A stretch of DNA of 59,181 bases from a virus (taxonomy: Duplodnaviria; Caudoviricetes): the IMG/VR virus record IMGVR_UViG_3300035670_000237, positions 1 to 59,181 of that record. One strand, given 5' to 3'. The notes under the pieces are model-generated. The model was given only the letters and a program-made list of their open reading frames with translations. It was not told the DNA's origin and did no database searches. Position numbers and translations under genes: made by a program. This document shows positions 1 through 59,181 of the stretch, piece after piece (the first letter of the stretch is position 1; every line of letters starts with the position of its first letter).

Positions 1-282
1 CGGGCGCTGGATTGAAGGCCGCCGCGCCAGCGAGGTGCGCGAGGTGGCTGCCGCCATCGTCAGCGACCTGCAGACAGCCTATGCGCCGGCCACCATCAAC
101 CGCAGCCTGGGCGCCTTGAAGAAGGCGCTGGCCGACGCCTGGCAGCGCGGACGCACGCCGGTGGACTACAGCGGCCTGGTCAAGCGACTGCCCGAGAACA
201 ACCAGCGCACCGTCTACCTGACCATGGAGCAGGTGCACCAGCTGGCCGAGTGCGCCAGCGAGCAGGTGCGCACCGCCATCTG
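1..282 (+). repeat. Terminal overlap with 58900-59181 (imperfect)
   Basis: 156-282 is identical to 59055-59181 (127 nt). 1-155 differs at about 15 positions, mostly synonymous. Confidence 0.9.
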
Positions 283-754
283 GGTGGCCATGCTGACCGG
301 CTGCCGTCGCGGCGAGGTGTGCAAGATCGAACGCGCCCACATCCACGGCGACGTGCTGCGCATACCGGCCGGCAACACCAAGACGCTGCGCTACCGCGAG
401 GTGCCCATCGTCCCTGCCCTGCGCCCGTGGCTGGAGCGGCTGCCGCTGGCCATCAACTTCGAGGGGGTGAAGTCAGGTTTCCGCCGCGCCCGCGAGAAAG
501 CCGGCATGCCCGAGGTGCACTTCCATGACCTGCGCCACTCATGTGCCACCGTGCTGCTGCAGCTGGGCGTGGAGTTGCACGTGGTGCGCGAGATCCTCGG
601 CCACACGTCGGTGAAAACCACCGAGCGCTACGCGCACGTGATGGTGGAACCCCAGCGCAAGGCGCTGGAAAAGCTCGGAACCCAGGCCGCGATTTACGCC
701 GCAGATTTACACCAGAAACAGAAACGGCCCCGGAGGGCCGCCGTAAGTCGTTGA
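2..754 (+). CDS. int: Tyrosine recombinase/integrase, C-terminal part (5' part at 58628-59181)
   Basis: TGCRRGE, HDLRHS, LGH and TERYAH catalytic motifs. The frame continues from the ORF at the window end. Confidence 0.95.
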   Translation, partial: GRWIEGRRASEVREVAAAIVSDLQTAYAPATINRSLGALKKALADAWQRGRTPVDYSGLVKRLPENNQRTVYLTMEQVHQLAECASEQVRTAIWVAMLTGCRRGEVCKIERAHIHGDVLRIPAGNTKTLRYREVPIVPALRPWLERLPLAINFEGVKSGFRRAREKAGMPEVHFHDLRHSCATVLLQLGVELHVVREILGHTSVKTTERYAHVMVEPQRKALEKLGTQAAIYAADLHQKQKRPRRAAVSR

Positions 755-900
755 TTTCTTTGGTGGGCGGTGCAGGGTTCGAACCTGCGACCCCTGCCGT
801 GTGAACGCAGGTTTCTGACGTTGGCTACCTATAGAAAACAGCGTCTTGAAGGCCGAAAATTGATAGGCATCAGACCCTGATTTACACCGGAATTTACACC
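691..900. other. attP region: arm-type repeats and IHF-like site flanking the core
   Basis: GATTTACRCC-type repeats at 691, 704, 879 and 891 (two each side of the core). TAAGTCGTTGATTT at 744-757 matches the IHF consensus WATCARNNNNTTR on the minus strand. Confidence 0.75.
761..805 (-). other. attP core = 3' half of tRNA-Val(CAC)
   Basis: Minus strand reads TTCACAC GGCAG GGGTC GCAGGTTCGAACCCTGC ACCGCCC ACCA: anticodon loop, T-arm, acceptor 3' strand and CCA. There is no D-arm or 5' acceptor strand. Confidence 0.88.
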
Positions 901-1061
901 GGCCCGTTGCCAGAGTGACCACAAAAGCGCGGCTTCGGCAATCCGCAAAGTTCTCCTGGCGGCACGGGTATTCCGCAGCTTTTGACCCGCGACAGCGTGC
1001 GACACTCGACATCTCCATTGAGATTGCGACAGTCATCAGCAAGCACCGGATTGCCGCAGAC

Positions 1062-1259
1062 ATGAGCAAGTTGATCTTTCGCTGGCTGGCCAACGCAGGT
1101 ACAGCGCTTCAGTGGCCAATGGACCCAGGGCGGGACTATGTTCGGCCGCGCCGTGGAGACCAAGCGCGCGACCTCGATCGCGTCGTTGGCGACATGGCCA
1201 AGATTGGCGGCGATCTGCGCAAGACTGCGACCAAGGAACTGGCGCGGCATGGCAAGTAG
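1062..1259 (+). CDS. Small hypothetical protein (accessory gene pair next to attP)
   Basis: ATG at 1062 within ORF 915-1259. Stop overlaps the start of the next gene. Confidence 0.5.
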   Translation: MSKLIFRWLANAGTALQWPMDPGRDYVRPRRGDQARDLDRVVGDMAKIGGDLRKTATKELARHGK

Positions 1260-1650
1260 GCACACGCGGCTCAGCGCCAGGGGCAACGAGGTCGCGGTGT
1301 CGTCTACCACGACAGACGCACCGATCCTGCCGATCGAGCAGATCGAGAAGCTGCAGCAGATCGCGCCGCACCGCGTCGACTGGGTCTTCGACCAGACCGA
1401 GGCCGAATCCCGACACCGTCGCGACGAGATCAGGCGGGTCAATACCTTCGTCTTCGTGGAGCGTCTGCTCAGCCTCGTGTTCGCCCTTGTAATTGCAACT
1501 GGCGGCCTGGGGTGTGCGGTGTACTTGGCCTTGAGTGGCCGCGAACTGACGGCCAGCATCATCGGGGGCGGCACGCTGGCCGGCTTGGTAGCCTCTTTCC
1601 TGACCAAGACCAGGGGACGGTCAGGCGCGGAAAAGAAGCCTGAGGCCTGA
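1249..1650 (+). CDS. DUF2335-like two-TM membrane protein
   Basis: PILP..IEKLQQIAP..VDWVF..TEAESRHR followed by two hydrophobic helices. Confidence 0.65.
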   Translation: MASRHTRLSARGNEVAVSSTTTDAPILPIEQIEKLQQIAPHRVDWVFDQTEAESRHRRDEIRRVNTFVFVERLLSLVFALVIATGGLGCAVYLALSGRELTASIIGGGTLAGLVASFLTKTRGRSGAEKKPEA

Positions 1651-1672
1651 TGTCGGCCGGGGCGATCGGCTC

Positions 1673-4600
1673 CTACTGCGTCACCGCCTCCGACCGAATC
1701 ACTCTTTGGCGCTGAATCACCCGGACCCGTGAGTTCAGGTCGCGCATGGTCTCGGCGATCTGCTCGTCAACCTCGCGCATGCGGTCGCGGTAGCCCTCGG
1801 GCTTCTGCGTGGCAAGGTCGCGGCGCAGTTGGCGCAGCTCGCTGACACGGCGGCTGTACCGATCGGCGGCGCCGGCCAGTGCGGCCAACGGCTCGGCGCG
1901 CCGGAAGCCGTCGACGTCCTCCTGGTTGCGCGCGCGGCCCCTGAGCTCGTTCTCGACTTGGTTGATCGCCTTGACGTTCTCGTAGAACTGGTCGCTCTGC
2001 CCTGCGGTGCCGCGCGTGGTGCCCGCCAGGCGCCCGATCAGTGGCACCTTGTAGAGCGGCAGCTCGTCCCCGGTCACGGGGCTCGCAACCGTCGTCATCA
2101 ACTTGGACGTTTCACGCCAGACACCGCCCAGAAGCTGCCCGATCACATAGTCGATCTGGTCGGGCGTCGGGCTCCAGGCGCCAGGCTGGTACTTCGTGCC
2201 GCCGGTCACGGCGTTGATCGCCGTCGCCAAGCCCTTGCCCACCGGGCTGGCGGTGTCCTTGGTCAGTGCGGTGCCGGGCTGTGGATCAAGCGGACTGCGG
2301 TCCTCTCGGTAGATCGGCCGCCCCGTCCAGTCCTTGTTGTCGAGCAGCGCCACAACTGGGTCGACCACAGTTGGGGCAACCAACTGAGCCGGTGGCTGAG
2401 CTCCCCCCAGCGGGTTGAACGCATCCAGCAGCACCCCCATCAGCGCGCCCAACTGCTTGCCGGCGGTCTTGTCGCTGCCGCCCAGCGCGAACTCCACCGA
2501 CAGCCGCCCGATGTTGGGCAGGAAGTTGAAGCCCAGCGGCAGGGGCAGCGCGATGTAGTCCTTGCCGGACACCGGGATGATGAGGCTTCGCTCCTTGACG
2601 AAGTCCGGGATCTTGCTCCAGTTGTCGTCGTCCTCGTCGTCGTCATCAAAGCCACCCATGACTGCCATGCCTACCAGCGTGTTGATGGCGCCCAGCGCCA
2701 CACCGCCGGCCATAATCTTGCGGCCGGCTGGTCCCGTCAGCGTCTCGACCATGCGCGCGGTGCCCTGCACGGCCGCATTGAAGAACGCGTACCAGGCATT
2801 GATGTCGCGAGTCTTCTGGCCCTTGCGGTTGAAGTTGACCGTCAGGTTCTTGGCCAGGCTGGCCGCGCGCTCCCTGCTCATGCCCTCGTCCAGTGCGACC
2901 TTGTAGGCGGCGACGCGGACGGCGTTCTCCATCGACTCGTTGTAGTCGCTCAGCCAGTCGACGAATGCGTGCGCCACCCTCGACACCTGCCCGCGCTCCA
3001 GCGCTGCGACCTCCTTGGTCAGCGCCTTGGCGCGGTCCTCGATGTCGGCAAACAGGTCTCGGAAACCGGTGGTGCCGCCCACCTCCTCAAGGTCGCGCCA
3101 CAGCGCAACCCAGCGGGCATTGACGGGGTTCGCCGCGCCCTTGCCGCGCTCCTGGCGGTACACCGCGCGCATCGCGTGATGCACGCCGGCCAGTACCTGC
3201 CGCTCCTTGCCGGCCAGCGGCGTGGTGCTCAGGTTGAGCGCGGCGCTTCCCACGTCGCGCATGAAGTTGACGATGCCAAAGATCGGGTTGTATTGGGTGT
3301 TGACGCTGGCAAACCAGCGCGTGCCCACGGACACCGTCCGCGTCACCCAGCCCAGCTCTCCGATGTCTGCGGACTTCACCGCCGTGGCCAGCCGCACCGC
3401 CTGCGGGTTGCGCTGGTCGAAGATGATGCTGACGTCCTTGCCGCCGATGCGCAGCGTCACGACGTTGGGGTCTTTGCGGTAGGTGCCGTCCATCTCGCGC
3501 CGCACCGTGCCCGTCACCGGGTCGAGGTACTTGCGCATGGGCGGGCTGCCGATACGCCAGAAGTCGCGCAGCGGGTTCTGCCCCACCAGCAGGTACAGAC
3601 GCTGCAGCACGAGGTTCTTCTCGCCCCGCGTCAGCGCCGCCTCGCGCTGCATGGCAATGTGCGCCAGGATGTTGGTGACGCGCTGGTTGCTGCCCACGCG
3701 CTCGCGCACGCCTGAGCCGCGCACGTTGAAGCCTTGGCCAATCGGGTGGCTTTGGCTGTCCGGGTGGGCCTCGTCGCGGTGCAGCGGGATGTAGTGCTGG
3801 TACTGCGCCCGCCAGGCGTCGGCGGTCTGCCGGTTGACCAAGCCGTAGCGCTCCAGCGATTCCAGGGTCTTGGCGTTGATGCCGTCCACCTGGGCCGCCA
3901 GGGCGTCCAGGTCGGAACGCTGCGCCGGCGTCAGTGCGGCCATGACGGCCGCCGCCTCGGCGTCGCTCATGCCTGAGAGCGACAGGCGCTCGTCCTCGGT
4001 GCCAGGAAACGGCTGCATGCGCCGCACCCCGGCCAGGCGCTCCTGGTGCTGGGCGACGGCCTGCTCAAGGGCCTGTGTGGCGGTGCCTTGGGCCATGGCG
4101 CGCTGCAGCAGCACCCGTACGGCCTTCAGTTCAGCCTCGGCCTGCAGCTCCAGCGCGTCCAGCTCGGCCCGGCTGGGGTTGCGCTGCGCCATCGCGGCAT
4201 TGGCCTCGGGCGCGTGGCGGGCGTGCAGAAAGCGCTCCAGCGTCTCGAGATCCACGCCGCGCGTCTTCATGTCCTGCAACAGCGGCCGGAACTCGTTGGC
4301 CAGAAAGTCCTCGGTACGCGTGGCCAGCCGCTTGTGGAACAGCTCCTCGCCCAGGTAGGCGTCGTTCAGGTCGCTGATCGTGCCGCCCAGGGCCTGGATG
4401 CGCTCCTGAACGCGCTTCAGGTCGATGAAGCGGTCCTGCAGCTTGTAGCGCAGCGCGTCCCAGCCCTCCATGCTGGTGAGGTTCATCACCCGCTGCTTCA
4501 GGGCGTGCCAGCGGTTGCGCTGCACCGGGCCGGGCTGCGGCGGGGGGGTGGGGCCGATGGAATTGCGGCTGAACATGGGCGTGGCGTTGCCGTCATCGCC

Positions 4601-7600
4601 AGGCTCTGCCATACTGGCGGGGCTTTCCGCTCCCGCTGGGCTGCCTCTCTGCGTAGAGTCCCGGCGCGTAGCCCCGCCCAGTGATGGGGGGACGGCATCG
4701 GAGGCCAACGACCCAGCCCCCATTCCATCGCGGGAGAGCGAAGCGGCGGATTGCGTAGGCGCAGCGGCAGCATAACCGGCCGGGCGCGCATCTGGGTCGA
4801 TCTCGAATGCGGTGATGATCCAGGCATTTGACCCGGGGTTCTTCACCAGCCCGACCCGATAGCCATCGTGCTCGATCTTCACCGAGGTCGATGAATTCGA
4901 TTCGACTCGCTTGGTCTCGGCGCCGGAAGCAACCGCGCGAACCATCTCCGCCAGAACCCGCAGAGCCTCGGCCTCAGTGAGCCCGTCCTTACGCATGCGG
5001 GCCTCGATGATGTGTGACAGGCCGCGGCCTCCGACGGTTCTGCCAGACGACTTGACCTTACCCTCGTCGCCCCACACGAAGTCCACCCACCCCATGCCGC
5101 TGCGGAACATGGCGCGGTGAACGGTGGTCTTGCCGGTGACGGCCTCGGCCAGCGCGCGCAAGCCGCGGTCGATGTTGGCGGTGACGCTCTTGGTGGCCGA
5201 ACGGCTCAGCGCCACGGCCGGCGTGCGCGCGCCGTCAGCGTTCGCCCCCATCGCGCCCCGCTCCACCCACCCCCGCGCCGGCAGGATGTAGCTGCGGATG
5301 ATCTCGGCGTCCGTCAGGCGCAGGCCCTCGAGGCCGGGCACGTTCTGGCGCAGCCAGGTGCGCAAGGCGGCCACGGCGCGCTTCACGAAGCCCAGTTCGG
5401 GCTGGGCCTTGGCCATGTCGGCAAGGATTTCCTCGGCCACCTCGCGCCGCTCGCGGCGCAGCAAGGCCACAGCGGCTGACTCCAACGCGGCGCCCGACAG
5501 CGGCTCCATGCCCGCCTGCCGGCGCAGGCTGTTGACCCGCTCGCGCGAGGCGGCCAACGTCAGCACCTTGCCGTACTGCGCCGCCTTGGGTCGCATCAGG
5601 TCGGGCCGCGCCAGGCCAATCTGGTCGAGGATGCCGTTCAGGGCATCGCCAAAAACGGCGCGCAGCCCGTAATGGCCCAGCACTTCGTGGAACAACGCCT
5701 CCATCGCCTGGCGGGGCGACGCGATGCCGTCGGCCACCAGGTACACCACGCCGTCGTAAAAGAACCCATCCGGCGAGCCGGTCGCGCCAGCCTCGCGCTG
5801 CGCAGCGTCCTCGTCGCGCACGGCTTCAGGCACGCGTGGATCCTGCATCGACTGCACCACCACGATGGACGGGCGCTGCGCCCAGCGCGACACCACGGCA
5901 TCCACCACCGACTGCACCGATGCCGACGACATCAGCCGCGCGCCACCGGCACGGCTGAACGCCGGCTTGCCGGGCTTGGACTCGCCCAGGCCCAGCACCT
6001 CGCGCGCCACATCCGGGTTCGACCCCGGCATGAGCTTGATGTCCTGGCGCCCGGTGAGCAAGTGCTCCACCGCCCGCTCCAGCGCAGCCTCGCTCACCGA
6101 AACGGCGGACATCAGGTTGCCGCGCTTGTAGAAGTCCTGGCCAAGGGCTCGCGTCAGCGCCTTGTCCAGGTAGAGCTTGCCGCCTTCGCGCTTGGATGCG
6201 GGCGTGGTCAGCGTGAACTTGCCACCACTTGACACGATGCGCAGCGCGCCGGTGCCATCGACCACCACCGCACCATTGCCCGCGCGCCGCAAGAACTCCA
6301 TCACCCGCGCCGGGGTGCCCAGCGACAGACTTGACCCGCTCTTCTTGGCCTTGTCAAAGTCAAACCCACGTCGCATCAGCACGCCCTGGGCCACGCTGCC
6401 GTCGTCGCGGGTGTAGCTGACGATCTGGCCCGGATACTTGGCAAACCCCGCCAGCAGGTTGCCAGTCACCATCCAGCGCCGCTCGCGCCGCACGTTGCCG
6501 GCCGAGTACAGGTCGAACAGGTCTTGAACCGCCAGGGTGCGCGAGCCGCCGTCGTCAGTGGGCAGGCTGATGTTGGCGCTCTGATCGCGCACTGTGAAGG
6601 CCCGCCCGATCTGGCTGGCTGTCAGCGTCAGCGAGCGTGCGTCGCCGTTGGCCAGGGCAATCGTCATCTTCCATGACGAGCCGGCCGACGGGTTCTTGGT
6701 GGCGCCGGTGTTGCTGATGGCGGTGATGACGCCATAGGTGGGCACCTGCTGGGCATCCAGCACGGTGACGCTGTCGCCCACCGCGTGACTGCGCAGCATC
6801 GCCTCCACCAGGTTCTTCTGCAGGTTCGCGGTCTCCACCTCGCGCTGTGTGCGCATCGGGTCGGCACCGGCAGCCTCTCGCCTGGCCCTGAGGTCGGCCA
6901 CAAAAGCCGCATGCCTCTTGTTCAGGCCAGCGATGAGCTCGGCCGCCAGCTGCGACGCCGTCTTGTCGCCAAGCGTCTGCGCCACGGCTGCGGCCACCTC
7001 GGCGCGCGTCATGGGCTTGACGGTGCGCGCCACGTCCACCTTCTCCATGTAGGAGGGCTCGGCAAAGCGCGACGTCATGGCCCGGTTGTCGCCCTCGCGC
7101 GGGGCAGTGATGGCCTCGCTGCTGAGCGTGCGAGCGCCCAGGTCCAGCGCCCGCGCCTCCAGCTTGTTGGTGCCCATGGCGTCTTCGCGCTCGATGAGCT
7201 CGGTGTAGCGCTGCACCAGGTCGGCGTACACGGACTCCTGCTGCTCAAGCGGCAGGATGGGGATGTAGCCCGTGAGCTTGCGAATGAGCTCGTCGTCAGC
7301 CTTGGTCACATCGTCCGGTACCGGCAACCGCTCGTTGCCGCCCAGCGCTGCGTGGATCTCAGGGTTGTCCATCAACAACTCGGCGGCCACCTGCCCGCCG
7401 TAGTTGTTCATGAAGTCGACCACGCCCTCGGCCGTGACCGCGCTTTTGCGGCTGGCTGTGGTGTTGGCGTTCAGCGACGCCATCTTGTTCATCAGCACCG
7501 CTGCCGGGCGCATCTCGGCCGGGATGTCGGCCATGGCCTGGGTGTAGTCGGGCGTCACCACCTGCCCGGTGCGGTGCACACGCCCGAGCATCTGCATGTG

Positions 7601-10600
7601 GGTGTCGATGTTCTTCTCGGCCTGCACGATGATCATGCGCCGCTTGCGCTGATCCTTCACCTTGTCCGAGGCGTGAAGCGACAGGCCCGTGGATCCCGAC
7701 TGGTTGAGGATGATCGCGTCGATGTCGCCGTTGTTGAAGCCCCGGATGGCGCGCAGACGCTGGCGAATGTCAGCGTTGCGCCCGGCCAGCGTCGGCACGG
7801 TGCCGCCGCCGTAGTTGACCGTCATGCTGCGGCCGGTGATCTCGTCGCTGCTGAAACCGGCCGCACGCAGCCGGTCGTGCATGAAGTCGATCGGCGAGAT
7901 GGGCGCTGCGCCGAAGCCCGCGCGGCCGATGAAGTCGGCCGTCTGCTGGTACTGGCGCACCAGCACCTCGCCCAAATCGTTATCGGTGAGGCGGTACTCC
8001 TCGTCCGCCTGGCTGCCAGGGCGCTTGATCTTGACGATGCGCTGCTTGTCCAGGTAGCGCAGGTACAGGTCACGGAACGAAAGCGCCACCGGCTCGCCGG
8101 AGCGCAGGCCCATGTCCTCCGCGTAGTCCTTCAGGAACGAACCCATGGTGTTGGACACGGTGAGGACGACCTTCTCGCCGGCCTTCAGCCGCTCGATGGC
8201 GTACTCCACCGAGTTCTGCACCTTCAGCGCCAGCAGCATCTGGTCGATGAGGTTGTGCATGATGGCGCCGAAGTTGGCGCCGGCCACCGAGGTCTTTTCG
8301 CCGCCCACCGATCGCACCACGGCGGCCTCTTTGTCGAACGCCTTTTTCATCGAATCGACGGCCGCCTCCTTGGCGCGCGAGAACGCCAGGATCTGCCGCA
8401 TCGCGGTCGCCATGTTCTCGGCGGTGGCCTTGTCCACCGTGGTCTTGCGGGTGTCGTAGCCCACACCGGCGAATGTGCGCTCGCGCCGGATGTACTGCCC
8501 GTCTTCGGTCAGCATCGTGGCCACGATCTGCTGCATGGGCACGCCGCCCTCCTGGATGGCCGGCGCCAGGTCGATCGGCCGGTCCACCGCCAGCATCATG
8601 TTGGTGCTGGAATACAGGTCCATCACGTCCGGCCGCTTGGCATAGGTGGCCGAGCTGAAGAAGCTGCCGGCGGAGTTGCGCACCAGCTCGCGCGCAAAGC
8701 CCGCCCGGCCAAGCTTGTTCTCGCCGTCCGCCTCGGCCTCGCGCGCCTCCTTGGAGCGCGCCTGCCGGGTGGAGGTGCCGCCCGCGTTGTGGCTTTCGTC
8801 GAAGATGACGTAGCCTCCATCGGCAAAGCGCTGCAGGAAGCGCATGCGCGCGGTGGCCTTGCCGGCCACGGTCTGCGTCTGGCTGTAAGTGGTGAAGATG
8901 ACCTTGTACTCGCCCAGGTTGCCGCTGGCGGCCATGCCGTCCAGCAGCTTGGCCAAAGCTTCCTTCTGTGCCGGCGCGCGCAGCGTGCGCTCCAGCTCCA
9001 CCGCCTCGCCATCAACCTCGCGGCGCAGCGCGTAGGGAATCGACTCGCTGCCGTTGGTGATCAGGATGGCCGAGCGCTGCGCCTGCAGCCCGAGCTCGTC
9101 GGCCATGCCGATGTCGTCCAGGTCGCGCACCATGTCGGCGTACAGGTTCGGCTTTTCGGTGATGAACACCGGCACCTTGCCGCTGCGCAGCGCGTAGCGG
9201 ATCATCGCGGCCACCACGCGGCCCTTGCCGATGCCCGTCTGGTCGCCAATGACGAAGCCCGCGTCAGACTCGGCGTTGTAAATGGCCAGGGCCAGCGCAT
9301 CCACCTGCTCGGCACTGAAGTAACGGCCAAGCTCTGCAGTGTCATAGCCGAGCTTGCCGGCCACGTAGGTGTCGATGTCGCCAACGGCCTCCTGCACACG
9401 GGCCAGCGAGGCCAGCACCGCGTCGCGCATGCCGCGCGGCACCAGCGTGCCCACCGAAGCCACGCTCGAGGCGGGCGCGTACGCCACCTGGGTGGCGGTC
9501 TCCTGTTCCTGGCCCCGGCGGTCGGCCGGCCGGTTCAGCGCGGGCTCATTTCGGCCAGCGCCATCTCCACCCACGCCAGCAGGTCGGTTTCCTCCATCTC
9601 CTCGAGCAGCCCCTTCATTCGCGGCGTCATTCGCGCCGGCACCTTGGCCGGGAATGGGTTGCGGTAGCTGTTCATTGCCAGGCTCAGCACCGTTCGCAGC
9701 TCCAGGTTGTGCCCGAACAGGCTGCCCCCCGCGTGGTACGGCTGGTCGATCGCCATCAACCCCATTGCCGACAGCGCCCGGTTGGCGATCTCCAGACCGT
9801 CCGGGTCGCGCGCCGTCATTGCGTTGATCCGGTCCTCCAGGGCGAACCGCCACCGCGACTCCGTCAGCTCCTCGCCCGCCGGGACCATCACCGCGCACAG
9901 CCCCGGCTGCACGAACGGCGGGCACCACGGCACCATCGCTTGCGCCTGGTTCGTTGGCGGCGTTGGCTGGGGCGACTGCGGTGTTTGCGGCGTTGCCATC
10001 AATCTTCTCCTTCAGTGCGGCCCACGAATCGTAGCGCGCAGGCAACTCGGCGGCCGGCATCGCGCGCGTGGCCTTGCCGCGCCCGTTGATGACGATCACG
10101 TCCACCGGGTAGCTGGCACCCTGCCGCGCGTAAAGGCCACCGTCGAGCGTGAAATGGTCGGTGACGTTGTACTGCTGGTAGAGCCGGAAGTAGAACTCCC
10201 GCTTGGCCTTGGCGCGATAGCCCTCGCGCAGCGCCTCGTCGCTGGTGGCGTTGACGCCGCCGACGATCAGCACCGCGCGGCCGTCGTCCTTGAGCGCCTG
10301 CAGTGCGCGCAGCGCAATGGCGTGATCGATTTCGCGCGTGCCGTAGTTCGGCGCGGCGGCCCAGATGATCGGCTGCCCGTCGTCGTCGCGCACGACGCCG
10401 AACGGCGGGTTCATGAGCTCCACATCCAGCGTGCCGGCTGGCGCCATGTCAGACGTGGCGGCGTTGTTCTGCGTGACGGTGAAACCAAGCGCCCGGGCAT
10501 TGGCCGCACGCTCGTCGTTCAGCTCGTTGACCACGGCATCCTCGGGCGCCACCTCCAGCAGCAGCATGGTGTTGCCCGCTGTGGGCTCGCCCACCCTGTC

Positions 10601-13600
10601 ACCAGGCTTGACGCCCGCCAGGCGCGACGCCAGAAAGGCCAGCGGCACAGGCGTGCTGTACGCCTGCTCACGCACGCTGGTGGATGAGCGCATGCCCAGC
10701 GTCGGCTGCAGCCCGTACAGGTTGACCAGGCGGTCGTAGATCACACCGTCGGCGCGTCCCTGAGCACGTGCGGCCTGCACGATCTCCCGCGCAGCCAGTA
10801 CAACGGCGTTCTCCACCGTCTCGTCGGCCCGCTTGGCAGCCTGAGAACCCGGCTCGACGGCCTGCCCGGTCAGCTCGGCAATAACCTTGCGCGCCTCGAC
10901 GATGGTCTTGAAGCCGTCGCCGCCGATGAAGAGGTCAGCAATGGCCTGCGCCAGGGCCTGCCGGCCAGCAGCCGTGCCCAGGGAAGGGCTGGCCGCTGCG
11001 CCAGGCCGTGCTGGTGCGGGAGCTGGTGTGGGAGCTGGTGTGGATTCCTCGGCCTTCAGTGCGGCATCGATGTCCGCATCCTCGACATCGGCCGCACGGT
11101 CCATGTCGGCCTTCAAACCAGCCGCGCGCGGGTCGTTGCGCACAGCCAAGTACCAGGACACGAGGTAAGGCTTCACCGCGTCGCCCAGGTCGTCCACCAT
11201 TGCCCGGGCGTAGGCAGCGAATCGGCGCGCGCCGCGCTCGATGTGATACCCCGCCAGCGTGATGCCGTCCAGCATCGTCTCGGGGTCGATGCCCGACTGC
11301 AGTCGCCCGAGCTTCTTGCGCAGACGCTCGCGCGCCGCATTGGCCGCCTCTTCCGTGAAGATTGTGTTGGCGCTGCCAGGCGGGGTGGGCGCTGGCGCCT
11401 GGGCTGGTGCCTGGGCTGGTGCCTGGGCCGGTGCCTGGGCCGGTGCCTGGGCTGGTGCCTGGGCTGGTGCCTGGGCCGGTGCCTGGGCTGGTGCTTGGGC
11501 CGGTGCTTGGACTGGTTCCGCTGCAGGCGGAATAGGCGCCGGAGTCGGCGCCGGAGTCGAAATCGCCTCCGCGACAGTCGGATCGCTCGACGTGCCAATG
11601 ATGCCGCGCAGCTTCGTGCGCACCGGCTTGGGCATGTTGTTCCACAGCACGCGGTCCGGCAGGCTCTTTGCGCCGACCTGACTCAGCGCGGCGCGCTTGC
11701 CGGCGGGCGTCATGGACTGCCACCACGCCTCGGCCGCGGCGTCATCAGCCGGCGCCCCAGGCTGCTGCCCAGGCGCGCCGGCCGGCGGGTTCACCGCATC
11801 GGGGGCTTCTTGCCCCCCTTGCCCTTCTTGCCGTAGCCCATTGGCTGCTCCTTGCTGAGTTGAGGCCGCGCTTGGAGCCGGGGCGGCCGGTGCCGGCTTC
11901 TTCCTGTACCGCACCACGTCGCGGTCCATGTCCCACGAGGCACCTGGCTCTCGGGCAACCTCGTACTCGCGATCCGGGTTGGCTTGAAAGGCCGCGTTCA
12001 CCGCGATGTTGAAGGCTTTGCGGTTTTGCAGGTCAGATTCGAACGTGCCGCGCTTGAGAGTCTGGCGGTACAGCTCGGTGAGCGCGCTGTCCTCAACCCA
12101 CTTGCCCTCATCAAAACGCTGACGATCCAGCTGCTGCCGGCGCTGGCGGCGACGGTCAGCATCAAGACGCTGAATCAACTCACGGACCTCACGCTGCAGG
12201 CGCGACGTGCCCTCGAAATTCCGCTCCGCGTCGAAGTACTCCTCCTGCAGCACGCCCTCGGCCGCCTCAATGCTGGGCGCGTTGCGGATGCGATCCAGCC
12301 GATCCGCCTGGCGAGATTCGTAGGTGTCTGTTGCGGTCGTCGCGGACGGTTGCGCAGCGGCCGGTGCCGAAACGTCTACTCCGCTGCCGGTGGCTGCTGC
12401 ACCTGCGCCCTGCGCGCCAGTTCCGTCCGCGCCCTGCGGATCAGAGCCTGCCCGTTGCGAACCAGCTCCAGGTCGTTGTCCAGCTGGCCCATCTGCAGCT
12501 GCATCTGACCCAGGCGCAGGGCCTGCGCCGGGAAGTTCTCCACCGTTCGCGGCAGGCTCTTGGCCTGTCTGGGCTGGCTGGGCTGCTGGGGCTGCTGGGG
12601 CCGCTGGAGCGCCGGGTTGGGATCCTGCGACATTGAGGTCATTGGGGACATTGGCGGCTCCTTCGGCAGCGTTGTTCAGAGACTGCAGCGCTTGCAGCGG
12701 GGTGGGCGCGTCATCGAACAGGCCCATGCCCGTACCAGCGGACAGCGCCGCATTGACATACCCGTCCAGGATGGACGCCACCTTCTCGCGCCCGCGCGCC
12801 CGCGTCAGGTTCTGCCCGCCGTAGAGCACGCGCAGCGCCTCCACGGTCAGCTCGTCGGCCGGTCGGCCGGTTTCCAGGTCGACCTGGTTGGCCATGTCCA
12901 ACAGGCCCTTGCGGCCGCGTCGGGCGGTACGCACCATCTCCACGGCGCGCATCAGGTCGGCGGTGATGTCGAAGCCTGGCTCCACCACACCCGAGCGCGC
13001 CATGTCGCGCATCAGGGCCCAGCTGCCGGCCGCCTGGCGCAGCGCGCCGCCGATGGCCGAGATGTCGGTGTCGTTGCTCTCGTACAGCTCACCCACCAGA
13101 TCAGGGCGGTCGTAGGCATTGGCCAGCAGCGCAGCCTCCATGCGGCGGCGACCATCCTGCGACAGCATGCCGTCCGCCGTCATCAGCGTGGCGGTGTCCT
13201 GACCGATGCCGCGCAGCCGACCGACGAAGCCTCGCGCAAAGTCCAGGTTGGCCATGGCGTCCATGTCGCCGCCGCGGTACAGCGACAACAGCCCGGCATC
13301 AATGAGGCGGGCGTCGCCGGCGGCAAGCTCCTGCGCCGTCAGTCCCATGCCCTGGCCCTGGCTCTTGGCGGCCATGTTGGCGGTGTTGTCGCGCTCGGAG
13401 TACAGGCGCACCAGCACAGGACGCTCAAGTTGCGCCACCGCGGCCGGGTCCACGCCGTGGGTCTGCGCATCGGCCACCAGCTCGGCCTTGTAGCGCTCGG
13501 CCGTGCCGCGCTGCCAAGCCTCGCGCAGGCCGGCCGTGCGGCCATTGTTCAGCGCAATCAGGGTTCCCGGCGTCTGCTGCGCAAAGGCCGGATTGGCGCT

Positions 13601-15346
13601 TCCGTCGGCAAAGTTGGATGGCTGCAGCACAGCGGCATCCACCACGGCATAGCGAAACGGCACACGCTGACCATCGGCCATCACAGCCACGTCCTCGCGG
13701 CCCAGGGCGGATGGCTGCACGGGGGCGCCCGCATCTCCCACGGCGAACACCATTGGCGCACCCGTGTCCGGCGAGCGACTGGGGCCCAGGCGCATGTAGT
13801 CCGGATCAGCGGCAATCTGCTGCATCTGCGCCACCGACGCCGCGCGCGTTCGGTCTCGGTTCTGCAGGTTCTGGGCGGAGTCGTCCACCGATGGCGGGGC
13901 GCCACCGGTCGCCGGGGGTGTTGCAGGGGGCGGTACCGGCGCCGCGTTGGCCAGCGTGGCCGTTGGTGCAGCCGGTGACGCCGCGGGTGATGCCCCGGGC
14001 GGTGCGGGCGGTGGCGCGGACAGATCCGCATCCGAATCATCCTGCAGCCGCTGCAGCAGGCCATCGAGCTCGCTTTCCTCGGCGTCGGTAAGTGCGCGGG
14101 TCTGCGACAGCAGCATCAGCGTGTTGATGCGCTGCATGTCGTCTGGGCTGATGAATACGGCCGACAGGGGTGTGGCGGTTCCGGACGAAGCGGGCGGCGT
14201 TCCAGGGCCGGATCCCGGTGGCGTAATGGGCGGCGTTCCAGGAGTGGCCCCAGGAGCACCTGGAGCACCTGGAGCACCTGGAGCACCTGAGGCACCTGAG
14301 GCCTGCGCCGGACCACGCGGGCCCATCAGGCCGCCCTGCGTCGCCACATCGACGCCCCCGCCCAGGCCAAAGCCCAGCAAGCCGGCCACGGCCAGCTCCT
14401 TGGCGGCAGATGTGCCGCTCGGCACCTCGCCCGTGCCGACCGCTCGGCCGGTGATCTGGCCTGCCGTCTCGCCAATCTCCTGGGCTCCCTCACGCAGGCC
14501 TGCGCCCAGCGCCTGGCCCGTGCGCTGCACGATGCCCTGCGACGCCACCTGCTGGCCGGTAATGGCTCGCGTCAAGGCGCCCTCGGCACCGCCCCGCGTG
14601 ATGAGCCCAGCCACCACCGAAAACGGCACCGTGATGCCTGCGGCCACGTAGGCGCGATCCATCGGCGCGCCCTTGTCCAGCAGTTCGGCGAAAGTGTCCG
14701 CCGCGTTCTGTGCCGCCACCGTGCCGGTGCCAGCCCATTGCTGGGCACGCGCCACGCGGCTGGCCAGCTCAGCCCGGCCCAGTGCCTGCGCGCCCTGACC
14801 AACCGTGGCCAGACGACCGGCCGCCGCACCCACGCCAACCGGCAGGAACATGCTGCCGATGGTCGGCAGGAACTGGTCAGCGATGGCGCCCTTGTTGCGG
14901 CCCAAAGCCTGCAGCACGCCCACGGAGTCGTCCCGCATGTCGGCTTCGAAGTTGGTCCGCTGCGCTGCAGCACGGTCCGAGCCAACCACCTGGCGGATGG
15001 CTTTCATGCCCCGCTCCATGGCCCTGGAGGTATCGCCGCCCACGCGGTCGCCTGTGGCCAAACGCGCAATGTCGGCCACGCCCTTGACGGCGGTCGGGCC
15101 GATCTGCAGCACCCCAGCCGCCGCGTCCTGCGCAACGCTGCCAACGCTCAGTCCGGGAACGTCAACGCGCGGGTCCTGGTAGTCGTCAAACTGGTCAAAG
15201 AAGTTGCCTGCAGCGCCTTGCTGCATGACCTGGTCGCGCACTGCGGCCTGGGGTGCGGCAGCAGACGGCGAGGCTTCGGCTTGCGTGGTCGCGGCCACAC
15301 CCGAAGCGTCGTCGTCATCGTCAAAGCGGTCGAAGTAGTTGGCCAT
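1673..15346 (-). CDS. Giant polyvalent DarB-like virion/ejection protein (ParB-like, N6-adenine MTase, strawberry-notch SF2 helicase, zincin-like peptidase, BECR-like, LPD38-like C-terminus)
   Basis: 4557 aa ORF. QNRDR..ParB-like region (~13.4-13.9 kb); YSTP/EPTAG/NPPF MTase motifs (~10.0-10.7 kb); GDQTGIGKGR and DESH helicase motifs (~7.1-9.4 kb); HEVLGH (~5.68 kb); VDFVWG..GLSHII (~5.0 kb). Lies at the end of the virion operon. Confidence 0.88.
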   Translation of the reverse strand: MANYFDRFDDDDDASGVAATTQAEASPSAAAPQAAVRDQVMQQGAAGNFFDQFDDYQDPRVDVPGLSVGSVAQDAAAGVLQIGPTAVKGVADIARLATGDRVGGDTSRAMERGMKAIRQVVGSDRAAAQRTNFEADMRDDSVGVLQALGRNKGAIADQFLPTIGSMFLPVGVGAAAGRLATVGQGAQALGRAELASRVARAQQWAGTGTVAAQNAADTFAELLDKGAPMDRAYVAAGITVPFSVVAGLITRGGAEGALTRAITGQQVASQGIVQRTGQALGAGLREGAQEIGETAGQITGRAVGTGEVPSGTSAAKELAVAGLLGFGLGGGVDVATQGGLMGPRGPAQASGASGAPGAPGAPGAPGATPGTPPITPPGSGPGTPPASSGTATPLSAVFISPDDMQRINTLMLLSQTRALTDAEESELDGLLQRLQDDSDADLSAPPPAPPGASPAASPAAPTATLANAAPVPPPATPPATGGAPPSVDDSAQNLQNRDRTRAASVAQMQQIAADPDYMRLGPSRSPDTGAPMVFAVGDAGAPVQPSALGREDVAVMADGQRVPFRYAVVDAAVLQPSNFADGSANPAFAQQTPGTLIALNNGRTAGLREAWQRGTAERYKAELVADAQTHGVDPAAVAQLERPVLVRLYSERDNTANMAAKSQGQGMGLTAQELAAGDARLIDAGLLSLYRGGDMDAMANLDFARGFVGRLRGIGQDTATLMTADGMLSQDGRRRMEAALLANAYDRPDLVGELYESNDTDISAIGGALRQAAGSWALMRDMARSGVVEPGFDITADLMRAVEMVRTARRGRKGLLDMANQVDLETGRPADELTVEALRVLYGGQNLTRARGREKVASILDGYVNAALSAGTGMGLFDDAPTPLQALQSLNNAAEGAANVPNDLNVAGSQPGAPAAPAAPAAQPAQTGQEPAANGGELPGAGPAPGSDAAADGPAGQRPGAGSQRAGSDPQGADGTGAQGAGAAATGSGVDVSAPAAAQPSATTATDTYESRQADRLDRIRNAPSIEAAEGVLQEEYFDAERNFEGTSRLQREVRELIQRLDADRRRQRRQQLDRQRFDEGKWVEDSALTELYRQTLKRGTFESDLQNRKAFNIAVNAAFQANPDREYEVAREPGASWDMDRDVVRYRKKPAPAAPAPSAASTQQGAANGLRQEGQGGQEAPDAVNPPAGAPGQQPGAPADDAAAEAWWQSMTPAGKRAALSQVGAKSLPDRVLWNNMPKPVRTKLRGIIGTSSDPTVAEAISTPAPTPAPIPPAAEPVQAPAQAPAQAPAQAPAQAPAQAPAQAPAQAPAQAPAQAPAPTPPGSANTIFTEEAANAARERLRKKLGRLQSGIDPETMLDGITLAGYHIERGARRFAAYARAMVDDLGDAVKPYLVSWYLAVRNDPRAAGLKADMDRAADVEDADIDAALKAEESTPAPTPAPAPARPGAAASPSLGTAAGRQALAQAIADLFIGGDGFKTIVEARKVIAELTGQAVEPGSQAAKRADETVENAVVLAAREIVQAARAQGRADGVIYDRLVNLYGLQPTLGMRSSTSVREQAYSTPVPLAFLASRLAGVKPGDRVGEPTAGNTMLLLEVAPEDAVVNELNDERAANARALGFTVTQNNAATSDMAPAGTLDVELMNPPFGVVRDDDGQPIIWAAAPNYGTREIDHAIALRALQALKDDGRAVLIVGGVNATSDEALREGYRAKAKREFYFRLYQQYNVTDHFTLDGGLYARQGASYPVDVIVINGRGKATRAMPAAELPARYDSWAALKEKIDGNAANTAVAPANAANEPGASDGAVVPAVRAAGAVRGDGPGGRGADGVAVAVRPGGPDQRNDGARPGRSGDRQPGAVGNGVDGDRPAVPRGGQPVRAQPGAANGAEPGNEQLPQPIPGQGAGANDAANEGAARGDGGNRPAGVGGDGAGRNEPALNRPADRRGQEQETATQVAYAPASSVASVGTLVPRGMRDAVLASLARVQEAVGDIDTYVAGKLGYDTAELGRYFSAEQVDALALAIYNAESDAGFVIGDQTGIGKGRVVAAMIRYALRSGKVPVFITEKPNLYADMVRDLDDIGMADELGLQAQRSAILITNGSESIPYALRREVDGEAVELERTLRAPAQKEALAKLLDGMAASGNLGEYKVIFTTYSQTQTVAGKATARMRFLQRFADGGYVIFDESHNAGGTSTRQARSKEAREAEADGENKLGRAGFARELVRNSAGSFFSSATYAKRPDVMDLYSSTNMMLAVDRPIDLAPAIQEGGVPMQQIVATMLTEDGQYIRRERTFAGVGYDTRKTTVDKATAENMATAMRQILAFSRAKEAAVDSMKKAFDKEAAVVRSVGGEKTSVAGANFGAIMHNLIDQMLLALKVQNSVEYAIERLKAGEKVVLTVSNTMGSFLKDYAEDMGLRSGEPVALSFRDLYLRYLDKQRIVKIKRPGSQADEEYRLTDNDLGEVLVRQYQQTADFIGRAGFGAAPISPIDFMHDRLRAAGFSSDEITGRSMTVNYGGGTVPTLAGRNADIRQRLRAIRGFNNGDIDAIILNQSGSTGLSLHASDKVKDQRKRRMIIVQAEKNIDTHMQMLGRVHRTGQVVTPDYTQAMADIPAEMRPAAVLMNKMASLNANTTASRKSAVTAEGVVDFMNNYGGQVAAELLMDNPEIHAALGGNERLPVPDDVTKADDELIRKLTGYIPILPLEQQESVYADLVQRYTELIEREDAMGTNKLEARALDLGARTLSSEAITAPREGDNRAMTSRFAEPSYMEKVDVARTVKPMTRAEVAAAVAQTLGDKTASQLAAELIAGLNKRHAAFVADLRARREAAGADPMRTQREVETANLQKNLVEAMLRSHAVGDSVTVLDAQQVPTYGVITAISNTGATKNPSAGSSWKMTIALANGDARSLTLTASQIGRAFTVRDQSANISLPTDDGGSRTLAVQDLFDLYSAGNVRRERRWMVTGNLLAGFAKYPGQIVSYTRDDGSVAQGVLMRRGFDFDKAKKSGSSLSLGTPARVMEFLRRAGNGAVVVDGTGALRIVSSGGKFTLTTPASKREGGKLYLDKALTRALGQDFYKRGNLMSAVSVSEAALERAVEHLLTGRQDIKLMPGSNPDVAREVLGLGESKPGKPAFSRAGGARLMSSASVQSVVDAVVSRWAQRPSIVVVQSMQDPRVPEAVRDEDAAQREAGATGSPDGFFYDGVVYLVADGIASPRQAMEALFHEVLGHYGLRAVFGDALNGILDQIGLARPDLMRPKAAQYGKVLTLAASRERVNSLRRQAGMEPLSGAALESAAVALLRRERREVAEEILADMAKAQPELGFVKRAVAALRTWLRQNVPGLEGLRLTDAEIIRSYILPARGWVERGAMGANADGARTPAVALSRSATKSVTANIDRGLRALAEAVTGKTTVHRAMFRSGMGWVDFVWGDEGKVKSSGRTVGGRGLSHIIEARMRKDGLTEAEALRVLAEMVRAVASGAETKRVESNSSTSVKIEHDGYRVGLVKNPGSNAWIITAFEIDPDARPAGYAAAAPTQSAASLSRDGMGAGSLASDAVPPSLGGATRRDSTQRGSPAGAESPASMAEPGDDGNATPMFSRNSIGPTPPPQPGPVQRNRWHALKQRVMNLTSMEGWDALRYKLQDRFIDLKRVQERIQALGGTISDLNDAYLGEELFHKRLATRTEDFLANEFRPLLQDMKTRGVDLETLERFLHARHAPEANAAMAQRNPSRAELDALELQAEAELKAVRVLLQRAMAQGTATQALEQAVAQHQERLAGVRRMQPFPGTEDERLSLSGMSDAEAAAVMAALTPAQRSDLDALAAQVDGINAKTLESLERYGLVNRQTADAWRAQYQHYIPLHRDEAHPDSQSHPIGQGFNVRGSGVRERVGSNQRVTNILAHIAMQREAALTRGEKNLVLQRLYLLVGQNPLRDFWRIGSPPMRKYLDPVTGTVRREMDGTYRKDPNVVTLRIGGKDVSIIFDQRNPQAVRLATAVKSADIGELGWVTRTVSVGTRWFASVNTQYNPIFGIVNFMRDVGSAALNLSTTPLAGKERQVLAGVHHAMRAVYRQERGKGAANPVNARWVALWRDLEEVGGTTGFRDLFADIEDRAKALTKEVAALERGQVSRVAHAFVDWLSDYNESMENAVRVAAYKVALDEGMSRERAASLAKNLTVNFNRKGQKTRDINAWYAFFNAAVQGTARMVETLTGPAGRKIMAGGVALGAINTLVGMAVMGGFDDDDEDDDNWSKIPDFVKERSLIIPVSGKDYIALPLPLGFNFLPNIGRLSVEFALGGSDKTAGKQLGALMGVLLDAFNPLGGAQPPAQLVAPTVVDPVVALLDNKDWTGRPIYREDRSPLDPQPGTALTKDTASPVGKGLATAINAVTGGTKYQPGAWSPTPDQIDYVIGQLLGGVWRETSKLMTTVASPVTGDELPLYKVPLIGRLAGTTRGTAGQSDQFYENVKAINQVENELRGRARNQEDVDGFRRAEPLAALAGAADRYSRRVSELRQLRRDLATQKPEGYRDRMREVDEQIAETMRDLNSRVRVIQRQRVIRSEAVTQ
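9535..9999 (-). CDS. Putative overprinted gene (+1 frame) nested in the giant gene, 154 aa
   Basis: AAGGAG upstream of the ATG. Protein-like composition, while the main frame here is a G/A/R/D/N-rich linker. Confidence 0.55.
   Translation of the reverse strand: MATPQTPQSPQPTPPTNQAQAMVPWCPPFVQPGLCAVMVPAGEELTESRWRFALEDRINAMTARDPDGLEIANRALSAMGLMAIDQPYHAGGSLFGHNLELRTVLSLAMNSYRNPFPAKVPARMTPRMKGLLEEMEETDLLAWVEMALAEMSPR
11397..11516 (-). repeat. Coding tandem repeat, 10 x 12 nt (PAQA)n linker
   Basis: GCCTGGGCYGGT-type units on the plus strand, the last two slightly degenerate. Translates to APAQAPAQ in the giant protein. Confidence 0.95.
11791..11841 (-). CDS. Putative overprinted basic micropeptide MGYGKKGKGGKKPPMR
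   Basis: AAGGAG-7nt-ATG. Same +1 frame as the other nested ORFs. Confidence 0.3.
   Translation of the reverse strand: MGYGKKGKGGKKPPMR
12376..12651 (-). CDS. Putative overprinted gene (+1 frame) nested in the giant gene, 91 aa
   Basis: AAGGAG-7nt-ATG. Helical Q/L/R-rich product. The main frame is a low-complexity linker. Confidence 0.45.
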   Translation of the reverse strand: MSPMTSMSQDPNPALQRPQQPQQPSQPRQAKSLPRTVENFPAQALRLGQMQLQMGQLDNDLELVRNGQALIRRARTELARRAQVQQPPAAE

Positions 15347-15378
15347 GGCAGCAGACGTTGGCGAGGTGCCAACAGGCT

Positions 15379-15393
15379 GCCATGCTTGCCACG
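15379..15393 (-). promoter_or_regulatory. Putative late promoter motif, copy 1
   Basis: CGTGGCAAGCATGGC followed by AGCCT, in the intergenic gap upstream of the giant gene. Confidence 0.7.
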
Positions 15394-15397
15394 CCGC

Positions 15398-17425
15398 TCA
15401 GGGCGCCGACGTCGCGGGCTGCACGCGCCCCACGTCGATGCGCTCACCCAGCACACGGCGCGCCGCGCCGGGGCCAAACTTGATGTCGAACTGTGCGGCC
15501 AGCGCCGGGTCGCTTTTCAAGGCAGCAATGTCGCGCGCGTTGGGCTGACGCGGGCCGGCTGGCCTGGCCTGAGCGCCAGCTGGCGCCGCCGTGGATGTGC
15601 CAGCGGGCACCGTCGTGGATGTGCCGGGACGGGCTGGCGCTGGCGTCGGTGCCGCATTGCCGGCGCCCCGGGCGCCGGCCGCCCCGGATGCCTGCGATGC
15701 CGCAGCAGCGTTCTGCTTGTTGAAGTCCACGAGGAACGCATCGGCCGCCTTCTTGGCCTGCTCCGCATTGCCCATGTTGGCCCGCAGGGCAGACTGGTAC
15801 ACATCGCCCCACCACTCCTGGGGCGACTTGCTGCGGTTGGTGCGCGCCCACTGCAGCGCTGCAGCCATGGAGTCAATGCCGGGGATCCTGGCCGCCAGCG
15901 CAGCCCTGGCCAGCTTGACCTCGGCCGGCGCGTTCTTGTCGCCGCCGTCCTCCAGCTTCAACCCAGCCTTTACGGCGGCAAGGCGGGCCGCGTTGACGGC
16001 CTGGGCATCACCGGCTTGGTTGGCGGCCTCCAGCTCGGCCAGAGCCTCGCGCTGGGCCTTGGTGTCCGCCTGCTCGCGCTTGTCCTTGCCCGCCGCGCGC
16101 CCCTCCTGCGCCTCGGCCCGGGCGTCCTGGTTGCGGTTGAGCGTGATGTTGCTGCTCTTGCCTGCCACGTCGTTGGCGTTGGCGGCAAGCTGCGCGGTCA
16201 GCCCGTTCTCAGCCGCCACCGCCTTGGCCAGGCTTTCGTTGACCTTGCCGATCATTTCCAGCGCGCGCGTGGGGTTCAGCGCCATCAGGGCTGAGGCCGC
16301 GTACAGCTGCGCCTGGTCGTTGCGGTTGAGCTTGGCGAAGCTGCCCTCGCCGCTGTCCGGGTCCACCACCGACAAGCGGACCATGCCGTTCTTGTCGGGC
16401 TTGCCAAGAGTCAGGCTGCGCGAGTTGCGGTTGATGCCGGCCATCGCATCGCTGATCTGCTGGGCTGACCCGTCGTACGCCTTGTAGGCCTGCGACCACA
16501 CGCCGTCCTCGGCCAGTGTGCGCATCTCCTGCTGCAGCGTGCGCGCGCTCTGCATGTCACCACTGGCCAGCGCGTACTCGAGCTGGCGATTCATCTGCGC
16601 GATGCGCTGCCCATAGTCGGCGGGATCGACCGCCTTGCGCCGAGTCAGCCGAGCTTCGTTGTCGGCGTTGGACAGCCGGACGGCGGGCTTGCCGGCCGCG
16701 GGCGCGGCGGCTGCCGCGGGCAGAGCCGGGGCAGCGGTCTGGGCTGGCGCCGCGGGTGCAGCAGCAGGCGCCGCAGGCAAGACGGGCGCGGCATTGCTCG
16801 ACATCGAGCGTACCAACGACCTGACGGGCGCAGCGGGTGCGGCGGGCGTGCTGGCGGACGCAGCCGGCGCGCCGGGGACGCCGATCGTCACCGGTGGCGT
16901 CGGATTGGCAACCTCATCGGTCAGTGAGGACACGGGAAACGACTGCGCCGCCACGGACGGCAAGCCAACCTCTGGCGGCTGACGTCGAGCGGCATCGATT
17001 GCCATCGAACGCGAGGCAACGGCCGCCGGCATGGCAATGGGCGGCGCGCCAGCGCCTGGCACACCCGCATCCGACGACATCCGAAGGGCGGCATCCACGC
17101 CGCGCCCCTGCGCCCGCGCCACCGCCTCCTGCTTGACCCGACGGTCGGATGCCGCCAGCTCGGCCTCGAAGTCAGCGTCCAGGGCGGCGTCGGTGCCGGC
17201 GCGGTCAATGCCAGCGGCCTCGTCGCGCATCGTTCGACGCAGGTCCGCCAACTCGCGCTGCTGCGCCAGCCGGCCGCGGCTTTCGTCCAGGCCCAGCCGC
17301 ACCGCCTCGAGGCGCAGCGCGCGCTCCTCAGCCTCAGCCTTGCGGCGCTCCTCACGGTCCTGGTTGTCCAAAGAGCGCTGGTAGATGGACGAACCCATCT
17401 GGAAACCCGTCTGAAAGGCACCCAT
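15398..17425 (-). CDS. Putative internal virion/DNA ejection protein
   Basis: 675 aa, Ala-rich and helical, N-terminal GAFQTGFQMG. Position between the tail genes and the giant protein. Confidence 0.65.
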   Translation of the reverse strand: MGAFQTGFQMGSSIYQRSLDNQDREERRKAEAEERALRLEAVRLGLDESRGRLAQQRELADLRRTMRDEAAGIDRAGTDAALDADFEAELAASDRRVKQEAVARAQGRGVDAALRMSSDAGVPGAGAPPIAMPAAVASRSMAIDAARRQPPEVGLPSVAAQSFPVSSLTDEVANPTPPVTIGVPGAPAASASTPAAPAAPVRSLVRSMSSNAAPVLPAAPAAAPAAPAQTAAPALPAAAAAPAAGKPAVRLSNADNEARLTRRKAVDPADYGQRIAQMNRQLEYALASGDMQSARTLQQEMRTLAEDGVWSQAYKAYDGSAQQISDAMAGINRNSRSLTLGKPDKNGMVRLSVVDPDSGEGSFAKLNRNDQAQLYAASALMALNPTRALEMIGKVNESLAKAVAAENGLTAQLAANANDVAGKSSNITLNRNQDARAEAQEGRAAGKDKREQADTKAQREALAELEAANQAGDAQAVNAARLAAVKAGLKLEDGGDKNAPAEVKLARAALAARIPGIDSMAAALQWARTNRSKSPQEWWGDVYQSALRANMGNAEQAKKAADAFLVDFNKQNAAAASQASGAAGARGAGNAAPTPAPARPGTSTTVPAGTSTAAPAGAQARPAGPRQPNARDIAALKSDPALAAQFDIKFGPGAARRVLGERIDVGRVQPATSAP

Positions 17426-17428
17426 CGC

Positions 17429-18454
17429 TCAGACCTCCACCATCTCGATGCCCAGACGGGCGTAGTCCACCGAGGCGAAGCCAAGGTCGTCGTAAACCAC
17501 GGCATCCGGATCAACCCGCTCCACTTCGTCAGCCATGACGCCCCGGTACCGCTTGCCATCGGTGGCGCCGATGTAGCCGAATTCGTAGAGCGCAAGCCCG
17601 GTTCGCTCGTCGCGCCCCACGGGCACGATGTCGGTCTTCAATCGCCTGTCGCTGCCTTTGAGCGCGTAGTTCATGCCGACACCCGCGGCGGCGCCAAGAA
17701 TCGTGTTGAACGGATCGTTGGACGCGGCGATCTGGTCTTGCTGGTTCTTGTAGCTGGCCTGCGCGCCCCACATGCTGGTGGCGTTGCTTCCCATCTGGCC
17801 GGCCACGGTGGCGGCCGAGCCGAAGCCGCTGTTCATGCCGGACGCCCCGGCGTTGACAACGTTCAACCCGCCAGCCGCCAGGTTGGCACCCTGCCCGCTG
17901 GCTTGCATGCTCATGGCCGGGTAGCCGGCCAGGGCGTTGGTGGCGCGGTCGGTCAGTGCGTAACCCTCCGCGCGGGCGGCGCGGCGCGCATTGTTCTGCG
18001 CCCCCGCCAGCATGGCCGCCTCGCCGAGCACCGAGCGTGTGTCGATACCCGCGGCCCGACCCGAGCCCGGCATGATGCCCATGCGAGCCATCTGCCGCCC
18101 CGACTGCGCCCGCGCATTGGAGATTGCGGCCTGGGCATCGGCGCCGGCCTCACGCGCCAGGTCGTCGGTGCGCACCCGCTCGTCAAAGCGGTTGGCGTCA
18201 GCCACCATGCGATCCTGCGTGCCCGACAGCATGCCGCGCCGGGTCAACATCCACGAGCGGTCAGCCTGCGCATCGGCCACGCCTTGCCGGGCCGTGTCAA
18301 GCGCGAACTGGGTCTGCTCGCGCTGCAGCGGCAGCATGCTCTCGGCATTGGCCAGGATGCGCCCGATGGCGTCGTCCTGCACGCCCATCGAGCGAATCTG
18401 TGCCTCGATCAGCCGCGGGTCGGGCGGCGGCGCGTTGGAACTTTTCGAGCCCAT
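17429..18454 (-). CDS. Putative ejection protein with C-terminal peptidase S74 (intramolecular chaperone)-like domain
   Basis: MGSKSSNAPPPDP start, G/A/Q-rich body, SDRRLKTDI...GVMADEV...VDYARL tail. Confidence 0.7.
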   Translation of the reverse strand: MGSKSSNAPPPDPRLIEAQIRSMGVQDDAIGRILANAESMLPLQREQTQFALDTARQGVADAQADRSWMLTRRGMLSGTQDRMVADANRFDERVRTDDLAREAGADAQAAISNARAQSGRQMARMGIMPGSGRAAGIDTRSVLGEAAMLAGAQNNARRAARAEGYALTDRATNALAGYPAMSMQASGQGANLAAGGLNVVNAGASGMNSGFGSAATVAGQMGSNATSMWGAQASYKNQQDQIAASNDPFNTILGAAAGVGMNYALKGSDRRLKTDIVPVGRDERTGLALYEFGYIGATDGKRYRGVMADEVERVDPDAVVYDDLGFASVDYARLGIEMVEV

Positions 18455-18457
18455 GTC

Positions 18458-18883
18458 TCAATCCCCCAGGAAGCGGCACTCTTCGCGCCACATGACCATC
18501 ACGATGACGCTGCCCCCATCGACGGCGGCGCCGCGCAGCACGGCCTCTTCACGAAAGCCCAGGTGCGTGTTGAACCGCATGGCAGCCGCATTGCTCTCGT
18601 CCACGTAGCCGCTGACGCGGCGCAGCCCGCACACCTTGAACGGGTACGCAAAGCACGCCCGCAGGTAGTCGCGCGTCAGCCACCGCGCACCCGGCTCGGC
18701 GGCGACGTGCATCCAGGCGTTGAAGCGGTTGATGCCCTCGTACAGCACGCCGGCCACCAGTTGGCCCCGGCGCTGCAGCCCGATGGCCACCATGTCCTCG
18801 GCGGGCCGCAGGCCAGGCAGGTGCGTGCGCATGAAGCCCAGCACCTGCGGCAGGTCGTAGCAGAGGGCGTCCCGAGCGTGCAT
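18458..18883 (-). CDS. GNAT-family acetyltransferase (virion-module associated)
   Basis: YPF...LRRVSGYVDESN..AMRFNTHLGFREE motif. Typical position before podovirus ejection genes. Confidence 0.8.
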   Translation of the reverse strand: MHARDALCYDLPQVLGFMRTHLPGLRPAEDMVAIGLQRRGQLVAGVLYEGINRFNAWMHVAAEPGARWLTRDYLRACFAYPFKVCGLRRVSGYVDESNAAAMRFNTHLGFREEAVLRGAAVDGGSVIVMVMWREECRFLGD

Positions 18884-18894
18884 CGCCGCAGCGT

Positions 18895-18909
18895 GCCATG
18901 CTTGCCACG
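18895..18909 (-). promoter_or_regulatory. Putative late promoter motif, copy 2 (possibly leaderless mRNA)
   Basis: CGTGGCAAGCATGG-CACGCT-6nt-ATG. Confidence 0.7.
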
Positions 18910-18922
18910 CCCACAGCGCAAC

Positions 18923-19450
18923 TCAGCCCGGAGGTGTCGGCCAGACGATGTTGAACGGGTCAGGCTGGTCCGTGACGTCGCGCAGCGCTTGGCGGTAGGT
19001 CTGCCAGTCGGTGGGCACGGGTTCGCCACGATCAGCGGCGCGGACGACAACCCAGTCGGACTCGGCGAGCAACTTGTTGCGTCGAGCCCTGACGCGACCC
19101 CACTCTTTGCGCAGGGCCTCGTCTTGGGTTCTTACGGGGTTCTCGCCAGGAGGCCAGTATGTCCAGCGCGCCGGCGGCGCGTCGTCGAACGTCTCAGGGT
19201 TGTGGACACGGCCAGTGTCCAGCGGGTCGTACCAGGAGTGGCCGCGAAAGTCGGCGCACTTAGTCCACGCGACATCAACCCAGCGCCACCGCTCGAATGG
19301 GCCAAGCGGATCGTCCGGCAGCGGCTCTTCAACCACGACGCCGCGATTGAGGTCACTGACCATGTCCGAGCGAATGGTCCCGCGCCAGAAACCATCAACA
19401 TCTATCGTCGAGACAAATGCCGGTGCGTCTACAGTTTGAACAGCGTCCAT
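18923..19450 (-). CDS. Tail fibre assembly chaperone
   Basis: VRARRNKLLAESDW...WQTYRQALRDVT..PFNIVWPTPP motif. Directly after the tail fibre gene. Confidence 0.85.
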   Translation of the reverse strand: MDAVQTVDAPAFVSTIDVDGFWRGTIRSDMVSDLNRGVVVEEPLPDDPLGPFERWRWVDVAWTKCADFRGHSWYDPLDTGRVHNPETFDDAPPARWTYWPPGENPVRTQDEALRKEWGRVRARRNKLLAESDWVVVRAADRGEPVPTDWQTYRQALRDVTDQPDPFNIVWPTPPG

Positions 19451-22236
19451 TTGATGACTGGTATCCGGAAAGTGTTGAAGTACCCGGAATCCAGACGAAT
19501 CTTCATTCTCAGCCGAATGGCAATACGATGGTCGTCCGCATAGTTTCCGGAATTCGAAAATGATCGAGTTACGCCAACATCACCTGTCACTGCGATCTTG
19601 AACGTCGAGCCACTGCCGCCACTCCAATTTCTAAACGCACCACTCCCTCTTGCTGCGACGTAGTACGGCTGATTATTCAAAGCGCTTTGTGTGTCTGCGT
19701 CGTATATATCCGTCAGAATCAGGGACTGTATTTCGACATTAAAGACCGATCCTACTGGATAATAAGAGCTACCGAACTCGTCGGCGTAGGAGCCAATGAC
19801 AACTTCCTGCCCGTCGTACTCACCGTTTTGTAGAACGATTCGCCTGCGAATATCTACGTTGTCCGCGACTACGGACCCGTCTATGTACGCAGCGAATTTT
19901 CCGCCGCCTATACTTAGATTGCCGTTAACCACACTAAAACCAGAGGAGTAAATATCGCCGGCGCTAGTTACCTGTAAATATTTTCTATATGTAGAAGGCG
20001 CTACACCAAAGACGGTTTCGTAATTACCAAGCAGCAACCCTTCAGAACCTAAGTAAAACCCAAACTTGGGAGCGGATGGTGTTCCCCCTGACGGCCACGC
20101 GTACCCCGTGAAAGCTCCCCCGTTGATGGAGCCGGCGAACGTGCCCGTGGCGGCGGATAAAGCGCCCGCGAAGATCGCCGCGCCTGTGCTGCCGCTGAGG
20201 GTGAAGGTGACGTCGCCACTGGAGTTGTACGCAGCAATGCCGTTGGCGGTAATGCCAACCCCGTAGCCAGACGTGCGAACACCACTGGTGTTCCAGTCGA
20301 TCGAACCTATGGCCAGACCGGCTGGGCCGCTGAGCGCGTTGCGCGCGTTGTTGGCCAGCTTCGTCGCAAGCCCTGTGCTGGCGTTGTTGACCGCGCTGTA
20401 GGCCGAGTCGCCGTTGGCGGCGTTGGACTCGACGGTTTGCGCCAGTGTGCTGCCGACGTTGGTGCCGCTAGGAGCGCCCTCCGAGGAGACGGTGACCCAC
20501 GACGACCCGCTCCAGCGCTTGAGTAGCTTGGTGGAATCGGAGTACCAAAGATCACCGACGGCCGAAGCTGTAGGTGTGGAATCACCAAAAAACGTGATGA
20601 TCTTGCCGTCGGCGGTGGCCTGCGCCGTGGCGGCGTCAGAGATGGCCTGACCAATCTTGGAGTCCTGTGCAGCAACCCACGCACTCCCGTTGTACCGGTA
20701 CAGCTTGTTGCCGTCGTCCGTGTCGAACCACAAATCCCCCAGTGACATCCCGCTCGTCGGGGCGCTGGTCTGGTAGAAGCTCTCAATCTTGCCGTCGGCT
20801 GTATCTTGAGCCGTGCTGGCAGCGGAAAGGGCGGCGTCGATGCCAGTGTCGCGCCGCAGCACCCAAGACCCCGAAGTGCGCACGTACAGACGGTTGTTGT
20901 CGTTGGTGTCGAACCAAAGGTCTCCGTCTGCAACGCCCGAAGTGGGCGCCGTGGTCTGCTGCCACACTTTGTTGCGGGTAGCGTCGGAGTCCCCCGTGTA
21001 CCCCAAGTCACTCAGCGTGTTGCTCAGTTCGTTGAAGTTGATACGCACCGTTGTGCCGGAAACCGTCAGCAGCGGAATAGCTGCAGCGCTGGTCGAAGTC
21101 TTGACCTTGAACGCATCTACCGTGAACTCCGCCGTCGGCGTGTCGCCGCCCTTGAGCGCAATGGCAGGGTTGCTGACACTGGCGATGCCCGTCTTGCGCG
21201 CCGGGTCAACGGGGTCGTTGTATTCGTAGGTGGCCGTGCCACCGATGTAGAAGTCCGACCCGAAGAAGACGCCAGACTCCAGGTCCACACTGGAGGTGTA
21301 GCCTGCAGTGATCTTGTCCGCGCGCAGGTTTCCGATCTTGGCGTCGGTGATGGTGCCGTTCTTGATGAACGCGGCGTCCATGAACACGCCGGGAGGCACG
21401 GCCACGCCGTTGATGGTCTGGGGCTGGGTGTTGACGACAAAAGGCGCTGCGGTGCTGAAAGCCACCCAGGCGGCGCCGTCCCACGCCTTGGTGACACCCG
21501 TGGAGGGCTGGTACCACAGGTCGCCTGCAACTGTCGCAGTCGGCGTAGCCTCCTGGTTGAACGTGACACGCGGGGCTACCGCGAAGGTGTCGGCCCGATA
21601 GACGACGCGTGCACTTGGATCGTCAACGTCGGGGTCCAACGCGTACTGGCTGATCGACTCCAGCAGTTTGGCGACATCCTGGCCGGTGGTGACCTCCAGG
21701 CCATTGGTGCCGCCCGCAGGATTGGTGCTGAGCACCCCGTCCACCGTCTCCCACTTGATCCACAGCCTCCAGGTGGTTGCAGGGTTGCTAGGGTGCGCGT
21801 GGGTGCGGCCGCTGAACTGGGTGACTTCCGCCGCGTCGGCAAACACCGGCAGCGCATCGCCCGCAGCCACCACCTTGCCATATACCCGCGTGCGCAGGTG
21901 CCCGTGGCCCTGCTGGTAGGCCGGCGTGTCGTGCTCGATGAAAACGTGGCTGATGGCCGAGGACACCGCAAAACCCGTGGGCGTCGGCGGCGGGGTCAGG
22001 TCGCGTTCATAGGCTTCACTGATGGCCGAACCGGGCTCGATGGGCAGGGTGCCGCTGAAACCGCTGCGCAGGGTAAAGCCCTCGCGCAGCCTGACCATGC
22101 CTGCCTCCACCAGGTCGCGCAACGTCAGGCCACGGTCCAGCGGGTCGCCCAGACGACCAAGGTAGGTCATCATCGCTTCGCGCATGCGTGCGCCGAAGTT
22201 GGTCGCGTTGGGGTTGGGCAGGTCGTTGCGGCTCAT
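19429..22236 (-). CDS. Tail fibre/tip protein
   Basis: 935 aa. Repeated (T)APT...GDLW(F/Y) units, AFIKNGTITDAKIG motif, AT-richer C-terminal segment. Confidence 0.8.
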   Translation of the reverse strand: MSRNDLPNPNATNFGARMREAMMTYLGRLGDPLDRGLTLRDLVEAGMVRLREGFTLRSGFSGTLPIEPGSAISEAYERDLTPPPTPTGFAVSSAISHVFIEHDTPAYQQGHGHLRTRVYGKVVAAGDALPVFADAAEVTQFSGRTHAHPSNPATTWRLWIKWETVDGVLSTNPAGGTNGLEVTTGQDVAKLLESISQYALDPDVDDPSARVVYRADTFAVAPRVTFNQEATPTATVAGDLWYQPSTGVTKAWDGAAWVAFSTAAPFVVNTQPQTINGVAVPPGVFMDAAFIKNGTITDAKIGNLRADKITAGYTSSVDLESGVFFGSDFYIGGTATYEYNDPVDPARKTGIASVSNPAIALKGGDTPTAEFTVDAFKVKTSTSAAAIPLLTVSGTTVRINFNELSNTLSDLGYTGDSDATRNKVWQQTTAPTSGVADGDLWFDTNDNNRLYVRTSGSWVLRRDTGIDAALSAASTAQDTADGKIESFYQTSAPTSGMSLGDLWFDTDDGNKLYRYNGSAWVAAQDSKIGQAISDAATAQATADGKIITFFGDSTPTASAVGDLWYSDSTKLLKRWSGSSWVTVSSEGAPSGTNVGSTLAQTVESNAANGDSAYSAVNNASTGLATKLANNARNALSGPAGLAIGSIDWNTSGVRTSGYGVGITANGIAAYNSSGDVTFTLSGSTGAAIFAGALSAATGTFAGSINGGAFTGYAWPSGGTPSAPKFGFYLGSEGLLLGNYETVFGVAPSTYRKYLQVTSAGDIYSSGFSVVNGNLSIGGGKFAAYIDGSVVADNVDIRRRIVLQNGEYDGQEVVIGSYADEFGSSYYPVGSVFNVEIQSLILTDIYDADTQSALNNQPYYVAARGSGAFRNWSGGSGSTFKIAVTGDVGVTRSFSNSGNYADDHRIAIRLRMKIRLDSGYFNTFRIPVIKWTLFKL

Positions 22237-22272
22237 TGGCGTGATGCGTCGGTGGCGGTCGGGGCCTTCGCG

Positions 22273-24006
22273 TCAGGTCTGCATCAGCTCCTGCGAGCTG
22301 CTGGCCATGGCCACGGCCTGCACGGCGCCGCTGCCCTCAAGTTCAATTTGCCAATCGCTGGCCATGAAGCCACCCGGCAGGGCCACGCTGTCGGAGCCTG
22401 CCACGCTGACGGTATAGCGGAACGTGTTTGGCGTGGGCGCCGAGAACACGGCCGGGCGCCGCGCCACCAACTTGGTGACGGTGGCGGACGGCAGGTTCAG
22501 CGCATCGATGCGCACGGTGACTGGGTAGGTGTCGGCCTGCACTTCCAGCACGCCGAAGTTCACCGGTCTGGGCTCACGGAACTGCTTGCTGCGAAACCGC
22601 CAGGTCATGGCCGATGCGCCGGCATCCCACTTCTTGACGCTGTTGCCGTCCAGCACGTACAGCTGGTCCTGCAGCTCGTCGAAGTGCAGGCCCTCATAGC
22701 CGGTGTCGAGGAAGTAGACCCCCGCGTTCGGGTCGCCCGGGTTGAGCATGAAGCCCTTGCGCGTGGCCCCGCCGTCGTCCGAGTAGCTGCCGAAGTACAG
22801 CCCCTCGTAGAGCCGGCCGACGATGGTGGACGGCACCAGGGCCTGCCAGTCCTGGCGCGTCATCAGGCCGGCGGTGAGGATGCGTGCGCCGCCAGCGCCG
22901 TACCAGCACAGACCGTCATTGCTGGCCCAGGCCACGCCAGAGCCCATGCTGACGGCCGAGCGGGCCGACACGCAGCCCTGCGGAATCTCCAGCGGCGTCT
23001 GGTCAAGCCCCTCGGGTGAGGACCCCATCACCAGCAGCGGCCGCCCGGTGGTCAGCACCAGCAGGTTTTGACCGTACACACCCAGCGCCACCGGCTTGGC
23101 ATCCGGCGGCACGATGTCGTATTCGGACGGCCAGGCATACGGGGTGTAGGGCTCGCACACCCGCACCGCGTTGCCGCTGATGCCGGCCAGCATGCCGTTC
23201 CACAGCGCCGTCAAGTACGACAGGCTGGCCTCGGTGGTGCCGCCTGCACCCACAGGCACGCCAGGCGCCGGCAGCCATGTGGTGGTAGGCAGAACCTCAC
23301 CGAGGGCGCGGTTGTCGTCGCTGGTCGAGCTGGTGCCGATGGCAATCTCGCGCAGGAAGAAGAACTCGGTGGCGCCGCTCGAGCCCGTGGCCGTGCGGTA
23401 GATGCGCCGCAGGCTGACGTTGTAGTTGCCCGACGGCACGGCTGAGAAACCGCTGATCGTGGCAGTGTCGTCGCTCTTGCGAACGTTGGCTGCACTTGGC
23501 GGGCTTGGGGCGCTTTCCCAGCCCCAGTCGTTCACATAGGTGTAGACGTAGAAAACCGTCTGGTTGGTTTCGGATTCACCGCCTCCAACCGTGGTGATGG
23601 TGGGCGCTGCTGCTGGCGCCGGCAGGCCCAGCGGGCGCGTAACGGTCGGGTTGTCTTGAGGATCGGTACCGTCGAGCGCCAGGTTGTCAGTGACCTGCGG
23701 CGCACCAGAGCCGGTGAAATAGGTGCGCTCGGTGGTGTCAGCGGGATCAAACCCGCGCACGGCGTGCACCGGGCTTGCTGCCCAGCTCACCCAATAGGTG
23801 CCGTCGCCCGCAACATCGCGTCCCATGCGGTAGATGCTTTTACGCCCAGCGGGCACCGTGGCCACCGTCAGCGGCTGGCGCCAGGACCTCAAATCACCGC
23901 GTCCAGGCTTCTGGTTTCGGCTGAGGGCGCCCTGCGCCGGCGCCAGCAGCGTGGGGTGCGCGGCGCGGTTTTCGCCGGCAAAGCCAAGCAGGCGGACGAC
24001 AGCCAT
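22273..24006 (-). CDS. Tail tubular/nozzle (stabilisation) protein
   Basis: 577 aa beta-rich. YVYTYVNDWGWESAPSP and WRFRSKQF motifs of podoviral tail proteins. Confidence 0.65.
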   Translation of the reverse strand: MAVVRLLGFAGENRAAHPTLLAPAQGALSRNQKPGRGDLRSWRQPLTVATVPAGRKSIYRMGRDVAGDGTYWVSWAASPVHAVRGFDPADTTERTYFTGSGAPQVTDNLALDGTDPQDNPTVTRPLGLPAPAAAPTITTVGGGESETNQTVFYVYTYVNDWGWESAPSPPSAANVRKSDDTATISGFSAVPSGNYNVSLRRIYRTATGSSGATEFFFLREIAIGTSSTSDDNRALGEVLPTTTWLPAPGVPVGAGGTTEASLSYLTALWNGMLAGISGNAVRVCEPYTPYAWPSEYDIVPPDAKPVALGVYGQNLLVLTTGRPLLVMGSSPEGLDQTPLEIPQGCVSARSAVSMGSGVAWASNDGLCWYGAGGARILTAGLMTRQDWQALVPSTIVGRLYEGLYFGSYSDDGGATRKGFMLNPGDPNAGVYFLDTGYEGLHFDELQDQLYVLDGNSVKKWDAGASAMTWRFRSKQFREPRPVNFGVLEVQADTYPVTVRIDALNLPSATVTKLVARRPAVFSAPTPNTFRYTVSVAGSDSVALPGGFMASDWQIELEGSGAVQAVAMASSSQELMQT

Positions 24007-24012
24007 GGGCCT

Positions 24013-24438
24013 TCACAGCCCCAGCTTGGCGCGCTCAGCACGACCCCAGGCGCGGCAAGCCTCCACGTGCGCGTTCCATGCGTCCGTCTCGTGCGACGGC
24101 GCGATGCGCAACATCTTGATCTCTTCGTCGACCGAGTAAACCTCGCGGATGCGCTGCACTACGCGCTCATCAATCAACTGCAGATGCGGGCTGCCTCGGC
24201 GAAGTTCGGCCTCGAGCTCAGGCGCCAGCGGAGTGGCCAGGGTCTCGATGCTTGCGGCGATTGGCGCAGGCTGCTCAGGCAGCGTCGCGCCGTCCGGGAG
24301 CGACACGACGGTGCGCCCGTCGGCAAGCGTCAGGAGCTCTTGGCCGACAGCCGCGCCGGGCTCGGAGGGCTCAGGCAGCCGAAGCTGGTACGTGGTGTAA
24401 GCGTCGGAAACCTTGCGGTAGGCGATCAAAGACGGCAT
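24013..24438 (-). CDS. Hypothetical protein (possible chaperone for the DGR target)
   Basis: 141 aa with GGAG SD. IREVYSVDEEI..WNAHVEACR tail resembles fibre-associated small proteins. Confidence 0.6.
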   Translation of the reverse strand: MPSLIAYRKVSDAYTTYQLRLPEPSEPGAAVGQELLTLADGRTVVSLPDGATLPEQPAPIAASIETLATPLAPELEAELRRGSPHLQLIDERVVQRIREVYSVDEEIKMLRIAPSHETDAWNAHVEACRAWGRAERAKLGL

Positions 24439-25390
24439 GGTGGTGCTCCTTCAAGTGGCGCAGGATGGGGCGCAGTGATGCGGTGCGGCAGGCGTGGCCG
24501 AGCCTGGAGACGAGGCTGGGCAGGCGATGCGCGCGCGCGTCGCGGCGGATCTGGCTGACCAAGTGCGGGCGCACGAACCGCGCCCGGGCCCAGGTGCGGT
24601 AGCCGCACCAGTTGACGCCGCGCCTGATCGGCTGCAGGCTGTGGTGGCTGATCTCCAGGTTCAGCAGTGCCAGATGCCGGCGGATGCCGTCCAGCCATTG
24701 CGCAGCCGTGGCCCGGTCGGGGGCGATCATCACGGCGTCGTCCACGTAGCGGGCGTATGCGGCGATCTTCAGCGTGCGCTTGGCGTACTGGTCCAGGCTG
24801 TTCAGGTACAGGTTGCTGAAGGTCTGGCTCAGCAGGTTGCCGATGGGCACGCCGGCCGCCTCGGGCCGGTGGGCAAACAGCATCGTCAGCTCCAGCGTGC
24901 GCGGGCACTTGACGATGCGCTCCAGCATGCCGCGCAGGATGTCGCGGTCGATGCTGTAGAAGTAGCGCCGCACGTCCACGTGCAGCGTCCAGGCGGTACG
25001 CGGCGCCCGGCGCATCTGGGCCTGCAGCCAGTCGGCCGCCTTGTGCGTGCCCAGGCCCTGCCGGCAGGCGAAGCTGGTGGCGATGTAGCGGCGCTCCAGC
25101 AGCGGCTGCAGCACGGCGTAGATGGCGTGCTGCACCACCAGATCCCTGAAGCTCGGCGCCTCGATCAGGCGGGGCTTGCGGCCGTCGCGCACCCAGAACC
25201 GGTGCAGCGGCGCGGGGCGGTAGGTGCCCGCCACCAACTCGGCGCGCAGCGTTGCAATGTGGGTGCCCAGGTTGCGGCCGAAGGCATGCACCGACCGGTG
25301 CGAGCGCTTGTTCTGGCGGGCGCGATGCCATGCCGCCAGCAGCGCCTCGGTGCTGACGATGTGATGGTACAGGTGCCCGGCGCGCTTCAT
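24371..25390 (-). CDS. brt: DGR reverse transcriptase
   Basis: FRDLVVQHA, GVPIGNLLSQ (DGR-type GxxxSQ), YVDD. ATG at 25390 (MKRAGHL). Confidence 0.95.
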   Translation of the reverse strand: MKRAGHLYHHIVSTEALLAAWHRARQNKRSHRSVHAFGRNLGTHIATLRAELVAGTYRPAPLHRFWVRDGRKPRLIEAPSFRDLVVQHAIYAVLQPLLERRYIATSFACRQGLGTHKAADWLQAQMRRAPRTAWTLHVDVRRYFYSIDRDILRGMLERIVKCPRTLELTMLFAHRPEAAGVPIGNLLSQTFSNLYLNSLDQYAKRTLKIAAYARYVDDAVMIAPDRATAAQWLDGIRRHLALLNLEISHHSLQPIRRGVNWCGYRTWARARFVRPHLVSQIRRDARAHRLPSLVSRLGHACRTASLRPILRHLKEHHHAVFDRLPQGFRRLHHVPASAA

Positions 25391-25563
25391 GCTGCGGCCC
25401 GGCCTGGGGGTGTAGGGGCCACGGCGCCGGTCTTCGCCCGCGGGCTGGCAACACGGCCGGCCTGGGCTACCAAAAGACGCTGCAGCAGAACATTTCGGCA
25501 CCAGCCGCGACGGTGGCTCCCTCGTTGCCGCACGGCACTTGCCGCATGGGGCGTACCTGGCAT

Positions 25564-25681
25564 CGAGTCGGCGGCGAACCCCACGTTGTTGTTGGAGTTC
25601 GTGCGGTTGTTGTTCAAGTTGCGGTTGCGAACCCCGGCATTCGAGCCGTTGTTCCAGTTCCCGCGCGAGATCACACAGAGC
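25564..25681 (-). ncRNA. DGR template repeat (TR)
   Basis: 118 nt, AAC-rich, intergenic between avd and RT. Aligns without gaps to 26234-26351. Confidence 0.95.
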
Positions 25682-25684
25682 ATG

Positions 25685-26170
25685 TCAAGCCACCACCGCA
25701 CCAAAGGCCCCGACAGTGTCGAGGCCCTCGGATTCAGGGCGCGCGGCCTCCTGCCCGCGCGCATTCTTGGGCGCGTCGCCGCGCAGTTCATGAGCCACCC
25801 AGCCGCCGATCATGCGGCCAAGCTCGTCGATCATCCGCGACAGCACCAGAAAGCGCCGCTCTCCCGGGGTCGTCGGGTCGGTCTTGCCGCCCGAGAAGTT
25901 GAACAACCCCAGCTCGTGCGCCAACACCGCCATCATGCGCAACTGCTCGTGCCGCACGTCCAGCTGGGTCAGCGCCGTCTTGCGATGGTGACGCTTCTGG
26001 CACTCGGTCACCAGGTTGTAGACGTCCAGATAGGCCTGCCGGATTTGCTGCGTCAAGGTGTACTTGTGGCAGTTCGGAAAGTGACGCAGATACCCCTCGA
26101 GCTGCACCGCGAGCAGCACCAGCTTGCGGTGCAGCGTCGCCTCAGCGTGCAGTCGGCTTCCGGTCGGCAT
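25685..26170 (-). CDS. avd: DGR accessory variability determinant Avd
   Basis: FP..HKYTLTQQIR...L..LDV..EQLR...ELGRMIGGW four-helix motif. AAGGAG SD. Between target and TR. Confidence 0.92.
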   Translation of the reverse strand: MPTGSRLHAEATLHRKLVLLAVQLEGYLRHFPNCHKYTLTQQIRQAYLDVYNLVTECQKRHHRKTALTQLDVRHEQLRMMAVLAHELGLFNFSGGKTDPTTPGERRFLVLSRMIDELGRMIGGWVAHELRGDAPKNARGQEAARPESEGLDTVGAFGAVVA

Positions 26171-26196
26171 GATGGAGGTCTCCTTCAATCGGTCCA

Positions 26197-26221
26197 GGCC
26201 CTGTCGCTGTCGCTCAGGGCC
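26197..26221 (-). promoter_or_regulatory. DGR target-recognition hairpin downstream of VR
   Basis: GGCCCTG-AGCGACAGCGA-CAGGGCC, 7 bp stem 3 nt after the target stop codon. Confidence 0.75.
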
Positions 26222-26224
26222 ACA

Positions 26225-27835
26225 TCACAAATACGAGGCGGCGGCGAACCCCACGGAGTAGCTGGCGTACGCGCGGGAGAAGTCCAAGGGGCGGAAGCGA
26301 ACCCCGGCACCCGAGCCGTAGGGCCAGCTCCCGCGCGAGACCACACAGAGCTCATTGCGCACGTACTGGTAGTAGTAGTCCTGGCCGAACAGGTTGGTGC
26401 CGCTGGTGCTGACGCCACCAGCCTCGGGCATGCCCAGCATGGCGCGGGCCCGGCTGGCGGCGTCGTCCATGTCAAACACGGCGTTGGCGCCGTTGCCGTA
26501 GCGCTGCGCGTAACCGTTGCTCGGGTAGGTTGTCGCAAACTCCAAATCTACAGCATCCATCAGCGCAGCCACGCCCGTGGCGCCCCAATGGTCAGTGGCG
26601 CCTGAGTTGCCGCCAGTCACCACGGCAATGTCCGCCGACTCTTTCAATGCGTACCACGTACCGACGGTGCAGTTGCCGCCGCTGGTGTAGGCGCCGAAGG
26701 CCGTGCTGTCCACGCCGTCCAGGCTGAAGGTGTCGGCATCGATGACAGTGACTTTGAAGAGCTTGCTGTTGAGCTGTGTCATGCCGCCCACGCTCTCGAT
26801 CATGGCCACCTGCCCCGTGGTGTAGCCGTGGCCCGCAATGGTGATGGCGCACGGGTTGGCCTGCGTCGCGCCCGTGATCGTCTTGGTTGCGGCAATGCAG
26901 GTCATGCCGATGTTGATCTTCCAGATGTTTCCGGCCACGTCGGTGATGCCGTTGGCCTGCCCGTTGTGCGTGGTCTTGGCAAACGGCACACCCGAGCCGG
27001 TGAGCGCGAAGTTGGCGTTGAACGCGGCGCCCGCCGTGGTGAACACCACGCTCGTGTCGCTGGTGTCGCGCAAGGCGTTGTTGTTGTTTCCGCGCGGCGC
27101 GCTCACGCCGCTGGCGACCCACCAGGCGCAGTTGGTGGCGTTGACTGCAGCCTGGGCGTGCGCCTCGCTGATGCGGGTCAGCGCATCAGCCATGAAGATG
27201 GACTCGGGAAAGAACCGCGATCCGCGCGACTTGGCTGCCGCGATGGCTCCGCCGTAGTTGTTGGCCGGCGTCTGACCATTGGCCGTGCACGCGGAGAACC
27301 CCGTCTGCCCCGTGCTGGGCCCGCTGACCACGGGCGCGGCCAGCGCGATGGAACTCGCCGTGCCGCTGTTGTTGGAGCAGTCGTACTTGTCGCGGAAGAA
27401 GCCCGCCTGGTTGACGCCGTTGTTCTTGAAAGCGCGGTGCAGGTAGTAGCCCTGGGCGTTGGCTGCGGCTTCGCTGGCGAAGAAGGTGAGCGGCTTGGTG
27501 TCGATGCTGTTGACGCCGAACGCCGCGTACGTCGGGTTGTCGACGTGCCCGATGCGCAGGTAGTACGCCGGGATCCACACCATGACGGATCCGTCCGAGA
27601 ACTGGTAGTTGCCGTACTGATCGGAATACGGGTTCTCGGTACCGGCCAGCTTGCTGAAGCCGCTGGGTACGCTGGGCGCAATGCCGACCCCGTAGCCGCG
27701 CAAGCCCGGCGTGCCGATGTGGTTGACCTGCGGCGCCAGCCGCGTCAGCTCCTCGTTGAGGTTGACGAAGTTGGCGTCGACCTCGGCATTGGTCAGTGGG
27801 GCGCCCTTGCCGGCGCGGGTCAGGATGTCGGCCAT
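26225..27835 (-). CDS. DGR target: receptor-binding protein with C-type-lectin/FGE-like fold
   Basis: MVWIPAYY, GITDVAGNIW and C-terminal VR. Inserted TITGATQANP..HG...GMTQLN domain. N-terminal anchor motif KGAPLTNAEVDANF. Confidence 0.9.
   Translation of the reverse strand: MADILTRAGKGAPLTNAEVDANFVNLNEELTRLAPQVNHIGTPGLRGYGVGIAPSVPSGFSKLAGTENPYSDQYGNYQFSDGSVMVWIPAYYLRIGHVDNPTYAAFGVNSIDTKPLTFFASEAAANAQGYYLHRAFKNNGVNQAGFFRDKYDCSNNSGTASSIALAAPVVSGPSTGQTGFSACTANGQTPANNYGGAIAAAKSRGSRFFPESIFMADALTRISEAHAQAAVNATNCAWWVASGVSAPRGNNNNALRDTSDTSVVFTTAGAAFNANFALTGSGVPFAKTTHNGQANGITDVAGNIWKINIGMTCIAATKTITGATQANPCAITIAGHGYTTGQVAMIESVGGMTQLNSKLFKVTVIDADTFSLDGVDSTAFGAYTSGGNCTVGTWYALKESADIAVVTGGNSGATDHWGATGVAALMDAVDLEFATTYPSNGYAQRYGNGANAVFDMDDAASRARAMLGMPEAGGVSTSGTNLFGQDYYYQYVRNELCVVSRGSWPYGSGAGVRFRPLDFSRAYASYSVGFAAASYL
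26234..26351 (-). repeat. DGR variable repeat (VR)
   Basis: 24 mismatches to TR, 23 of them at TR adenines. Encodes the C-terminal SRGSW...SVGFAAAS. Confidence 0.95.
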
Positions 27836-27887
27836 GTGATCGGTCCTTGGTCTGTGGGGTGGGTCTTGCGGCGCGGTGCGCGCGCGC

Positions 27888-28349
27888 TCAGACGGCCGAC
27901 AGCGTGATCGTCCAGGTGATCGTCAGCGTGTCGTTGACGTCCTTGTTGACCACGGCAAACGTGGTGCGGCACAACATGTCGCCACCCGAGGAGGCGTTGA
28001 AGATGCCGGCTTCCGTGACGGCGCCGGTGGCGTCGCCGGCCTCGAAGCCACACACGTACTGCACCTGGTTGAGGTTGGCGCCCACCAAGGTGGTGGTGTC
28101 GATGGCCTCGCGCGCGCCCAGCAGTGACACCAGATCGGTCTGGCCGGCTGCGGCGGCCGTCGTGCCAGAGCCCAGGCCCATGTGCGTCATGACCCCCTTG
28201 GCGGTGCCGGTCATGCGGCTGGCAATGTAGGCCAGGCCGGCGCTGACGACGAGGTTGTCGACCTCGCGGGCGTCCTTGAGGGCGCCATCAGGGCCATGCA
28301 GCTCGATGTTGAGGCGGCCGGACAGCTTGAGGTTTTCGGCGGTGTTCAT
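27888..28349 (-). CDS. Virion structural protein (tail-fibre base-like)
   Basis: NLVV..G...MGLGSGTTA...EAGIFNASSGG.M.CRTTF..VNK..DTLTITWTI motif. Confidence 0.7.
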   Translation of the reverse strand: MNTAENLKLSGRLNIELHGPDGALKDAREVDNLVVSAGLAYIASRMTGTAKGVMTHMGLGSGTTAAAAGQTDLVSLLGAREAIDTTTLVGANLNQVQYVCGFEAGDATGAVTEAGIFNASSGGDMLCRTTFAVVNKDVNDTLTITWTITLSAV

Positions 28350-28397
28350 GGTGCGGGGTCCTTTCGGGTGTTGAAGTTGATTCGTTGCGGTGCGGCA

Positions 28398-29267
28398 TTA
28401 CCACGTGCGCAGCAGCCCCGCGTAGTCGCCGGCAAAGTAGTCGCTTGCATAGGTGGTTGGCATGGCCAGGGTGCCGGTGTCCAGCGCCCTGGAGGTGTGG
28501 CTGCGGCCTTTGGTCATGACGCGCCCGCCGAGCAAGTCACCCACGAAGATTGCTTCGGCGTTGTCCGTGTAGTCCTGGGCGAAGTAGCCGTCGGCGTACG
28601 CGACGCCGACAGCCTTGCCGCTCACAAACGAGGCCGCGTCGGCCAGGCGGGCTGTGTGGGTCGGCCCCTTGCTAAAGCCAAGCGACGGCAGCTCGGCCAC
28701 ACCTGCGCCATGGGACACCGGGCGCGACAGGCTCGCCGAGAACTGCTCGCTCGCCAGCGCTTTGTCGGTGGCGGTGTAGTCCTCGGCGAAGTAGTCGAGG
28801 GCGTAGATGGCCGGCAGTTCGCGCCCAAAGCTCGCCACACGGGACAGCGTGTCCTGCGCCTGAGCGGTGTCCGCTGCGAGCTTACCGGCCTGCCGCAGGC
28901 TGCCATCGGACAGCGCCAGGCCATGCGAAAGACCTTTGCCCGCATCCAGCCCGTCAATAGCCTCCGACACGCTGGCCACGGGGCTCAGCGCCTTGGTCAA
29001 GCCGATGGTCTGGTCGTCGTCAAGGCTCAGGACGCCACCCAGGTCATCGGTCGCGCCGACGGTGTGGGCCAGCTGCTTTTCCAGGCCAAGTGCGGCGGCA
29101 TCTAGCGCCGATGCGGTGTGCAGCGGCGCGCGCCGGTACTGCACCACGCGCACCAGCACATCGGCTGCCCGACCCACATCCACCGCCACAGGGTTGCGCG
29201 CCAGCGGGTCCAGCGTGACCGTGGCCGTCGCGGTGACGACGGTGATGGTGGCGCGCACGACCGACAC
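28398..29267 (-). CDS. Hypothetical virion-region protein with three YFAxDY repeats
   Basis: 289 aa ORF in operon order. Confidence 0.6.
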   Translation of the reverse strand: MSVVRATITVVTATATVTLDPLARNPVAVDVGRAADVLVRVVQYRRAPLHTASALDAAALGLEKQLAHTVGATDDLGGVLSLDDDQTIGLTKALSPVASVSEAIDGLDAGKGLSHGLALSDGSLRQAGKLAADTAQAQDTLSRVASFGRELPAIYALDYFAEDYTATDKALASEQFSASLSRPVSHGAGVAELPSLGFSKGPTHTARLADAASFVSGKAVGVAYADGYFAQDYTDNAEAIFVGDLLGGRVMTKGRSHTSRALDTGTLAMPTTYASDYFAGDYAGLLRTW

Positions 29268-29269
29268 GC

Positions 29270-29620
29270 TCAGAACTCCTCGCGCACCTTGAACCTCAGC
29301 CGGTCATAGACGGTTTGCACCGTTCCGTCGGCAAAGGTGATCTCGATCTCGCCCTCAAAGCTCCCGGCGGTGTCCAGCGCACCGGCTGGCCACAAGGCCT
29401 GCACGCGCCCGGCCGCGCCTGGTGTGGCGTTGGTCGCGGTGATCAGCTTCGTGCAAGCCAGCGTGGCCTTCAGTGTCTGGCCACCCAGCTCGCGAAACTT
29501 CACGACCACGCTCGTGCCCGTGTCGCTGACATCCATGGCGTCGCCCGTAGCCTCGTCAGCCAAGTCGATGACCAGCCGCGGGCGGGTGTCGCCCTGCACA
29601 AGAAGGATCCGGTCGGTCAT
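29270..29620 (-). CDS. BppU-N-like Ig-fold structural protein
   Basis: QGDTRP...D.AGSFEGEIEITFADG.VQTV motif. Confidence 0.65.
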   Translation of the reverse strand: MTDRILLVQGDTRPRLVIDLADEATGDAMDVSDTGTSVVVKFRELGGQTLKATLACTKLITATNATPGAAGRVQALWPAGALDTAGSFEGEIEITFADGTVQTVYDRLRFKVREEF

Positions 29621-29664
29621 GGGCGCTTGGCAGTGGGTGCGTGGGCGTCAGGTCAGGACAGGCC

Positions 29665-30384
29665 TCATCCAGCCGCCTGTTGACCGCTTGCAGCCATGGC
29701 TGCCTGCGGGCTGTTGGGGTTGCCCGGGCTGGTGGGCGCGACGCCGACGGTGGCCTTGATCTCCAGGCCCAGCGCGTTGGCAAAGGCGCCGTAATGCGCC
29801 GTGGCGCGGTTGGCGTTGCCGGCGTACTGGCTGTCCTTCATGTACGCGCGGTAAAGCACATAGTCCTGCAGCACGTTGCCGTAGATGTCAGGCACGCTGA
29901 TGTTGCCGCTGACACCGGTGTAGTCGGCGCCTTCGGCCGGCTCAGTGACATCGGTGGGCAGGGCGCTGTACACCAGCTCGACCGATGCGCCCGACGCCGC
30001 GGCCGGTGGGTAAACGTAAAAGGTCTTCGGATCGCGCGGGTCGAACATGTAGTGCTTGACCTCGGTGACGCCCGTGAGGTTGTGCCAACCCGGCGACTGC
30101 GCATCCAGGATCTCGCGCGAGCACAGGCGCACCGATTTCTTGTTGCCGCTGGTGTTGCGCACCACGTCAATCAGCTTGGTGCCGTTGGCCGGAATGCCTT
30201 GCTTGCTGCCAGCCACAAGCGCTTGCGAGGCATTGGTCACCATGGCATCAGGCCGATGGACGATGATCTCGCGCTGCCCATCGTTCAGATAGCGCACCAG
30301 CTCGGCAACAGGCCAGCGGATGGACGTGGTGTCCTGCAGCGTCTCGACGCAGCGGCGGATGATGCTCTGGGCGGTGATAGGCAT
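29665..30384 (-). CDS. Head-tail adaptor-like protein
   Basis: LQD...RW...ELVRYLNDGQREI...FYVYPP...YVLYRAYMKD. Confidence 0.7.
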   Translation of the reverse strand: MPITAQSIIRRCVETLQDTTSIRWPVAELVRYLNDGQREIIVHRPDAMVTNASQALVAGSKQGIPANGTKLIDVVRNTSGNKKSVRLCSREILDAQSPGWHNLTGVTEVKHYMFDPRDPKTFYVYPPAAASGASVELVYSALPTDVTEPAEGADYTGVSGNISVPDIYGNVLQDYVLYRAYMKDSQYAGNANRATAHYGAFANALGLEIKATVGVAPTSPGNPNSPQAAMAASGQQAAG

Positions 30385-30462
30385 GTTGTGTTCTCCGAGG
30401 ATCGTTTGCGTGCTGGAGTCAGGCTGCGCGGGGTGTACGTGGTGTGCGGGGCGCGCCGAGCA

Positions 30463-31086
30463 TCAGCACCACTTGGGCCGCGCGCGAGGCGTGCTGTTGG
30501 TGTGCCCCCGCCAGGCATCCACGCTGGCCGCTGCAACGGCGGCCTCAAACAACTGGCGCGACTCTTCGGCCGGCTTGGGCTTGTGCAGCGGCCCCGGCAC
30601 GCGCATCAGGCGATGCTTGGCACCCTCCACAATGGCCAGGCGGTGCTGGGAGGCGAGCAACGCTTCCAACCCGATGGCAGTGCGCGAAGGCGCCAGCGAT
30701 GCCTGCACCTGCAGTCGCGCTGCAGTACCAACGGTCTGGGTCAAGGTGACCACAACCCGGTCGGTGCTGCTGAGGGCAAGGCTGCCGCCATCGGCGTGCA
30801 GCGCCGTGTCTGCCGGCAGTGCGCGATGGCCCTGAACCACCACCGGACGACCGTCCAGCGTGGCCTGCTCGATGCGCACCACCTCGCTTTGCGCCGGCAG
30901 CTCGAGGTCGTACTCGCGCAGCGCGCTGCTGGTGACGGTGGGCTCAAGCCACACCATCCACACGCGCGTACGGCGCGCAAAGTCAATGGCCGCGTCGCGA
31001 AGCGCCTGATCCAGCGCGGGGTCAGGACAGCCCGGCACGTACACCAGCACGTCCGGGTAGAAGTCGCTCCAGGCGGTGATGGCCAT
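30463..31086 (-). CDS. Head-tail connector/adaptor-like protein
   Basis: VPGCPD...ALRDAAIDF.RRT..W motif. Position after the capsid genes. Confidence 0.65.
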   Translation of the reverse strand: MAITAWSDFYPDVLVYVPGCPDPALDQALRDAAIDFARRTRVWMVWLEPTVTSSALREYDLELPAQSEVVRIEQATLDGRPVVVQGHRALPADTALHADGGSLALSSTDRVVVTLTQTVGTAARLQVQASLAPSRTAIGLEALLASQHRLAIVEGAKHRLMRVPGPLHKPKPAEESRQLFEAAVAAASVDAWRGHTNSTPRARPKWC

Positions 31087-31105
31087 GGGCAGTCTTCAGC
31101 CTCGC

Positions 31106-31456
31106 TCAGGCGGCCGACTTGCGTGCAGTGCGCCGACGCGCCGGCGCCACAGGCGTCATCGCCTCCAGTGGCATGGCTGTTTCGATGACAGCATCGTCGT
31201 CGTCCTCGATGTCGTCGTCGTCAGCGTCGCCCCCGCCCGCTGCGCTTTGCAAAGCCATGGCCTCGTCGTAGTCGGCCACATTGGCTGGGTAGAAGTTTCC
31301 GGTGGCCAGCAGTGCAGCCACGTCGGCCGCATCGGTGACGTCGCACGACAGCTCGCCGCCGCTGTCAGGCCGGAACTCCCAGACCACCGAGGCATCGAGC
31401 CCTTGCGCCAGAACGACGCCGCTGCGGCGCGGCGCGATCGAGGTAATGAGTTTCAT
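31106..31456 (-). CDS. Hypothetical protein (acidic tract, basic tail)
   Basis: GGAG SD, ATG at 31456, operon order. Confidence 0.6.
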   Translation of the reverse strand: MKLITSIAPRRSGVVLAQGLDASVVWEFRPDSGGELSCDVTDAADVAALLATGNFYPANVADYDEAMALQSAAGGGDADDDDIEDDDDAVIETAMPLEAMTPVAPARRRTARKSAA

Positions 31457-31469
31457 GGGTCCTGGCTCC

Positions 31470-31499
31470 AAAAGACGAGGGGGAGTCGAACTCCCCCTC
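31470..31499 (-). terminator. Intrinsic terminator after the capsid/cement genes
   Basis: GAGGGGGAG stem, TTCGA loop, CTCCCCCTC, then GTCTTTT on the minus strand. Confidence 0.7.
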
Positions 31500-31585
31500 T
31501 CGTGTGCTGGTCGAGATGACGCGGCAGCACCAACACGTGCGCCGAGCCGGCTTCAGGGGGCTGCGCCGGGCTCAAGCACGCAGCG

Positions 31586-32035
31586 TCACACCGCGCGGTA
31601 CAGCAGCGTCAGCCCAACCTGCCCCGCCGCCTTGGTGGCGGCCGCGGCAGTGAACTTGACGCCCAGGGTCACATCGGCGGCGGGTGCTGCCATGCGCATG
31701 GCAGCCTTGGAAAGCGCCAGCGTGGCAGCCGTGCCGTCGCGGCTTGCTGTGATGCCGGACACCCAAACCTCGGACAGGTCAGTCGCGCCGGCATTGACGG
31801 GGCCGACGCTGGCGGTGATGGTCGGGCTGGCGTTGGTGTCAAGGTCGTCGCTGTCGTAGACCAGGCCCACCGGCACGCAGCCGGCCGGCAGGATGGCCAC
31901 CGCACCGGTGTCGTTGGCATCCAGGTCTGCGGCCACCAGGTCGATGGGGAAGCGCGCCGCAACCACCTCGCCGCCGGCCGGAAACGGCGCCGGCTTGCGG
32001 CCGGAGAGGTAATCGTTCGAGTTCGTGAAAGGCAT
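31586..32035 (-). CDS. Capsid cement/decoration protein (putative)
   Basis: 149 aa beta-rich ORF immediately after the major capsid gene. AAGGAG SD. Confidence 0.6.
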   Translation of the reverse strand: MPFTNSNDYLSGRKPAPFPAGGEVVAARFPIDLVAADLDANDTGAVAILPAGCVPVGLVYDSDDLDTNASPTITASVGPVNAGATDLSEVWVSGITASRDGTAATLALSKAAMRMAAPAADVTLGVKFTAAAATKAAGQVGLTLLYRAV

Positions 32036-32074
32036 GATCGGTACTCCTTACGGGTCGTTGCCGTGTGCTCGGGT

Positions 32075-33193
32075 TCAGCGGTTGGCCGCAGCGGTGTCCA
32101 TGCTGAACAGGCCGAAGTCCTGCGCACCCACGCCGTCATGCGTGAAGGTCACCTTCTTGATCCCGAAGATCGAGCTGGTCGTGATGACCACCTTGTCGCC
32201 GTTGTCACGGGTCTCCTCGTGCCAGTCGAAGCGCATGTTGGTGCCCGGCGAGCCGAAGGCCACTACCGCGGCCTGCGAGCCCATGAACAGGGCGCGCGCA
32301 GCCTCCACGTTGGCCCCAGAGCCTGCGTTGGCAAAGCGGATCACGTTGCGGTGCGAGTGCAGGATCACGCCGCGGTACATGCCCAGGCTGCCCTTGAACA
32401 AGGGGCTGTTGCGGCCCTCGGCGCCAGCTGCGGCTTTCTGGATGTCCAGCCACTGTCCGGTGGACGTGTCGGCGCGCAGGTCGTCCTCCTGGAACGTGTG
32501 CATGACCACGACAAACGTCTCGTTGCCGTCAATCTTGCACGGCTGCAGCACCGGGATGTTGGTGGCGCCGCCGCCCTGGCTGTCGGCGCGCGTCTTGGCG
32601 CGATCGATCAGGCGCAGGTTGAACTTGTCGTTCGCGTCCAGGTTGTTGTAGGCCGTGGCGTCACCGCCGTAAAGCGTGTGGTTCGCATCCGGCGCGACAA
32701 GGCCGTTGTTGGCGCGGCCGGTGTAGCCCAGCGGCAGCAGGAAGTTGGGGTTCACGCCGCGCGCACCCGACAGGTAGATGAACAGCAGCTCATCCATCAA
32801 GCGACCCCACCAGCTCGACTGCTGACGCTTGGCCTTCTCCCGCAGGTCGTGCAGGGTGCGCTTGCGGGTCATGCGCCCGCCGGTGTTCACGCCGCACCGG
32901 GCCTGGTCGATGTAGATCTGGTCGGTGTAGAACTTCTGACCCTCTTCCTTGCCCTCGAGGATGTCCTCGCCCTCGACAGGGGCCATCTTGAGCTCAGCCA
33001 GCAGGTCGTAGCTGATCTGCTCGCCAGCGTCGCTCTCCAGATCGGTCAGGATCTGGATGGGTACCTCGGCCTCGGCGCCGCGCGCCATGAAGCGTTGGTT
33101 GAAGTAGGACTTCTGCGACGTGTCGTACGCCAGAAGACCGGACCACTTCTTGATGGCCTTGGGATCGTTGACCCCGACGATGGTGCGAGCCAT
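32075..33193 (-). CDS. Major capsid protein, N4-gp56/DUF4043-like
   Basis: LEGKEE...IDQAR.GV..GG.MTRKRT.HDLR..A and PLFKGSLGMYRGVILH motifs. Strong SD. Confidence 0.9.
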   Translation of the reverse strand: MARTIVGVNDPKAIKKWSGLLAYDTSQKSYFNQRFMARGAEAEVPIQILTDLESDAGEQISYDLLAELKMAPVEGEDILEGKEEGQKFYTDQIYIDQARCGVNTGGRMTRKRTLHDLREKAKRQQSSWWGRLMDELLFIYLSGARGVNPNFLLPLGYTGRANNGLVAPDANHTLYGGDATAYNNLDANDKFNLRLIDRAKTRADSQGGGATNIPVLQPCKIDGNETFVVVMHTFQEDDLRADTSTGQWLDIQKAAAGAEGRNSPLFKGSLGMYRGVILHSHRNVIRFANAGSGANVEAARALFMGSQAAVVAFGSPGTNMRFDWHEETRDNGDKVVITTSSIFGIKKVTFTHDGVGAQDFGLFSMDTAAANR

Positions 33194-33257
33194 GGTGGAA
33201 ACACTCCTTGGGCACTGCCCAGTGGGAGCACTTCCTGCGCTCGATTGCGTTCAGGTT

Positions 33258-33359
33258 GCCATGCTTGGCACGAGGCCGGCATGTTCAACCCTTGGGATTG
33301 CGCCAACCGCGCGGCGATCGCCGTTGGCGCTGAGGAATCACTTTGTCATGCTTGCCACG
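33258..33359 (-). promoter_or_regulatory. Two tandem late promoter motifs upstream of the capsid gene (33258-33272, 33345-33359)
   Basis: CGTGCCAAGCATGG-CAACCT and CGTGGCAAGCATGA-CAAAGT. Confidence 0.65.
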
Positions 33360-33546
33360 AAGAGACCGCCTCGTCGCGGCTGTCGTCGCGGGCCCTTTCG
33401 ATGCGGATGTCCGGCGGCGCCGTCACCCGCAGGCGCACCAGCTGGCCTGACTTCTTGATGGGCTCCAGCACGGCTAGATGCTCATCGCCGTGCCGCGTCA
33501 GCGCAAGCCGATCGCCGGGTCGCAACTCGATGATCAAGGACGACAT
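33346..33546 (-). CDS. CsrA/RsmA-like small protein
   Basis: 66 aa. LIIELRPGDRL...KSGQLVRLRVTAPPDIRIER parallels CsrA LILTRRVGE...KGNQVRIGVNAPKEVSVHR. Confidence 0.6.
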   Translation of the reverse strand: MSSLIIELRPGDRLALTRHGDEHLAVLEPIKKSGQLVRLRVTAPPDIRIERARDDSRDEAVSSWQA

Positions 33547-33593
33547 GGAGCCTTGGCTGGTGGACTTTGATGGGTTGCTGGCTGTGCCGCGTG

Positions 33594-34559
33594 TCACGCT
33601 GCCCGGAGGAATTTTTCGCGCTGCGCTGGCGTCATGCGGGCAATGGCCGTCTCGTACTCCATGCCATCGAGTGCCAGCACATCGGCAAACTCGCCCGCCA
33701 CATCCCCAGGTCCATCTGACCCTGGAACCTGTGCCAACGTCGCAGGTACAGCGCTGACTGGTGGGCGGCGCCGCGCAGTCGCTTCCGCCACAGCGGTCGG
33801 CTGCGCAGGGGCAGCAGGGGTGCCGCTGGCCACTTGCGCCTGGGGCATGCCGTGCAGCGCCAGCACGCGCTTGTGCGCCTCGACCAGGAACCACTCCATC
33901 GGCTTGTCGGCATTGGCCTCTTGCTGACCGAGGTGACGCACAAACGCATCGAGGTCGCCGGCCTTGGCGGTGTCAGCGCGGTAGTCGATCGCGGCCTTGG
34001 CGCCGTCCATGAAGCGGTCGATGGTCGTGCGCCACTGTTGAGCGGCGGTCTGCTGCTGCATCTCCTGGCTGATCTCGGCCTTGGCGCGGGCAATAGTCAG
34101 AGCCTCACGATCGCGCAACAGTTCATCGCGCTGAGTCTCGAAATCGTCGAATTCGAGCTCGCCGGCGCGGAATGCCCGCTTGAGTTCGGCTTCGCGCTGC
34201 GTCAGCTCGCTGACCTTGGCTTCGTAGTCTGCGGGCAAAGCGGCGTCGTAGCGTGGCGCAGACGCCTGCGTGTTGCCTGGCGCGGCCGACGTGTCGTCAA
34301 CGGCGCCCGCCTGACTCTCCGCACCCGGTTTCGCGGCGACCTCGGCAGCCTTGCCTTCGATGGGCGCGGCGCTCGATTGGTCTGTCGTCGACCCTTCGTT
34401 GCCGTCGTCGTCATCGTCGGCGTCATCGTCATCGTCGGGCACGTCGGATGCCAGCTTCTGCATCGCGGCCAGCTCGTCGGCGTTGTAATCGTCACCCTTG
34501 ATGGCCTCTTGCTCTTCAGGCGTCAGGGTGGCCAGGGCGTCATCGCTCAGCGTACTCAT
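33594..34559 (-). CDS. Capsid scaffolding protein (putative)
   Basis: Acidic, coiled-coil, C-terminal MTPAQREKFL. Upstream of the major capsid gene. Confidence 0.75.
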   Translation of the reverse strand: MSTLSDDALATLTPEEQEAIKGDDYNADELAAMQKLASDVPDDDDDADDDDDGNEGSTTDQSSAAPIEGKAAEVAAKPGAESQAGAVDDTSAAPGNTQASAPRYDAALPADYEAKVSELTQREAELKRAFRAGELEFDDFETQRDELLRDREALTIARAKAEISQEMQQQTAAQQWRTTIDRFMDGAKAAIDYRADTAKAGDLDAFVRHLGQQEANADKPMEWFLVEAHKRVLALHGMPQAQVASGTPAAPAQPTAVAEATARRRPPVSAVPATLAQVPGSDGPGDVAGEFADVLALDGMEYETAIARMTPAQREKFLRAA

Positions 34560-34597
34560 GCGCGCTCTCCTTCGTTGGTTGGTCGCTCAAAACTCAA

Positions 34598-34801
34598 TCA
34601 GGACTCGTCGGATCCGCCTTCCGAAGCAACCTTGGCCACTTCCATCATGCGGCGCTTGGCCAGCGCTTTGGCCCTGGCGTAGCGCTTGGGGTCAGCTTCG
34701 ATCTTCTCGGCGTCAATAAGCGTTCGAAGGTCGGACTCGGCTTGCCAGTCGTCATCGGACGACGACGCAATGCCCAACGTGGGGCGCTTCTTGGTGGCCA
34801 T
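34598..34801 (-). CDS. Small hypothetical protein
   Basis: ATG at 34801. DWQAESDLRTL..AE.I..DPKR motif. Confidence 0.65.
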   Translation of the reverse strand: MATKKRPTLGIASSSDDDWQAESDLRTLIDAEKIEADPKRYARAKALAKRRMMEVAKVASEGGSDES

Positions 34802-34837
34802 GACAAGGTTCCTTGGGGTTGACGGTCTTCGCAGGCT

Positions 34838-34852
34838 GCCATGCTTGCCACG
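34838..34852 (-). promoter_or_regulatory. Putative late promoter motif, copy 5
   Basis: CGTGGCAAGCATGG-CAGCCT, intergenic. Confidence 0.7.
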
Positions 34853-34883
34853 ACTGCGGCGAGTGAACCGGTGTGCGCGGCGG

Positions 34884-35333
34884 CTACAGCAAGGCGGCCT
34901 CGGCGGCGCGTCGGCGCACCAGGCCTGGCAGGCGTCTGCCGCCGCCATAGACCCAGCGCGCCAGCTCCGCGTGGGCATTAGCCCAATCACGCTCGTTCAC
35001 TCGCCGCCGAAGGGTCGAAGACCGGTACCGAGGGACGCCCAAGTTGTAGGCGAAATCTGTCAACGCACCAAGGGCCTGCGGACGCGCCAGAAGCCCCGGA
35101 GACGCGCGCAACACGCCCGGCAGATAGGTCGATGCCAGTTCATGCATCAACCAAGCCTCTGCGGTTTCCTTGTCGATCGGCTCGTCGTCCATGCTGACTC
35201 GAGTGCCGTCGGGCTTGTTGACCGTGCCGTAGCCAATGGTGGGGTAACCCGCAGGGCAGATGTAAGGGCGCAGGCGCAGACCCTCAAACTTGCGGCACAG
35301 GCCGGCCGCAATGTCCAGGGCTTCGCGCATCAA
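34884..35333 (-). CDS. Endolysin, GH24 lysozyme
   Basis: FEGLRLRPYICPAGYPTIGYG, FAYNLG, LPGLVRRRAAEA. Confidence 0.93.
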   Translation of the reverse strand: MMREALDIAAGLCRKFEGLRLRPYICPAGYPTIGYGTVNKPDGTRVSMDDEPIDKETAEAWLMHELASTYLPGVLRASPGLLARPQALGALTDFAYNLGVPRYRSSTLRRRVNERDWANAHAELARWVYGGGRRLPGLVRRRAAEAALL

Positions 35334-35806
35334 ACCTTCCCTGCGTTGCGATCAATGGCGCGGCCAACAAACCAGAACGAGATGATCATGAACAGGATGG
35401 CCACGTCGTCTTGGTTCCACAGAGACAGCAGCACTTCCTTCCACGCCCCGCCCTGCTCTACTGCGATCAGGTACGAAGCCACTTTGACGGCAAAGTAGGC
35501 GCCGACAAAAGCGTAGGTGATAGTCGGCCGCACCAGCGCCGAGATGGCGGAGACAAACTTGCCCGCCGCCCGTGAGGTCTTGCTCTGCTCTTGGAACGCC
35601 TTGCCGATCGCACCCATCTCCTCAACGGTAATAGCCGCGTCCACTTGGCGCATGGCGATCTCGCCCTTCATGCGGGCAAACTCCATTTCCGCCTTGAGCA
35701 TCGCAAGCTCATGCGACCTCTCGTTTTTTTTGTCGAAGACCTTGAACACCTCGGGCGCCAGACGAAGCAGCCCGCCAAACACGCCGCCAAGTAACGTCTC
35801 CAGCAT
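35330..35806 (-). CDS. Holin (3-TM type, putative)
   Basis: ALVRPTITY...ISFWFVGR motif and hydrophobic helices. Overlaps the lysozyme start. Confidence 0.75.
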   Translation of the reverse strand: MLETLLGGVFGGLLRLAPEVFKVFDKKNERSHELAMLKAEMEFARMKGEIAMRQVDAAITVEEMGAIGKAFQEQSKTSRAAGKFVSAISALVRPTITYAFVGAYFAVKVASYLIAVEQGGAWKEVLLSLWNQDDVAILFMIISFWFVGRAIDRNAGKV

Positions 35807-35807
35807 G

Positions 35808-35906
35808 TCAGCCCTTTCTGCGGCCTAACGCCATGCCGACTATGACCACAACCAGAAGCGCGATGATGACGCCCTCGCCGAGGCTGAAAGCTAAACCCTG
35901 GATCAT
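35808..35906 (-). CDS. 32 aa single-TM peptide in the lysis cassette
   Basis: AAGGAG-ATG, MIQGLAFSLGEGVIIALLVVVIVGMALGRRKG, stop 1 nt before the holin ATG. Below the ORF-track cutoff. Confidence 0.65.
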   Translation of the reverse strand: MIQGLAFSLGEGVIIALLVVVIVGMALGRRKG

Positions 35907-35955
35907 GGCCGGCTCCTTGACGTTGCAGATTGCATGTGGAACGTGGACGGTGTGG

Positions 35956-36306
35956 CTACCTGCGCACCTCGTGCTTGAACGCCTCCCACACGGCCAGCAC
36001 CAGCCAGCCGAGGGCGACGAGAAATCCGCCGGTCAGCGCCTTGCTGATGGCGTCGGCCTTGATACGGTCCCAGGCTGAGGCGTCGCGAATCGCTCGCTCG
36101 TGCGCCAGGCGGTGGCCGTGAGCGTCACCACCCGGGAAAGCCTGCGCAAAGGTTGCCTGCAGAGCAGCAAACTGCTTGTCCATGTGCGCAGTCAAGTGCG
36201 CTTCGTGGGCCTTGAGGGCGGCCGTCACGGCCTGCTCGATCATCAGCTGCACGCGATCCTCAGTCAGCGCAGTCTGGCGTCGCTCGGGGCCAGCGTAGTC
36301 GGGCAT
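35956..36306 (-). CDS. Membrane protein (holin/antiholin-like)
   Basis: MPDYAGPERR start, C-terminal TM followed by a basic tail. Confidence 0.6.
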   Translation of the reverse strand: MPDYAGPERRQTALTEDRVQLMIEQAVTAALKAHEAHLTAHMDKQFAALQATFAQAFPGGDAHGHRLAHERAIRDASAWDRIKADAISKALTGGFLVALGWLVLAVWEAFKHEVRR

Positions 36307-36331
36307 CTCGGGGTTCTCCGAAGCGTCGGGT

Positions 36332-38701
36332 TCATTCAGTGCGGGCCGCTGCCGGGCCCGACCTGCCGGCCTGAACGGCCTGAGCCATGGTGTCCAGGCG
36401 GTCCTGCAACGCAGCGATCTGGCGGTTGCTGGCGGCCTGGATCTGCGCCACGCGCTCCTTGGCGTCGGCGTCGATGCGCGCCACCTGCAGCCGCGTGTCG
36501 GCCTCGCGGTCGATCTGGATGGTGCGGTTGGCGAGCTCGGCTTGCGCTTTGCGCAGCGCATCGCTCAAGCGGTCGATCTCGGCGGCGGCCTGCGACCGCA
36601 CGCCCATCAAGGCGTCCTGCATGCCGGCATCGTCAGCCTGACCGCCGGCCACCAGGGCCTGCACCTCGGCCTCCAGCTTGGCGGCGCGGGCGTTGACCTC
36701 GCGCACCTTGGCCTGCTGTTCCTCCAGCGCCGACTTTGCAGCCTCGCGCTGCATCTGCATGGCCTCGGACTGCGCCATGGCCTGTTCCTCGGCGGCAGCT
36801 TGCTCTTCGGGTGACATCGGCTTGTTCGGGTCGCGCTCGCCGGTGAGCTTGCGAATCTGCTCGGCAATCTCGTCCTTGTTGGGCAGGTCAGAGAACTCCA
36901 TGGCGATCGTCAGCACCCGCAGGCTCACCTCCGGCGGCAGCCGCGTGGCCAGCTGGTTGAGGCTCTCGAACATGACCTGGCGCAGCGTGCCGGCATAGTC
37001 CTGCTCACCGACCACGAAGTCGGCCATCGAGGATGTGATGTCGTTGATGAAGCGCACACTGCCGTCGGGCTGCTGCTCCGGCTGGTTGACACGAATCCAC
37101 TCAAGTGCGCCCTTGGCCCCGGTCAGCCGGATGACCTTCTCGGCCGTGTACCACTGCTCGATCAGTGAGAGCTGCTTCTCGCCCTGCACCTGGATGGCCA
37201 GACGCAGGTTGTCGAATGGTTCGGTGGTGACGACGCTGCCCTGCAGCTGACGCGCCTCGATGGCCACGCCACTGACAGCGTTGGTCTTGCGGCCAAGGTT
37301 CTCGTCGGTGACGCCGGCGGACTTCTGGATGGCCTTGGCCGCCAACTCCATCATCGTGATCTGGCCGGTGGCGGCGTCTGTGTCGCGCCGAACATCGAGC
37401 TTTTTGCCGGCCTTGTAGACGACCACGCCATCGGGCCGATCGGCCTCGTCGCGCAAGGCTTCCCAGTCGGTGGTGGCGCCCTCTTCCGCAAAAATCTGGT
37501 TGGTGTTGAGCATGAACAGCGCCTTGCTTGCGCGCTTGTTCAAGTCCTGCTGGATGTCGCGCACCCTGCGGATGGCGCCGTAGGGCAGGCGATCACGGCT
37601 GCGGCGGTAGCACCAGATGGGCGTCAGGCTGAAGCGGTTGTGGCGATACGGTGAAGGCTGCAGCGCCAGCAGGTGCGACTCGGTGAACACCGCGATATGG
37701 GTGCGCATCACAACCTTGTCGATGACGTGGCTTCCGGTAAGCCCGACGGCATCGGCCAGCACCTGATCACGCGGGTTGAGGACGGCACCAGCAAACGGCC
37801 CTTCAGTCACGATCTTGGTCAGCGCGGGCTTGCGGTACTGGCCCTCGATGATCTTGATGCGGCGTCGCTTGGCGTCCGCCAGCGCGCCTTGTCCGGCGGC
37901 GTAGATCACGCCGGTCTTTGTGTTGCTGAGGTCGTGGGCGGTGTACCAGACGTCCTCTTCCCAGCCATCGGTGGTGTAGTGCGTGGCCTCCTCGACGCCT
38001 TGCGCGACCTGGGCGCGCCGGCGCGGAAACATCAGCATGGCCACGTCCTCGTCCACCCAGCGCCAGCGGAACAGAAAGCGCGCATCGGAAAGGTCGGGCT
38101 CGTAGGCGGTGGAGTCCCACAGCACGTTGCGCCAGTCTTCGTACTTGGAGTACAGGATGTCCTGCGTGGGGTCGTCGCGGGCCCCATCGTCCATCCAGCC
38201 CACGCCAGCCTTGATGGCGTCAGCAAACGAGCGACTGCGGACGAAGGGCACCCGGTTGATGTCGCTGACGTACTTCAGCGTCTTGGTCTTGACGTCGGCG
38301 AGATCCACGTCGTCTTCAGTGCGCGGCAGTACGCGCCAATCCACGCGGGCGCGACGCTCGGTGCCGATGAGCCAGTCCACCATCGGTGCGACTTCGTTGT
38401 AGACCAGCGGCATCTGGCCGCGATCGCGCAGCGTGGCGGCGTCCTCCGGGTCCCACTGCAGGTTGTCGTAGAAGTCGCAGTCCATCGCCATGTCCAGGCG
38501 GTTCAGCGACTGCCGTTCGCGCTCGTAGTAGTACCACTCGAGCAGCTGGCGCAGCTCCGCGCGCGCCTCGGGGCCATCCAACGGGTCGCCCACCACCGGC
38601 GCCGGCACGCGGCCGGCGCTGTCCATGGTCTGCGCCTGGCGGGCGAAGTAATCATCGCCGGGTGCGCGGTTGCGCACGGCGCGCACGTCGAACTCAGCCA
38701 T
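36332..38701 (-). CDS. Portal protein (P22-like with C-terminal barrel helix)
   Basis: DFYDNLQW...RGQ.PLVYN, PYGAIRRVRDIQQDLNKRASK, SGVAIEARQ.QG. Long Q/A coiled-coil tail. Confidence 0.9.
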   Translation of the reverse strand: MAEFDVRAVRNRAPGDDYFARQAQTMDSAGRVPAPVVGDPLDGPEARAELRQLLEWYYYERERQSLNRLDMAMDCDFYDNLQWDPEDAATLRDRGQMPLVYNEVAPMVDWLIGTERRARVDWRVLPRTEDDVDLADVKTKTLKYVSDINRVPFVRSRSFADAIKAGVGWMDDGARDDPTQDILYSKYEDWRNVLWDSTAYEPDLSDARFLFRWRWVDEDVAMLMFPRRRAQVAQGVEEATHYTTDGWEEDVWYTAHDLSNTKTGVIYAAGQGALADAKRRRIKIIEGQYRKPALTKIVTEGPFAGAVLNPRDQVLADAVGLTGSHVIDKVVMRTHIAVFTESHLLALQPSPYRHNRFSLTPIWCYRRSRDRLPYGAIRRVRDIQQDLNKRASKALFMLNTNQIFAEEGATTDWEALRDEADRPDGVVVYKAGKKLDVRRDTDAATGQITMMELAAKAIQKSAGVTDENLGRKTNAVSGVAIEARQLQGSVVTTEPFDNLRLAIQVQGEKQLSLIEQWYTAEKVIRLTGAKGALEWIRVNQPEQQPDGSVRFINDITSSMADFVVGEQDYAGTLRQVMFESLNQLATRLPPEVSLRVLTIAMEFSDLPNKDEIAEQIRKLTGERDPNKPMSPEEQAAAEEQAMAQSEAMQMQREAAKSALEEQQAKVREVNARAAKLEAEVQALVAGGQADDAGMQDALMGVRSQAAAEIDRLSDALRKAQAELANRTIQIDREADTRLQVARIDADAKERVAQIQAASNRQIAALQDRLDTMAQAVQAGRSGPAAARTE

Positions 38702-39110
38702 ACGTGGCGCCCTCCCGCTCAATCCGGATGTCCTGCTGGGCCAGCACCTGACCATCGGCGCGCAGCGTCATGGCGCCGACAGCGCCACGGTGAAACTCCG
38801 GCGGCGGCGCTGACGGCATGCGGATCAGGTCCGGCAGGCCCTCGTGGATGATGCTGGCCACACGCACCCAGTTGGGCCGGCTGGGCTCGATGCCGAGCAC
38901 TTCGCACGCCTTGACGCACTGCGCGGCGAGGTAGGCCGGGTCGTCGTAGCGGTAACTGGCGCTTTCCATGACCACGTACCAGGGCGCGCCAGGCCGGTAG
39001 GCCGGCACCAGCACCATGGCGCGCTCGTCGTTGATCCAGGTCAGGATGACCACGAGGTCACCGTGGCGGCGGTGCGCGTGCGCGCGGCGCAGGTCGATGG
39101 TGGCGGGCAT
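38694..39110 (-). CDS. Hypothetical protein
   Basis: ATG at 39110 right after a promoter motif. Stop overlaps the portal start. Confidence 0.65.
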   Translation of the reverse strand: MPATIDLRRAHAHRRHGDLVVILTWINDERAMVLVPAYRPGAPWYVVMESASYRYDDPAYLAAQCVKACEVLGIEPSRPNWVRVASIIHEGLPDLIRMPSAPPPEFHRGAVGAMTLRADGQVLAQQDIRIEREGATYG

Positions 39111-39123
39111 GGCGCGGCAGACT

Positions 39124-39138
39124 GCCATGCTTGCCACG
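39124..39138 (-). promoter_or_regulatory. Putative late promoter motif, copy 6 (possibly leaderless mRNA)
   Basis: CGTGGCAAGCATGG-CAGTCT-8nt-ATG. Confidence 0.7.
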
Positions 39139-39157
39139 AGGCCGCGCGCTGGCCGGC

Positions 39158-40504
39158 TCAGGCCACCATGCCGCCGCGTCGGCGGCGCCACAGCGCAGCC
39201 GCAGGGCTGCCGGTGCCGGTGCTGCCGTGGTCCTCGGCGACGATGGCCATCAGGCCGGCAGCGTCGGCCGAGTGGGACGACCAGTCGTGCTCTGGCCCCA
39301 GGCCCACGTCGCGCGCCTCGTCGCGCTTCTCGTGGTAGTGGCCCAGGGCGTCCAGGCCGGCCGCGCATCGTTCGGCGTCCCACCACGTGGAGGGAAACAC
39401 GCGACGCAGCGCCTCGATGCGGGCAATCGCCGCGCCTGCGCCCTGGTTGGGCACCACGGTGACGCTGTAGCCGGCGCGCGTCAGGGCGCTCTCGTAGGAC
39501 ACGTCGAACACCTTGTCGTGCGTCACGCCGTCGTGTGGCAGCCAGACCTGGGCGCGGTCGGGCGTGTAGCCGCGCTTGCGGGCCCACAGCAGGTGCGTCT
39601 CCAGCGGCTGGCCCACAGCCTCATAGTGGTCGAGCACGCGCACCTCGCGGCCGATGAACTGGGCGCACCACCACACGAACGAATCTGCGCGCTTGCCGGT
39701 GCCGCCGATGTCGGTGAACAGCCGCAGCGTCAGCAGCGGGTCGGCCGCGACGCGCCCGACGCGTCCGGAGGCTCGCGCCATGGTCAGGTGCTTGGCGAAA
39801 TAGGCGCCGGCCACCACGGTGGCGTAAGCGCCCTCCCAGACGTGGTCGTAGGTGTCGGGGCGCTCGGCCAGGTCGGCCTGACGCTGGCGCTCCAGCACCT
39901 TGGGGAACCGGGGGTTGTCGCGCCAGTTGATCTCCGCGACCTTCATGCGCTGGCTCTTGGTCTGCCGGAAGCGCTTGTCGGTGGCGCTGCCCTTGCGCTT
40001 GGGGTTCCAGGTCACCCACAGCTCGGCGCTCCAGCCGGTGCCCTCCTCGCGCAGCGTCGGGCCGAGCGTGTTCCAGGCCTCGTCACTGACGCCCTCGGCC
40101 TCGTCCACCCAGGCCAGCAGCAGCCGGCCCTTGGACTTGATGCTGTCGATGTTGCGCTCGAGGCCGGCAAAGGTGTAGTCAACCCGGCCATCCTTGGTGC
40201 GCACGTAGTTCTCGCCCACCTCAAAGGCGTCTCGCAGCCAGGGATCGTCCTCGATCGCGCGCTTGATCTCCTCAAGGCTCGAGTCGGCCAGGCTGTTCTG
40301 GAACTTGCGTGCGCACAGGATCTGCCCGCTGATGCCAGCCTCGGCGAAGGCGTAGGCACGCACCGCGGTCATCTTCGCGAAGCTGCGCGTCTTGCCGCTG
40401 CCGCGCCCGCCGTAGGCCCCGCGCACGTCGGCCTCGCCGGTGAAGACCGGCACCAGCTTGGGCGGCAGCTCGATCCTGGCGGTGACGTCGTGCGACGCGC
40501 TCAT
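39158..40504 (-). CDS. terL: Terminase large subunit
   Basis: YGGRGSGKT Walker A, WVDEAE Walker B, TWNP, HDWSSHSADA nuclease motif. Confidence 0.95.
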   Translation of the reverse strand: MSASHDVTARIELPPKLVPVFTGEADVRGAYGGRGSGKTRSFAKMTAVRAYAFAEAGISGQILCARKFQNSLADSSLEEIKRAIEDDPWLRDAFEVGENYVRTKDGRVDYTFAGLERNIDSIKSKGRLLLAWVDEAEGVSDEAWNTLGPTLREEGTGWSAELWVTWNPKRKGSATDKRFRQTKSQRMKVAEINWRDNPRFPKVLERQRQADLAERPDTYDHVWEGAYATVVAGAYFAKHLTMARASGRVGRVAADPLLTLRLFTDIGGTGKRADSFVWWCAQFIGREVRVLDHYEAVGQPLETHLLWARKRGYTPDRAQVWLPHDGVTHDKVFDVSYESALTRAGYSVTVVPNQGAGAAIARIEALRRVFPSTWWDAERCAAGLDALGHYHEKRDEARDVGLGPEHDWSSHSADAAGLMAIVAEDHGSTGTGSPAAALWRRRRGGMVA

Positions 40505-41073
40505 GCCTCAGTGTTGGCGTCGGCCTCAGCAGGCGCCATCGGCACGATCTCGACGCGTGTCACCCGCGTCGACTGCTGACGGGCACGCTCGTTGTGCTCC
40601 TTGATCGTGTCCTCGTTGGCCTTGAGCAAATTCAGGCCCACCTGCGCGGCGTCGTTGGCCAGGCGGGTGAGCGCGGACACGCCTTTGAGCGCGGTGACGC
40701 TCGCATCGCTCAGCGGATCGGCGTCGTCCAGCGCCTGCACCTGCGCATTGGCCACGGCGGCCAGCCGGTGGGCGGTGGCGCTGCCGTAGCGGGCCGCGGC
40801 GGCCAGATGCTGGCTGATCTCGCGCAGCTCGTCGGCCAGTTGGATCGCCAGGTGCTGCTGCGGCACGGGCAGCGTGGCCAGCTCGGACTGTGCGGCGGCG
40901 AGTTTTTCGGCAACGTTTCGCACCGCCTGTTGCGCTTGTTGCGGAAACCGTCGCGAAATGGCTGCGGGGTTGACCCCGAACTCGGCGGCAAGCGCACGCA
41001 CGCCCTCGCCGGCGGCGACGCGCTTTTCGATCTGGCGCCACTGGTCGGGCGTGAGCTTGGACGGTCGGCCCAT
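40501..41073 (-). CDS. terS: Terminase small subunit (putative)
   Basis: MGRPSKLT + HTH. ATGA overlap with terL. Confidence 0.75.
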   Translation of the reverse strand: MGRPSKLTPDQWRQIEKRVAAGEGVRALAAEFGVNPAAISRRFPQQAQQAVRNVAEKLAAAQSELATLPVPQQHLAIQLADELREISQHLAAAARYGSATAHRLAAVANAQVQALDDADPLSDASVTALKGVSALTRLANDAAQVGLNLLKANEDTIKEHNERARQQSTRVTRVEIVPMAPAEADANTEA

Positions 41074-41088
41074 GGCGGCGAAGGAGTC

Positions 41089-41457
41089 TCAGGTCTGGAC
41101 TTCGGTGACGGTGATGCCGAGCAGGCGCAGCATCAGCGCGCGCTTGAGCCGGTAGACCGGCGTGGCCACGCCCTTGACGTCCTCGACGACTTCGCGGCCT
41201 TGCGCGTCGCGGTAGCGGAAGTCGGCCACGTAGTGCACCGGGCGCACGGCCTTGCCGTCGGCGTCGCGCTGGCTGGGCACCAGCAGGTAGCGCACCTGGC
41301 GCTGCAGCTCGGTGATCTGGCCGGCGCGCTGCAGCAGCTGCAGCTCTGCGTGGCGGCGGGCTTCTGCGGCGCTGTCGAAGGGCTTGCCGCCGTCGCTGGC
41401 CGGCACCTTGCGGTTGCCGTATTTCGGCCGCGTGGTGAAGGTGCTTGGCAGCTTCAC
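41089..41457 (-). CDS. DUF1064-family putative nuclease
   Basis: KYGNRK...FDS.AEARR..L...YVADF.Y...VVEDVKG. Confidence 0.85.
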   Translation of the reverse strand: MKLPSTFTTRPKYGNRKVPASDGGKPFDSAAEARRHAELQLLQRAGQITELQRQVRYLLVPSQRDADGKAVRPVHYVADFRYRDAQGREVVEDVKGVATPVYRLKRALMLRLLGITVTEVQT

Positions 41458-41500
41458 GGCAGCACGCCTTCGCGCAGGCCGAAGTGCACCTCGGGCCAGC

Positions 41501-41761
41501 TCAGCGGGGTTTCTCCAGGCAGCGGCGCACGCACGCCAAGATGTCGGCCCGGCCAGGGCTGTTGGGCACCATGGCGATGGCCTGCAGCATGGAGGCTGCC
41601 TGCTGGCGCAGCGGGTGGGTGCTCAGCAGCAGGTCGGTGCAGCACTGCAGGCAGGTCAGCCGATACAGGCCGCCGGGGCGTGGGCTGGTGTGGCCGGGAG
41701 GGGTTCGGCTGGTGCATTCCGGGCATGGTGGCGGGCATGGTGGCGGGCATGGCTGGCTCAT
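41501..41761 (-). CDS. Small Cys-rich hypothetical protein
   Basis: ATGA overlap with the upstream gene. CPEC and CLQCC motifs. Confidence 0.5.
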   Translation of the reverse strand: MSQPCPPPCPPPCPECTSRTPPGHTSPRPGGLYRLTCLQCCTDLLLSTHPLRQQAASMLQAIAMVPNSPGRADILACVRRCLEKPR

Positions 41762-42300
41762 GCGGCGATGGGTTGCGCGTCGTGCTGCGCGCTGCCCGGA
41801 AGGTAGGCGCTGATGGCGGGGTGGTGCCGTCGCGTGTCGTCCGCTCGCAGGGCTTTGACGGCGCGTCGCAGGGCGTCGGCCTGGGGACTGCTCAGCCGCG
41901 CGGTGCTGGCGCGCTCGATGAGGCCGTCGACGAGGATCTCGGCCGGGTTGCGGCCGCTGCGCTGGCGCTGCGGGTCGCTGGCGGTGGCTTCGCGCAGCGT
42001 GGCCACGACCTGGCGGATGCGCTCGGGGTCGGCGGGTGGCTCGGGCAGGGGTGCGGGCTCGGTGCGTGGTGCCTGGCGGCACAGGGCTTTGAAGGCGACG
42101 AGGTTGGGCGGGCGCTCGGGCAGGTTTTCCAGGGCCCAGGCGATGGCGTCCAGGCGCTCGGCGAAAGGCGCGAGCTCGAAGGCCCACAGGCCCTTGACCT
42201 CGCCGATGGGCAGGGCGGCCCACAGGCTGAGCCACTGGCTGCCGTAGGTGGCGGCCAGGCGGTCGAACAGGCGGTCGGTGACGCGGGTTGGCAGGCTCAT
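41758..42300 (-). CDS. Replication protein P-like (helicase loader)
   Basis: DRLFDRLAATYG..W...W...L...PERPPNL..FKALCR. Follows the initiator gene. Confidence 0.7.
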   Translation of the reverse strand: MSLPTRVTDRLFDRLAATYGSQWLSLWAALPIGEVKGLWAFELAPFAERLDAIAWALENLPERPPNLVAFKALCRQAPRTEPAPLPEPPADPERIRQVVATLREATASDPQRQRSGRNPAEILVDGLIERASTARLSSPQADALRRAVKALRADDTRRHHPAISAYLPGSAQHDAQPIAA

Positions 42301-42302
42301 GG

Positions 42303-43385
42303 TCACAGGGCTCCTCGTGCCAGCAGTGGGGTCACGGCGGGCGTGATGTCGATGACCTCGGCCATCGCTGGTGGCTGCTGGGGCAGGTTGTCGGGGTGGA
42401 TGCGGCCGGTCATCTGCTCCCACTGGCGGCGCTTGGCGGCGAGTTCGCGCTCGTAGGCCGACAGCCGCACCGGTGGGCTGTTGCCGGCTGCGATTCGGGC
42501 AGCGGGGCGAGGGGTTGCGGACACGGCAGCGCCGGTGCTGGCGGCGTCTCGTCGCCGGCCCTCAGCCACGGCCACGGCGTAGGCGAAGCCCTTGCCCTTG
42601 GCGACGGCGACGGCTGCGGCATCGGCCAGCTCGTCGGTGGTGACGCCGGCCTGCAGCAGCGCCAGCAGCGTCGGGTGGGCCGGGTTGGCGTCGGCAAGGC
42701 CTGCGGCTCGCATGGCCAGCGTGGCAGCGCCGGCAGCGGTGGGCTCGGTGGGCGGCGCCGGTGGTGGCGGGCTTGGGGGTGGGTCCGGGGGGTCGTCGTC
42801 GGGCCCGGGCGCGCGCGGAAGAGGTTTAGCGTGTGCTACTACGGTGGTATTTGTATTACTGGTGTCTGGTGTCTGGGTATGGGTAGCCGTTGCATCACGC
42901 GTGATGGGGTCCGTGATGTCACGTGCTGTCACGCGTGACAGGTGCTGTGACAGGTGGCGTGACGCGAGCGCTTGCAACTCGGACATCGGCGCGTCGTACT
43001 GCGGTACGACACCGGCCGCGCGCAGTGCGTCGAAGAGTTCCTTGCGGCGCATGCGCGTGCGCTGCTGGCGCTCACGCTCGTTGGTGCGCTTGGCCTCGCG
43101 CTCGGGCTCAGCTTCCCGGTAGCGGGCGATTTCCTCGTCGGCGCGCTTCTGGTGGTAGCAGCCATCGTCATTGCGCAGCTCGAAGAACTCAGACAGCACC
43201 TGATCCACCGCCTTGCGCTGGGTTGGCGTCGTGGCCTTGGCAAGTCGGTATTGCTGCCCTTGGGGAATTGGCTGCTCACGGTGGTAATAGGCCCGCAGCA
43301 ACCTCGTGTAGGCCATGTCCTCGTCCCAGGTCAGGTGCCCGGTGGCAGCGGCCCAGTCGCCCAGATGATGTTCGTAGTAATTCAT
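42303..43385 (-). CDS. YdaU/DUF1376-family replication initiator
   Basis: MNYYEHHLGDW..ATGHLT..E..AY.RLL..YY..E.PIP...HQKRADEEI. Confidence 0.85.
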   Translation of the reverse strand: MNYYEHHLGDWAAATGHLTWDEDMAYTRLLRAYYHREQPIPQGQQYRLAKATTPTQRKAVDQVLSEFFELRNDDGCYHQKRADEEIARYREAEPEREAKRTNERERQQRTRMRRKELFDALRAAGVVPQYDAPMSELQALASRHLSQHLSRVTARDITDPITRDATATHTQTPDTSNTNTTVVAHAKPLPRAPGPDDDPPDPPPSPPPPAPPTEPTAAGAATLAMRAAGLADANPAHPTLLALLQAGVTTDELADAAAVAVAKGKGFAYAVAVAEGRRRDAASTGAAVSATPRPAARIAAGNSPPVRLSAYERELAAKRRQWEQMTGRIHPDNLPQQPPAMAEVIDITPAVTPLLARGAL

Positions 43386-43402
43386 CCTCGATCCCAGTCA
43401 TG

Positions 43403-43768
43403 TCATGGCCGCGGGTGGCTGTGGTTGGCTGGTGCCAGGCGGTAGCGCAGGTAGCGCGCGTTGCGCGCTTCGTCGGAGACGATCTCCACCAGTCCGCGGT
43501 TGCGCAGGTACAGGCAGGCCCAGTTCACGGCCTTGTACGGACGCCCGGTGGCGCTCACGATGTCGCAGTGCCGCCACCAGCGACGCGGCTGGGCTCGCAG
43601 CAGCGCCAGCACGGCATCGGTGGCCGAGCCGTCGCGGATGACGCCGGACGGGCGCGGGTTGTAGCGAGGCGGCGCAGTCGCCGCCTGGCGCACGGCCGCA
43701 ATGGCCAGCAGCTGTTGAGCGGTCCATCGGCTGCTGCGGCTCAACGAGTCGCTCCGCCAAGGTTGCAT
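43403..43768 (-). CDS. Putative winged-helix DNA-binding protein
   Basis: DIVSATGR..KAVNWA..YLR.RGLVE...RYLRYRL. Confidence 0.55.
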   Translation of the reverse strand: MQPWRSDSLSRSSRWTAQQLLAIAAVRQAATAPPRYNPRPSGVIRDGSATDAVLALLRAQPRRWWRHCDIVSATGRPYKAVNWACLYLRNRGLVEIVSDEARNARYLRYRLAPANHSHPRP

Positions 43769-43834
43769 GGCGGGCGGGCCTGCCGGCGCCCATACTCCCA
43801 ATCCCCACGATCGGAAACGCCAGGAGGCCCACCC

Positions 43835-44134
43835 ATGACCGAATCAGAGCTGCAGGCGCTGCAGGCCCTCGGCCCACAGGAAGTGCTGCGGCAGTTGTCC
43901 AGAGGCTCGTATGGCGGCGCCCCAGGCTCAGCCACGCGCGACGCCGTGGAGTGCTGGTTGCGCGCCGAACTGATCGCGCGCCAGGAGGCCTCGGACCGCT
44001 CGGCCGCGGCAATCGCTGCGCAGGTTCTGCGCCAGGCACGCAGAGCCAACACCATCAACGCGATCCAGATCGCCGCCAACGCCATCACGGCCATCTCTGC
44101 GGTGTTCATCGGCTGGCTCCTTTCGGGGCGCTGA
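43835..44134 (+). CDS. Small membrane-anchored protein, antisense to the surrounding operon
   Basis: AGGAGG SD, 99 aa, C-terminal TM. Similar to 54986-55435. Confidence 0.6.
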   Translation: MTESELQALQALGPQEVLRQLSRGSYGGAPGSATRDAVECWLRAELIARQEASDRSAAAIAAQVLRQARRANTINAIQIAANAITAISAVFIGWLLSGR

Positions 44135-44303
44135 GACGCCGCAGCCGGCCCTCGCACAGGCCGTCATACAGGCGCTGCGCAAACTGCGCCTGCTCCTGCG
44201 CCTCGTCGGCCCACACCCACAGGGCCAGCGCCCAGCCGCACAGCACGGCCAGCGCCGTCCACAGGGCCCAGGCCTCGCGCCCTTCCAGCCCGAACAGGCT
44301 CAT
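44106..44303 (-). CDS. Small membrane protein
   Basis: One hydrophobic helix. Abuts the upstream gene. Confidence 0.4.
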   Translation of the reverse strand: MSLFGLEGREAWALWTALAVLCGWALALWVWADEAQEQAQFAQRLYDGLCEGRLRRLSAPKGASR

Positions 44304-44629
44304 CACCGCGTCACTCCGCGCCAGAAGTCGGACGCCGCAGCTTGAGGGGCCTCAACAGGGCCGCTTCGGGCGGGCTCGGGCGCCCGCTCGGCCACCCTGT
44401 CATGCACCCGCCAGGGGCCCGTCGATGGACCGGGCATCGGCCCTTCCTTTGCGAGCGTGGCGCGCCGATGATGGGCCACATGCTCACCCCACGTCCTACC
44501 CCACTCCTGCAGGCAGATGATGTCGCGCAGCAGCTCGCCGGGCTGGCAGCCGGCGCGGCGCGCGCGCTGCCTGAACGCCTCGGCCGTGGCATCGTCCAGA
44601 TGCACGCGGATGCTCTCGGTCAGTTTCAT
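44303..44629 (-). CDS. RHH-type regulator (CII position)
   Basis: IRVHLDD..AEAF...A...G..PGELLRDII. Follows cro. Confidence 0.55.
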   Translation of the reverse strand: MKLTESIRVHLDDATAEAFRQRARRAGCQPGELLRDIICLQEWGRTWGEHVAHHRRATLAKEGPMPGPSTGPWRVHDRVAERAPEPARSGPVEAPQAAASDFWRGVTR

Positions 44630-44686
44630 GGCGCGGCCCTTACCAGACGCAAGGCGCCCCCAAAAGAGTCGGTCATGGTCTGTCGC

Positions 44687-44968
44687 TCACCCGGCCTGGT
44701 CGATGCTTGCCAGCTCGGCCAGGTCAGGCAGTGGGCGGCCCTGCGGGTTGGGCCATCCGTCGTCGGGCATGCGCACCCAGCGCACGTCCGGGCGCAGCTG
44801 CTCGCAGGTGGCCGCGCCTTGCAGCGCGCGCTCAACGGCCGGGCAGCGCTCGATGGGCAGCACGCGCCGCCGGGTCAGCACCTGGTACAGGTACTGCTCG
44901 TTCATGCCCAGATCGCGCGCGGCAGCGTGCCGCACCGAGGCAGCAACTCGGGGGGCTTCAGTGGTCAT
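44687..44968 (-). CDS. cro: Cro-like (YdaS-type) HTH regulator
   Basis: HTH plus RCPAVERA..G..TCEQLRPDV.W. Divergent from the repressor. Confidence 0.8.
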   Translation of the reverse strand: MTTEAPRVAASVRHAAARDLGMNEQYLYQVLTRRRVLPIERCPAVERALQGAATCEQLRPDVRWVRMPDDGWPNPQGRPLPDLAELASIDQAG

Positions 44969-44974
44969 GGGCGG

Positions 44975-45029
44975 AGTCTAGCGTAACGCTATCTTTAAAA
45001 GCAAGCGCTGGGCTACTAGCCTGCTGCTT
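44975..45029. promoter_or_regulatory. oR-like region: three TAGC-N5-GCTA-type operators and the cro promoter
   Basis: TAGCGTAACGCTA (44979), AAGCGCTGGGCTA (45003), TAGCCTGCTGCTT (45017). Minus strand TTGCTT-18-TAGACT ends 6 nt before the cro ATG. Confidence 0.7.
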
Positions 45030-45038
45030 GAATGATGT

Positions 45039-45512
45039 ATGGACCACGAATTGAGCGCCCTACTGCGCCTTTTGCGCGCCACCTCAGAGCACCCAACTGG
45101 CACACCTGAAAGGCGGCGTCACGTTGCCGAGCTCGCCGGTGTCAGCGCTGACAACCTCTATCAGGTTGCACGCGGGATCCCGCTGGCCTCAGGGCGGCCA
45201 CGACAGCTCGGCCGCGATGTCAAGGAGCGCCTGACCGCAGCCTTCCCCGGCTGGCTCGACCTGGCGGGATCGTCGAATGCGGTTGCCGCACCAGCCGACA
45301 CTCCGGCGCCCATGCCCACGCAGGCGAGCACCGTAGTCGCGCCGTTGGCCCGCTGGCCACACGAGCGCTTTCCCGCGTCATACTGGCAACAGTTGACGCT
45401 TGCCGAGCGAGCCATCATCGAGGAGTCGATGCTCGAGGCCTACGACCGCCTCATGGCCCGGCGCGAACAGCTCGCCTCCGCTGCCGGCAAAACAGGACGG
45501 TCGGCGGCGTAG
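45039..45512 (+). CDS. Phage repressor (CI position), no S24 peptidase domain evident
   Basis: N-terminal HTH ending PGWLD. Divergent from cro across the operators. Confidence 0.7.
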   Translation: MDHELSALLRLLRATSEHPTGTPERRRHVAELAGVSADNLYQVARGIPLASGRPRQLGRDVKERLTAAFPGWLDLAGSSNAVAAPADTPAPMPTQASTVVAPLARWPHERFPASYWQQLTLAERAIIEESMLEAYDRLMARREQLASAAGKTGRSAA

Positions 45513-45646
45513 GTCACGCGTGCCGGGTGTTGGCGTTTCGAGGCCGCTGAAAGCCCGCGGTTTGGTCAAAAATTCTGGCGAATGTCAGCGCATGAAAGTC
45601 GTAGCATGCAAGACTGCCAGCCAGACATCCCCCGGAGACCCATGTC

Positions 45647-45892
45647 ATGAACACAGACTTTCTGGCACAGGAAATCGCCACGTACAACCGGCTGCTGCCC
45701 GAGTTGCTGCTGCAGGTGGGGCGCTACGCTCTCATCAAGGGTGATGCGCTCATCGACACGTTCGACTCCTATCACGATGCGACCAAGCGCGGGTACGCGC
45801 TGTTCAAGCTCGAGCCTTTCCTGGTCAAGCAGATCTGCCCTGCCATGCCGGTGGCGTACTTCAGCCGCGACCTGGTGGCATGCCCTGCCTGA
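45647..45892 (+). CDS. Small DUF5678-like protein
   Basis: EIATY..L.PELL...GRYALIKGD..I..FDSY.DA...GY..F...PFLVKQI. Confidence 0.65.
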   Translation: MNTDFLAQEIATYNRLLPELLLQVGRYALIKGDALIDTFDSYHDATKRGYALFKLEPFLVKQICPAMPVAYFSRDLVACPA

Positions 45893-46323
45893 CACTTTCG
45901 TGCACTGCCGCGGGGCCCACCGTTTCGGTGGCCATCGCCCCTAGCGCCCTCTTGCGCGATGCCATGATGGCGGCGGGCGTACAGCCTCCGCAGCCGGTGA
46001 TTGGCATCTTCCTGGTGGACACCGGGGCGTCGCACACGGTGGTCGACAGCAAGTTGATTGCTCAGCTCGCCGTCAACCCCACCGGCGCCGTGATGGTGCA
46101 CACCCCGTCGACGGCTGGCAGCGCCGTGCTGATGCCGCAGTACGACCTGATGTTGTTCGTCCCCGGCGTAGCCGGCTCAGGCGGCTGGCTGCTGGACGGC
46201 CTGCAAGTGACGGCGGCCGTCTTTGACGGTCAGCCCATAGACGGGCTCATCGGCCGCGACATCCTAAATCGCGGAATGCTCGTCTACAACGGGCAGGCCA
46301 GCCACTTCACACTCGCCTACTGA
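45880..46323 (+). CDS. Retropepsin-like aspartyl protease
   Basis: LVDTGAS and GLIGRDIL motifs. Confidence 0.88.
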   Translation: MPCLTLSCTAAGPTVSVAIAPSALLRDAMMAAGVQPPQPVIGIFLVDTGASHTVVDSKLIAQLAVNPTGAVMVHTPSTAGSAVLMPQYDLMLFVPGVAGSGGWLLDGLQVTAAVFDGQPIDGLIGRDILNRGMLVYNGQASHFTLAY

Positions 46324-46332
46324 TCGCCCCAC

Positions 46333-46641
46333 TCACGCCACGCGCTGCCCCAGCGGCGCCGCTTCCGCCTCTTGCAGGTGCTCGCGCGCGATGCGCTTGA
46401 GCTCCGAGTTCGCGAAGCGCGTCAAGGTCTGACGCACCAAAGGCTGGTATCCCAGGCCATGTAGGCGACCGATCGCCTTCAGGTCCTCGATCAGCGATCG
46501 CGGCAGACGGATCGAAATCATCTGCAGGTCCAGGCCCTCGTCCAGCAGCGCCTGCTGTTCGGACGTGACGGTCACCTTGCGCGCATGGTCTCTGTCGCGG
46601 CCAAGTTGGCCGGTGTCCCACAACAGCTCCGGTGTCGTCAT
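46333..46641 (-). CDS. CopG/RHH antitoxin-like protein (orphan)
   Basis: MISIRLP..LIEDLK.I....GLGYQPLVR..L..F. Confidence 0.7.
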   Translation of the reverse strand: MTTPELLWDTGQLGRDRDHARKVTVTSEQQALLDEGLDLQMISIRLPRSLIEDLKAIGRLHGLGYQPLVRQTLTRFANSELKRIAREHLQEAEAAPLGQRVA

Positions 46642-46764
46642 CGTCGTTTGCGCTCAATAGTTCCGCGCCGATTGTATATACAGAAGCAATACAGACGCAA
46701 GCTTCCCGCGAGCGCCAGACACCGGGAGTGAGTGCGGGTTAGGGTTTGTACTGGGCCAAAAAAC

Positions 46765-46797
46765 TAGCTTGACGCTACGCTAGCTTATCGCTAGCAT
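46765..46797 (+). promoter_or_regulatory. pL/oL-like sigma70 promoter with two operators
   Basis: TTGACG (46769)-17-TAGCAT (46792), overlapped by TAGCTTGACGCTA (46765) and TAGCTTATCGCTA (46781). Confidence 0.8.
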
Positions 46798-46848
46798 TCG
46801 CCCTATCCCCACGACAACGGCACACGCCGGGGGTCACGGAAGGGCGCG

Positions 46849-47154
46849 ATGACCCGCAAGACTCATCTTGAGCACACCACTCACGGTGGCCCAACCTGCC
46901 AAACCGGCCGCGTCGGCGCAGCGCTGCGTGGCGAGCACATCACCGTCAAGCTCGACGAGTTCGCGCTCTGCGCAGACGCCCACCGCTGCACGCGCTGCAA
47001 GGGCAGCAAGCTTTTCGCTTTCCTCAAGCGCCAAAGCGACAAGGTGCTTGTCGATGCCTGGATTCCCGAAGCGTCCGATGCCTGGATAGCCGCTGACGCT
47101 GCGCTGATCGCCGCCAACCGCGCGCGCCGCGCTGAGCGAAGGGCCCAGCCATGA
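46849..47154 (+). CDS. Hypothetical early protein (Cys/His motifs)
   Basis: First ORF after the promoter. CTRC motif. Confidence 0.6.
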   Translation: MTRKTHLEHTTHGGPTCQTGRVGAALRGEHITVKLDEFALCADAHRCTRCKGSKLFAFLKRQSDKVLVDAWIPEASDAWIAADAALIAANRARRAERRAQP

Positions 47155-47336
47155 ACACCACCACCAAGCGGTTTGCGCGCACGCTGGACGAGGCCTTCCC
47201 GGGCTCTCGGCCCGCAAGCATCGAAGGCCCGTACCGCCGGGCGCCAGGCGTGCTGGCGGACGCAGCCGGCGTCATCGTCACACTGGCCTGCGCCGCCCTG
47301 TTCATCCACACCTTGCTTGAGTGGGCAGCAGCGTGA
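47151..47336 (+). CDS. Small membrane protein
   Basis: ATGA overlap. T.RFARTLDEAFP motif plus TM. Confidence 0.6.
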   Translation: MNTTTKRFARTLDEAFPGSRPASIEGPYRRAPGVLADAAGVIVTLACAALFIHTLLEWAAA

Positions 47337-47347
47337 ACGCTCTGCGC

Positions 47348-48022
47348 TCAGCCCGCCGCCTCGCGCCGCAGGCGCGCTGCGCGCACCTGCTCGGGCAGCG
47401 TGTACAGGTACATCAGCAGCGCCGAGGTGAAGTCGTGCATCTGGTCGGCCAGAGCGCGCGTGCCCTCTGCGGTGCCGTGCAGCACCTGGTTGCCGTCCAG
47501 CCGGATCTCGTGCGCCCAGTCGCGCATGGCCGGCGTCAACTGGTGGGCGCGCGCCAGGCGCTCGATGCGCTGCATCAGCGTCAAACCGTTCACCCCAGGG
47601 GTGAATGCCTGCAGCGCCAGCTCAAGCGTGCGCCGGTACATGGCGCAGGCGGCCGTGGGCATCCCGTCGCGGCTGCGCCGGCACAGCGCGGCCTCGATGA
47701 AGGCGCGCGCCACCTCCGGCGGGCAGTGCAGCGGGGCATCCACCGGCAGCAGCTGGGGCCATGCGTGCTCGATGCGCACGTCCGGGTGGTCGTCCAGCCC
47801 GTGGCCCAGTGTGCGCAGGTCCAGGTTGCCGTGGTGCGGCGTGTGCGCCACGGCCAGCAGCGGCCCGCCGCAGCCGTTGCACGCGGCCGCCACGTCCCAG
47901 CGGTGCGCATCGCCGCGCCGGGGCTGCAGGCCCCACACCGTGAACGCCACGCGCTCGCGCCCGCAGTGCGGGCAGTGCCAACCCAGAACCCCACCGCCTG
48001 ACTCACCTGACTCGCCCGACAT
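47348..48022 (-). CDS. DUF4145 (HEPN-like) domain protein with N-terminal Zn ribbon
   Basis: CPHCG/CNGC, AAC.MYRRTLE, L..RIE.L, IRLDGNQVLH. Confidence 0.75.
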   Translation of the reverse strand: MSGESGESGGGVLGWHCPHCGRERVAFTVWGLQPRRGDAHRWDVAAACNGCGGPLLAVAHTPHHGNLDLRTLGHGLDDHPDVRIEHAWPQLLPVDAPLHCPPEVARAFIEAALCRRSRDGMPTAACAMYRRTLELALQAFTPGVNGLTLMQRIERLARAHQLTPAMRDWAHEIRLDGNQVLHGTAEGTRALADQMHDFTSALLMYLYTLPEQVRAARLRREAAG

Positions 48023-48292
48023 ATGGACACCTCCAGCACCCACGACACCACCGCGGCCGACCTGGCACAGGCCGATGCCGAAATCGCAATCATTCTGCGC
48101 CAGCCCGAAGGCTGCGCAACGCGCACCGTGACCATGCTGACGCGCGCCTGGCTCAGCCACGACGTGGATGTGTTCACCGCCGCGCTGGTGGCCCGCGTGG
48201 TCACCCAGCACGACCGTCTGCAGGCCTTGAGCCACGAACTGGACAACGCCCGCAAGGCCGCCGACATCGAGGCAGCAAGGGGCGCGGCATGA
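48023..48292 (+). CDS. Hypothetical protein
   Basis: ORF in the early operon, ATGA-coupled to the next gene. Confidence 0.5.
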   Translation: MDTSSTHDTTAADLAQADAEIAIILRQPEGCATRTVTMLTRAWLSHDVDVFTAALVARVVTQHDRLQALSHELDNARKAADIEAARGAA

Positions 48293-48528
48293 GCACAGCC
48301 GACAAGCCGCAGCTGCCGCAGTGCCTGGGCCTGTGCGACCAGGGCCGCAAGGATTGCCCGCAACCCTGGGCCTGCGACGCCACGCTTTGCGACGAGCAGA
48401 CCGACGACCGACACAGCGACGCCGGGCCCGCGTGGCCGGTGATGGAGCTGTGCCTGACCGTGCTGATGGTGGCTGCCGTCATCGGCCTGTCGCTGCTGGT
48501 GAACCAACTGTTGAGCAGTGCGCCATGA
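48289..48528 (+). CDS. Small Cys-rich membrane protein
   Basis: C.G.CDQGR.DCP.P.AC plus TM. Confidence 0.55.
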   Translation: MSTADKPQLPQCLGLCDQGRKDCPQPWACDATLCDEQTDDRHSDAGPAWPVMELCLTVLMVAAVIGLSLLVNQLLSSAP

Positions 48529-48719
48529 ACCCGCCCACAAGCCCTCAGCCCCGACCACGGCCCCACCCGGTGTGGCCTTTTCCCCCGCAGCCGCTGGACT
48601 ACCCCAGCCTGCCCCCGGGGCCGCGCAAGCCGCCGGCCCCTCCCCTGCGCCACCGGCACCGCGACATGCCCGACGCGCTCTTCTGACCCTTGACCCCTGA
48701 CCCCTGAAGGAGGATCCCC

Positions 48720-49739
48720 GTGAACGCACCCGACCGGGCCGTATGGCTCGCCGAACGCCGCACTGGCATAGGGGGCAGCGACATCGCCGCCCTACTGGGC
48801 CTGAGCCCCTACAAGACCCAGGTCGAGCTCTGGCTGGACAAGACGGGCCGCGCGCCCGACATCGAGCCCGACGCCGACCAGGCCGAGCGCATGCACTGGG
48901 GCAACGTCCTCGAGGACGTGGTGGCCCGCCACTACGCCGCGCTGCGCGACGTGAAGATCCAGCGCATCAACACCATGCTGCGCCACCCGGCCTACCCGGC
49001 CGCGCTGGCCAACATCGACCGCGCCATCGTCACCGAGGGCAGCCGCGCCCGCTGGGACGACGGCGCCGGCCGCGTGCTGGGCGCCGACCGCGTGCTCGAG
49101 GTCAAGACCGCGCACGCCATGGCCCAGGGCAGCGCCGAGTGGGGCGAGCCGGGCACCGACGAGGTGCCGCAGCACTACTGGATGCAGTGCCAGTGGTACT
49201 TGGCCATCACCGGCCTGCCCTTTGCCGACCTGGCCGTGCTGTTCGGCGGGCAGAAGTTCTGCGAGTACACCATCCCCGCCGACGCGGGCCTGCAGGGCGA
49301 CCTGCTGGCGCAGGCGCAGGGCTGGTGGCAGCGCCACGTCGTCGAAGACATGCCCCCCGACCCCACCACCGAAGCCGACGCCCGCACCCTGTGGCGCGCC
49401 CACAAGGCCGGCGTGGAGAAGATCGTCGACACCGACGTGGCCCAGGCCGTGGCCGAACTGCAGCGGATCAAGGCGCAGATCGGCAACGAGAAGACCGAGG
49501 GCACGCTCGAGTACCGCATGCAGCAGCTGCGCGACGTGATCTGCGCCGCCTTCGGCGAGGCCGAGGCCATCACCCACGCCGGCCGCAAGCTGGCCACCTG
49601 GAAGGCCAACAAGCCCAGCGTGCGCACCGACTGGAAGGCCGTGGCCGCAGCGCTCGAGCCCGTGCCCGAGCTTGTGGCCGAGCACACCACCGAAACCCCG
49701 GGCGCGCGCGTGCTGCGCCTGTCTGCAGCGAAGGAGTGA
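48720..49739 (+). CDS. YqaJ-like viral recombinase exonuclease
   Basis: WL.ERR.GIGGSD, ANID, LEVKT, VP..Y..QCQWYL. Confidence 0.93.
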   Translation: MNAPDRAVWLAERRTGIGGSDIAALLGLSPYKTQVELWLDKTGRAPDIEPDADQAERMHWGNVLEDVVARHYAALRDVKIQRINTMLRHPAYPAALANIDRAIVTEGSRARWDDGAGRVLGADRVLEVKTAHAMAQGSAEWGEPGTDEVPQHYWMQCQWYLAITGLPFADLAVLFGGQKFCEYTIPADAGLQGDLLAQAQGWWQRHVVEDMPPDPTTEADARTLWRAHKAGVEKIVDTDVAQAVAELQRIKAQIGNEKTEGTLEYRMQQLRDVICAAFGEAEAITHAGRKLATWKANKPSVRTDWKAVAAALEPVPELVAEHTTETPGARVLRLSAAKE

Positions 49740-49744
49740 CCCCG

Positions 49745-50719
49745 ATGAGCACCAACACCAACGTCGTCGCCATGCCCAACGGGCGCAGCGGCTTTTCCCT
49801 TGCGCCGCAGAGTCTGGACGAGGCACTGCGCTTTGCCGACATCCTCAGCAAGAGCAGCATCGTCCCCAAGGACTACCAGGGCAGCCCCGGCAACATCCTC
49901 GTGGCCGTGCAGTGGGGCGCCGAGCTTGGCCTGCCGCCGCTGCAGGCCATGCAGAACATCGCCGTCATCAACGGGCGCCCGGCCGTCTGGGGTGACGCGG
50001 TGATCGCGCTGGTGCGGGCCTCGGGCCTGCTGGAATCCATCGACGAGAAAATCGGTGAATCCGGCGCCACCTGCACCGTCAAGCGCCGCGGCGAGCCCGC
50101 CATCAGCCGCACCTTCACGGTCGAAGATGCCAAGCTCGCCGGCCTGCTGGGCAAGCAAGGCCCCTGGCAGCAGTACCCCAAGCGCATGCTTCAGATGCGC
50201 GCCCGCGCCTGGGCGCTGCGCGACCTGTTTGCCGACGTACTGCGCGGCGTGCACGTGGGCGAAGAGGCGCAGGACCTGCCGCCCGAGCCGGCCACCCGAC
50301 ACATGGGCCCGGTGGACGAGGTGGCCAAGGCGCCCGCCGCCCCGCCCCCACCCGCCACCCGCGCCGACAAGGCCCGAAGCGCCCTGGCAGCGCGCCGCGG
50401 CAACGGCAACAGCGCCGAGCCGCCCGCACTGCCCGCGCCAGCCCTGATGGACGTGCTGACCCAGATCCGCCAGGCCGCCACGCTTGACGCACTGCAGTCC
50501 ACCGCCGACCTGGCCGCGCGCCTGGAGACGCCCGTGGACAAGCAGGCCGCGCGCAACGCCTACGCCGAGCGAAAGGCCCAGCTGCAGACGGGCACCACCA
50601 TCGACGCGGAGACGGGCGAGATCGACCCGCCCGCAGCCGCGGTGTCCGGCCGCGCCGCCGCCGACCCGATGGCCGAGCACGCAGACTTCATCGCAGCACT
50701 GGAAGGCGAGCCGGTATGA
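49745..50719 (+). CDS. RecT-like single-strand annealing protein
   Basis: GAELGL.PLQAMQNIAVINGRP..WGD...PWQQYPKRML..RAR..ALRD.F.D. Follows the exonuclease. Confidence 0.88.
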   Translation: MSTNTNVVAMPNGRSGFSLAPQSLDEALRFADILSKSSIVPKDYQGSPGNILVAVQWGAELGLPPLQAMQNIAVINGRPAVWGDAVIALVRASGLLESIDEKIGESGATCTVKRRGEPAISRTFTVEDAKLAGLLGKQGPWQQYPKRMLQMRARAWALRDLFADVLRGVHVGEEAQDLPPEPATRHMGPVDEVAKAPAAPPPPATRADKARSALAARRGNGNSAEPPALPAPALMDVLTQIRQAATLDALQSTADLAARLETPVDKQAARNAYAERKAQLQTGTTIDAETGEIDPPAAAVSGRAAADPMAEHADFIAALEGEPV

Positions 50720-51093
50720 CCGCCCCCCAAAGCCCCGATATCGCTGAGCTTGCATCCGCCCTCGATGCGTACGCCGAGCTGGCCATGCGCACCGCCAAGA
50801 CCATGCCTGATCCGGCCGGCGAACTCGTCCACGCAGCGCTCGGCCTGGCCGGCGAGGCCGGCGAGTTCGCTGACGCCATCAAGCGCCACGTCACCTACGG
50901 GCAGCGGCTGGACGTGGCCAACAGCCTGGAGGAGCTGGGCGACCTCCTGTGGTACGTCGCCCTGGCCGCCCGCGCCATCGGCGTGCCCCTGTCCCACATC
51001 GCGCAGCACAACATCGACAAGCTGCGCCGACGCTACCCCCACCGCTACACCGACGCCCTGGCCGCCCTGCGGTTCGACAAGGAACAGGCGTGA
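50716..51093 (+). CDS. MazG-like NTP pyrophosphohydrolase
   Basis: LGLAGEAGE..D.IK...EELGDLLWY...NIDKL.RRYP. Confidence 0.9.
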   Translation: MTAPQSPDIAELASALDAYAELAMRTAKTMPDPAGELVHAALGLAGEAGEFADAIKRHVTYGQRLDVANSLEELGDLLWYVALAARAIGVPLSHIAQHNIDKLRRRYPHRYTDALAALRFDKEQA

Positions 51094-51296
51094 CCCTCAA
51101 CCCACCCCCGGCCGCAAAGTTCGCCGTCGTGCTCCATCCGGGCACGTTGTTCGAGCAGGTCGATCAGTACTGCAGCACCTTGCGCGGCGCGCAAGACCTT
51201 GCGCACGAGCTGCGGCTTGACGACCCTGACACCGCCGTTGACGTCATGCGCGTCATCCGACCCAACGGCCGGGCTGCTCTTACTACCGACATCTGA
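51090..51296 (+). CDS. Small hypothetical protein
   Basis: GTGA overlap with the previous stop. Confidence 0.45.
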   Translation: MTLNPPPAAKFAVVLHPGTLFEQVDQYCSTLRGAQDLAHELRLDDPDTAVDVMRVIRPNGRAALTTDI

Positions 51297-51321
51297 TCAC
51301 CAGCGTCAAGGAGTTCTTTCC

Positions 51322-51615
51322 ATGCGCCCCTTCACCCAGACCCTGGACCAGTTGCGGTTCGGGACACTCACAGACGACCTGACCAAGGCCCTCAACGAAC
51401 TGACGCTCAAGTGCTCCGACACCGGCCGCGCGGGCGAACTGACCCTGAAGCTCACCCTCAAGCCCGGCAAGGCGGGCCAGATCGAGATCGTGGACGACAT
51501 GTGGTACGACCTCTACCGCCAGCACAAGGTGTTGGAGGACGCGCTGCAGTTCGTGTGGAGGGCGATTGAGGCCGAACTCGGTCGGTCCATCCTGGATGGG
51601 GAGATCGCGTCATGA
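51322..51615 (+). CDS. Probable in-frame deletion fusion (YfdP-like N-terminus + DUF2303/YfdQ-like C-terminus)
   Basis: AAGGAG SD. RPF..TL..LR.G...G.LTLKLTLKP joined to WYDLYRQHKVLEDA. Confidence 0.5.
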   Translation: MRPFTQTLDQLRFGTLTDDLTKALNELTLKCSDTGRAGELTLKLTLKPGKAGQIEIVDDMWYDLYRQHKVLEDALQFVWRAIEAELGRSILDGEIAS

Positions 51616-52001
51616 CCGACGACACCATTGAACAAGAGATCCGCGCCAAGGGCCTGACCGCGCCGCGCATCACGCCGGCCGACATCGAGGCCAACATCGC
51701 CAGCGAGCACTACTTCACGGCCCGCGATGGCCGTCGCGGTGCGCTGCACGAGGAAACCTACGTCGGACGAGAGCGCCCGGAGGCGGACAACTCCGACCTG
51801 CTGCCGCTCGAGCTGCTGACCTTCTGCGTCATCGTGCTGCGCAACGGCTTCACCGTAACAGGCGAATCTGCCTGCGCTTCGCCAGAAAACTTTGACGCCG
51901 TAATCGGCCGCAAGATTGCCCGGACCAACGCCATCGCCAAGGTCTGGCCGCTGATGGGCTACGAGCTTCGCTCCCGGCTCGCCAGGGGGGAGGCCTTCTG
52001 A
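51612..52001 (+). CDS. Phage gp49/gp66-family protein
   Basis: TAPRITP.DIE..I...LTFCVIVLRNGFTVTGESACASPENFD..IG.KIA..NA..KVW.LMGY.L. Confidence 0.88.
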   Translation: MTDDTIEQEIRAKGLTAPRITPADIEANIASEHYFTARDGRRGALHEETYVGRERPEADNSDLLPLELLTFCVIVLRNGFTVTGESACASPENFDAVIGRKIARTNAIAKVWPLMGYELRSRLARGEAF

Positions 52002-52459
52002 TGACCCCCCTCTACATCTTCGACCTGGACGGCACGCTAGCGCTCACCGAGCACCGCCAACATCTGCTGGACGACAAGGAAGACCCAGACCGCTGGCGCA
52101 AGTTCTTTGCCGCCTGCGTGGCAGATCGGCCGAACTGGCCCGTCATCGGCACGGCCAACGCGCTGCTGAAGTCGGGCGCCGATGTCTGGATCTGGTCAGG
52201 GCGCAGCGGCGAAGTCATGAACGAGACGCTGTCCTGGCTGCACCGGTTCTTCGATGCCGACACCGACGAGATGCAGCTTTGCATGCGCCGAAAGGGGGAC
52301 TTCACCCCCGACGAGCAACTCAAGGCCGGCTGGTTCGACGCGCTCAACGACTTCGACCGGCGCCGGCTGGTGGCCATCTTCGACGACCGGCAGAAGGTCG
52401 TCGACATGTGGCGCTCCAAGGGCATCGCCTGCTTTCAGGTGGCGCCCGGCACGTTCTGA
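52001..52459 (+). CDS. HAD-family phosphatase (PNKP 3'-phosphatase-like)
   Basis: IFDLDGTL, SGR, FDDR..VVDMWR..G..CFQVA. Confidence 0.88.
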   Translation: MTPLYIFDLDGTLALTEHRQHLLDDKEDPDRWRKFFAACVADRPNWPVIGTANALLKSGADVWIWSGRSGEVMNETLSWLHRFFDADTDEMQLCMRRKGDFTPDEQLKAGWFDALNDFDRRRLVAIFDDRQKVVDMWRSKGIACFQVAPGTF

Positions 52460-52480
52460 CCCATCACCAAAAGCACCCCC

Positions 52481-52777
52481 ATGAACACCCCCAAGACCCC
52501 CACGCGCATCTACCTCGTGCGCAACACCGACACCGGCGACGAGCGCCTGGTGCGCGCGCCCAACGTGGCCCGCGCGCTGGCGCACATCACCAGCACCAGC
52601 TACAGCTGCGAAGTGGCCACCCAGGATCAGCTGGTGGCGCTGCTGACCGCAGACACGCCAGCCGAGGTGGAGGATGCCCAGCGCAGCGCTGTGAGCGCCG
52701 ACAACGCCGCCAAGAACGATGCCGAGGAGGGCCCTTTGTACTGGCCGGAACGCAAGCCATGCGCCGCCAATTCCTGA
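52481..52777 (+). CDS. Hypothetical protein
   Basis: RIYLV...RLVRA....AL.H......EVATQD.LV motif. Confidence 0.6.
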   Translation: MNTPKTPTRIYLVRNTDTGDERLVRAPNVARALAHITSTSYSCEVATQDQLVALLTADTPAEVEDAQRSAVSADNAAKNDAEEGPLYWPERKPCAANS

Positions 52778-53268
52778 GCACCGACCCCGACGCCATGCAA
52801 CGCATCATCCAGCGCGCAACCGAAGAGGGCGACTGTCTTCTTTGGGACGGCGTGTACAACAACGGCAGCCCGCAGGTCTACATCGACGGCCGCTACCAGA
52901 TGGTGCGCCGCGTGCTGTGGCAACTCAGCCGCGGCGACATCCCCCAGGGCCTGCATCCGCGCTGCACCTGCGGCGAGCCGCGCTGCATCAGCCTGGATCA
53001 CATCCGGCTGCGCACCGTGCGCCAGATCGGCAGGGACGCCGCCAAGACAGGCGCCTGGAACAGCCTGCTGCGCCGCGTCAAGATCGCCGCCGCCCGCCGC
53101 AAGAACGGCAAGCTCACGCAGACCGACGTCGACCGCATCCGCGCCGCCGACAACGGCGCAGCCATCGCGCGCGAGCTGGGCATCAGCAAGAGCGCAGCCC
53201 AGAAGATTCGCACCGGCAAGGCCTGGGCGCCGCTGGGCTCGGCCTACCCGGGGTGGATGGGCTCATGA
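52759..53268 (+). CDS. Degenerate HNH-like protein with C-terminal HTH
   Basis: DCLLW.G, RRVLW, TCGEPRCI..DH, KLT..DV..IR...IARELGIS. Confidence 0.65.
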   Translation: MRRQFLSTDPDAMQRIIQRATEEGDCLLWDGVYNNGSPQVYIDGRYQMVRRVLWQLSRGDIPQGLHPRCTCGEPRCISLDHIRLRTVRQIGRDAAKTGAWNSLLRRVKIAAARRKNGKLTQTDVDRIRAADNGAAIARELGISKSAAQKIRTGKAWAPLGSAYPGWMGS

Positions 53269-53537
53269 AGGCCGCCGCCACCGGAGTGCACTGCCCGCAT
53301 TGCGAGCAGCCCACCCGCAGCCGCGTGCTGGAAAGCCGACCTCACGAGGGCAGCGTCTGGCGCCGCCGCCTGTGCCTGCGCTGCCAGCGCGTCTACGTCA
53401 GCGCCGAGCATGCCCCAGCGGGCCTGCGCATGCCGACGCTGACATCCAGCAGGCACCGCAGCCCGCCCACCCAGGCCCCCACGCCACCCGAAGCCCCTCG
53501 CGGCGACGGCGCGCACCTGGTGGGGCTGTGGCGCTGA
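53265..53537 (+). CDS. NrdR-N-like zinc-ribbon protein
   Basis: CPHC...SRVLESR....VWRRRLCLRC. Confidence 0.75.
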   Translation: MKAAATGVHCPHCEQPTRSRVLESRPHEGSVWRRRLCLRCQRVYVSAEHAPAGLRMPTLTSSRHRSPPTQAPTPPEAPRGDGAHLVGLWR

Positions 53538-53559
53538 AAGACTGAACGATGAGCTTTGC

Positions 53560-53667
53560 GGCTTGGCAGGGCGCGGCGGGGCCGGGCGTGGCCTGGCAAG
53601 GCGGGGCCAGGCAAGGGCTGTTTTCAGCGGGCAGCGCGTCATGGCGCGCTACCCAGTGGCAACACCC
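53560..53667 (+). ncRNA. GGC-NN pentamer array 1 (11 units, 53560-53614) plus 3' stem-loop; candidate guide RNA
   Basis: GGC+TT,AG,GC,GG,CG,GT,CT,AA,GG,CA,AA, then a GGGCTGTT...AACACCC hairpin. Confidence 0.75.
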
Positions 53668-53680
53668 ACATACCCATCAA

Positions 53681-53744
53681 GGCCGGGCGCCGCTGGGCTG
53701 GGCAGAGCTGGGCGTGGCAGAGCCAGGCAGGGGCGCCATGCGCA
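53681..53744 (+). ncRNA. GGC-NN pentamer array 2 (10 units, 53681-53730) plus conserved tail
   Basis: (G/C/A)GC+CG,GC,TG,TG,AG,TG,GT,AG,CA,AG, then GGGCGCCATGCGCA. Confidence 0.7.
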
Positions 53745-53796
53745 CAAGTCGTGCGACGCGGCATTCATCACCTCAACAACGTCAAGGAGTGACGAC

Positions 53797-54459
53797 ATGA
53801 GACGCTACGACATCACGATCACCGGCAGCACCCCGCTGCTGATGCACCCCGACAACATCGAGTGGGCCGACCGGCTCGAAGCCTGGAAGAACGACCCAGG
53901 CAACAAGCGCGAAAGTAAAGCCGGCGACGACCGATCACCCGCGTGGCGCTGGATCGGCAACCTCTACAGCGACGGCCGCCTGGTGGCCCTGCCCAGCGAC
54001 AACCTCATGCGCGCCTTCATGGAGGGCGGCGCCATGGTGCCGGTGCCGGGCGGCAAAAGCGGCAAGACCTTCAAGGCGCAGAGTCAGTCCGGGATGATGG
54101 TCGCAGAGCCCTACTGGCCCATTGACATCAAGGGCGCCAACGTCAAGATCAGCGACATCCAGCCCCTCATGGAAGTCAAAGACTTTGCGCTGCACAAGGC
54201 GCGCGCCACCGAACTCGGCTTCCGGTTGCACGTCAAGCGGGCCAAGATCGGTGCCAGCAAACACATCCGCGTGCGCCCGATGTTCGAAACCTGGTCCGCG
54301 CACGGCACCATCAACGTCTGGGACGAGCAGATCACCGACCGCGTGCTGGCCGACATCCTCAGCTACGCCGGCCAGTACAAGGGCCTGGGCGACTGGCGCC
54401 CCGGCGGCCGCACGCCGGGCAGCTTTGGCATGTTCACGGCGCAGATTCGCGAAGGGTAA
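53797..54459 (+). CDS. Stand-alone Cas7/RAMP-like protein (220 aa)
   Basis: AAGGAG SD. N-terminal ITITGSTPLLMH, LPSDNL, RVRPMF..W, C-terminal Gly-rich loop GLGDWRP..PGSFGMF. Confidence 0.75.
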   Translation: MRRYDITITGSTPLLMHPDNIEWADRLEAWKNDPGNKRESKAGDDRSPAWRWIGNLYSDGRLVALPSDNLMRAFMEGGAMVPVPGGKSGKTFKAQSQSGMMVAEPYWPIDIKGANVKISDIQPLMEVKDFALHKARATELGFRLHVKRAKIGASKHIRVRPMFETWSAHGTINVWDEQITDRVLADILSYAGQYKGLGDWRPGGRTPGSFGMFTAQIREG

Positions 54460-54464
54460 GTAGC

Positions 54465-54553
54465 GGCGCGGCCTGGCCTGGCAGGGCCTGGCGGGGCGAG
54501 GCAGGGCGGGGCGGGGCGGGGCGCGGCAGAGCCAGGCAGGGGCGCTATGCGCA
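54465..54553 (+). ncRNA. GGC-NN pentamer array 3 (15 units, 54465-54539) plus conserved tail
   Basis: GGC+GC,CT,CT,AG,CT,GG,GA,AG,GG,GG,GG,GC,AG,(AGC)CA,AG, then GGGCGCTATGCGCA. Confidence 0.75.
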
Positions 54554-54570
54554 TCAACTCGAAGCACGAC

Positions 54571-55077
54571 ATGAACACCACCAACACGCAGAACATTTTC
54601 CGCGGCATGCCCAGCGGACCCGATGTGCGCAAGCTGCTCGATGCATTCGGCGCGCTGCAACCCGGGCTGCAGATCACGCACGCTGAAATGGAGGACGCGC
54701 TGGTCACCGTCAGGTACGGCAGCCAGCGCTACAAGACCGTGGTTGCCGCGTGGCGCAAGACCTTGCTGGACAGGCACAACATCGACATCCAGTCAGTGCC
54801 CGGCATCGGCTATCGGGTTTTGAACGACGAAGAGCGCGTGGATGCCGGCCTGTCTGGCAGCAAGCGCGGGCTGCGCGAGATCGTGCGCTCGGCCAGACGC
54901 AGCGACCGCGTCATAACCGAAGACCCCGTGCTGGTGCACAAGCAGGCCGTGCAGCGGCGGCTGACGATGGCGATCAACGACGAATTCAAGCGCCAGACCA
55001 AGGCTTTGCTGGAGCTTCCGCCGCCCATGCAGCAGCAGCCTCGCATTCCCCAACCCACCTCGAAAGCCACCCCATGA
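54571..55077 (+). CDS. Winged-helix-like protein associated with the RAMP locus
   Basis: IQSVPGIGYRVL resembles the OmpR-type wing (I.TVRG.GY.L). Alternative ATG at 54547. Confidence 0.6.
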   Translation: MNTTNTQNIFRGMPSGPDVRKLLDAFGALQPGLQITHAEMEDALVTVRYGSQRYKTVVAAWRKTLLDRHNIDIQSVPGIGYRVLNDEERVDAGLSGSKRGLREIVRSARRSDRVITEDPVLVHKQAVQRRLTMAINDEFKRQTKALLELPPPMQQQPRIPQPTSKATP

Positions 55078-55435
55078 TCAGCGCCATACTTTCCGTCATC
55101 GCCATGATCGCGGCCATCGCCGCGATGATCGCTGCAATCATGGCCCACCTCGCTTGGCGCTCGGCCGCCGCCGAGGCGCGCTCGGCCGCCGCGGCCGCCG
55201 ACCTGGAGGCTTCCAAGCTCGAAGCGGCGATCTCGGTCATGCGGTCGGAGCGCGATTCGCGCCGCTCCTCGAGTTCCTGCGACATCCTCAGCAGCTCGGC
55301 TTCCACCCAGGTTGCAGCCTCCACCCAGGTGCGCGAGTCGTAAGGCTGGCCATGCAGCCCCCGCGCCATCTCCAGCTTCACGCCGGCCGCGCCGATGGCC
55401 CGGAAGTGCTCGAGCTGCGCCGGCGTCAGCGGCAT
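54986..55435 (-). CDS. Membrane-anchored coiled-coil protein, paralogue of 43835-44134
   Basis: IGAAGVK..MARG.HG...W.EAEL, coiled coil, C-terminal TM. Confidence 0.55.
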   Translation of the reverse strand: MPLTPAQLEHFRAIGAAGVKLEMARGLHGQPYDSRTWVEAATWVEAELLRMSQELEERRESRSDRMTEIAASSLEASRSAAAAAERASAAAERQARWAMIAAIIAAMAAIMAMTESMALIMGWLSRWVGECEAAAAWAAEAPAKPWSGA

Positions 55436-55489
55436 GGCCGATGCAATCTCAGCCCGCTGCACCGCCTGGCCGCCACCCTCCCGCGCGCC

Positions 55490-55804
55490 CTACGCCGCGT
55501 GCGCGTCGATGGGTTGCGCCACCAGCTTGACCCCCAGCGCCCGGCACACGCGGGCGATGGTGTCGAAACGCGGGCTGGAATCGGCGCGCAGCGCCTTGTA
55601 CAGCGCCTCGCGGCTCAGGCCCGCTGCCTGCGCCATCTGCGTCATGCCTCGGGCTCTGGCAATGTCACCCAGAGCCTGGGCCAGCAAGCCCGGGTTGTTC
55701 TCTTCCAACATGGCCAAAAGGTACTCGGCCACCGCCTCGTCGTCACCCAGGTACTCGGTGGGGTCGAACACCCGCAGATCTGTGATCTTGATCTTGTCGG
55801 TCAT
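55490..55804 (-). CDS. Addiction-module antidote protein (HigA/HI1420-like HTH), no cognate toxin
   Basis: FD..EYL.D.EAVAEYL...ALGDIARARGMTQ.A..AGLSREALYKAL....PRFDTI. Confidence 0.88.
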   Translation of the reverse strand: MTDKIKITDLRVFDPTEYLGDDEAVAEYLLAMLEENNPGLLAQALGDIARARGMTQMAQAAGLSREALYKALRADSSPRFDTIARVCRALGVKLVAQPIDAHAA

Positions 55805-55807
55805 GGC

Positions 55808-56224
55808 TCAAGCCACCCTCACCTCCAAGTGCCGGCCAAGCACCCGCGCCGCGGCTTCGATCTGGTCCAGCCGCGAGGCGTGGCGCAGGTCAAGGAGCCG
55901 ATCCACCTGCGGCATGTGCCAGCCCAGGCGCCGGGCGAGTTCAGCCTTCTTGACGCCTTGCTCGGTCATGGCTTGGTACACCCCCAGCTTCGCGCCTTCC
56001 AAGGCCGATGGGCGCACGGTGCGCTGCCCACGCTTGGCCTTGCTGGGTACGGGCAGCGGCTTGCGCGCCTCCACGTAGAACGACAGGGCCGTCTCCAGCG
56101 CATCGACAGCCTGCAGAAGCGCTTCGTCTTCATCGGCGCCGAAGGTCAGCGCCTCGGGCACGTCGGGGAAGGTCACCAGCACGGTGTTGCCGTCCGGGGT
56201 CAGGATCACGGGGTAGTCGAACAT
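55808..56224 (-). CDS. hicB: HicB antitoxin
   Basis: YPV.L......VTFPDVPEA.T.G..EAL..A.DAL plus C-terminal HTH. Confidence 0.92.
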   Translation of the reverse strand: MFDYPVILTPDGNTVLVTFPDVPEALTFGADEDEALLQAVDALETALSFYVEARKPLPVPSKAKRGQRTVRPSALEGAKLGVYQAMTEQGVKKAELARRLGWHMPQVDRLLDLRHASRLDQIEAAARVLGRHLEVRVA

Positions 56225-56233
56225 GGGGCGGCC

Positions 56234-56413
56234 TCACTTCAGTCCGAGTTGACGCTTGATCGCGGCTTCAAGCCCCTTGCCCAGTTCGGCGGTGCCGTGC
56301 ATGGGCAGCGTGGACTGCTTGCCGTTCAGGAAAACTTTCAGATGCGAGCCCTTGCCGGGCTGAAAAGTGGCGCCTTGCTGCTCCAGCCACTTCTTCATCT
56401 GCTTCGAGTTCAT
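56234..56413 (-). CDS. hicA: HicA toxin
   Basis: 59 aa. WL..QG....GKGSH......TLPMH..ELGKGL..AIKRQLGLK. Confidence 0.92.
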   Translation of the reverse strand: MNSKQMKKWLEQQGATFQPGKGSHLKVFLNGKQSTLPMHGTAELGKGLEAAIKRQLGLK

Positions 56414-56613
56414 GGGCTTAATGTTAAACACTTCTGTTGTACTCCGCAAGAGCAACGCAACACGGCTGTTGCCTCGCTGCGCCCACGTGTGGCACACTCC
56501 GCCCGTCCTCGCACATCGGGGATGCGGGCTTGGCAGCCCGGTGGAATCCGCGGCTCAAGGCCGCACCTCACCGCAGGATCGCGGCCTTTTTCGTGCCTGA
56601 GCACGCCTGTTTC

Positions 56614-56702
56614 TATGGCGGCCCGGGCGAGGAGGCCGCAAGGCCTGCCGGCTTCCGCTCCGCGGGTTCCCCGGTCTGCCAACCTCGCTTCGGGCTGCCG
56701 CC
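56614..56702 (+). ncRNA. C4-like antisense RNA
   Basis: Cloverleaf-like: GGCGGCCCGGGCGAGG pairs with CCTCGCTTCGGGCTGCC, GGCC-GCAA-GGCC hairpin, and exposed GGTTCC and CTGCCAA. Complementary sites lie upstream (56530, 56543) and downstream (56708, 56741). Confidence 0.75.
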
Positions 56703-56758
56703 TTCTCTTGGCAGGGAGGGTTGCAGCGGTTGATCCGCCTGGAACCCTGGAGGCCATC

Positions 56759-57580
56759 ATGGCTGAATCCCTTGTCCCCGTCGCGCTGCACGGCGCGACT
56801 ATCCTGGCCGTTCTCGTCGACGGCTTGCCCCATGTCTCGGTCCGTTCGCTGTGCGAAGCGCTCGGGCTCGATGTGCAAGCGCAGACTCGACGCATTCATC
56901 GCCACCCGGTCCTGTCCCAAGGGGTAGCCGTTACGGCTACGCCTTCAGCCGGCGGCGATCAGCAAACCGCCTGCCTCCCCCTGTCCATGCTCAACGGCTG
57001 GCTGTTCGGCATCCAGGCCAGCCGGGTCAGGCCCGAGCTGCGCGAGCGCCTGGTGCAGTACCAGCGCGAGTGCTTCGACGTGCTGGCCCGCCACTTCGGC
57101 GCGGCCGGCGCCGCCGCCAGCGCCGGCCAGGGCCACGGCGGCACCCCGCCGCAGGGCCCGGGCGCCGCGGGCCAGCCCGAAGAAGCCGATGCCCCCGCGC
57201 TGCCCGCCCCGCTGCCCTGCATCGACGTGCGCACCCTGCTGCTCACCGGCCAGAGCGATCCCGGCCTGCCCCTGCCCCCAGAGCTTTCCGCCCTGATCGA
57301 CGAGCGCGCCTGGGCCATGGCCCGCGAAGCCTACGACCTGGTGCGCACCCACCTGCAGCGCCGCGTCGCCCACCACGCCCAGTGCGGCCCCGCCAACGCC
57401 CCGCGCCTGCTGCTGCCCCTGGCCCTGCACGCCGTGCGCCAAGGCACCCTCGGCCACGCCCTGGCCCACCTGTACCACGCCGAACTGCAAAGCCTGCAGA
57501 TCCGCGCCGAAGCCCACGCCCAAGGCGCCCACCGCCTGGCGCGCCAACTCACCGCCGAACTCGGAGGCATCGAAGCATGA
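56759..57580 (+). CDS. ant: Antirepressor (P22 Ant N-terminal domain)
   Basis: V.VR.LCEALGLD..AQ..RI...CLPL.MLNGWLFGI...RV.PE.RE.L..YQ.ECF.VL..HF. GGAGG SD. Confidence 0.85.
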   Translation: MAESLVPVALHGATILAVLVDGLPHVSVRSLCEALGLDVQAQTRRIHRHPVLSQGVAVTATPSAGGDQQTACLPLSMLNGWLFGIQASRVRPELRERLVQYQRECFDVLARHFGAAGAAASAGQGHGGTPPQGPGAAGQPEEADAPALPAPLPCIDVRTLLLTGQSDPGLPLPPELSALIDERAWAMAREAYDLVRTHLQRRVAHHAQCGPANAPRLLLPLALHAVRQGTLGHALAHLYHAELQSLQIRAEAHAQGAHRLARQLTAELGGIEA

Positions 57581-58164
57581 CAACACAGCCCAAAGCCCTG
57601 ACGCTGTCTGATTGGCTGGAACGTGGGAACTACGATCACGATGACGTCATGAAAGCAGCAGCTGAACTGCGGCGGTTTCACAGCGTGAATCAGGGGTTGC
57701 GCAGCGTGAATCAGGAACTGCTGAAATTTTGGGGCGCCCAAGCCCCGGCGGGAGACCCCGCCGGTGAATCATCTGCAGCAGTGGCCTCGGCGCCCCACCC
57801 GCGCGCTGCCCCATCCATCGACGCCGCCACCGCCCAGCAGGCGCTGGAGGCGCTGGAGATGTTCGACAGCTACGTCGAGCCACTGACTCAGAAGTTTGGC
57901 GGCCCGCAGGTGCCCGCCGAGGCCAGCACCGCGTGGTACGTGCATCGGGCGCGAGATGCCCTGCGCGCCGCATTAGAGAAGCCCGACAAGTGCGAGTGGG
58001 TGCAGACCGACGAGGATTCGGACACCTGGATGGCGTCGTGCGGCAGGCACCGTTACTTCTCGCTGAACGAGGGCACGCCCAAAGACAACCACATGAAGCA
58101 CTGCTGCTACTGCGGCAAGCCGCTGGCAGAGACGTTGTTTGAACTGGAGAAAAGCCATGGGTGA
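57577..58164 (+). CDS. Hypothetical mosaic protein with C-terminal Cys motif
   Basis: ATGA overlap. AAAELRR.H and CEW...CG...CCYCGK motifs. Confidence 0.55.
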   Translation: MTTQPKALTLSDWLERGNYDHDDVMKAAAELRRFHSVNQGLRSVNQELLKFWGAQAPAGDPAGESSAAVASAPHPRAAPSIDAATAQQALEALEMFDSYVEPLTQKFGGPQVPAEASTAWYVHRARDALRAALEKPDKCEWVQTDEDSDTWMASCGRHRYFSLNEGTPKDNHMKHCCYCGKPLAETLFELEKSHG

Positions 58165-58215
58165 ACCAAAACAAGCCGACCAGCAGGCCGGCACGGGCAT
58201 CTTCTGGAGGCTGTC

Positions 58216-58467
58216 GTGAGCGGGGGCGGCAGCCGCGCCAAGCCCTCGCGCCAGGGCACCGGCGCCCCCACGTTCTGCTGGGTCTGCAACCACCAGCTCA
58301 AGCGCGCGCCCGGCCGTGGCAAGGGCCTCTTCTACTTCGAGCTCGTGCGCGACCCGAGCGGCGCCGTACACCGCGTCCACGGCCAACAGTGCCTGCGCGC
58401 AGCGATCGAGGACGGGAACAGGCTGGTCAATGATGGACACCCGTCACCCACGGAGGCCGCGCAATGA
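58216..58467 (+). CDS. Small putative Zn-binding protein
   Basis: GGAGG SD, GTG start, CWVC...H..C. Confidence 0.55.
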   Translation: MSGGGSRAKPSRQGTGAPTFCWVCNHQLKRAPGRGKGLFYFELVRDPSGAVHRVHGQQCLRAAIEDGNRLVNDGHPSPTEAAQ

Positions 58468-58754
58468 ACGGACTGTTGACACCGGCAGAATTGGCCGCGC
58501 ACCTGCGCACCAGCGAGCGCACCGTCGCGCGCATGATCCTGGACGGCTGCCCGAGTATGCTCGTTGGCTCCCGCCGCAGGTTTGATCTGCAGGCCGTGTT
58601 GGACTGGACCAGAGAGCGCGCAGGATCATGCCCATCAGAAAAGACAACTCCGGGCGTTGGCACGCAGAGGCTTGCGTCGGCCGTCGCCGCCTACACCGAC
58701 GCTTACCGGCGGGCGCAAGTTCGGGTGATGCCAAGCTCCTCGAGGCAGAGCTGA
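58464..58754 (+). CDS. xis: Excisionase-like HTH protein
   Basis: LLTPAELA.HL..SERTV......G.P...VG..RRFD...V..W. Precedes and overlaps int. Confidence 0.8.
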   Translation: MNGLLTPAELAAHLRTSERTVARMILDGCPSMLVGSRRRFDLQAVLDWTRERAGSCPSEKTTPGVGTQRLASAVAAYTDAYRRAQVRVMPSSSRQS

Positions 58755-59181
58755 CGCGCGCGCTGCACGCTCAAGCCAAGACGCGGCAGCCCAACATCCC
58801 TGGCGACCCGCTGCTCAGCGAGCTGCTGGCCGACTACACCGAGCGCCACGCCGGCACCCTGCGCAGCCCCGAGACGGCGCGCCACCACGCTTACCGCATA
58901 GGCCGGTGGATTGAGGGCCGCAGAGCCAGCGAAGTGCGCGAGGTGGCTGCCGCCATCGTCAGCGATCTGCAGCCAGCGTATGCGCCGGCCACCATCAACC
59001 GCAGCCTGGGCGCACTGAAGAAGGCACTGGCCGATGCCTGGCAGCGCGGACGCGCGCCGGTGGACTACAGCGGCCTGGTCAAGCGACTGCCCGAGAACAA
59101 CCAGCGCACCGTCTACCTGACCATGGAGCAGGTGCACCAGCTGGCCGAGTGCGCCAGCGAGCAGGTGCGCACCGCCATCTG
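58628..59181 (+). CDS. int: Integrase, N-terminal part (continues at the window start; about 341 aa in total)
   Basis: ATG at 58628 (MPIRKDNSGRW). Open to the window end and in frame with 2-754. Confidence 0.9.
   Translation, partial: MPIRKDNSGRWHAEACVGRRRLHRRLPAGASSGDAKLLEAELTRALHAQAKTRQPNIPGDPLLSELLADYTERHAGTLRSPETARHHAYRIGRWIEGRRASEVREVAAAIVSDLQPAYAPATINRSLGALKKALADAWQRGRAPVDYSGLVKRLPENNQRTVYLTMEQVHQLAECASEQVRTAI

Follow-up and report, generated by a model that had tools for sequence, protein, structure and literature searches.

Nested genes in phages and the window under study

In phage lambda and many other phages, Rz1 is contained entirely in Rz, on the same strand but shifted to the +1 frame; both proteins are made, Rz1 from start signals of its own. 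Embedded phage genes such as Rz1 are therefore a known kind of arrangement. For the overprinted genes of small viruses, such as phiX174 (B in A and E in D) and many RNA viruses, de novo birth in a tiny genome is the usual explanation. The accessible text on Rz and Rz1 describes the genes of two-component spanins (PMC5295617; PMC6139136), and the accessible text on overprinted genes describes one frame as more constrained and the other as compositionally odd or disordered (PMC8227390; PMC6195259).

In the present study, we analyzed a window of 59,181 nt, positions 1-59,181 of the IMG/VR virus record IMGVR_UViG_3300035670_000237, and compared three ORFs inside its giant gene with these systems. 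Judging from the comparative evidence, the longest ORF (154 aa) is very probably a genuine protein-coding gene located wholly inside a giant DarB-like gene, in the +1 frame. It resembled Rz1 as a same-strand, +1-frame gene that was embedded in a second phage gene and had start signals of its own. However, Rz and Rz1 encode two small, mutually binding lysis proteins, whereas the host here was a 4557-aa multidomain virion protein; the 154-aa gene filled exactly one interdomain linker, and the host frame there was low-complexity rather than a folded domain. No spanin features were found in the nested protein, and no lipobox was seen. As in small-virus overprinting, two frames shared the same DNA under unequal constraint. 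The differences were that the nested domain also occurred in ordinary stand-alone proteins, that the nested product was predicted to be well folded while the 'old' frame was disordered, and that phages of about 60 kb kept the overlap across GC contents of 0.37-0.71. In the literature searched, we did not find this nested-gene family, its place or its breadth described.

The giant host gene and its surroundings

The giant ORF (1673..15346, minus strand), taken from the ORF list and its translation, encodes a DarB-like polyvalent virion protein. As in the polyvalent proteins of Iyer et al. 2017 (PMC5512222), it combined ddrB-ParB, N6-adenine MTase (NPPF), Strawberry-notch-type (SBNO) helicase, PBECR1 nuclease-like and LPD38 domains. 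Pfam matches were obtained for ddrB-ParB (residues 490-648), AAA_34 (2025-2308), Helicase_C_4 (2502-2654), PBECR1 (3412-3516) and LPD38 (4240-4437). The gene closed the structural module, following the terminase, portal and internal virion protein, which resembled the arrangement described for Bcep22-like phages in the accessible part of the JC1 paper (PMC9144972). At the DNA level, it matched DarB-like genes in BcepMigl, JC1 and Atu_ph08; in BcepMigl and Atu_ph08, the giant gene differed in carrying another MTase and in lacking both this kind of linker and a nested ORF. By term, 'overlapping', 'frameshift' and 'linker' were absent from the accessible part of PMC5512222, and 'overlapping' was used of other things in that of PMC9144972.

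The MTase domain (10001..10729, minus strand; about residues 1540-1782, with the NPPF motif) was 45-78% identical to those of 79 viral relatives. This stretch matched no Pfam model; the domain was named from its NPPF and EPTAGN motifs and from the annotation of homologues on plasmids. It was followed by a G/A/R/D/N/P-rich linker (9527..9999, minus strand; about residues 1783-1940), overprinted by the 154-aa ORF, and then by the Strawberry-notch-type helicase module (7385..9274, minus strand; AAA_34 and Helicase_C_4, residues 2025-2654). An antisense 'shadow' ORF of 960 aa also overlapped the region of the 154-aa ORF.

Three SD-led ORFs in the +1 frame

The initial annotation had placed three ORFs in the +1 frame of the giant ORF, starting at ATGs at 12651, 11841 and 9999 (minus strand), with products of 91 aa, 16 aa (MGYGKKGKGGKKPPMR) and 154 aa. 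Translation confirmed all three frames and products, and each ORF began where the main frame passes from a structured domain into a G/A/D/R/N/P-rich stretch. The reported AAGGAG was also present before each ATG; the spacing, given as 7-8 nt, was 6, 6 and 7 nt when counted from the last G of AAGGAG to the A of ATG, which is a difference of counting.

We considered whether such ORFs could be a compositional artefact, in which a 68% GC gene with a hydrophobic-poor linker (few T at codon position 2) yields open +1 frames and SD-ATG pairs. The giant gene contained 11 stop-free +1 segments of at least 99 codons, so that ORF length alone was not unusual. Moreover, the +1 frame over the 154-aa ORF remained open in 465 of 1000 synonymous shuffles of the main-frame codons; thus the case for this ORF rests on comparison with relatives. 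The 960-aa antisense ORF over the same region pointed in the same direction as these counts. The start signals behaved differently. Three sites of the form AAGGAG-N5-9-ATG led alternative-frame ORFs of at least 15 aa in the giant gene, against a mean of 0.18 and a maximum of one in 500 whole-gene synonymous shuffles, none of which reached two. Codon composition also argued against an artefact. The main-frame GC3 was 0.83 over the whole gene but 0.50, 0.46 and 0.53 within the 154-, 91- and 16-aa ORFs, where the +1-frame GC3 was 0.89, 0.88 and 0.94, respectively. In ten other stop-free +1 segments, the main-frame GC3 stayed at 0.75-0.93, and a fall to 0.46-0.53 was observed only in the three ORFs and two simple repeats. 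Read in the +1 frame, the 154-aa ORF had GC contents by codon position of 0.66/0.50/0.89, resembling the main frame of the whole gene (0.71/0.51/0.83).

The 154-aa ORF in related phages

The 154-aa ORF (9535..9999, minus strand; 154 codons plus stop, with the family core starting at Met22, position 9936) was compared with 79 related viral loci, of which two were cut short and 77 covered the junction (GC 0.37-0.71). In 77/77 covering contigs, a +1 open segment of 92-226 codons directly followed the MTase domain, with an ATG-led +1 ORF of 83-163 aa, and the giant frame was open to the locus end in all 79. In the 36 loci with a GC content below 0.5, the nested segment had a median of 131 codons, while the per-locus medians of the other segments were 5-10; in 30 of these loci it was the longest same-strand alternative-frame open segment. 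In 70 of the 77 relatives, the first ATG had an SD-like motif (AAGGAG in 46) at a distance of 3-11 nt upstream. The linkers of the relatives thus kept the +1 frame open and retained the SD and ATG, rather than showing +1 stops and lost start signals. The more distant plasmid MTase-helicase fusions served as a negative control. These have a homologous MTase (26-35% identity), then a linker and an SBNO helicase; many +1 stops followed the MTase, and in the records L098, L100 and L101 the linker was acidic or P/T-rich, with the +1 frame full of stops. Among the plasmids inspected, only the closest relative, a Synechococcus plasmid (51% identity), had a long +1 ORF.

The nested products were also related in sequence. 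An HMM of the long form (class A, which includes the 154-aa ORF) matched 49 of the 79 loci (E 1e-54 to 6e-4), and that of the short form, of about 95 aa, matched 12, with all matches at the loci on the plus strand and in the +1 frame. The remaining 18 loci gave no HMM match; B-like ORFs were present in 17 of them, and one was cut short. Alignment of the two profiles gave an hhalign probability of 92% (E 6e-7), and by this comparison the long and short forms are one superfamily at the junction.

Selection on the two frames

Both frames of the linker were translated in the window and 12 relatives. Over the 154-aa ORF, the amino-acid difference was 0.63 in the main frame versus 0.55 in the +1 frame, and the main-frame third codon position varied least. 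Across 12 locus pairs, 502 differences in the nested stretch fell at +1 codon positions 1/2/3 as 122/122/258. Changes synonymous only in the +1 frame numbered 222, versus 112 that were synonymous in the main frame alone; the adjacent MTase gave corresponding counts of 20 and 204 (Fisher p 2e-45, with some of the 12 pairs not independent). The same substitution phase was found in the nearest relatives of the window (p 8e-5 to 2e-9). In the dual-frame codon comparison proposed with the initial annotation, substitutions tracked the +1 frame in the nested stretch and the main frame next door. These counts show that the +1 frame is the main target of purifying selection over the 154-aa stretch. The 112 changes synonymous only in the main frame indicate that this frame is also constrained, so that the linker can be called a by-product only to a degree. 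For the 154-aa ORF, we rejected the compositional artefact, which is contradicted by the persistence at low GC (0.37-0.50), the substitution phase, the HMM homology and the stand-alone homologue described below; the confident predicted fold also speaks against it, and we regard this explanation as extremely improbable.

Start signals of the 154-aa ORF

The SD of the 154-aa ORF (AAGGAG, 10007..10012, minus strand) lies 7 nt before the ATG and reads Lys-Glu (AAG GAG) in the main frame, and the final MTase residues L-K-E-K-I-D-G encode both the SD and the ATG. In 13/13 distinct AT-rich class A loci, AAG GAG was fixed while adjacent synonymous sites varied, and AAG and GAG made up only 0.15-0.61 of the Lys/Glu codons in those loci. 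In the relative L011, AGGAGG was kept despite a different main-frame peptide.

The start region also bears on a programmed +1 ribosomal frameshift after the MTase, which would give a truncated ParB-to-MTase protein ending in a 130-aa domain. In P0043, a database representative, the MTase C-terminus and the nested domain share a single frame, and in the relative L002 no stop interrupts the +1 frame over the 90 codons that precede the ATG. However, the switch in P0043 lies inside the nested ORF and skips the N-terminal strands, like an indel or assembly error. The window has a +1 stop 4 codons before the ATG, and in many relatives the stop immediately abuts it (TAA ATG), leaving no room to enter the +1 frame upstream. 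The strong SD with its fixed 7-nt spacing, conserved at the nucleotide level, and the proteins of about 131 aa that gene callers start at this Met also disfavor a frameshift, which we give very little chance of being correct. The preferred reading is independent initiation: ribosomes would start at the AAGGAG and ATG, with its 7-nt spacing, as the sequence suggests. Both signals would be written into the last conserved MTase residues, L-K-E-K-[LI]-[DN]-G, and translation would end at the start of the next conserved main-frame domain.

The product of the 154-aa ORF

AlphaFold2 modeling of the 154-aa product with 34 sequences gave a mean pLDDT of 95 and a pTM of 0.84, predicting a compact domain in which two short strands are combined with six helices. 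The predicted fold had no match in PDB or BFVD, and the sequence had no family match in Pfam, PHROG, NCBIfam or PADLOC. We found no conserved residues of catalytic appearance in the family, in which R57 and L101 are the invariant positions. A tblastn search with the nested protein gave no match among the cultured phages in the collection, and no RNA run was found to contain the stretch. In a search of 1.84 billion representatives, 44 matches were obtained, of which two were false repeat proteins, leaving 42 relatives. The search for stand-alone homologues was successful: the bacterial RefSeq protein WP_128000194.1 consists of a T5orf172 domain followed by the nested domain as its C-terminal part, and its gene stands alone in a Piscinibacter chromosome, with no MTase or helicase nearby.

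The 91-aa and 16-aa ORFs

The 91-aa ORF (12376..12651, minus strand; 91 codons plus stop, +1 frame) encodes an N-terminus that is P/Q-rich and disordered, together with a core shaped as a helical hairpin (residues about 41-84), for which AlphaFold gave a pLDDT of 94-97; helical hairpins are easy AlphaFold targets. Its AAGGAG (12658..12663, minus strand; 6-nt spacer) is made of the rare main-frame codons GAA and GGA, which account for 15% of Glu and 9% of Gly codons in the giant gene, respectively. The +1 GC contents by codon position were 0.74/0.46/0.88, and 0.80/0.39/0.91 in the core. The 16-aa ORF (11791..11841, minus strand; 16 codons plus stop, +1 frame) is K/G-rich, and its AAGGAG (11848..11853, minus strand; 6-nt spacer) likewise uses rare main-frame codons, CAA and GGA.

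It could be argued that only the 154-aa ORF is a gene and that the other two signals are leftovers or coincidences in fast-evolving linkers. Neither ORF was found beyond the closest clade of the window, and the 91-aa ORF had no match in Pfam, PHROGs or NCBIfam. SD-led positional counterparts of 67-74 aa were present in L012 and L002-L004, but the 91-aa copy of the window matched them at 11-12/46 positions in the +1 frame and at 12-14/47 in other frames; being no closer in the +1 frame, its homology with those copies is unproven. The 16-aa ORF was missing from L002 and L003, two of the five closest genomes. On the other side, differences among the L012 and L002-L004 counterparts concentrated at +1 third positions. 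In the L002/L003/L004 core, differences at +1 positions 1/2/3 were 4/1/12 and 2/0/5, with an identity of 41/46 in the +1 frame versus 33/47 in the main frame. Two database relatives of the 91-aa product were 80-84% identical over the core, with unrelated N-termini, and the codon-phase composition and the rare-codon SD noted above also favor a second gene. For the 16-aa ORF, SD-led counterparts of 15 and 14 aa occurred in L012 and L004, so that the AAGGAG, 6-nt spacer and ATG were kept in three lineages; the +1 GC3 of the relatives was 0.93-1.0, although the ORF is too short for a frame test. Weighing these observations, we consider it unlikely that the 154-aa ORF is the only gene. The 91-aa ORF is probably also a nested gene, of more recent origin and restricted to one clade, while the 16-aa ORF may be a third, for which our reading is tentative. 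The earlier proposal of hidden nested genes was strongly supported for the 154-aa ORF on comparative, codon-phase, structural and stand-alone homologue evidence and reasonably so for the 91-aa ORF, and may hold for the 16-aa ORF.

Origin and possible role of the nested gene

The initial annotation had proposed, as an alternative, that the genes were once separate and that the giant ORF later read through them. The occurrence of the domain as the C-terminal part of the stand-alone protein WP_128000194.1 is compatible with such an origin. None of the 79 loci had the MTase, the small gene and the helicase as split genes, and the main frame was open in all of them. Chaperones or inhibitors of the neighbouring enzymatic domains, the roles tentatively suggested in the initial annotation, found no support in the family and fold searches. 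With a real gene in the shifted frame, part of what appears as a 'linker' in the giant protein would be the shadow of a hidden protein. The main frame there is kept free of stops and is otherwise a low-complexity G/R/D/N/P spacer, the composition of which largely follows from the codons of the nested gene. Since the nested gene was invariably found together with the 3' end of this MTase, irrespective of the domain that came next, our best guess is that its product may serve the MTase module, or the giant injected protein, as an accessory partner with a part in assembly, packaging or regulation.

Results

The minus strand of the 59,181-base window, an IMG/VR virus record estimated to be 97% complete, encoded terminase, portal, internal virion protein and tail/virion proteins, followed by a giant ORF (1673..15346, minus strand; 4557 aa). 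In the giant protein, Pfam searches detected LPD38 (7e-42), ddrB-ParB (2e-20), AAA_34 (2e-19), Helicase_C_4 (4e-19) and PBECR1 (9e-15), and the combination of AAA_34 and Helicase_C_4 identified a Strawberry-notch-type helicase. An N6-adenine methyltransferase (MTase) was named by its NPPF motif at approximately residues 1540-1782, a stretch that matched no Pfam model. Many unrelated conflict-type domains (LPD, ParB-like, MTase and helicase) were found in one polypeptide, as in polyvalent proteins, and DNA similarity pointed to giant genes described as 'DarB-like antirestriction' in Bcep22-like and other podophages. Based on this domain content and DNA similarity, the giant gene was assigned to the polyvalent, DarB-like virion proteins of known kind (PMC5512222; PMC9144972). 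JC1 gp69, which is related but differs in its MTase region, is reported to be virion-associated (PMC9144972). A scan of positions 9300-12900 revealed no promoter-like site, and terminator-like sites occurred at chance level. In addition, a 960-aa antisense open frame (6785-9667, plus strand) was observed opposite the helicase and linker region; a long antisense shadow ORF of this kind is expected in coding DNA of 68% GC. The stretch 8500-13500 was recovered, fully or partly identical, from four DNA runs (X1-X4) of one study of subsurface and soil metagenomes, and one of these runs may be the source of the window. The contigs of the four runs contained no variants within the nested ORFs, and no RNA run was among the sequencing runs found to carry the stretch. 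Run X2 additionally carried a diverged relative, which covered conserved domain pieces only.

The initial annotation described three ATGs on the minus strand in the same +1 frame of the giant ORF. We found that the corresponding ORFs lay wholly inside 1673..15346, and translation recovered the stated products of 91 aa (12651..12376, minus strand), 16 aa (11841..11791, minus strand) and 154 aa (9999..9535, minus strand). The AAGGAG motif claimed ahead of each ATG was also present, with spacers of 6, 6 and 7 nt, respectively. In agreement with the proposed start at linker entry, each ORF began as the main frame exited a conserved domain and turned G/A/D/R/N/P-rich. The SDs of the 91- and 16-aa ORFs used rare main-frame codons (GAA-GGA and CAA-GGA; GGA accounted for 9% of Gly codons). 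ORF length by itself was weak evidence in this 68% GC gene, since 11 stop-free +1 segments of at least 99 codons were present and the +1 frame across the 154-aa ORF was open in 465 of 1000 synonymous shuffles. AAGGAG-N5-9-ATG sites leading alternative-frame ORFs of at least 15 aa were observed three times, versus a mean of 0.18 and a maximum of 1 in 500 whole-gene synonymous shuffles. The main frame of the giant gene had a GC of 0.71/0.51/0.83 at codon positions 1/2/3, and its GC3 dropped to 0.50, 0.46 and 0.53 inside the 154-, 91- and 16-aa ORFs, where the +1 frame showed 0.66/0.50/0.89, 0.74/0.46/0.88 and 0.47/0.53/0.94, respectively. In ten other +1 open segments, main-frame GC3 stayed at 0.75-0.93. 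These results demonstrated that the start signals and the codon-phase switch of the three ORFs are not due to chance.

Main-frame GC3 below 0.62 in 40-codon windows was detected at the three nested ORF places and in three other P/A-rich stretches, namely a GAPGAP array (14380-14141, minus strand; GGTGCTCCA), an APAQ array (11611-11378, minus strand) and a P/A-rich stretch at 11131-10922. Both arrays are simple tandem repeats, the low main-frame GC3 of which imitates the nested-gene signal. The GAPGAP array was read in all frames and ruled out as a nested gene for lack of a plausible product; the APAQ array (approximately 11378-11611) was likewise ruled out, being a simple tandem repeat without a plausible alternative-frame product.

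To follow the 154-aa ORF across relatives, an MTase-domain scan provided 12 related viral contigs, and a profile scan then provided 79 loci with a GC of 0.37 to 0.71. By tblastn, the 154-aa protein matched nine of the 12 contigs at the homologous place, in +1 relative to the MTase (eight E-values from 4e-54 to 8e-11; the ninth 0.07). The main frame was unbroken in all 12 contigs and continued to the locus end in 79 of 79 loci. The junction, that is, the end of the MTase domain where the 154-aa ORF starts, was covered in 77 loci; a +1 segment of 92-226 codons was open in every one, with an ATG-led ORF of 83-163 aa, and an SD-like motif preceded the ATG by 3-11 nt in 70 of them. Close relatives with +1 stops and no conserved SD or ATG, which the initial annotation had named as the observation that would speak against nesting, were not seen among these loci. 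Of the 36 loci whose GC was below 0.5, 30 had the junction segment as their longest same-strand alternative-frame segment; its median was 131 codons versus per-locus medians of 5-10 for the others. No further alternative-frame ORF of the giant gene appeared SD-led or protein-like in the AT-rich relatives.

HMM classification of the 79 loci assigned 49 to class A, the long form found in the window (E 1e-54 to 6e-4), and 12 to a short form of about 95 aa; of the 18 loci without an HMM match, 17 carried short-form-like ORFs and one was incomplete at the locus end. The long and short forms aligned across the central helices (hhalign probability 92%, E 6e-7), indicating that they belong to one superfamily. 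In the short-form loci L037, L053, L069, L089 and L009, the helicase was replaced by another module after the overprinted linker, and in L069 this module was the one located upstream of the MTase in the window. Because the domain after the linker differs in these loci, the nested gene travels with the MTase 3' end, and the domain order of the giant protein is shuffled while the MTase-nested-gene pair stays together.

The dual-frame codon conservation check proposed in the initial annotation was performed for the 154-aa ORF. Among close relatives, +1-only versus main-only synonymous changes in the nested stretch were 12:5, 27:11, 27:12, 40:31 and 53:26, versus 5:31, 7:53, 6:48, 29:78 and 43:104 in the adjacent MTase (Fisher p 8e-5 to 2e-9 for the contrast). 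In the wide set of 12 non-overlapping locus pairs, the nested stretch contained 502 differences, distributed as 122/122/258 over +1 positions 1/2/3. The frame-specific synonymous changes (+1-only versus main-only) numbered 222 versus 112 in the nested stretch and 20 versus 204 in the MTase; several pairs came from the same lineages and are hence non-independent, which applies to the p of 2e-45 for this contrast. These results indicated purifying selection on the +1 frame, and the 112 main-frame-synonymous changes indicated that the main frame is not wholly free of constraint.

The SD and ATG of the 154-aa ORF were encoded by the last conserved MTase residues, L-K-E-K-L-D/N-G. All 13 distinct AT-rich class A loci encoded Lys-Glu as AAG GAG; in these loci, AAG and GAG made up only 0.15-0.61 of their own codon families and the adjacent Leu, Glu, Gln and second Lys codons varied freely. 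In a locus with a different peptide (L011; E-E-V-G-G-K-L-N-G), AGGAGG was kept nevertheless. This pattern indicated that the start signals are selected as nucleotides, beyond the need of the host frame. A programmed ribosomal frameshift product would leave the +1 frame open from an upstream slip site, and such an open frame was not found: a +1 stop abutted the ATG (TAA ATG) in many loci and lay four codons upstream in the window. A +1 stop at or just ahead of the ATG favours independent initiation and disfavours entry by frameshifting. Under independent initiation, ribosomes would start internally at the SD on the late transcript of the giant gene to make the nested protein. Collectively, dual coding, conservation and start signals, as read from the sequence comparisons, indicated that the 154-aa ORF is a conserved gene.

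We further analyzed the main-frame linker over the 154-aa ORF. Conservation across relatives was lower in the linker than in the +1 product (amino-acid difference of 0.63 versus 0.55), and the third codon position was the least variable of the linker's main frame. The most conserved linker patch, GDGGNRPG.VGG, was located under the most conserved +1 motif, EETDL..WVELA. In AT-rich phages (L036, L057, L047 and others), the GC of the overlapped stretch was above that of the locus, for example 0.53 versus 0.38 and 0.52 versus 0.39, and this raised local GC fits selection against stops in both frames. We interpret the composition of the linker as largely a consequence of the nested gene, the main frame probably being selected mainly to stay free of stops.

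Searches of cultured phages and plasmids by tblastn with the 154-aa protein and the family member P0004 returned no matches. In contrast to the window, BcepMigl and Atu_ph08 (Bcep22-like and Agrobacterium phages) carried another MTase type, without such a linker or nested ORF. Three inspected plasmid MTase-SBNO helicases (26-35% identity) had acidic or P/T-rich linkers, and the many +1 stops past their MTase made them a negative control. The plasmid with the most similar MTase (51% identity; L097, Synechococcus sp. NIES-970 plasmid3, AP017962.1) contained an unannotated +1 open segment of 183 codons downstream of the MTase (locus 1735-2286), inside a 'putative helicase' gene, and this segment matched class A weakly (E 4e-5, two-sequence search). 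In Bacteroides phage BS-TP4 (L099, PQ571277.1; MTase identity 37%), the one cultured phage in which a candidate relative was seen, an unannotated 119-aa ATG-led +1 ORF was located at the MTase junction of the 5391-aa gp3 (locus 3234-3593). Its segment of 121 codons was the longest alternative-frame segment in the locus (median 8); the ORF lacked an SD and matched the class A profile weakly (E 3e-3, two-sequence search).

The coding-type +1 GC phase of the 91-aa ORF was most marked in its core (0.80/0.39/0.91 at positions 1/2/3). The ORF had two database relatives with 80-84% identity in the core and unrelated P/Q-rich N-termini. AlphaFold predicted a helical hairpin with a pLDDT of 94-97; helical hairpins are easy for structure prediction. 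At the homologous linker, the four closest genomes (L012 and L002-L004) contained SD-led +1 ORFs of 67-74 aa with coding-like +1 GC3 (0.82-0.88). The cores of these ORFs differed at +1 positions 1/2/3 by 4/1/12, 2/0/5 and 10/8/19 and were more alike in +1 than in the other frames (41/46 versus 33/47 and 32/46). Purifying selection on the +1 frame at this place was detected within this clade only, and the similarity of the window's copy to the four relatives was no greater in +1 than in the other frames. The 91-aa ORF matched no metagenome contigs, the database relative P0074 matched no viral contigs, and no 91-aa-like ORF was seen outside the window's closest clade among the related viral loci. 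For the 16-aa ORF, AAGGAG, a 6-nt spacer, an ATG and a K/G-rich peptide were also present in L012 and L004 and missing in L002 and L003. The +1 GC3 of this ORF and its counterparts was 0.93-1.0, and their length was too short for a frame test. In summary, the proposal of hidden nested genes held for the 154-aa ORF on conservation, selection and start signals; the 91-aa ORF is probably a real nested gene, and the same status for the 16-aa ORF is rather doubtful.

To characterize the 154-aa product, we predicted its structure with AlphaFold2 from 34 family sequences, which yielded two short strands followed by six helices with a mean pLDDT of 95 and a pTM of 0.84. Foldseek of the predicted structure against PDB and BFVD gave no matches at E ≤0.001, the highest Z in a VIA-align comparison with 48,161 chains was 3.1, and the ESM Atlas contained no usable match. 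The best E of the PDB sequence profile search was 0.16, and no family was found in Pfam (E up to 0.1) or in PHROGs, NCBIfam and PADLOC (E up to 0.01). A search of 1.84 billion representatives returned 44 matches, two of which were false repeat proteins. Most were proteins of about 131-148 aa on metagenome contigs of 0.6-4 kb, where callers could pick the +1 frame. Other matches were fusions (T5orf172, zinc ribbon and the domain; ankyrin repeats and the domain), two tandem copies, or the domain with about 210 further residues. The T5orf172 fusion, RefSeq WP_128000194.1, is encoded on the Piscinibacter defluvii chromosome by a stand-alone gene whose surroundings contain neither an MTase nor a helicase. 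The stand-alone homologue suggested for searching was thus found, and the nested domain exists outside the overlap. The profile of alignment A2 matched 1 of 400 genomes from the class of this Piscinibacter genome, namely that genome itself; one more genome was unscored. The fused members P0041 and P0006 had no matches among viral contigs, nor did P0041 among metagenome contigs.

Several variants were observed among the database relatives. In P0037, P0041, P0044, P0030 and P0012, the domain was found as two tandem copies, extended C-terminally by about 210 aa in AT-rich sequences, or placed after ankyrin repeats or an unknown N-terminal domain. Most members terminated in S-x-S-S-L-D. In P0043 (178 aa), the MTase C-terminus and the nested domain were joined in a single frame, with the switch inside the nested ORF, which may reflect an indel, an assembly error or a natural fused variant.

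Discussion

Embedded +1 phage genes are already known from Rz1 in Rz (PMC5295617 and PMC6139136), and overprinting is already known in viruses (PMC8227390 and PMC6195259). The 154-aa ORF resembles Rz1 in being a same-strand ORF wholly inside another gene, in another frame, with its own start signals and under selection. A term search of PMC5512222 found no description of nested genes or overlapping frames in polyvalent proteins, and in the JC1 paper (PMC9144972) the mentions of overlap concern other matters. Term searches of open-access text likewise found no description of a nested family at the MTase/strawberry notch junction. We rate as new a gene family with a predicted fold that is nested in a linker between domains of giant injected proteins and retained from a GC of 0.37 to 0.71. 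Since gene callers do not allow long overlaps on the same strand, the nested family is invisible in complete phage genomes; it is seen only on short pieces of metagenome, under the label 'hypothetical protein'.

In the family alignment, R57 and L101 were invariant and conserved catalytic-looking residues were absent; the nested domain is also found appended at the C-terminus of various N-terminal modules. With low confidence, these features suggest that the 154-aa product may be a binding or adaptor protein that works together with the giant protein or its MTase module. When the MTase domain and the 154-aa protein were predicted as a complex, the score was 0.00, which is not evidence for or against. 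On a tentative and rather unlikely joint reading, the linker after the MTase would serve, throughout this lineage of injected giant proteins, mainly as the carrier of a hidden gene. The predicted new-fold product of this gene would be obligately partnered with the giant protein or its MTase module, for instance as a regulatory or specificity subunit or as a chaperone for packaging or ejection. Polyvalent linkers in general may be hiding places or nurseries for out-of-frame genes, and the window would then contain up to three such genes in three linkers.

The overlap persists across 37-71% GC with local GC raised in AT-rich phages, so it could serve as a clean model for the co-evolution of two frames. 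A linker that looks disordered and is rich in G/R/D can reflect a predicted folded protein encoded out of frame, which affects the reading, prediction and engineering of low-complexity linkers in the giant proteins of phages and plasmids. Given the confident prediction, the lack of a fold match and the constant position beside an anti-restriction-type MTase, the nested protein is a candidate new factor in virion assembly or in the conflict between phage and host.

Follow-up and report, generated by a model that had tools for sequence, protein, structure and literature searches.

Setting and identity of the locus

A Cas7-like gene lying among pentanucleotide arrays on a phage contig raises the question of whether these elements form an RNA-guided system and, if so, of which kind and directed against what. 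The window (the whole stretch of DNA analysed, 59,181 bases, 67.6% G+C) is a virus record whose 45 ORFs, compared with the PHROGs, include integrase, portal, capsid, terminase and RecT genes. Here it is proposed, with a probability of roughly 0.9, that positions 53560-55077 of the + strand are a complete VIPR locus on a temperate-phage contig, with three vrRNA genes, vipr and a vap1-like gene. Its features are the following:

53560..53614, + strand, vrRNA1 repeat tract: 11 units, all GGC+NN; NN = TT AG GC GG CG GT CT AA GG CA AA
53615..53666, + strand, vrRNA1 3' tail, long class: GGG, GCUG-UUUU-CAGC, GGG-[hairpin 2]-CCC, GUG-GCAA-CAC
53681..53730, + strand, vrRNA2 repeat tract: 10 units, 7 GGC and 3 degenerate; NN = CG GC TG TG AG TG GT AG CA AG
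53731..53744, + strand, vrRNA2 short tail: GGG, hairpin GCGC-CAU-GCGC and A
53797..54459, + strand, vipr: 220 aa, minimal Cas7-like RAMP
54465..54539, + strand, vrRNA3 repeat tract: 15 units; NN = GC CT CT AG CT GG GA AG GG GG GG GC AG CA AG
54540..54553, + strand, vrRNA3 short tail: GGG, hairpin GCGC-UAU-GCGC and A
54571..55077, + strand, vap1-like accessory gene: 168 aa, assigned through phrog_5926, hhalign and conserved adjacency

VIPR (Viral Interference Programmable Repeat) is a CRISPR-related RNA-guided DNA silencer reported in 2026, and the available text of the main preprint gives 664 loci (bioRxiv 10.64898/2026.04.26.720920); two further VIPR preprints are bioRxiv 10.64898/2026.04.26.720927 and 10.64898/2026.10.15.759431. 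The first-pass annotation, made from the letters alone, had named such a preprint as a seeming match and left novelty in question; the preprint exists (10.64898/2026.04.26.720920) and describes exactly the mechanism that had been proposed for the locus. The kind of system is already published as VIPR, and the locus is a further example, nothing categorically new. New at the locus are the presence of two tail classes and a predicted target for vrRNA2. VIPR itself is a very recent, phage-borne relative of CRISPR that reads DNA by a gapped code.

The reported absence of CRISPR repeats and cas genes was borne out, with no cas family found among the 45 ORFs scanned against the PHROGs and no tandem repeat of period >24 in the whole window (Tandem Repeats Finder), hence no CRISPR repeat-spacer array. 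Rfam gave zero families in 52500-56000 at E <= 1, and neither a sigma-70-like promoter nor, in the same scan, a + strand terminator was found in 53100-55400. The locus is present in four public DNA runs, all from one study, and none of the public runs listed in that search was RNA. In the contigs of the four runs it is identical, with no differences in the arrays, and the assemblies break at array 3. An NrdR-like zinc-ribbon ORF upstream (53244-53537) was not counted in the system because it is not kept beside vipr in relatives.

GGC/NN repeat tracts

All three GGC/NN tracts keep a 5-nt phase, and their + strand positions are those first noticed. Tract 1 is perfect; the three degenerate units of tract 2 are CGC, AGC and AGC, and tract 3 has GGC in 14 of its 15 units, AGC in the other, and three consecutive GG dinucleotides in its NN string. 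As had also been noticed, GCCAGGCA(A/G)GGG closes all three. Strictly phased GGY+NN runs reach 11 and 13 units here and at most 4 in the rest of the window (both strands, 59,181 bases); of 200 shuffles that preserved dinucleotides, 80 had a longest run of 3 units, 108 of 4, 11 of 5 and a single one of 6. Tandem Repeats Finder also returned rows of period 5, 10 and 15 at the tracts. A vrRNA gene is recognised by tandem YNNGG/GGYNN units beside vipr, at least 4 in number (typically 9-16), with GGY conserved and NN hypervariable, and the window has such tracts of 11, 10 and 15 units.

The proposal that homologues should be flanked by pentamer arrays with other dinucleotides was supported by the related loci. 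Arrays on the vipr strand were present in 28 of the 29, where the 88 arrays of at least 8 units carry 58 distinct NN strings. The vipr-proximal array, with two degenerate units, is identical in 13 loci, and the distal arrays vary.

Structured 3' tails

Each tract is followed by a tail with predicted structure. In the long tail of vrRNA1, compensatory changes among 17 homologous tails were seen at 11 of the 15 predicted pairs; the third hairpin (GUG-GCAA-CAC) was read by eye and lies outside this count. The stem of the short tails shows paired variation among relatives (CGC/GCG, UGC/GCA, GCC/GGC, CCC/GGG). Two tail classes are present in one locus, a multi-hairpin tail after guide 1 and a single hairpin after guides 2 and 3. 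The vrRNA2 tail stands 52 nt before the vipr start, with the ribosome-binding site AAGGAG at 53784-53789, and the vrRNA3 tail stands 17 nt before the likely vap start, the hairpins being placed directly ahead of the ribosome-binding sites and start codons of these genes. Folding of the three RNAs as single sequences was informative for the vrRNA1 tail only. As judged from this covariation, a conserved, predicted structured tail follows the repeat tracts, as VIPR requires.

The Vipr protein

The vipr product contains ITGSTPLLMH and GLGDWRP..GSFGMF, the segments in which RAMP hallmarks had been read. In the PDB, phmmer matched 36pp_D, 'SUSP1 Vipr protein' (E 3.2e-10), and a profile of 79 homologues matched 36pp at E 1.1e-16, with no other match below 0.38. 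Similarity to the phage protein was also found by tblastn against phiSUSP1 (E 7e-12, 26.5% identity, 99% of the query) and by BLASTP against SUSP1 Vipr (E 2e-19), and the window protein matches phrog_4652 (E 3.5e-20), in which SUSP1 Vipr falls too. Pfam gave HdcB alone, below threshold.

The residues of SUSP1 Vipr that read GGY are given in the available text of the cryo-EM VIPR preprint as H17, R138, D177, W178 and R179, and they align (BLASTP) with H17, R160, D199, W200 and R201 of the window protein. Among the 79 homologues R160 is invariant, and H17, D199 and R201 are kept in at least 90%. For the DNA-contact residues, K33 and K82 have no same-residue alignment, R39 aligns with R38 and K88 with K90.

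The AlphaFold2 model (pLDDT 96.9) gave 31 Foldseek matches in the PDB at E <= 1e-3, with a best TM of 0.44-0.50, from a library with a cut-off of 8 April 2026 that does not include the solved Vipr 36pp. Csm/Cas7 chains are the top matches, and nearly every row listed is a backbone subunit of a CRISPR type III, VII or IV complex, with one Cas6-type CRISPR RNA endoribonuclease. The G-loop GLGDWRPGG is conserved among the homologues, and a beta-hairpin (143-163) carries R160, aligned with the SUSP1 thumb residue R138. According to the model, Vipr has a minimal RAMP fold (a single RRM core, glycine-rich loop and thumb), which agrees with the resemblance to Cas7/Csm3 anticipated from its sequence.

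The vap1-like accessory gene

The first-pass annotation had described a solo Cas7/RAMP-like gene. Its Cas7/RAMP-like nature held, but it is not solo, as a conserved partner ORF (54547/54571-55077) lies directly downstream; the earlier of its two possible starts is an alternative upstream ATG at 54547, within the tail hairpin of vrRNA3. The product matches phrog_5926 at E 1.3e-4, the same family that the gene adjoining vipr in SUSP1 matches at 1.1e-75, and hhalign between the two gave a probability of 86% (E 5e-6). A homologue adjoins vipr in 28 of the 29 loci. The structural model (pLDDT 88.7) places a long helical hairpin after an N-terminal domain of winged-helix-like fold, with weak winged-helix matches only in Foldseek (E 0.05-0.3); Pfam returned nothing for this protein.

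Comparison with known systems

The nearest known systems are those of type II VIPR, in Escherichia phage SUSP1 and a Pseudomonas fulva prophage, the likeness in type being drawn from the kinship of the vap1-like gene. The window shares with SUSP1 a homologous Vipr with the same GGY-reading residues. Also as in type II VIPR, GGY/NN arrays of 10-15 units lie on the vipr strand, each with a conserved structured tail, a vap1-like gene stands directly downstream, the system is phage-borne and has no self-target, and the predicted target lies in another mobile element with the skipped bases on wobble positions.

The differences from SUSP1 begin with the protein, which is 26% identical and has 220 aa against an annotated 195 aa (25 longer), with insertions near positions 80-90 and 131-143 and within the G-loop. 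The guide layout also differs: in the window two guides precede vipr and a third separates it from vap, whereas in SUSP1 one guide precedes the two genes and three follow them. The tails either have several hairpins or consist of one hairpin that precedes a ribosome-binding site, while those of SUSP1 are described with a pseudoknot. As for targets, the prediction points to a Sak4-like replication gene in unrelated phages, in contrast to the satellite recombinase or lysis-lysogeny regulator of type II, and the contig is GC-rich and environmental, unlike the SUSP1 and P. fulva systems. At 26% identity the locus stands far from both studied systems; it is a well-annotated VIPR member of a temperate phage that is environmental and GC-rich, and its testable details are the Sak4-like AAA_24 candidate target class, the two tail architectures and the placing of guides within the vipr and vap leaders.

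With the Cas7 family of class 1 CRISPR-Cas (Csm3/Cmr4 of type III, Cas7 of type VII) the protein shares the RAMP/RRM fold, the glycine-rich loop and the thumb hairpin. Vipr and Cas7 both polymerise along guide RNA with a fixed period, according to the available text of 10.64898/2026.04.26.720920 and of the cryo-EM VIPR preprint; a VIPR period spans 5 nt, of which 2 are informative, and that of class 1 CRISPR-Cas 6 nt, of which 5 are. In contrast to class 1 systems, the window has no repeat-spacer array, cas1/cas2 or other cas genes (45 ORFs). No sequence similarity to the Cas7 family was detected, and the sequence search of the PDB found the SUSP1 Vipr chain only. The locus does not belong among class 1 CRISPR-Cas effectors, with which it has the fold alone in common.

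Predicted target of vrRNA2

Target patterns were built by the published 1-nt-skip rule, in which NN pairs follow each other with one skipped base between. Searching phage and host genomes with the NN strings, as had been suggested, was productive for array 2 and gave nothing convincing for arrays 1 and 3. In viral contigs the pattern of vrRNA2 units 1-8 occurs exactly at least 120 times, whereas 8-unit patterns of the same size from vrRNA3 and vrRNA1 occur 7 and 8 times; about 107 of the 120 listed matches are one site in a Sak4-like gene (Pfam AAA_24, E 7.9e-43; phrog_124 Sak4-like). The first two positions of each codon at this site coincide with NN, the skipped base being the wobble base, and the available text of the main preprint (10.64898/2026.04.26.720920) likewise places the skipped bases of natural VIPR targets on wobble positions. 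From these sequence matches, vrRNA2 probably targets the codons for (W)LT[H/Q]LQHAR in the Sak4-like AAA_24 gene of other phages. If this is true, replication modules join satellites and lysogeny switches among the targets of VIPR as a weapon between phages.

Additional counts bear on this assignment. The site scores 18/20 in all five whole target contigs, a score that none of 100 permuted guides reaches there, and 72 of 75 unique AAA_24 homologues score at least 16/20; the 75 were gathered without selecting on the guide pattern, with one of the six retrieval peptides (HGREMIGW) abutting the site. The order to which a Rubrivivax MAG belongs was covered by 401 genomes, 13 of which held 16 matches in total; the backwards control had 2. 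When 58 guides were compared with the 120 listed target pieces, vrRNA2 alone matched. The target-bearing contigs are unrelated GC-rich phages and prophages of similar GC content, and in one annotated contig the AAA_24 gene lies upstream of a helicase, a Cas4-like exonuclease and a primase in a same-direction replication operon. No self-target was found on the own contig, and the window has no AAA_24 homologue, its phage having RecT. A weak point of vrRNA2 as a guide is the lack of GGY in 3 of its 10 units, given that GGY changes did away with silencing in SUSP1 according to the available text of 10.64898/2026.04.26.720920.

An alternative is that the VIPR locus is genuine and the match of vrRNA2 to AAA_24 coincidental, the true targets of all three guides lying outside the searched collections. 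This is unlikely, although it carries some weight. The guide is short, with 16 informative bases exact and at most 18/20 in the family; units 1-10 had 0 exact 1-nt-skip matches in viral contigs, and the last unit never matches the AAA_24 site. By the estimate made here, chance alone would give about 100 matches of 18/20 in so large a collection, so the case for the target depends on the piling up of matches in a single gene family, where the homologous copies of the site are not independent events and may count as one. The odds of such a pile-up for a random pattern may, by a rough estimate, be a few percent. The site is also not the most conserved part of the gene (rank 70 of 214 eight-codon windows), matches of 16-20/20 are also seen in unrelated genes of hosts, among them a GntR/FCD regulator and, at 19/20, an unannotated frame, and vrRNA1, vrRNA3 and 57 guides of relatives show no convergence on the phages matched by vrRNA2. 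Against coincidence stand the excess over the equal-sized patterns and over the backwards control, the failure of all permuted guides on the target contigs, the wobble placement shared with published natural targets, the similar GC content of the target-bearing contigs, and the absence of an AAA_24 gene from the window phage.

For the other two guides, exact 1-nt-skip patterns of vrRNA1 units 1-9 and vrRNA3 units 1-12 had 0 matches each in viral contigs. Six matches of vrRNA1 units 1-9 in metagenome contigs were set aside as chance-like, the remaining two units agreeing in 0-1 of 4 bases at a GC of 0.47-0.64, and so were, at chance level, the seven of vrRNA3 units 1-8 (best 22/30) and the eight of vrRNA1 units 3-10 (best 19/22). 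With at most 3 mismatches, the full vrRNA3 pattern occurred in 0 of 251 genomes and the full vrRNA1 pattern in 0 of the 5 vrRNA2-target contigs. The guides of the window and its relatives, compared with the window and the 29 related loci, gave no skip-1 excess (5, against 12 at skip-0 and 18 at skip-2).

Functional state and proposed mechanism

The lack of a target found for arrays 1 and 3 could also be taken as a sign that the locus is a decaying or inactive VIPR remnant, in which the arrays persist and the function is gone. In the same direction point the three of 10 units of array 2 that are CGC or AGC and the G-rich, low-information array 3 with its run of three GG dinucleotides. Such decay is nonetheless very improbable: vipr and vap are intact with the GGY-reading residues kept, array 1 is perfect over 11 units with its covarying tail intact, and contigs of four runs carry the locus unchanged. 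The main preprint (10.64898/2026.04.26.720920), in its available text, moreover calls internally degenerate vrRNAs frequent, and the vipr-proximal arrays of relatives have two degenerate units and yet are identical in 13 loci.

That the tracts are G+C-rich simple repeats or Gly/Arg/Ala-rich coding sequence with no RNA function might be suggested by the 67.6% G+C of the window and by a 298-aa ORF (53563-54459) that crosses arrays 1 and 2 and enters the vipr frame. The comparative data already refute this as far as computation allows: no reading frame can sustain a 5-nt period; in 28 of 29 loci with nothing but vipr in common the phased GGY returns with its NN free; each array is followed by hairpins that covary; shuffles never exceeded 6 units; and the conserved 220-aa protein has a ribosome-binding site and ATG in front of it.

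The preferred reading, a complete VIPR locus, is supported because the Vipr homology, arrays, tails, accessory gene and phage context all fit VIPR. It was first reached from the sequence as a guide RNA with one subunit per pentamer, GGC as the protein handle and a gapped NN target, perhaps in competing phages; this matches published VIPR, and the protein is a homologue of SUSP1 Vipr. By homology with the SUSP1 and P. fulva systems, in which the mechanism is described as demonstrated in the available text of the VIPR preprints, one Vipr protomer would bind each GGYNN unit of each vrRNA, sequester GGY and display the NN pairs, and binding would form an R-loop triplex that blocks transcription with no cutting. 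Silencing of the AAA_24 gene would then cripple the replication of the rival phage.

A further role, of which no description was found in the available text of the VIPR preprints, is raised here as a doubtful suggestion. The short-tail guides may also act as leaders in cis, with Vipr filaments on the 5' UTR of their own mRNA tuning the translation or stability of vipr and vap, a dosage feedback that would fit the protein supply to the 10-15 protomers needed per guide. The order of array, GGG, hairpin, RBS and ATG was seen before vipr, and before vap, in many of the related loci.

VIPR assignment and components of the locus

The feature is real, and the locus belongs to the VIPR class already in print. 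In the accessible text of three preprints (10.64898/2026.04.26.720920, 10.64898/2026.04.26.720927, 10.64898/2026.10.15.759431), VIPR systems are defined by a minimal RAMP protein, Vipr, with guide RNAs (vrRNAs) in which 9-16 GGY/NN units precede an invariant structured tail, and usually by one accessory gene, vap; they are mostly viral or proviral and bind double-stranded DNA through the NN pairs, skipping one target base per unit, with transcriptional repression of competing mobile elements as the outcome. The preprint on phage RAMP + GGY/NN RNAs mentioned in the first-pass annotation is among this work, and the annotation's reading of a RAMP protein with guide RNAs is judged correct from the Vipr homologue, the arrays with covarying tails, the vap1-like partner and the phage context.

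Components of the VIPR locus in the window
53560-53614, + strand: array 1 (vrRNA1), 11 units, 11/11 GGC+NN, strict 5-nt phase
53615-53666, + strand: vrRNA1 tail, long class, GGG, hairpin 1, GGG-[hairpin 2]-CCC
53681-53730, + strand: array 2 (vrRNA2), 10 units, 7 GGC and the remainder CGC, AGC and AGC, strict 5-nt phase
53797-54459: vipr, 220 aa
54465-54539, + strand: array 3 (vrRNA3), 15 units, 14 GGC and 1 AGC, strict 5-nt phase
54571-55077: vap1-like accessory gene (vap), 168 aa

The Vipr protein

The 220-aa protein is homologous to Vipr and retains the residues that read GGY. The sole chain returned by a PDB sequence search was 36pp_D, the 'SUSP1 Vipr protein' of an Escherichia phage (E 3.2e-10, improving to 1.1e-16 with a profile of 79 homologues, runner-up at 0.38); by BLASTP the SUSP1 protein is matched at E 2e-19, and phrog_4652 is common to both (window Vipr 3.5e-20, SUSP1 Vipr 1.4e-96). 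By tblastn, 125 of 50,697 phage records were matched, every one at <60% identity, including phiSUSP1 and SUSP2 (26.5% identity, 99% of the query, E 7e-12). The cryo-EM preprint, in its accessible text, names SUSP1 H17, R138, D177, W178 and R179 as readers of G1, G2 and Y3 (10.64898/2026.04.26.720927), and pairwise alignment gives H17, R160, D199, W200 and R201 as their window counterparts. All 79 homologues have R160, whereas H17, D199 and R201 are each kept in at least 90% of them. In the same alignment, the SUSP1 DNA-contact residues R39 and K88 correspond to window R38 and K90, and no window lysine lies opposite K33 and K82.

The RAMP-type fold expected in the first-pass annotation was recovered in the AlphaFold2 model of 53797-54459 (pLDDT 96.9, pTM 0.90), which had 31 Foldseek matches at E <= 1e-3 (best TM 0.44-0.50) in a PDB library ending 8 April 2026 and containing no Vipr entry. 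The best of these are nearly all CRISPR effector-complex subunits (type III Csm/Cmr, type VII, type IV), with a Cas6-type CRISPR RNA endoribonuclease in one of the rows listed. A CRISPR-Cas system was rejected, the likeness to the window locus being limited to the fold. The Vipr family comprises 2258 clusters (90% identity) at E <= 1e-3 among 2565 candidates, or 931 representatives at 50% identity and the same threshold; among the 120 clusters listed, none had a Pfam domain or an informative name.

Repeat arrays and 3' tails

In a strict scan of the whole window on both strands, GGY+NN runs of 11 and 13 units were found, the remainder having at most 4 units, and the longest run in 200 dinucleotide-preserving shuffles was 3-6 units. 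The three 5-nt-phased tracts of the first-pass annotation are thus borne out, as are the 220-aa gene between arrays 2 and 3, which codes the motifs quoted for it, and the common array ending: GGG lies directly 3' of all three arrays, with GCCAGGCA(A/G)GGG as the terminal letters. The final two units (CA, A/G-ending), common to all three arrays, may be part of the constant region. In the DNA runs X1 and X3, which contain the locus, contigs were compared over array 1 and its tail (window 53568-53634), and in X1 the summed contig depth there is about 10x that of the flanks (226 vs about 20). Loose contig ends at array 1 in X1/X3 read as different GGC-NN arrays, so several related vrRNA arrays occur in the same metagenomes; array 3 is a frequent break point of assemblies.

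Two tail classes, long and short, follow the arrays. For the long class, 15 pairs were predicted by RNAalifold from 17 tails, with compensatory changes in 11/15, and closer relatives have a putative extra GGUG-GNAA-CACC hairpin further along (read by eye from the alignment). The short class, seen on window vrRNA2 and vrRNA3, consists of GGG, a single 3-4 bp hairpin and A, with stem variation that is paired across loci (CGC/GCG, UGC/GCA, GCC/GGC, CCC/GGG). Most listed short tails lie a few tens of bases or less ahead of a ribosome-binding site and the vipr or vap start codon; two copies in the related locus L021 are instead followed by another array. The window starts of vipr and vap are 52 and 17 nt past the short tails. 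The SUSP1 clade tail is described with a pseudoknot in the accessible text of the VIPR preprints.

The accessory gene vap

The ORF after array 3 weakly matches phrog_5926 (1.3e-4), to which the SUSP1 gene directly 3' of vipr belongs (1.1e-75). That SUSP1 gene is judged from the paper text to be vap1, since the third preprint, in its accessible part, mentions a 1,114-bp vipr-vap1 segment (10.64898/2026.10.15.759431). Window vap and SUSP1 vap1 match at E 0.002 by pairwise BLASTP, and a 13-homologue vap profile aligns with the SUSP1 protein at an hhalign probability of 86% (E 5e-6, 119 columns). Start comparison favours ATG 54571 over 54547, which falls within the tail hairpin. In the vap model (pLDDT 88.7), a helix-strand-helix-helix-hairpin domain precedes two long helices. 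Foldseek gave the model no match at E <= 1e-3; the weak hits at the top of its list (E 0.05-0.3) are for the most part DNA-binding domains of the winged-helix type, which would agree, weakly, with the accessible preprint text, where the vap proteins of type II are said to resemble DNA-binding proteins (10.64898/2026.04.26.720920).

Related loci

In 28 of the 29 related loci gathered (4 bacterial/MAG genomes and 25 viral contigs, protein identity 49-72%), GGY/NN arrays lie on the same strand as vipr, immediately upstream and/or downstream of it; the exception is L029, whose sequence begins within vipr. GGY is constant and NN variable, with 58 distinct NN strings over 88 arrays of at least 8 units, which matches the VIPR family definition and the flanking arrays with different NN anticipated in homologues. 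A vap homologue adjoins vipr in 28/29 loci, 26 directly downstream and that of L024 upstream (the frame of L025 is unclear and L023 is cut).

A vipr-proximal 10-unit array is identical in 13 related loci, L005-L016 and L023 (e.g., L005:2913-2962; NN = TA TT GC AA AG AC AT TC GC AA, two units degenerate), with distal arrays differing from locus to locus; the identity hints at target conservation or a role in cis. Distant relatives have long series of short arrays of 5-9 units (L026:3859-4599, L027:4136-4333, L028:2709-2951), spaced by a short conserved element (GGGGTCCRATGACCA or GGAAC...) and resembling the 'staggered'/multi-guide arrays in the accessible text of the VIPR paper (10.64898/2026.04.26.720920).

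Proposed mechanism

In protein homology, fold, GGY-reading residues, arrays, tails and gene composition, the locus has the features of VIPR membership and, judging from its sequence, is likely type II because of the vap1-like gene. By analogy with the characterised relatives, one Vipr protomer would bind per unit, with GGY flipped out and gripped by two adjacent protomers and the NN pairs presented, so that the target would be read as xNN. An R-loop triplex would form on the target, and transcription would be blocked, presumably without cleavage since the locus has no nuclease gene. With less certainty, vrRNA2 may silence the replication operon of rival phages/prophages of the same host range.

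Predicted targets

Guides were searched on both strands with each GGY read as one wildcard base, following the accessible text of the preprint (10.64898/2026.04.26.720920), and scores count the NN bases matched. No self-target was found on the contig, the best scores (15/22, 15/20 and 19/30 for vrRNA1, vrRNA2 and vrRNA3) being within permuted-guide controls; published VIPR systems are likewise described, in that text, as having no self-target (10.64898/2026.04.26.720920). Full or near-full exact guide patterns had 0 matches in viral contigs, and vrRNA1 had 6 chance-like matches in metagenome contigs.

Matches of partial guides in viral contigs (16 specified bases each)
vrRNA3, units 1-8: 7 matches
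vrRNA1, units 3-10: 8 matches
vrRNA2, units 1-8: at least 120 matches

In the search with NN strings suggested in the first-pass annotation, vrRNA2 converged on one site, and vrRNA1 and vrRNA3 stayed at chance or control level. Counted from flanking peptides, about 107 of the 120 listed vrRNA2 matches have one coding site in common, which on the opposite strand reads ...EM[IVL]..(W/A)LT[H/Q]LQHAR[G..][KR]N/H V..., each NN pair occupying codon positions 1-2 and each skipped base being a wobble base. Scores of at least 18/20 were reached by 33/120 listed matches, 32 at 18/20, all with the Trp codon, and one at 19/20 in an unrelated low-complexity site. The predicted target gene is assigned to Pfam AAA_24 (7.9e-43) and phrog_124, 'Sak4-like ssDNA annealing protein'. 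In G003, the only target neighbourhood annotated, it is in a same-direction operon, followed by helicase, Cas4-domain exonuclease and primase/helicase genes.

The match to the AAA_24 site could be coincidental: the guide is short, its final unit is never matched at the site, the matches count as one event because they are homologous copies, and the site ranks 70th of 214 eight-codon windows in conservation. The remaining guides do not converge on the AAA_24-bearing phages, vrRNA1 and vrRNA3 scores in five whole target contigs staying within permuted controls. In each of these five contigs, vrRNA2 scores 18/20, reached by 0/100 permuted guides. Among 75 unique coding sequences (from the best 80 of 464 relatives of one target gene, gathered by peptide patterns and not by the guide pattern, one peptide pattern, HGREMIGW, abutting the site), 72 score at least 16/20, with 56 at 17/20 and 6 at 18/20. 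It is proposed that vrRNA2 targets the Sak4-like AAA_24 gene of other phages, a prediction to which we give slightly less than three chances in four.

Three of the five target contigs are proviruses by IMG/VR class. No homologue of AAA_24 is present in the window phage (the best tblastn hit is at E 0.33), which also has no protein in common with the five contigs at E <= 1e-10. Additionally, the vrRNA2 pattern occurs 16 times in 13 of 401 genomes (backwards control, 2) from the order of a Rubrivivax MAG with a related VIPR, which we take to be Burkholderiales. Of these, 12 places were kept as loci: 7 at the AAA_24 site, 2 in a GntR/FCD regulator, 2 in an unannotated frame at 19/20 and 1 in something else. 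The 19/20 frame, coding ...CLTHLHHAR... in two bacterial genomes (L188:1351-1578, L189:1446-2459), has no Pfam family, and the match could have arisen by chance or mark a second class of target. The modest additions of the present locus are the two tail classes, the two guides in the vipr and vap leaders and this candidate AAA_24 target class.

Phage context

The record is classed as virus, its genome being this contig only, and gene content was surveyed by PHROGs on 45 ORFs. These include terminase, portal, major head and tail genes, RecT, a MazG-like gene, polynucleotide kinase, an excisionase-like gene, a HicAB pair, repressors and integrase pieces at both contig ends. The VIPR locus lies at the end of a rightward early operon at about 50.7-55.1 kb. 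No sigma-70-like promoter and no + strand terminator was found in 53100-55400, from which we infer that the vrRNAs would be co-transcribed with the operon and then processed. A small ORF at 53244-53537 (+) encodes an NrdR-like zinc ribbon (PF22811, 1.7e-8) and stops 23 nt short of vrRNA1; it was not seen beside vipr in the 29 related loci. Immediately past the VIPR locus, the opposite strand has a repressor-like gene (phrog_4268) and a HicBA-like pair at 55490-56497 (-), with the HicB-like antitoxin at 55808-56224 (-) and the HicA-like toxin at 56234-56497 (-).

The integrase pieces, 35-754 (+) and 58628-59179 (+, open at the end), overlap in phrog_1 profile positions (215-455 and 117-292), and the contig lacks a direct repeat at its termini; it could be a truncated provirus, or two integrase genes may be present. 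A 4557-aa ORF at 1673-15346 (-) matches phrog_14770 in its C-terminal part, is similar to DarB-like antirestriction proteins at residues 1106-1428 and carries 12-nt tandem repeats at 11391-11516. Parts of a diversity-generating retroelement, reverse transcriptase (phrog_1423, 1.4e-93) and Avd (phrog_3206), are present at 24371-26188 (-), and the adjoining tail-protein-like gene, 26225-27835 (-), could be the variable target.
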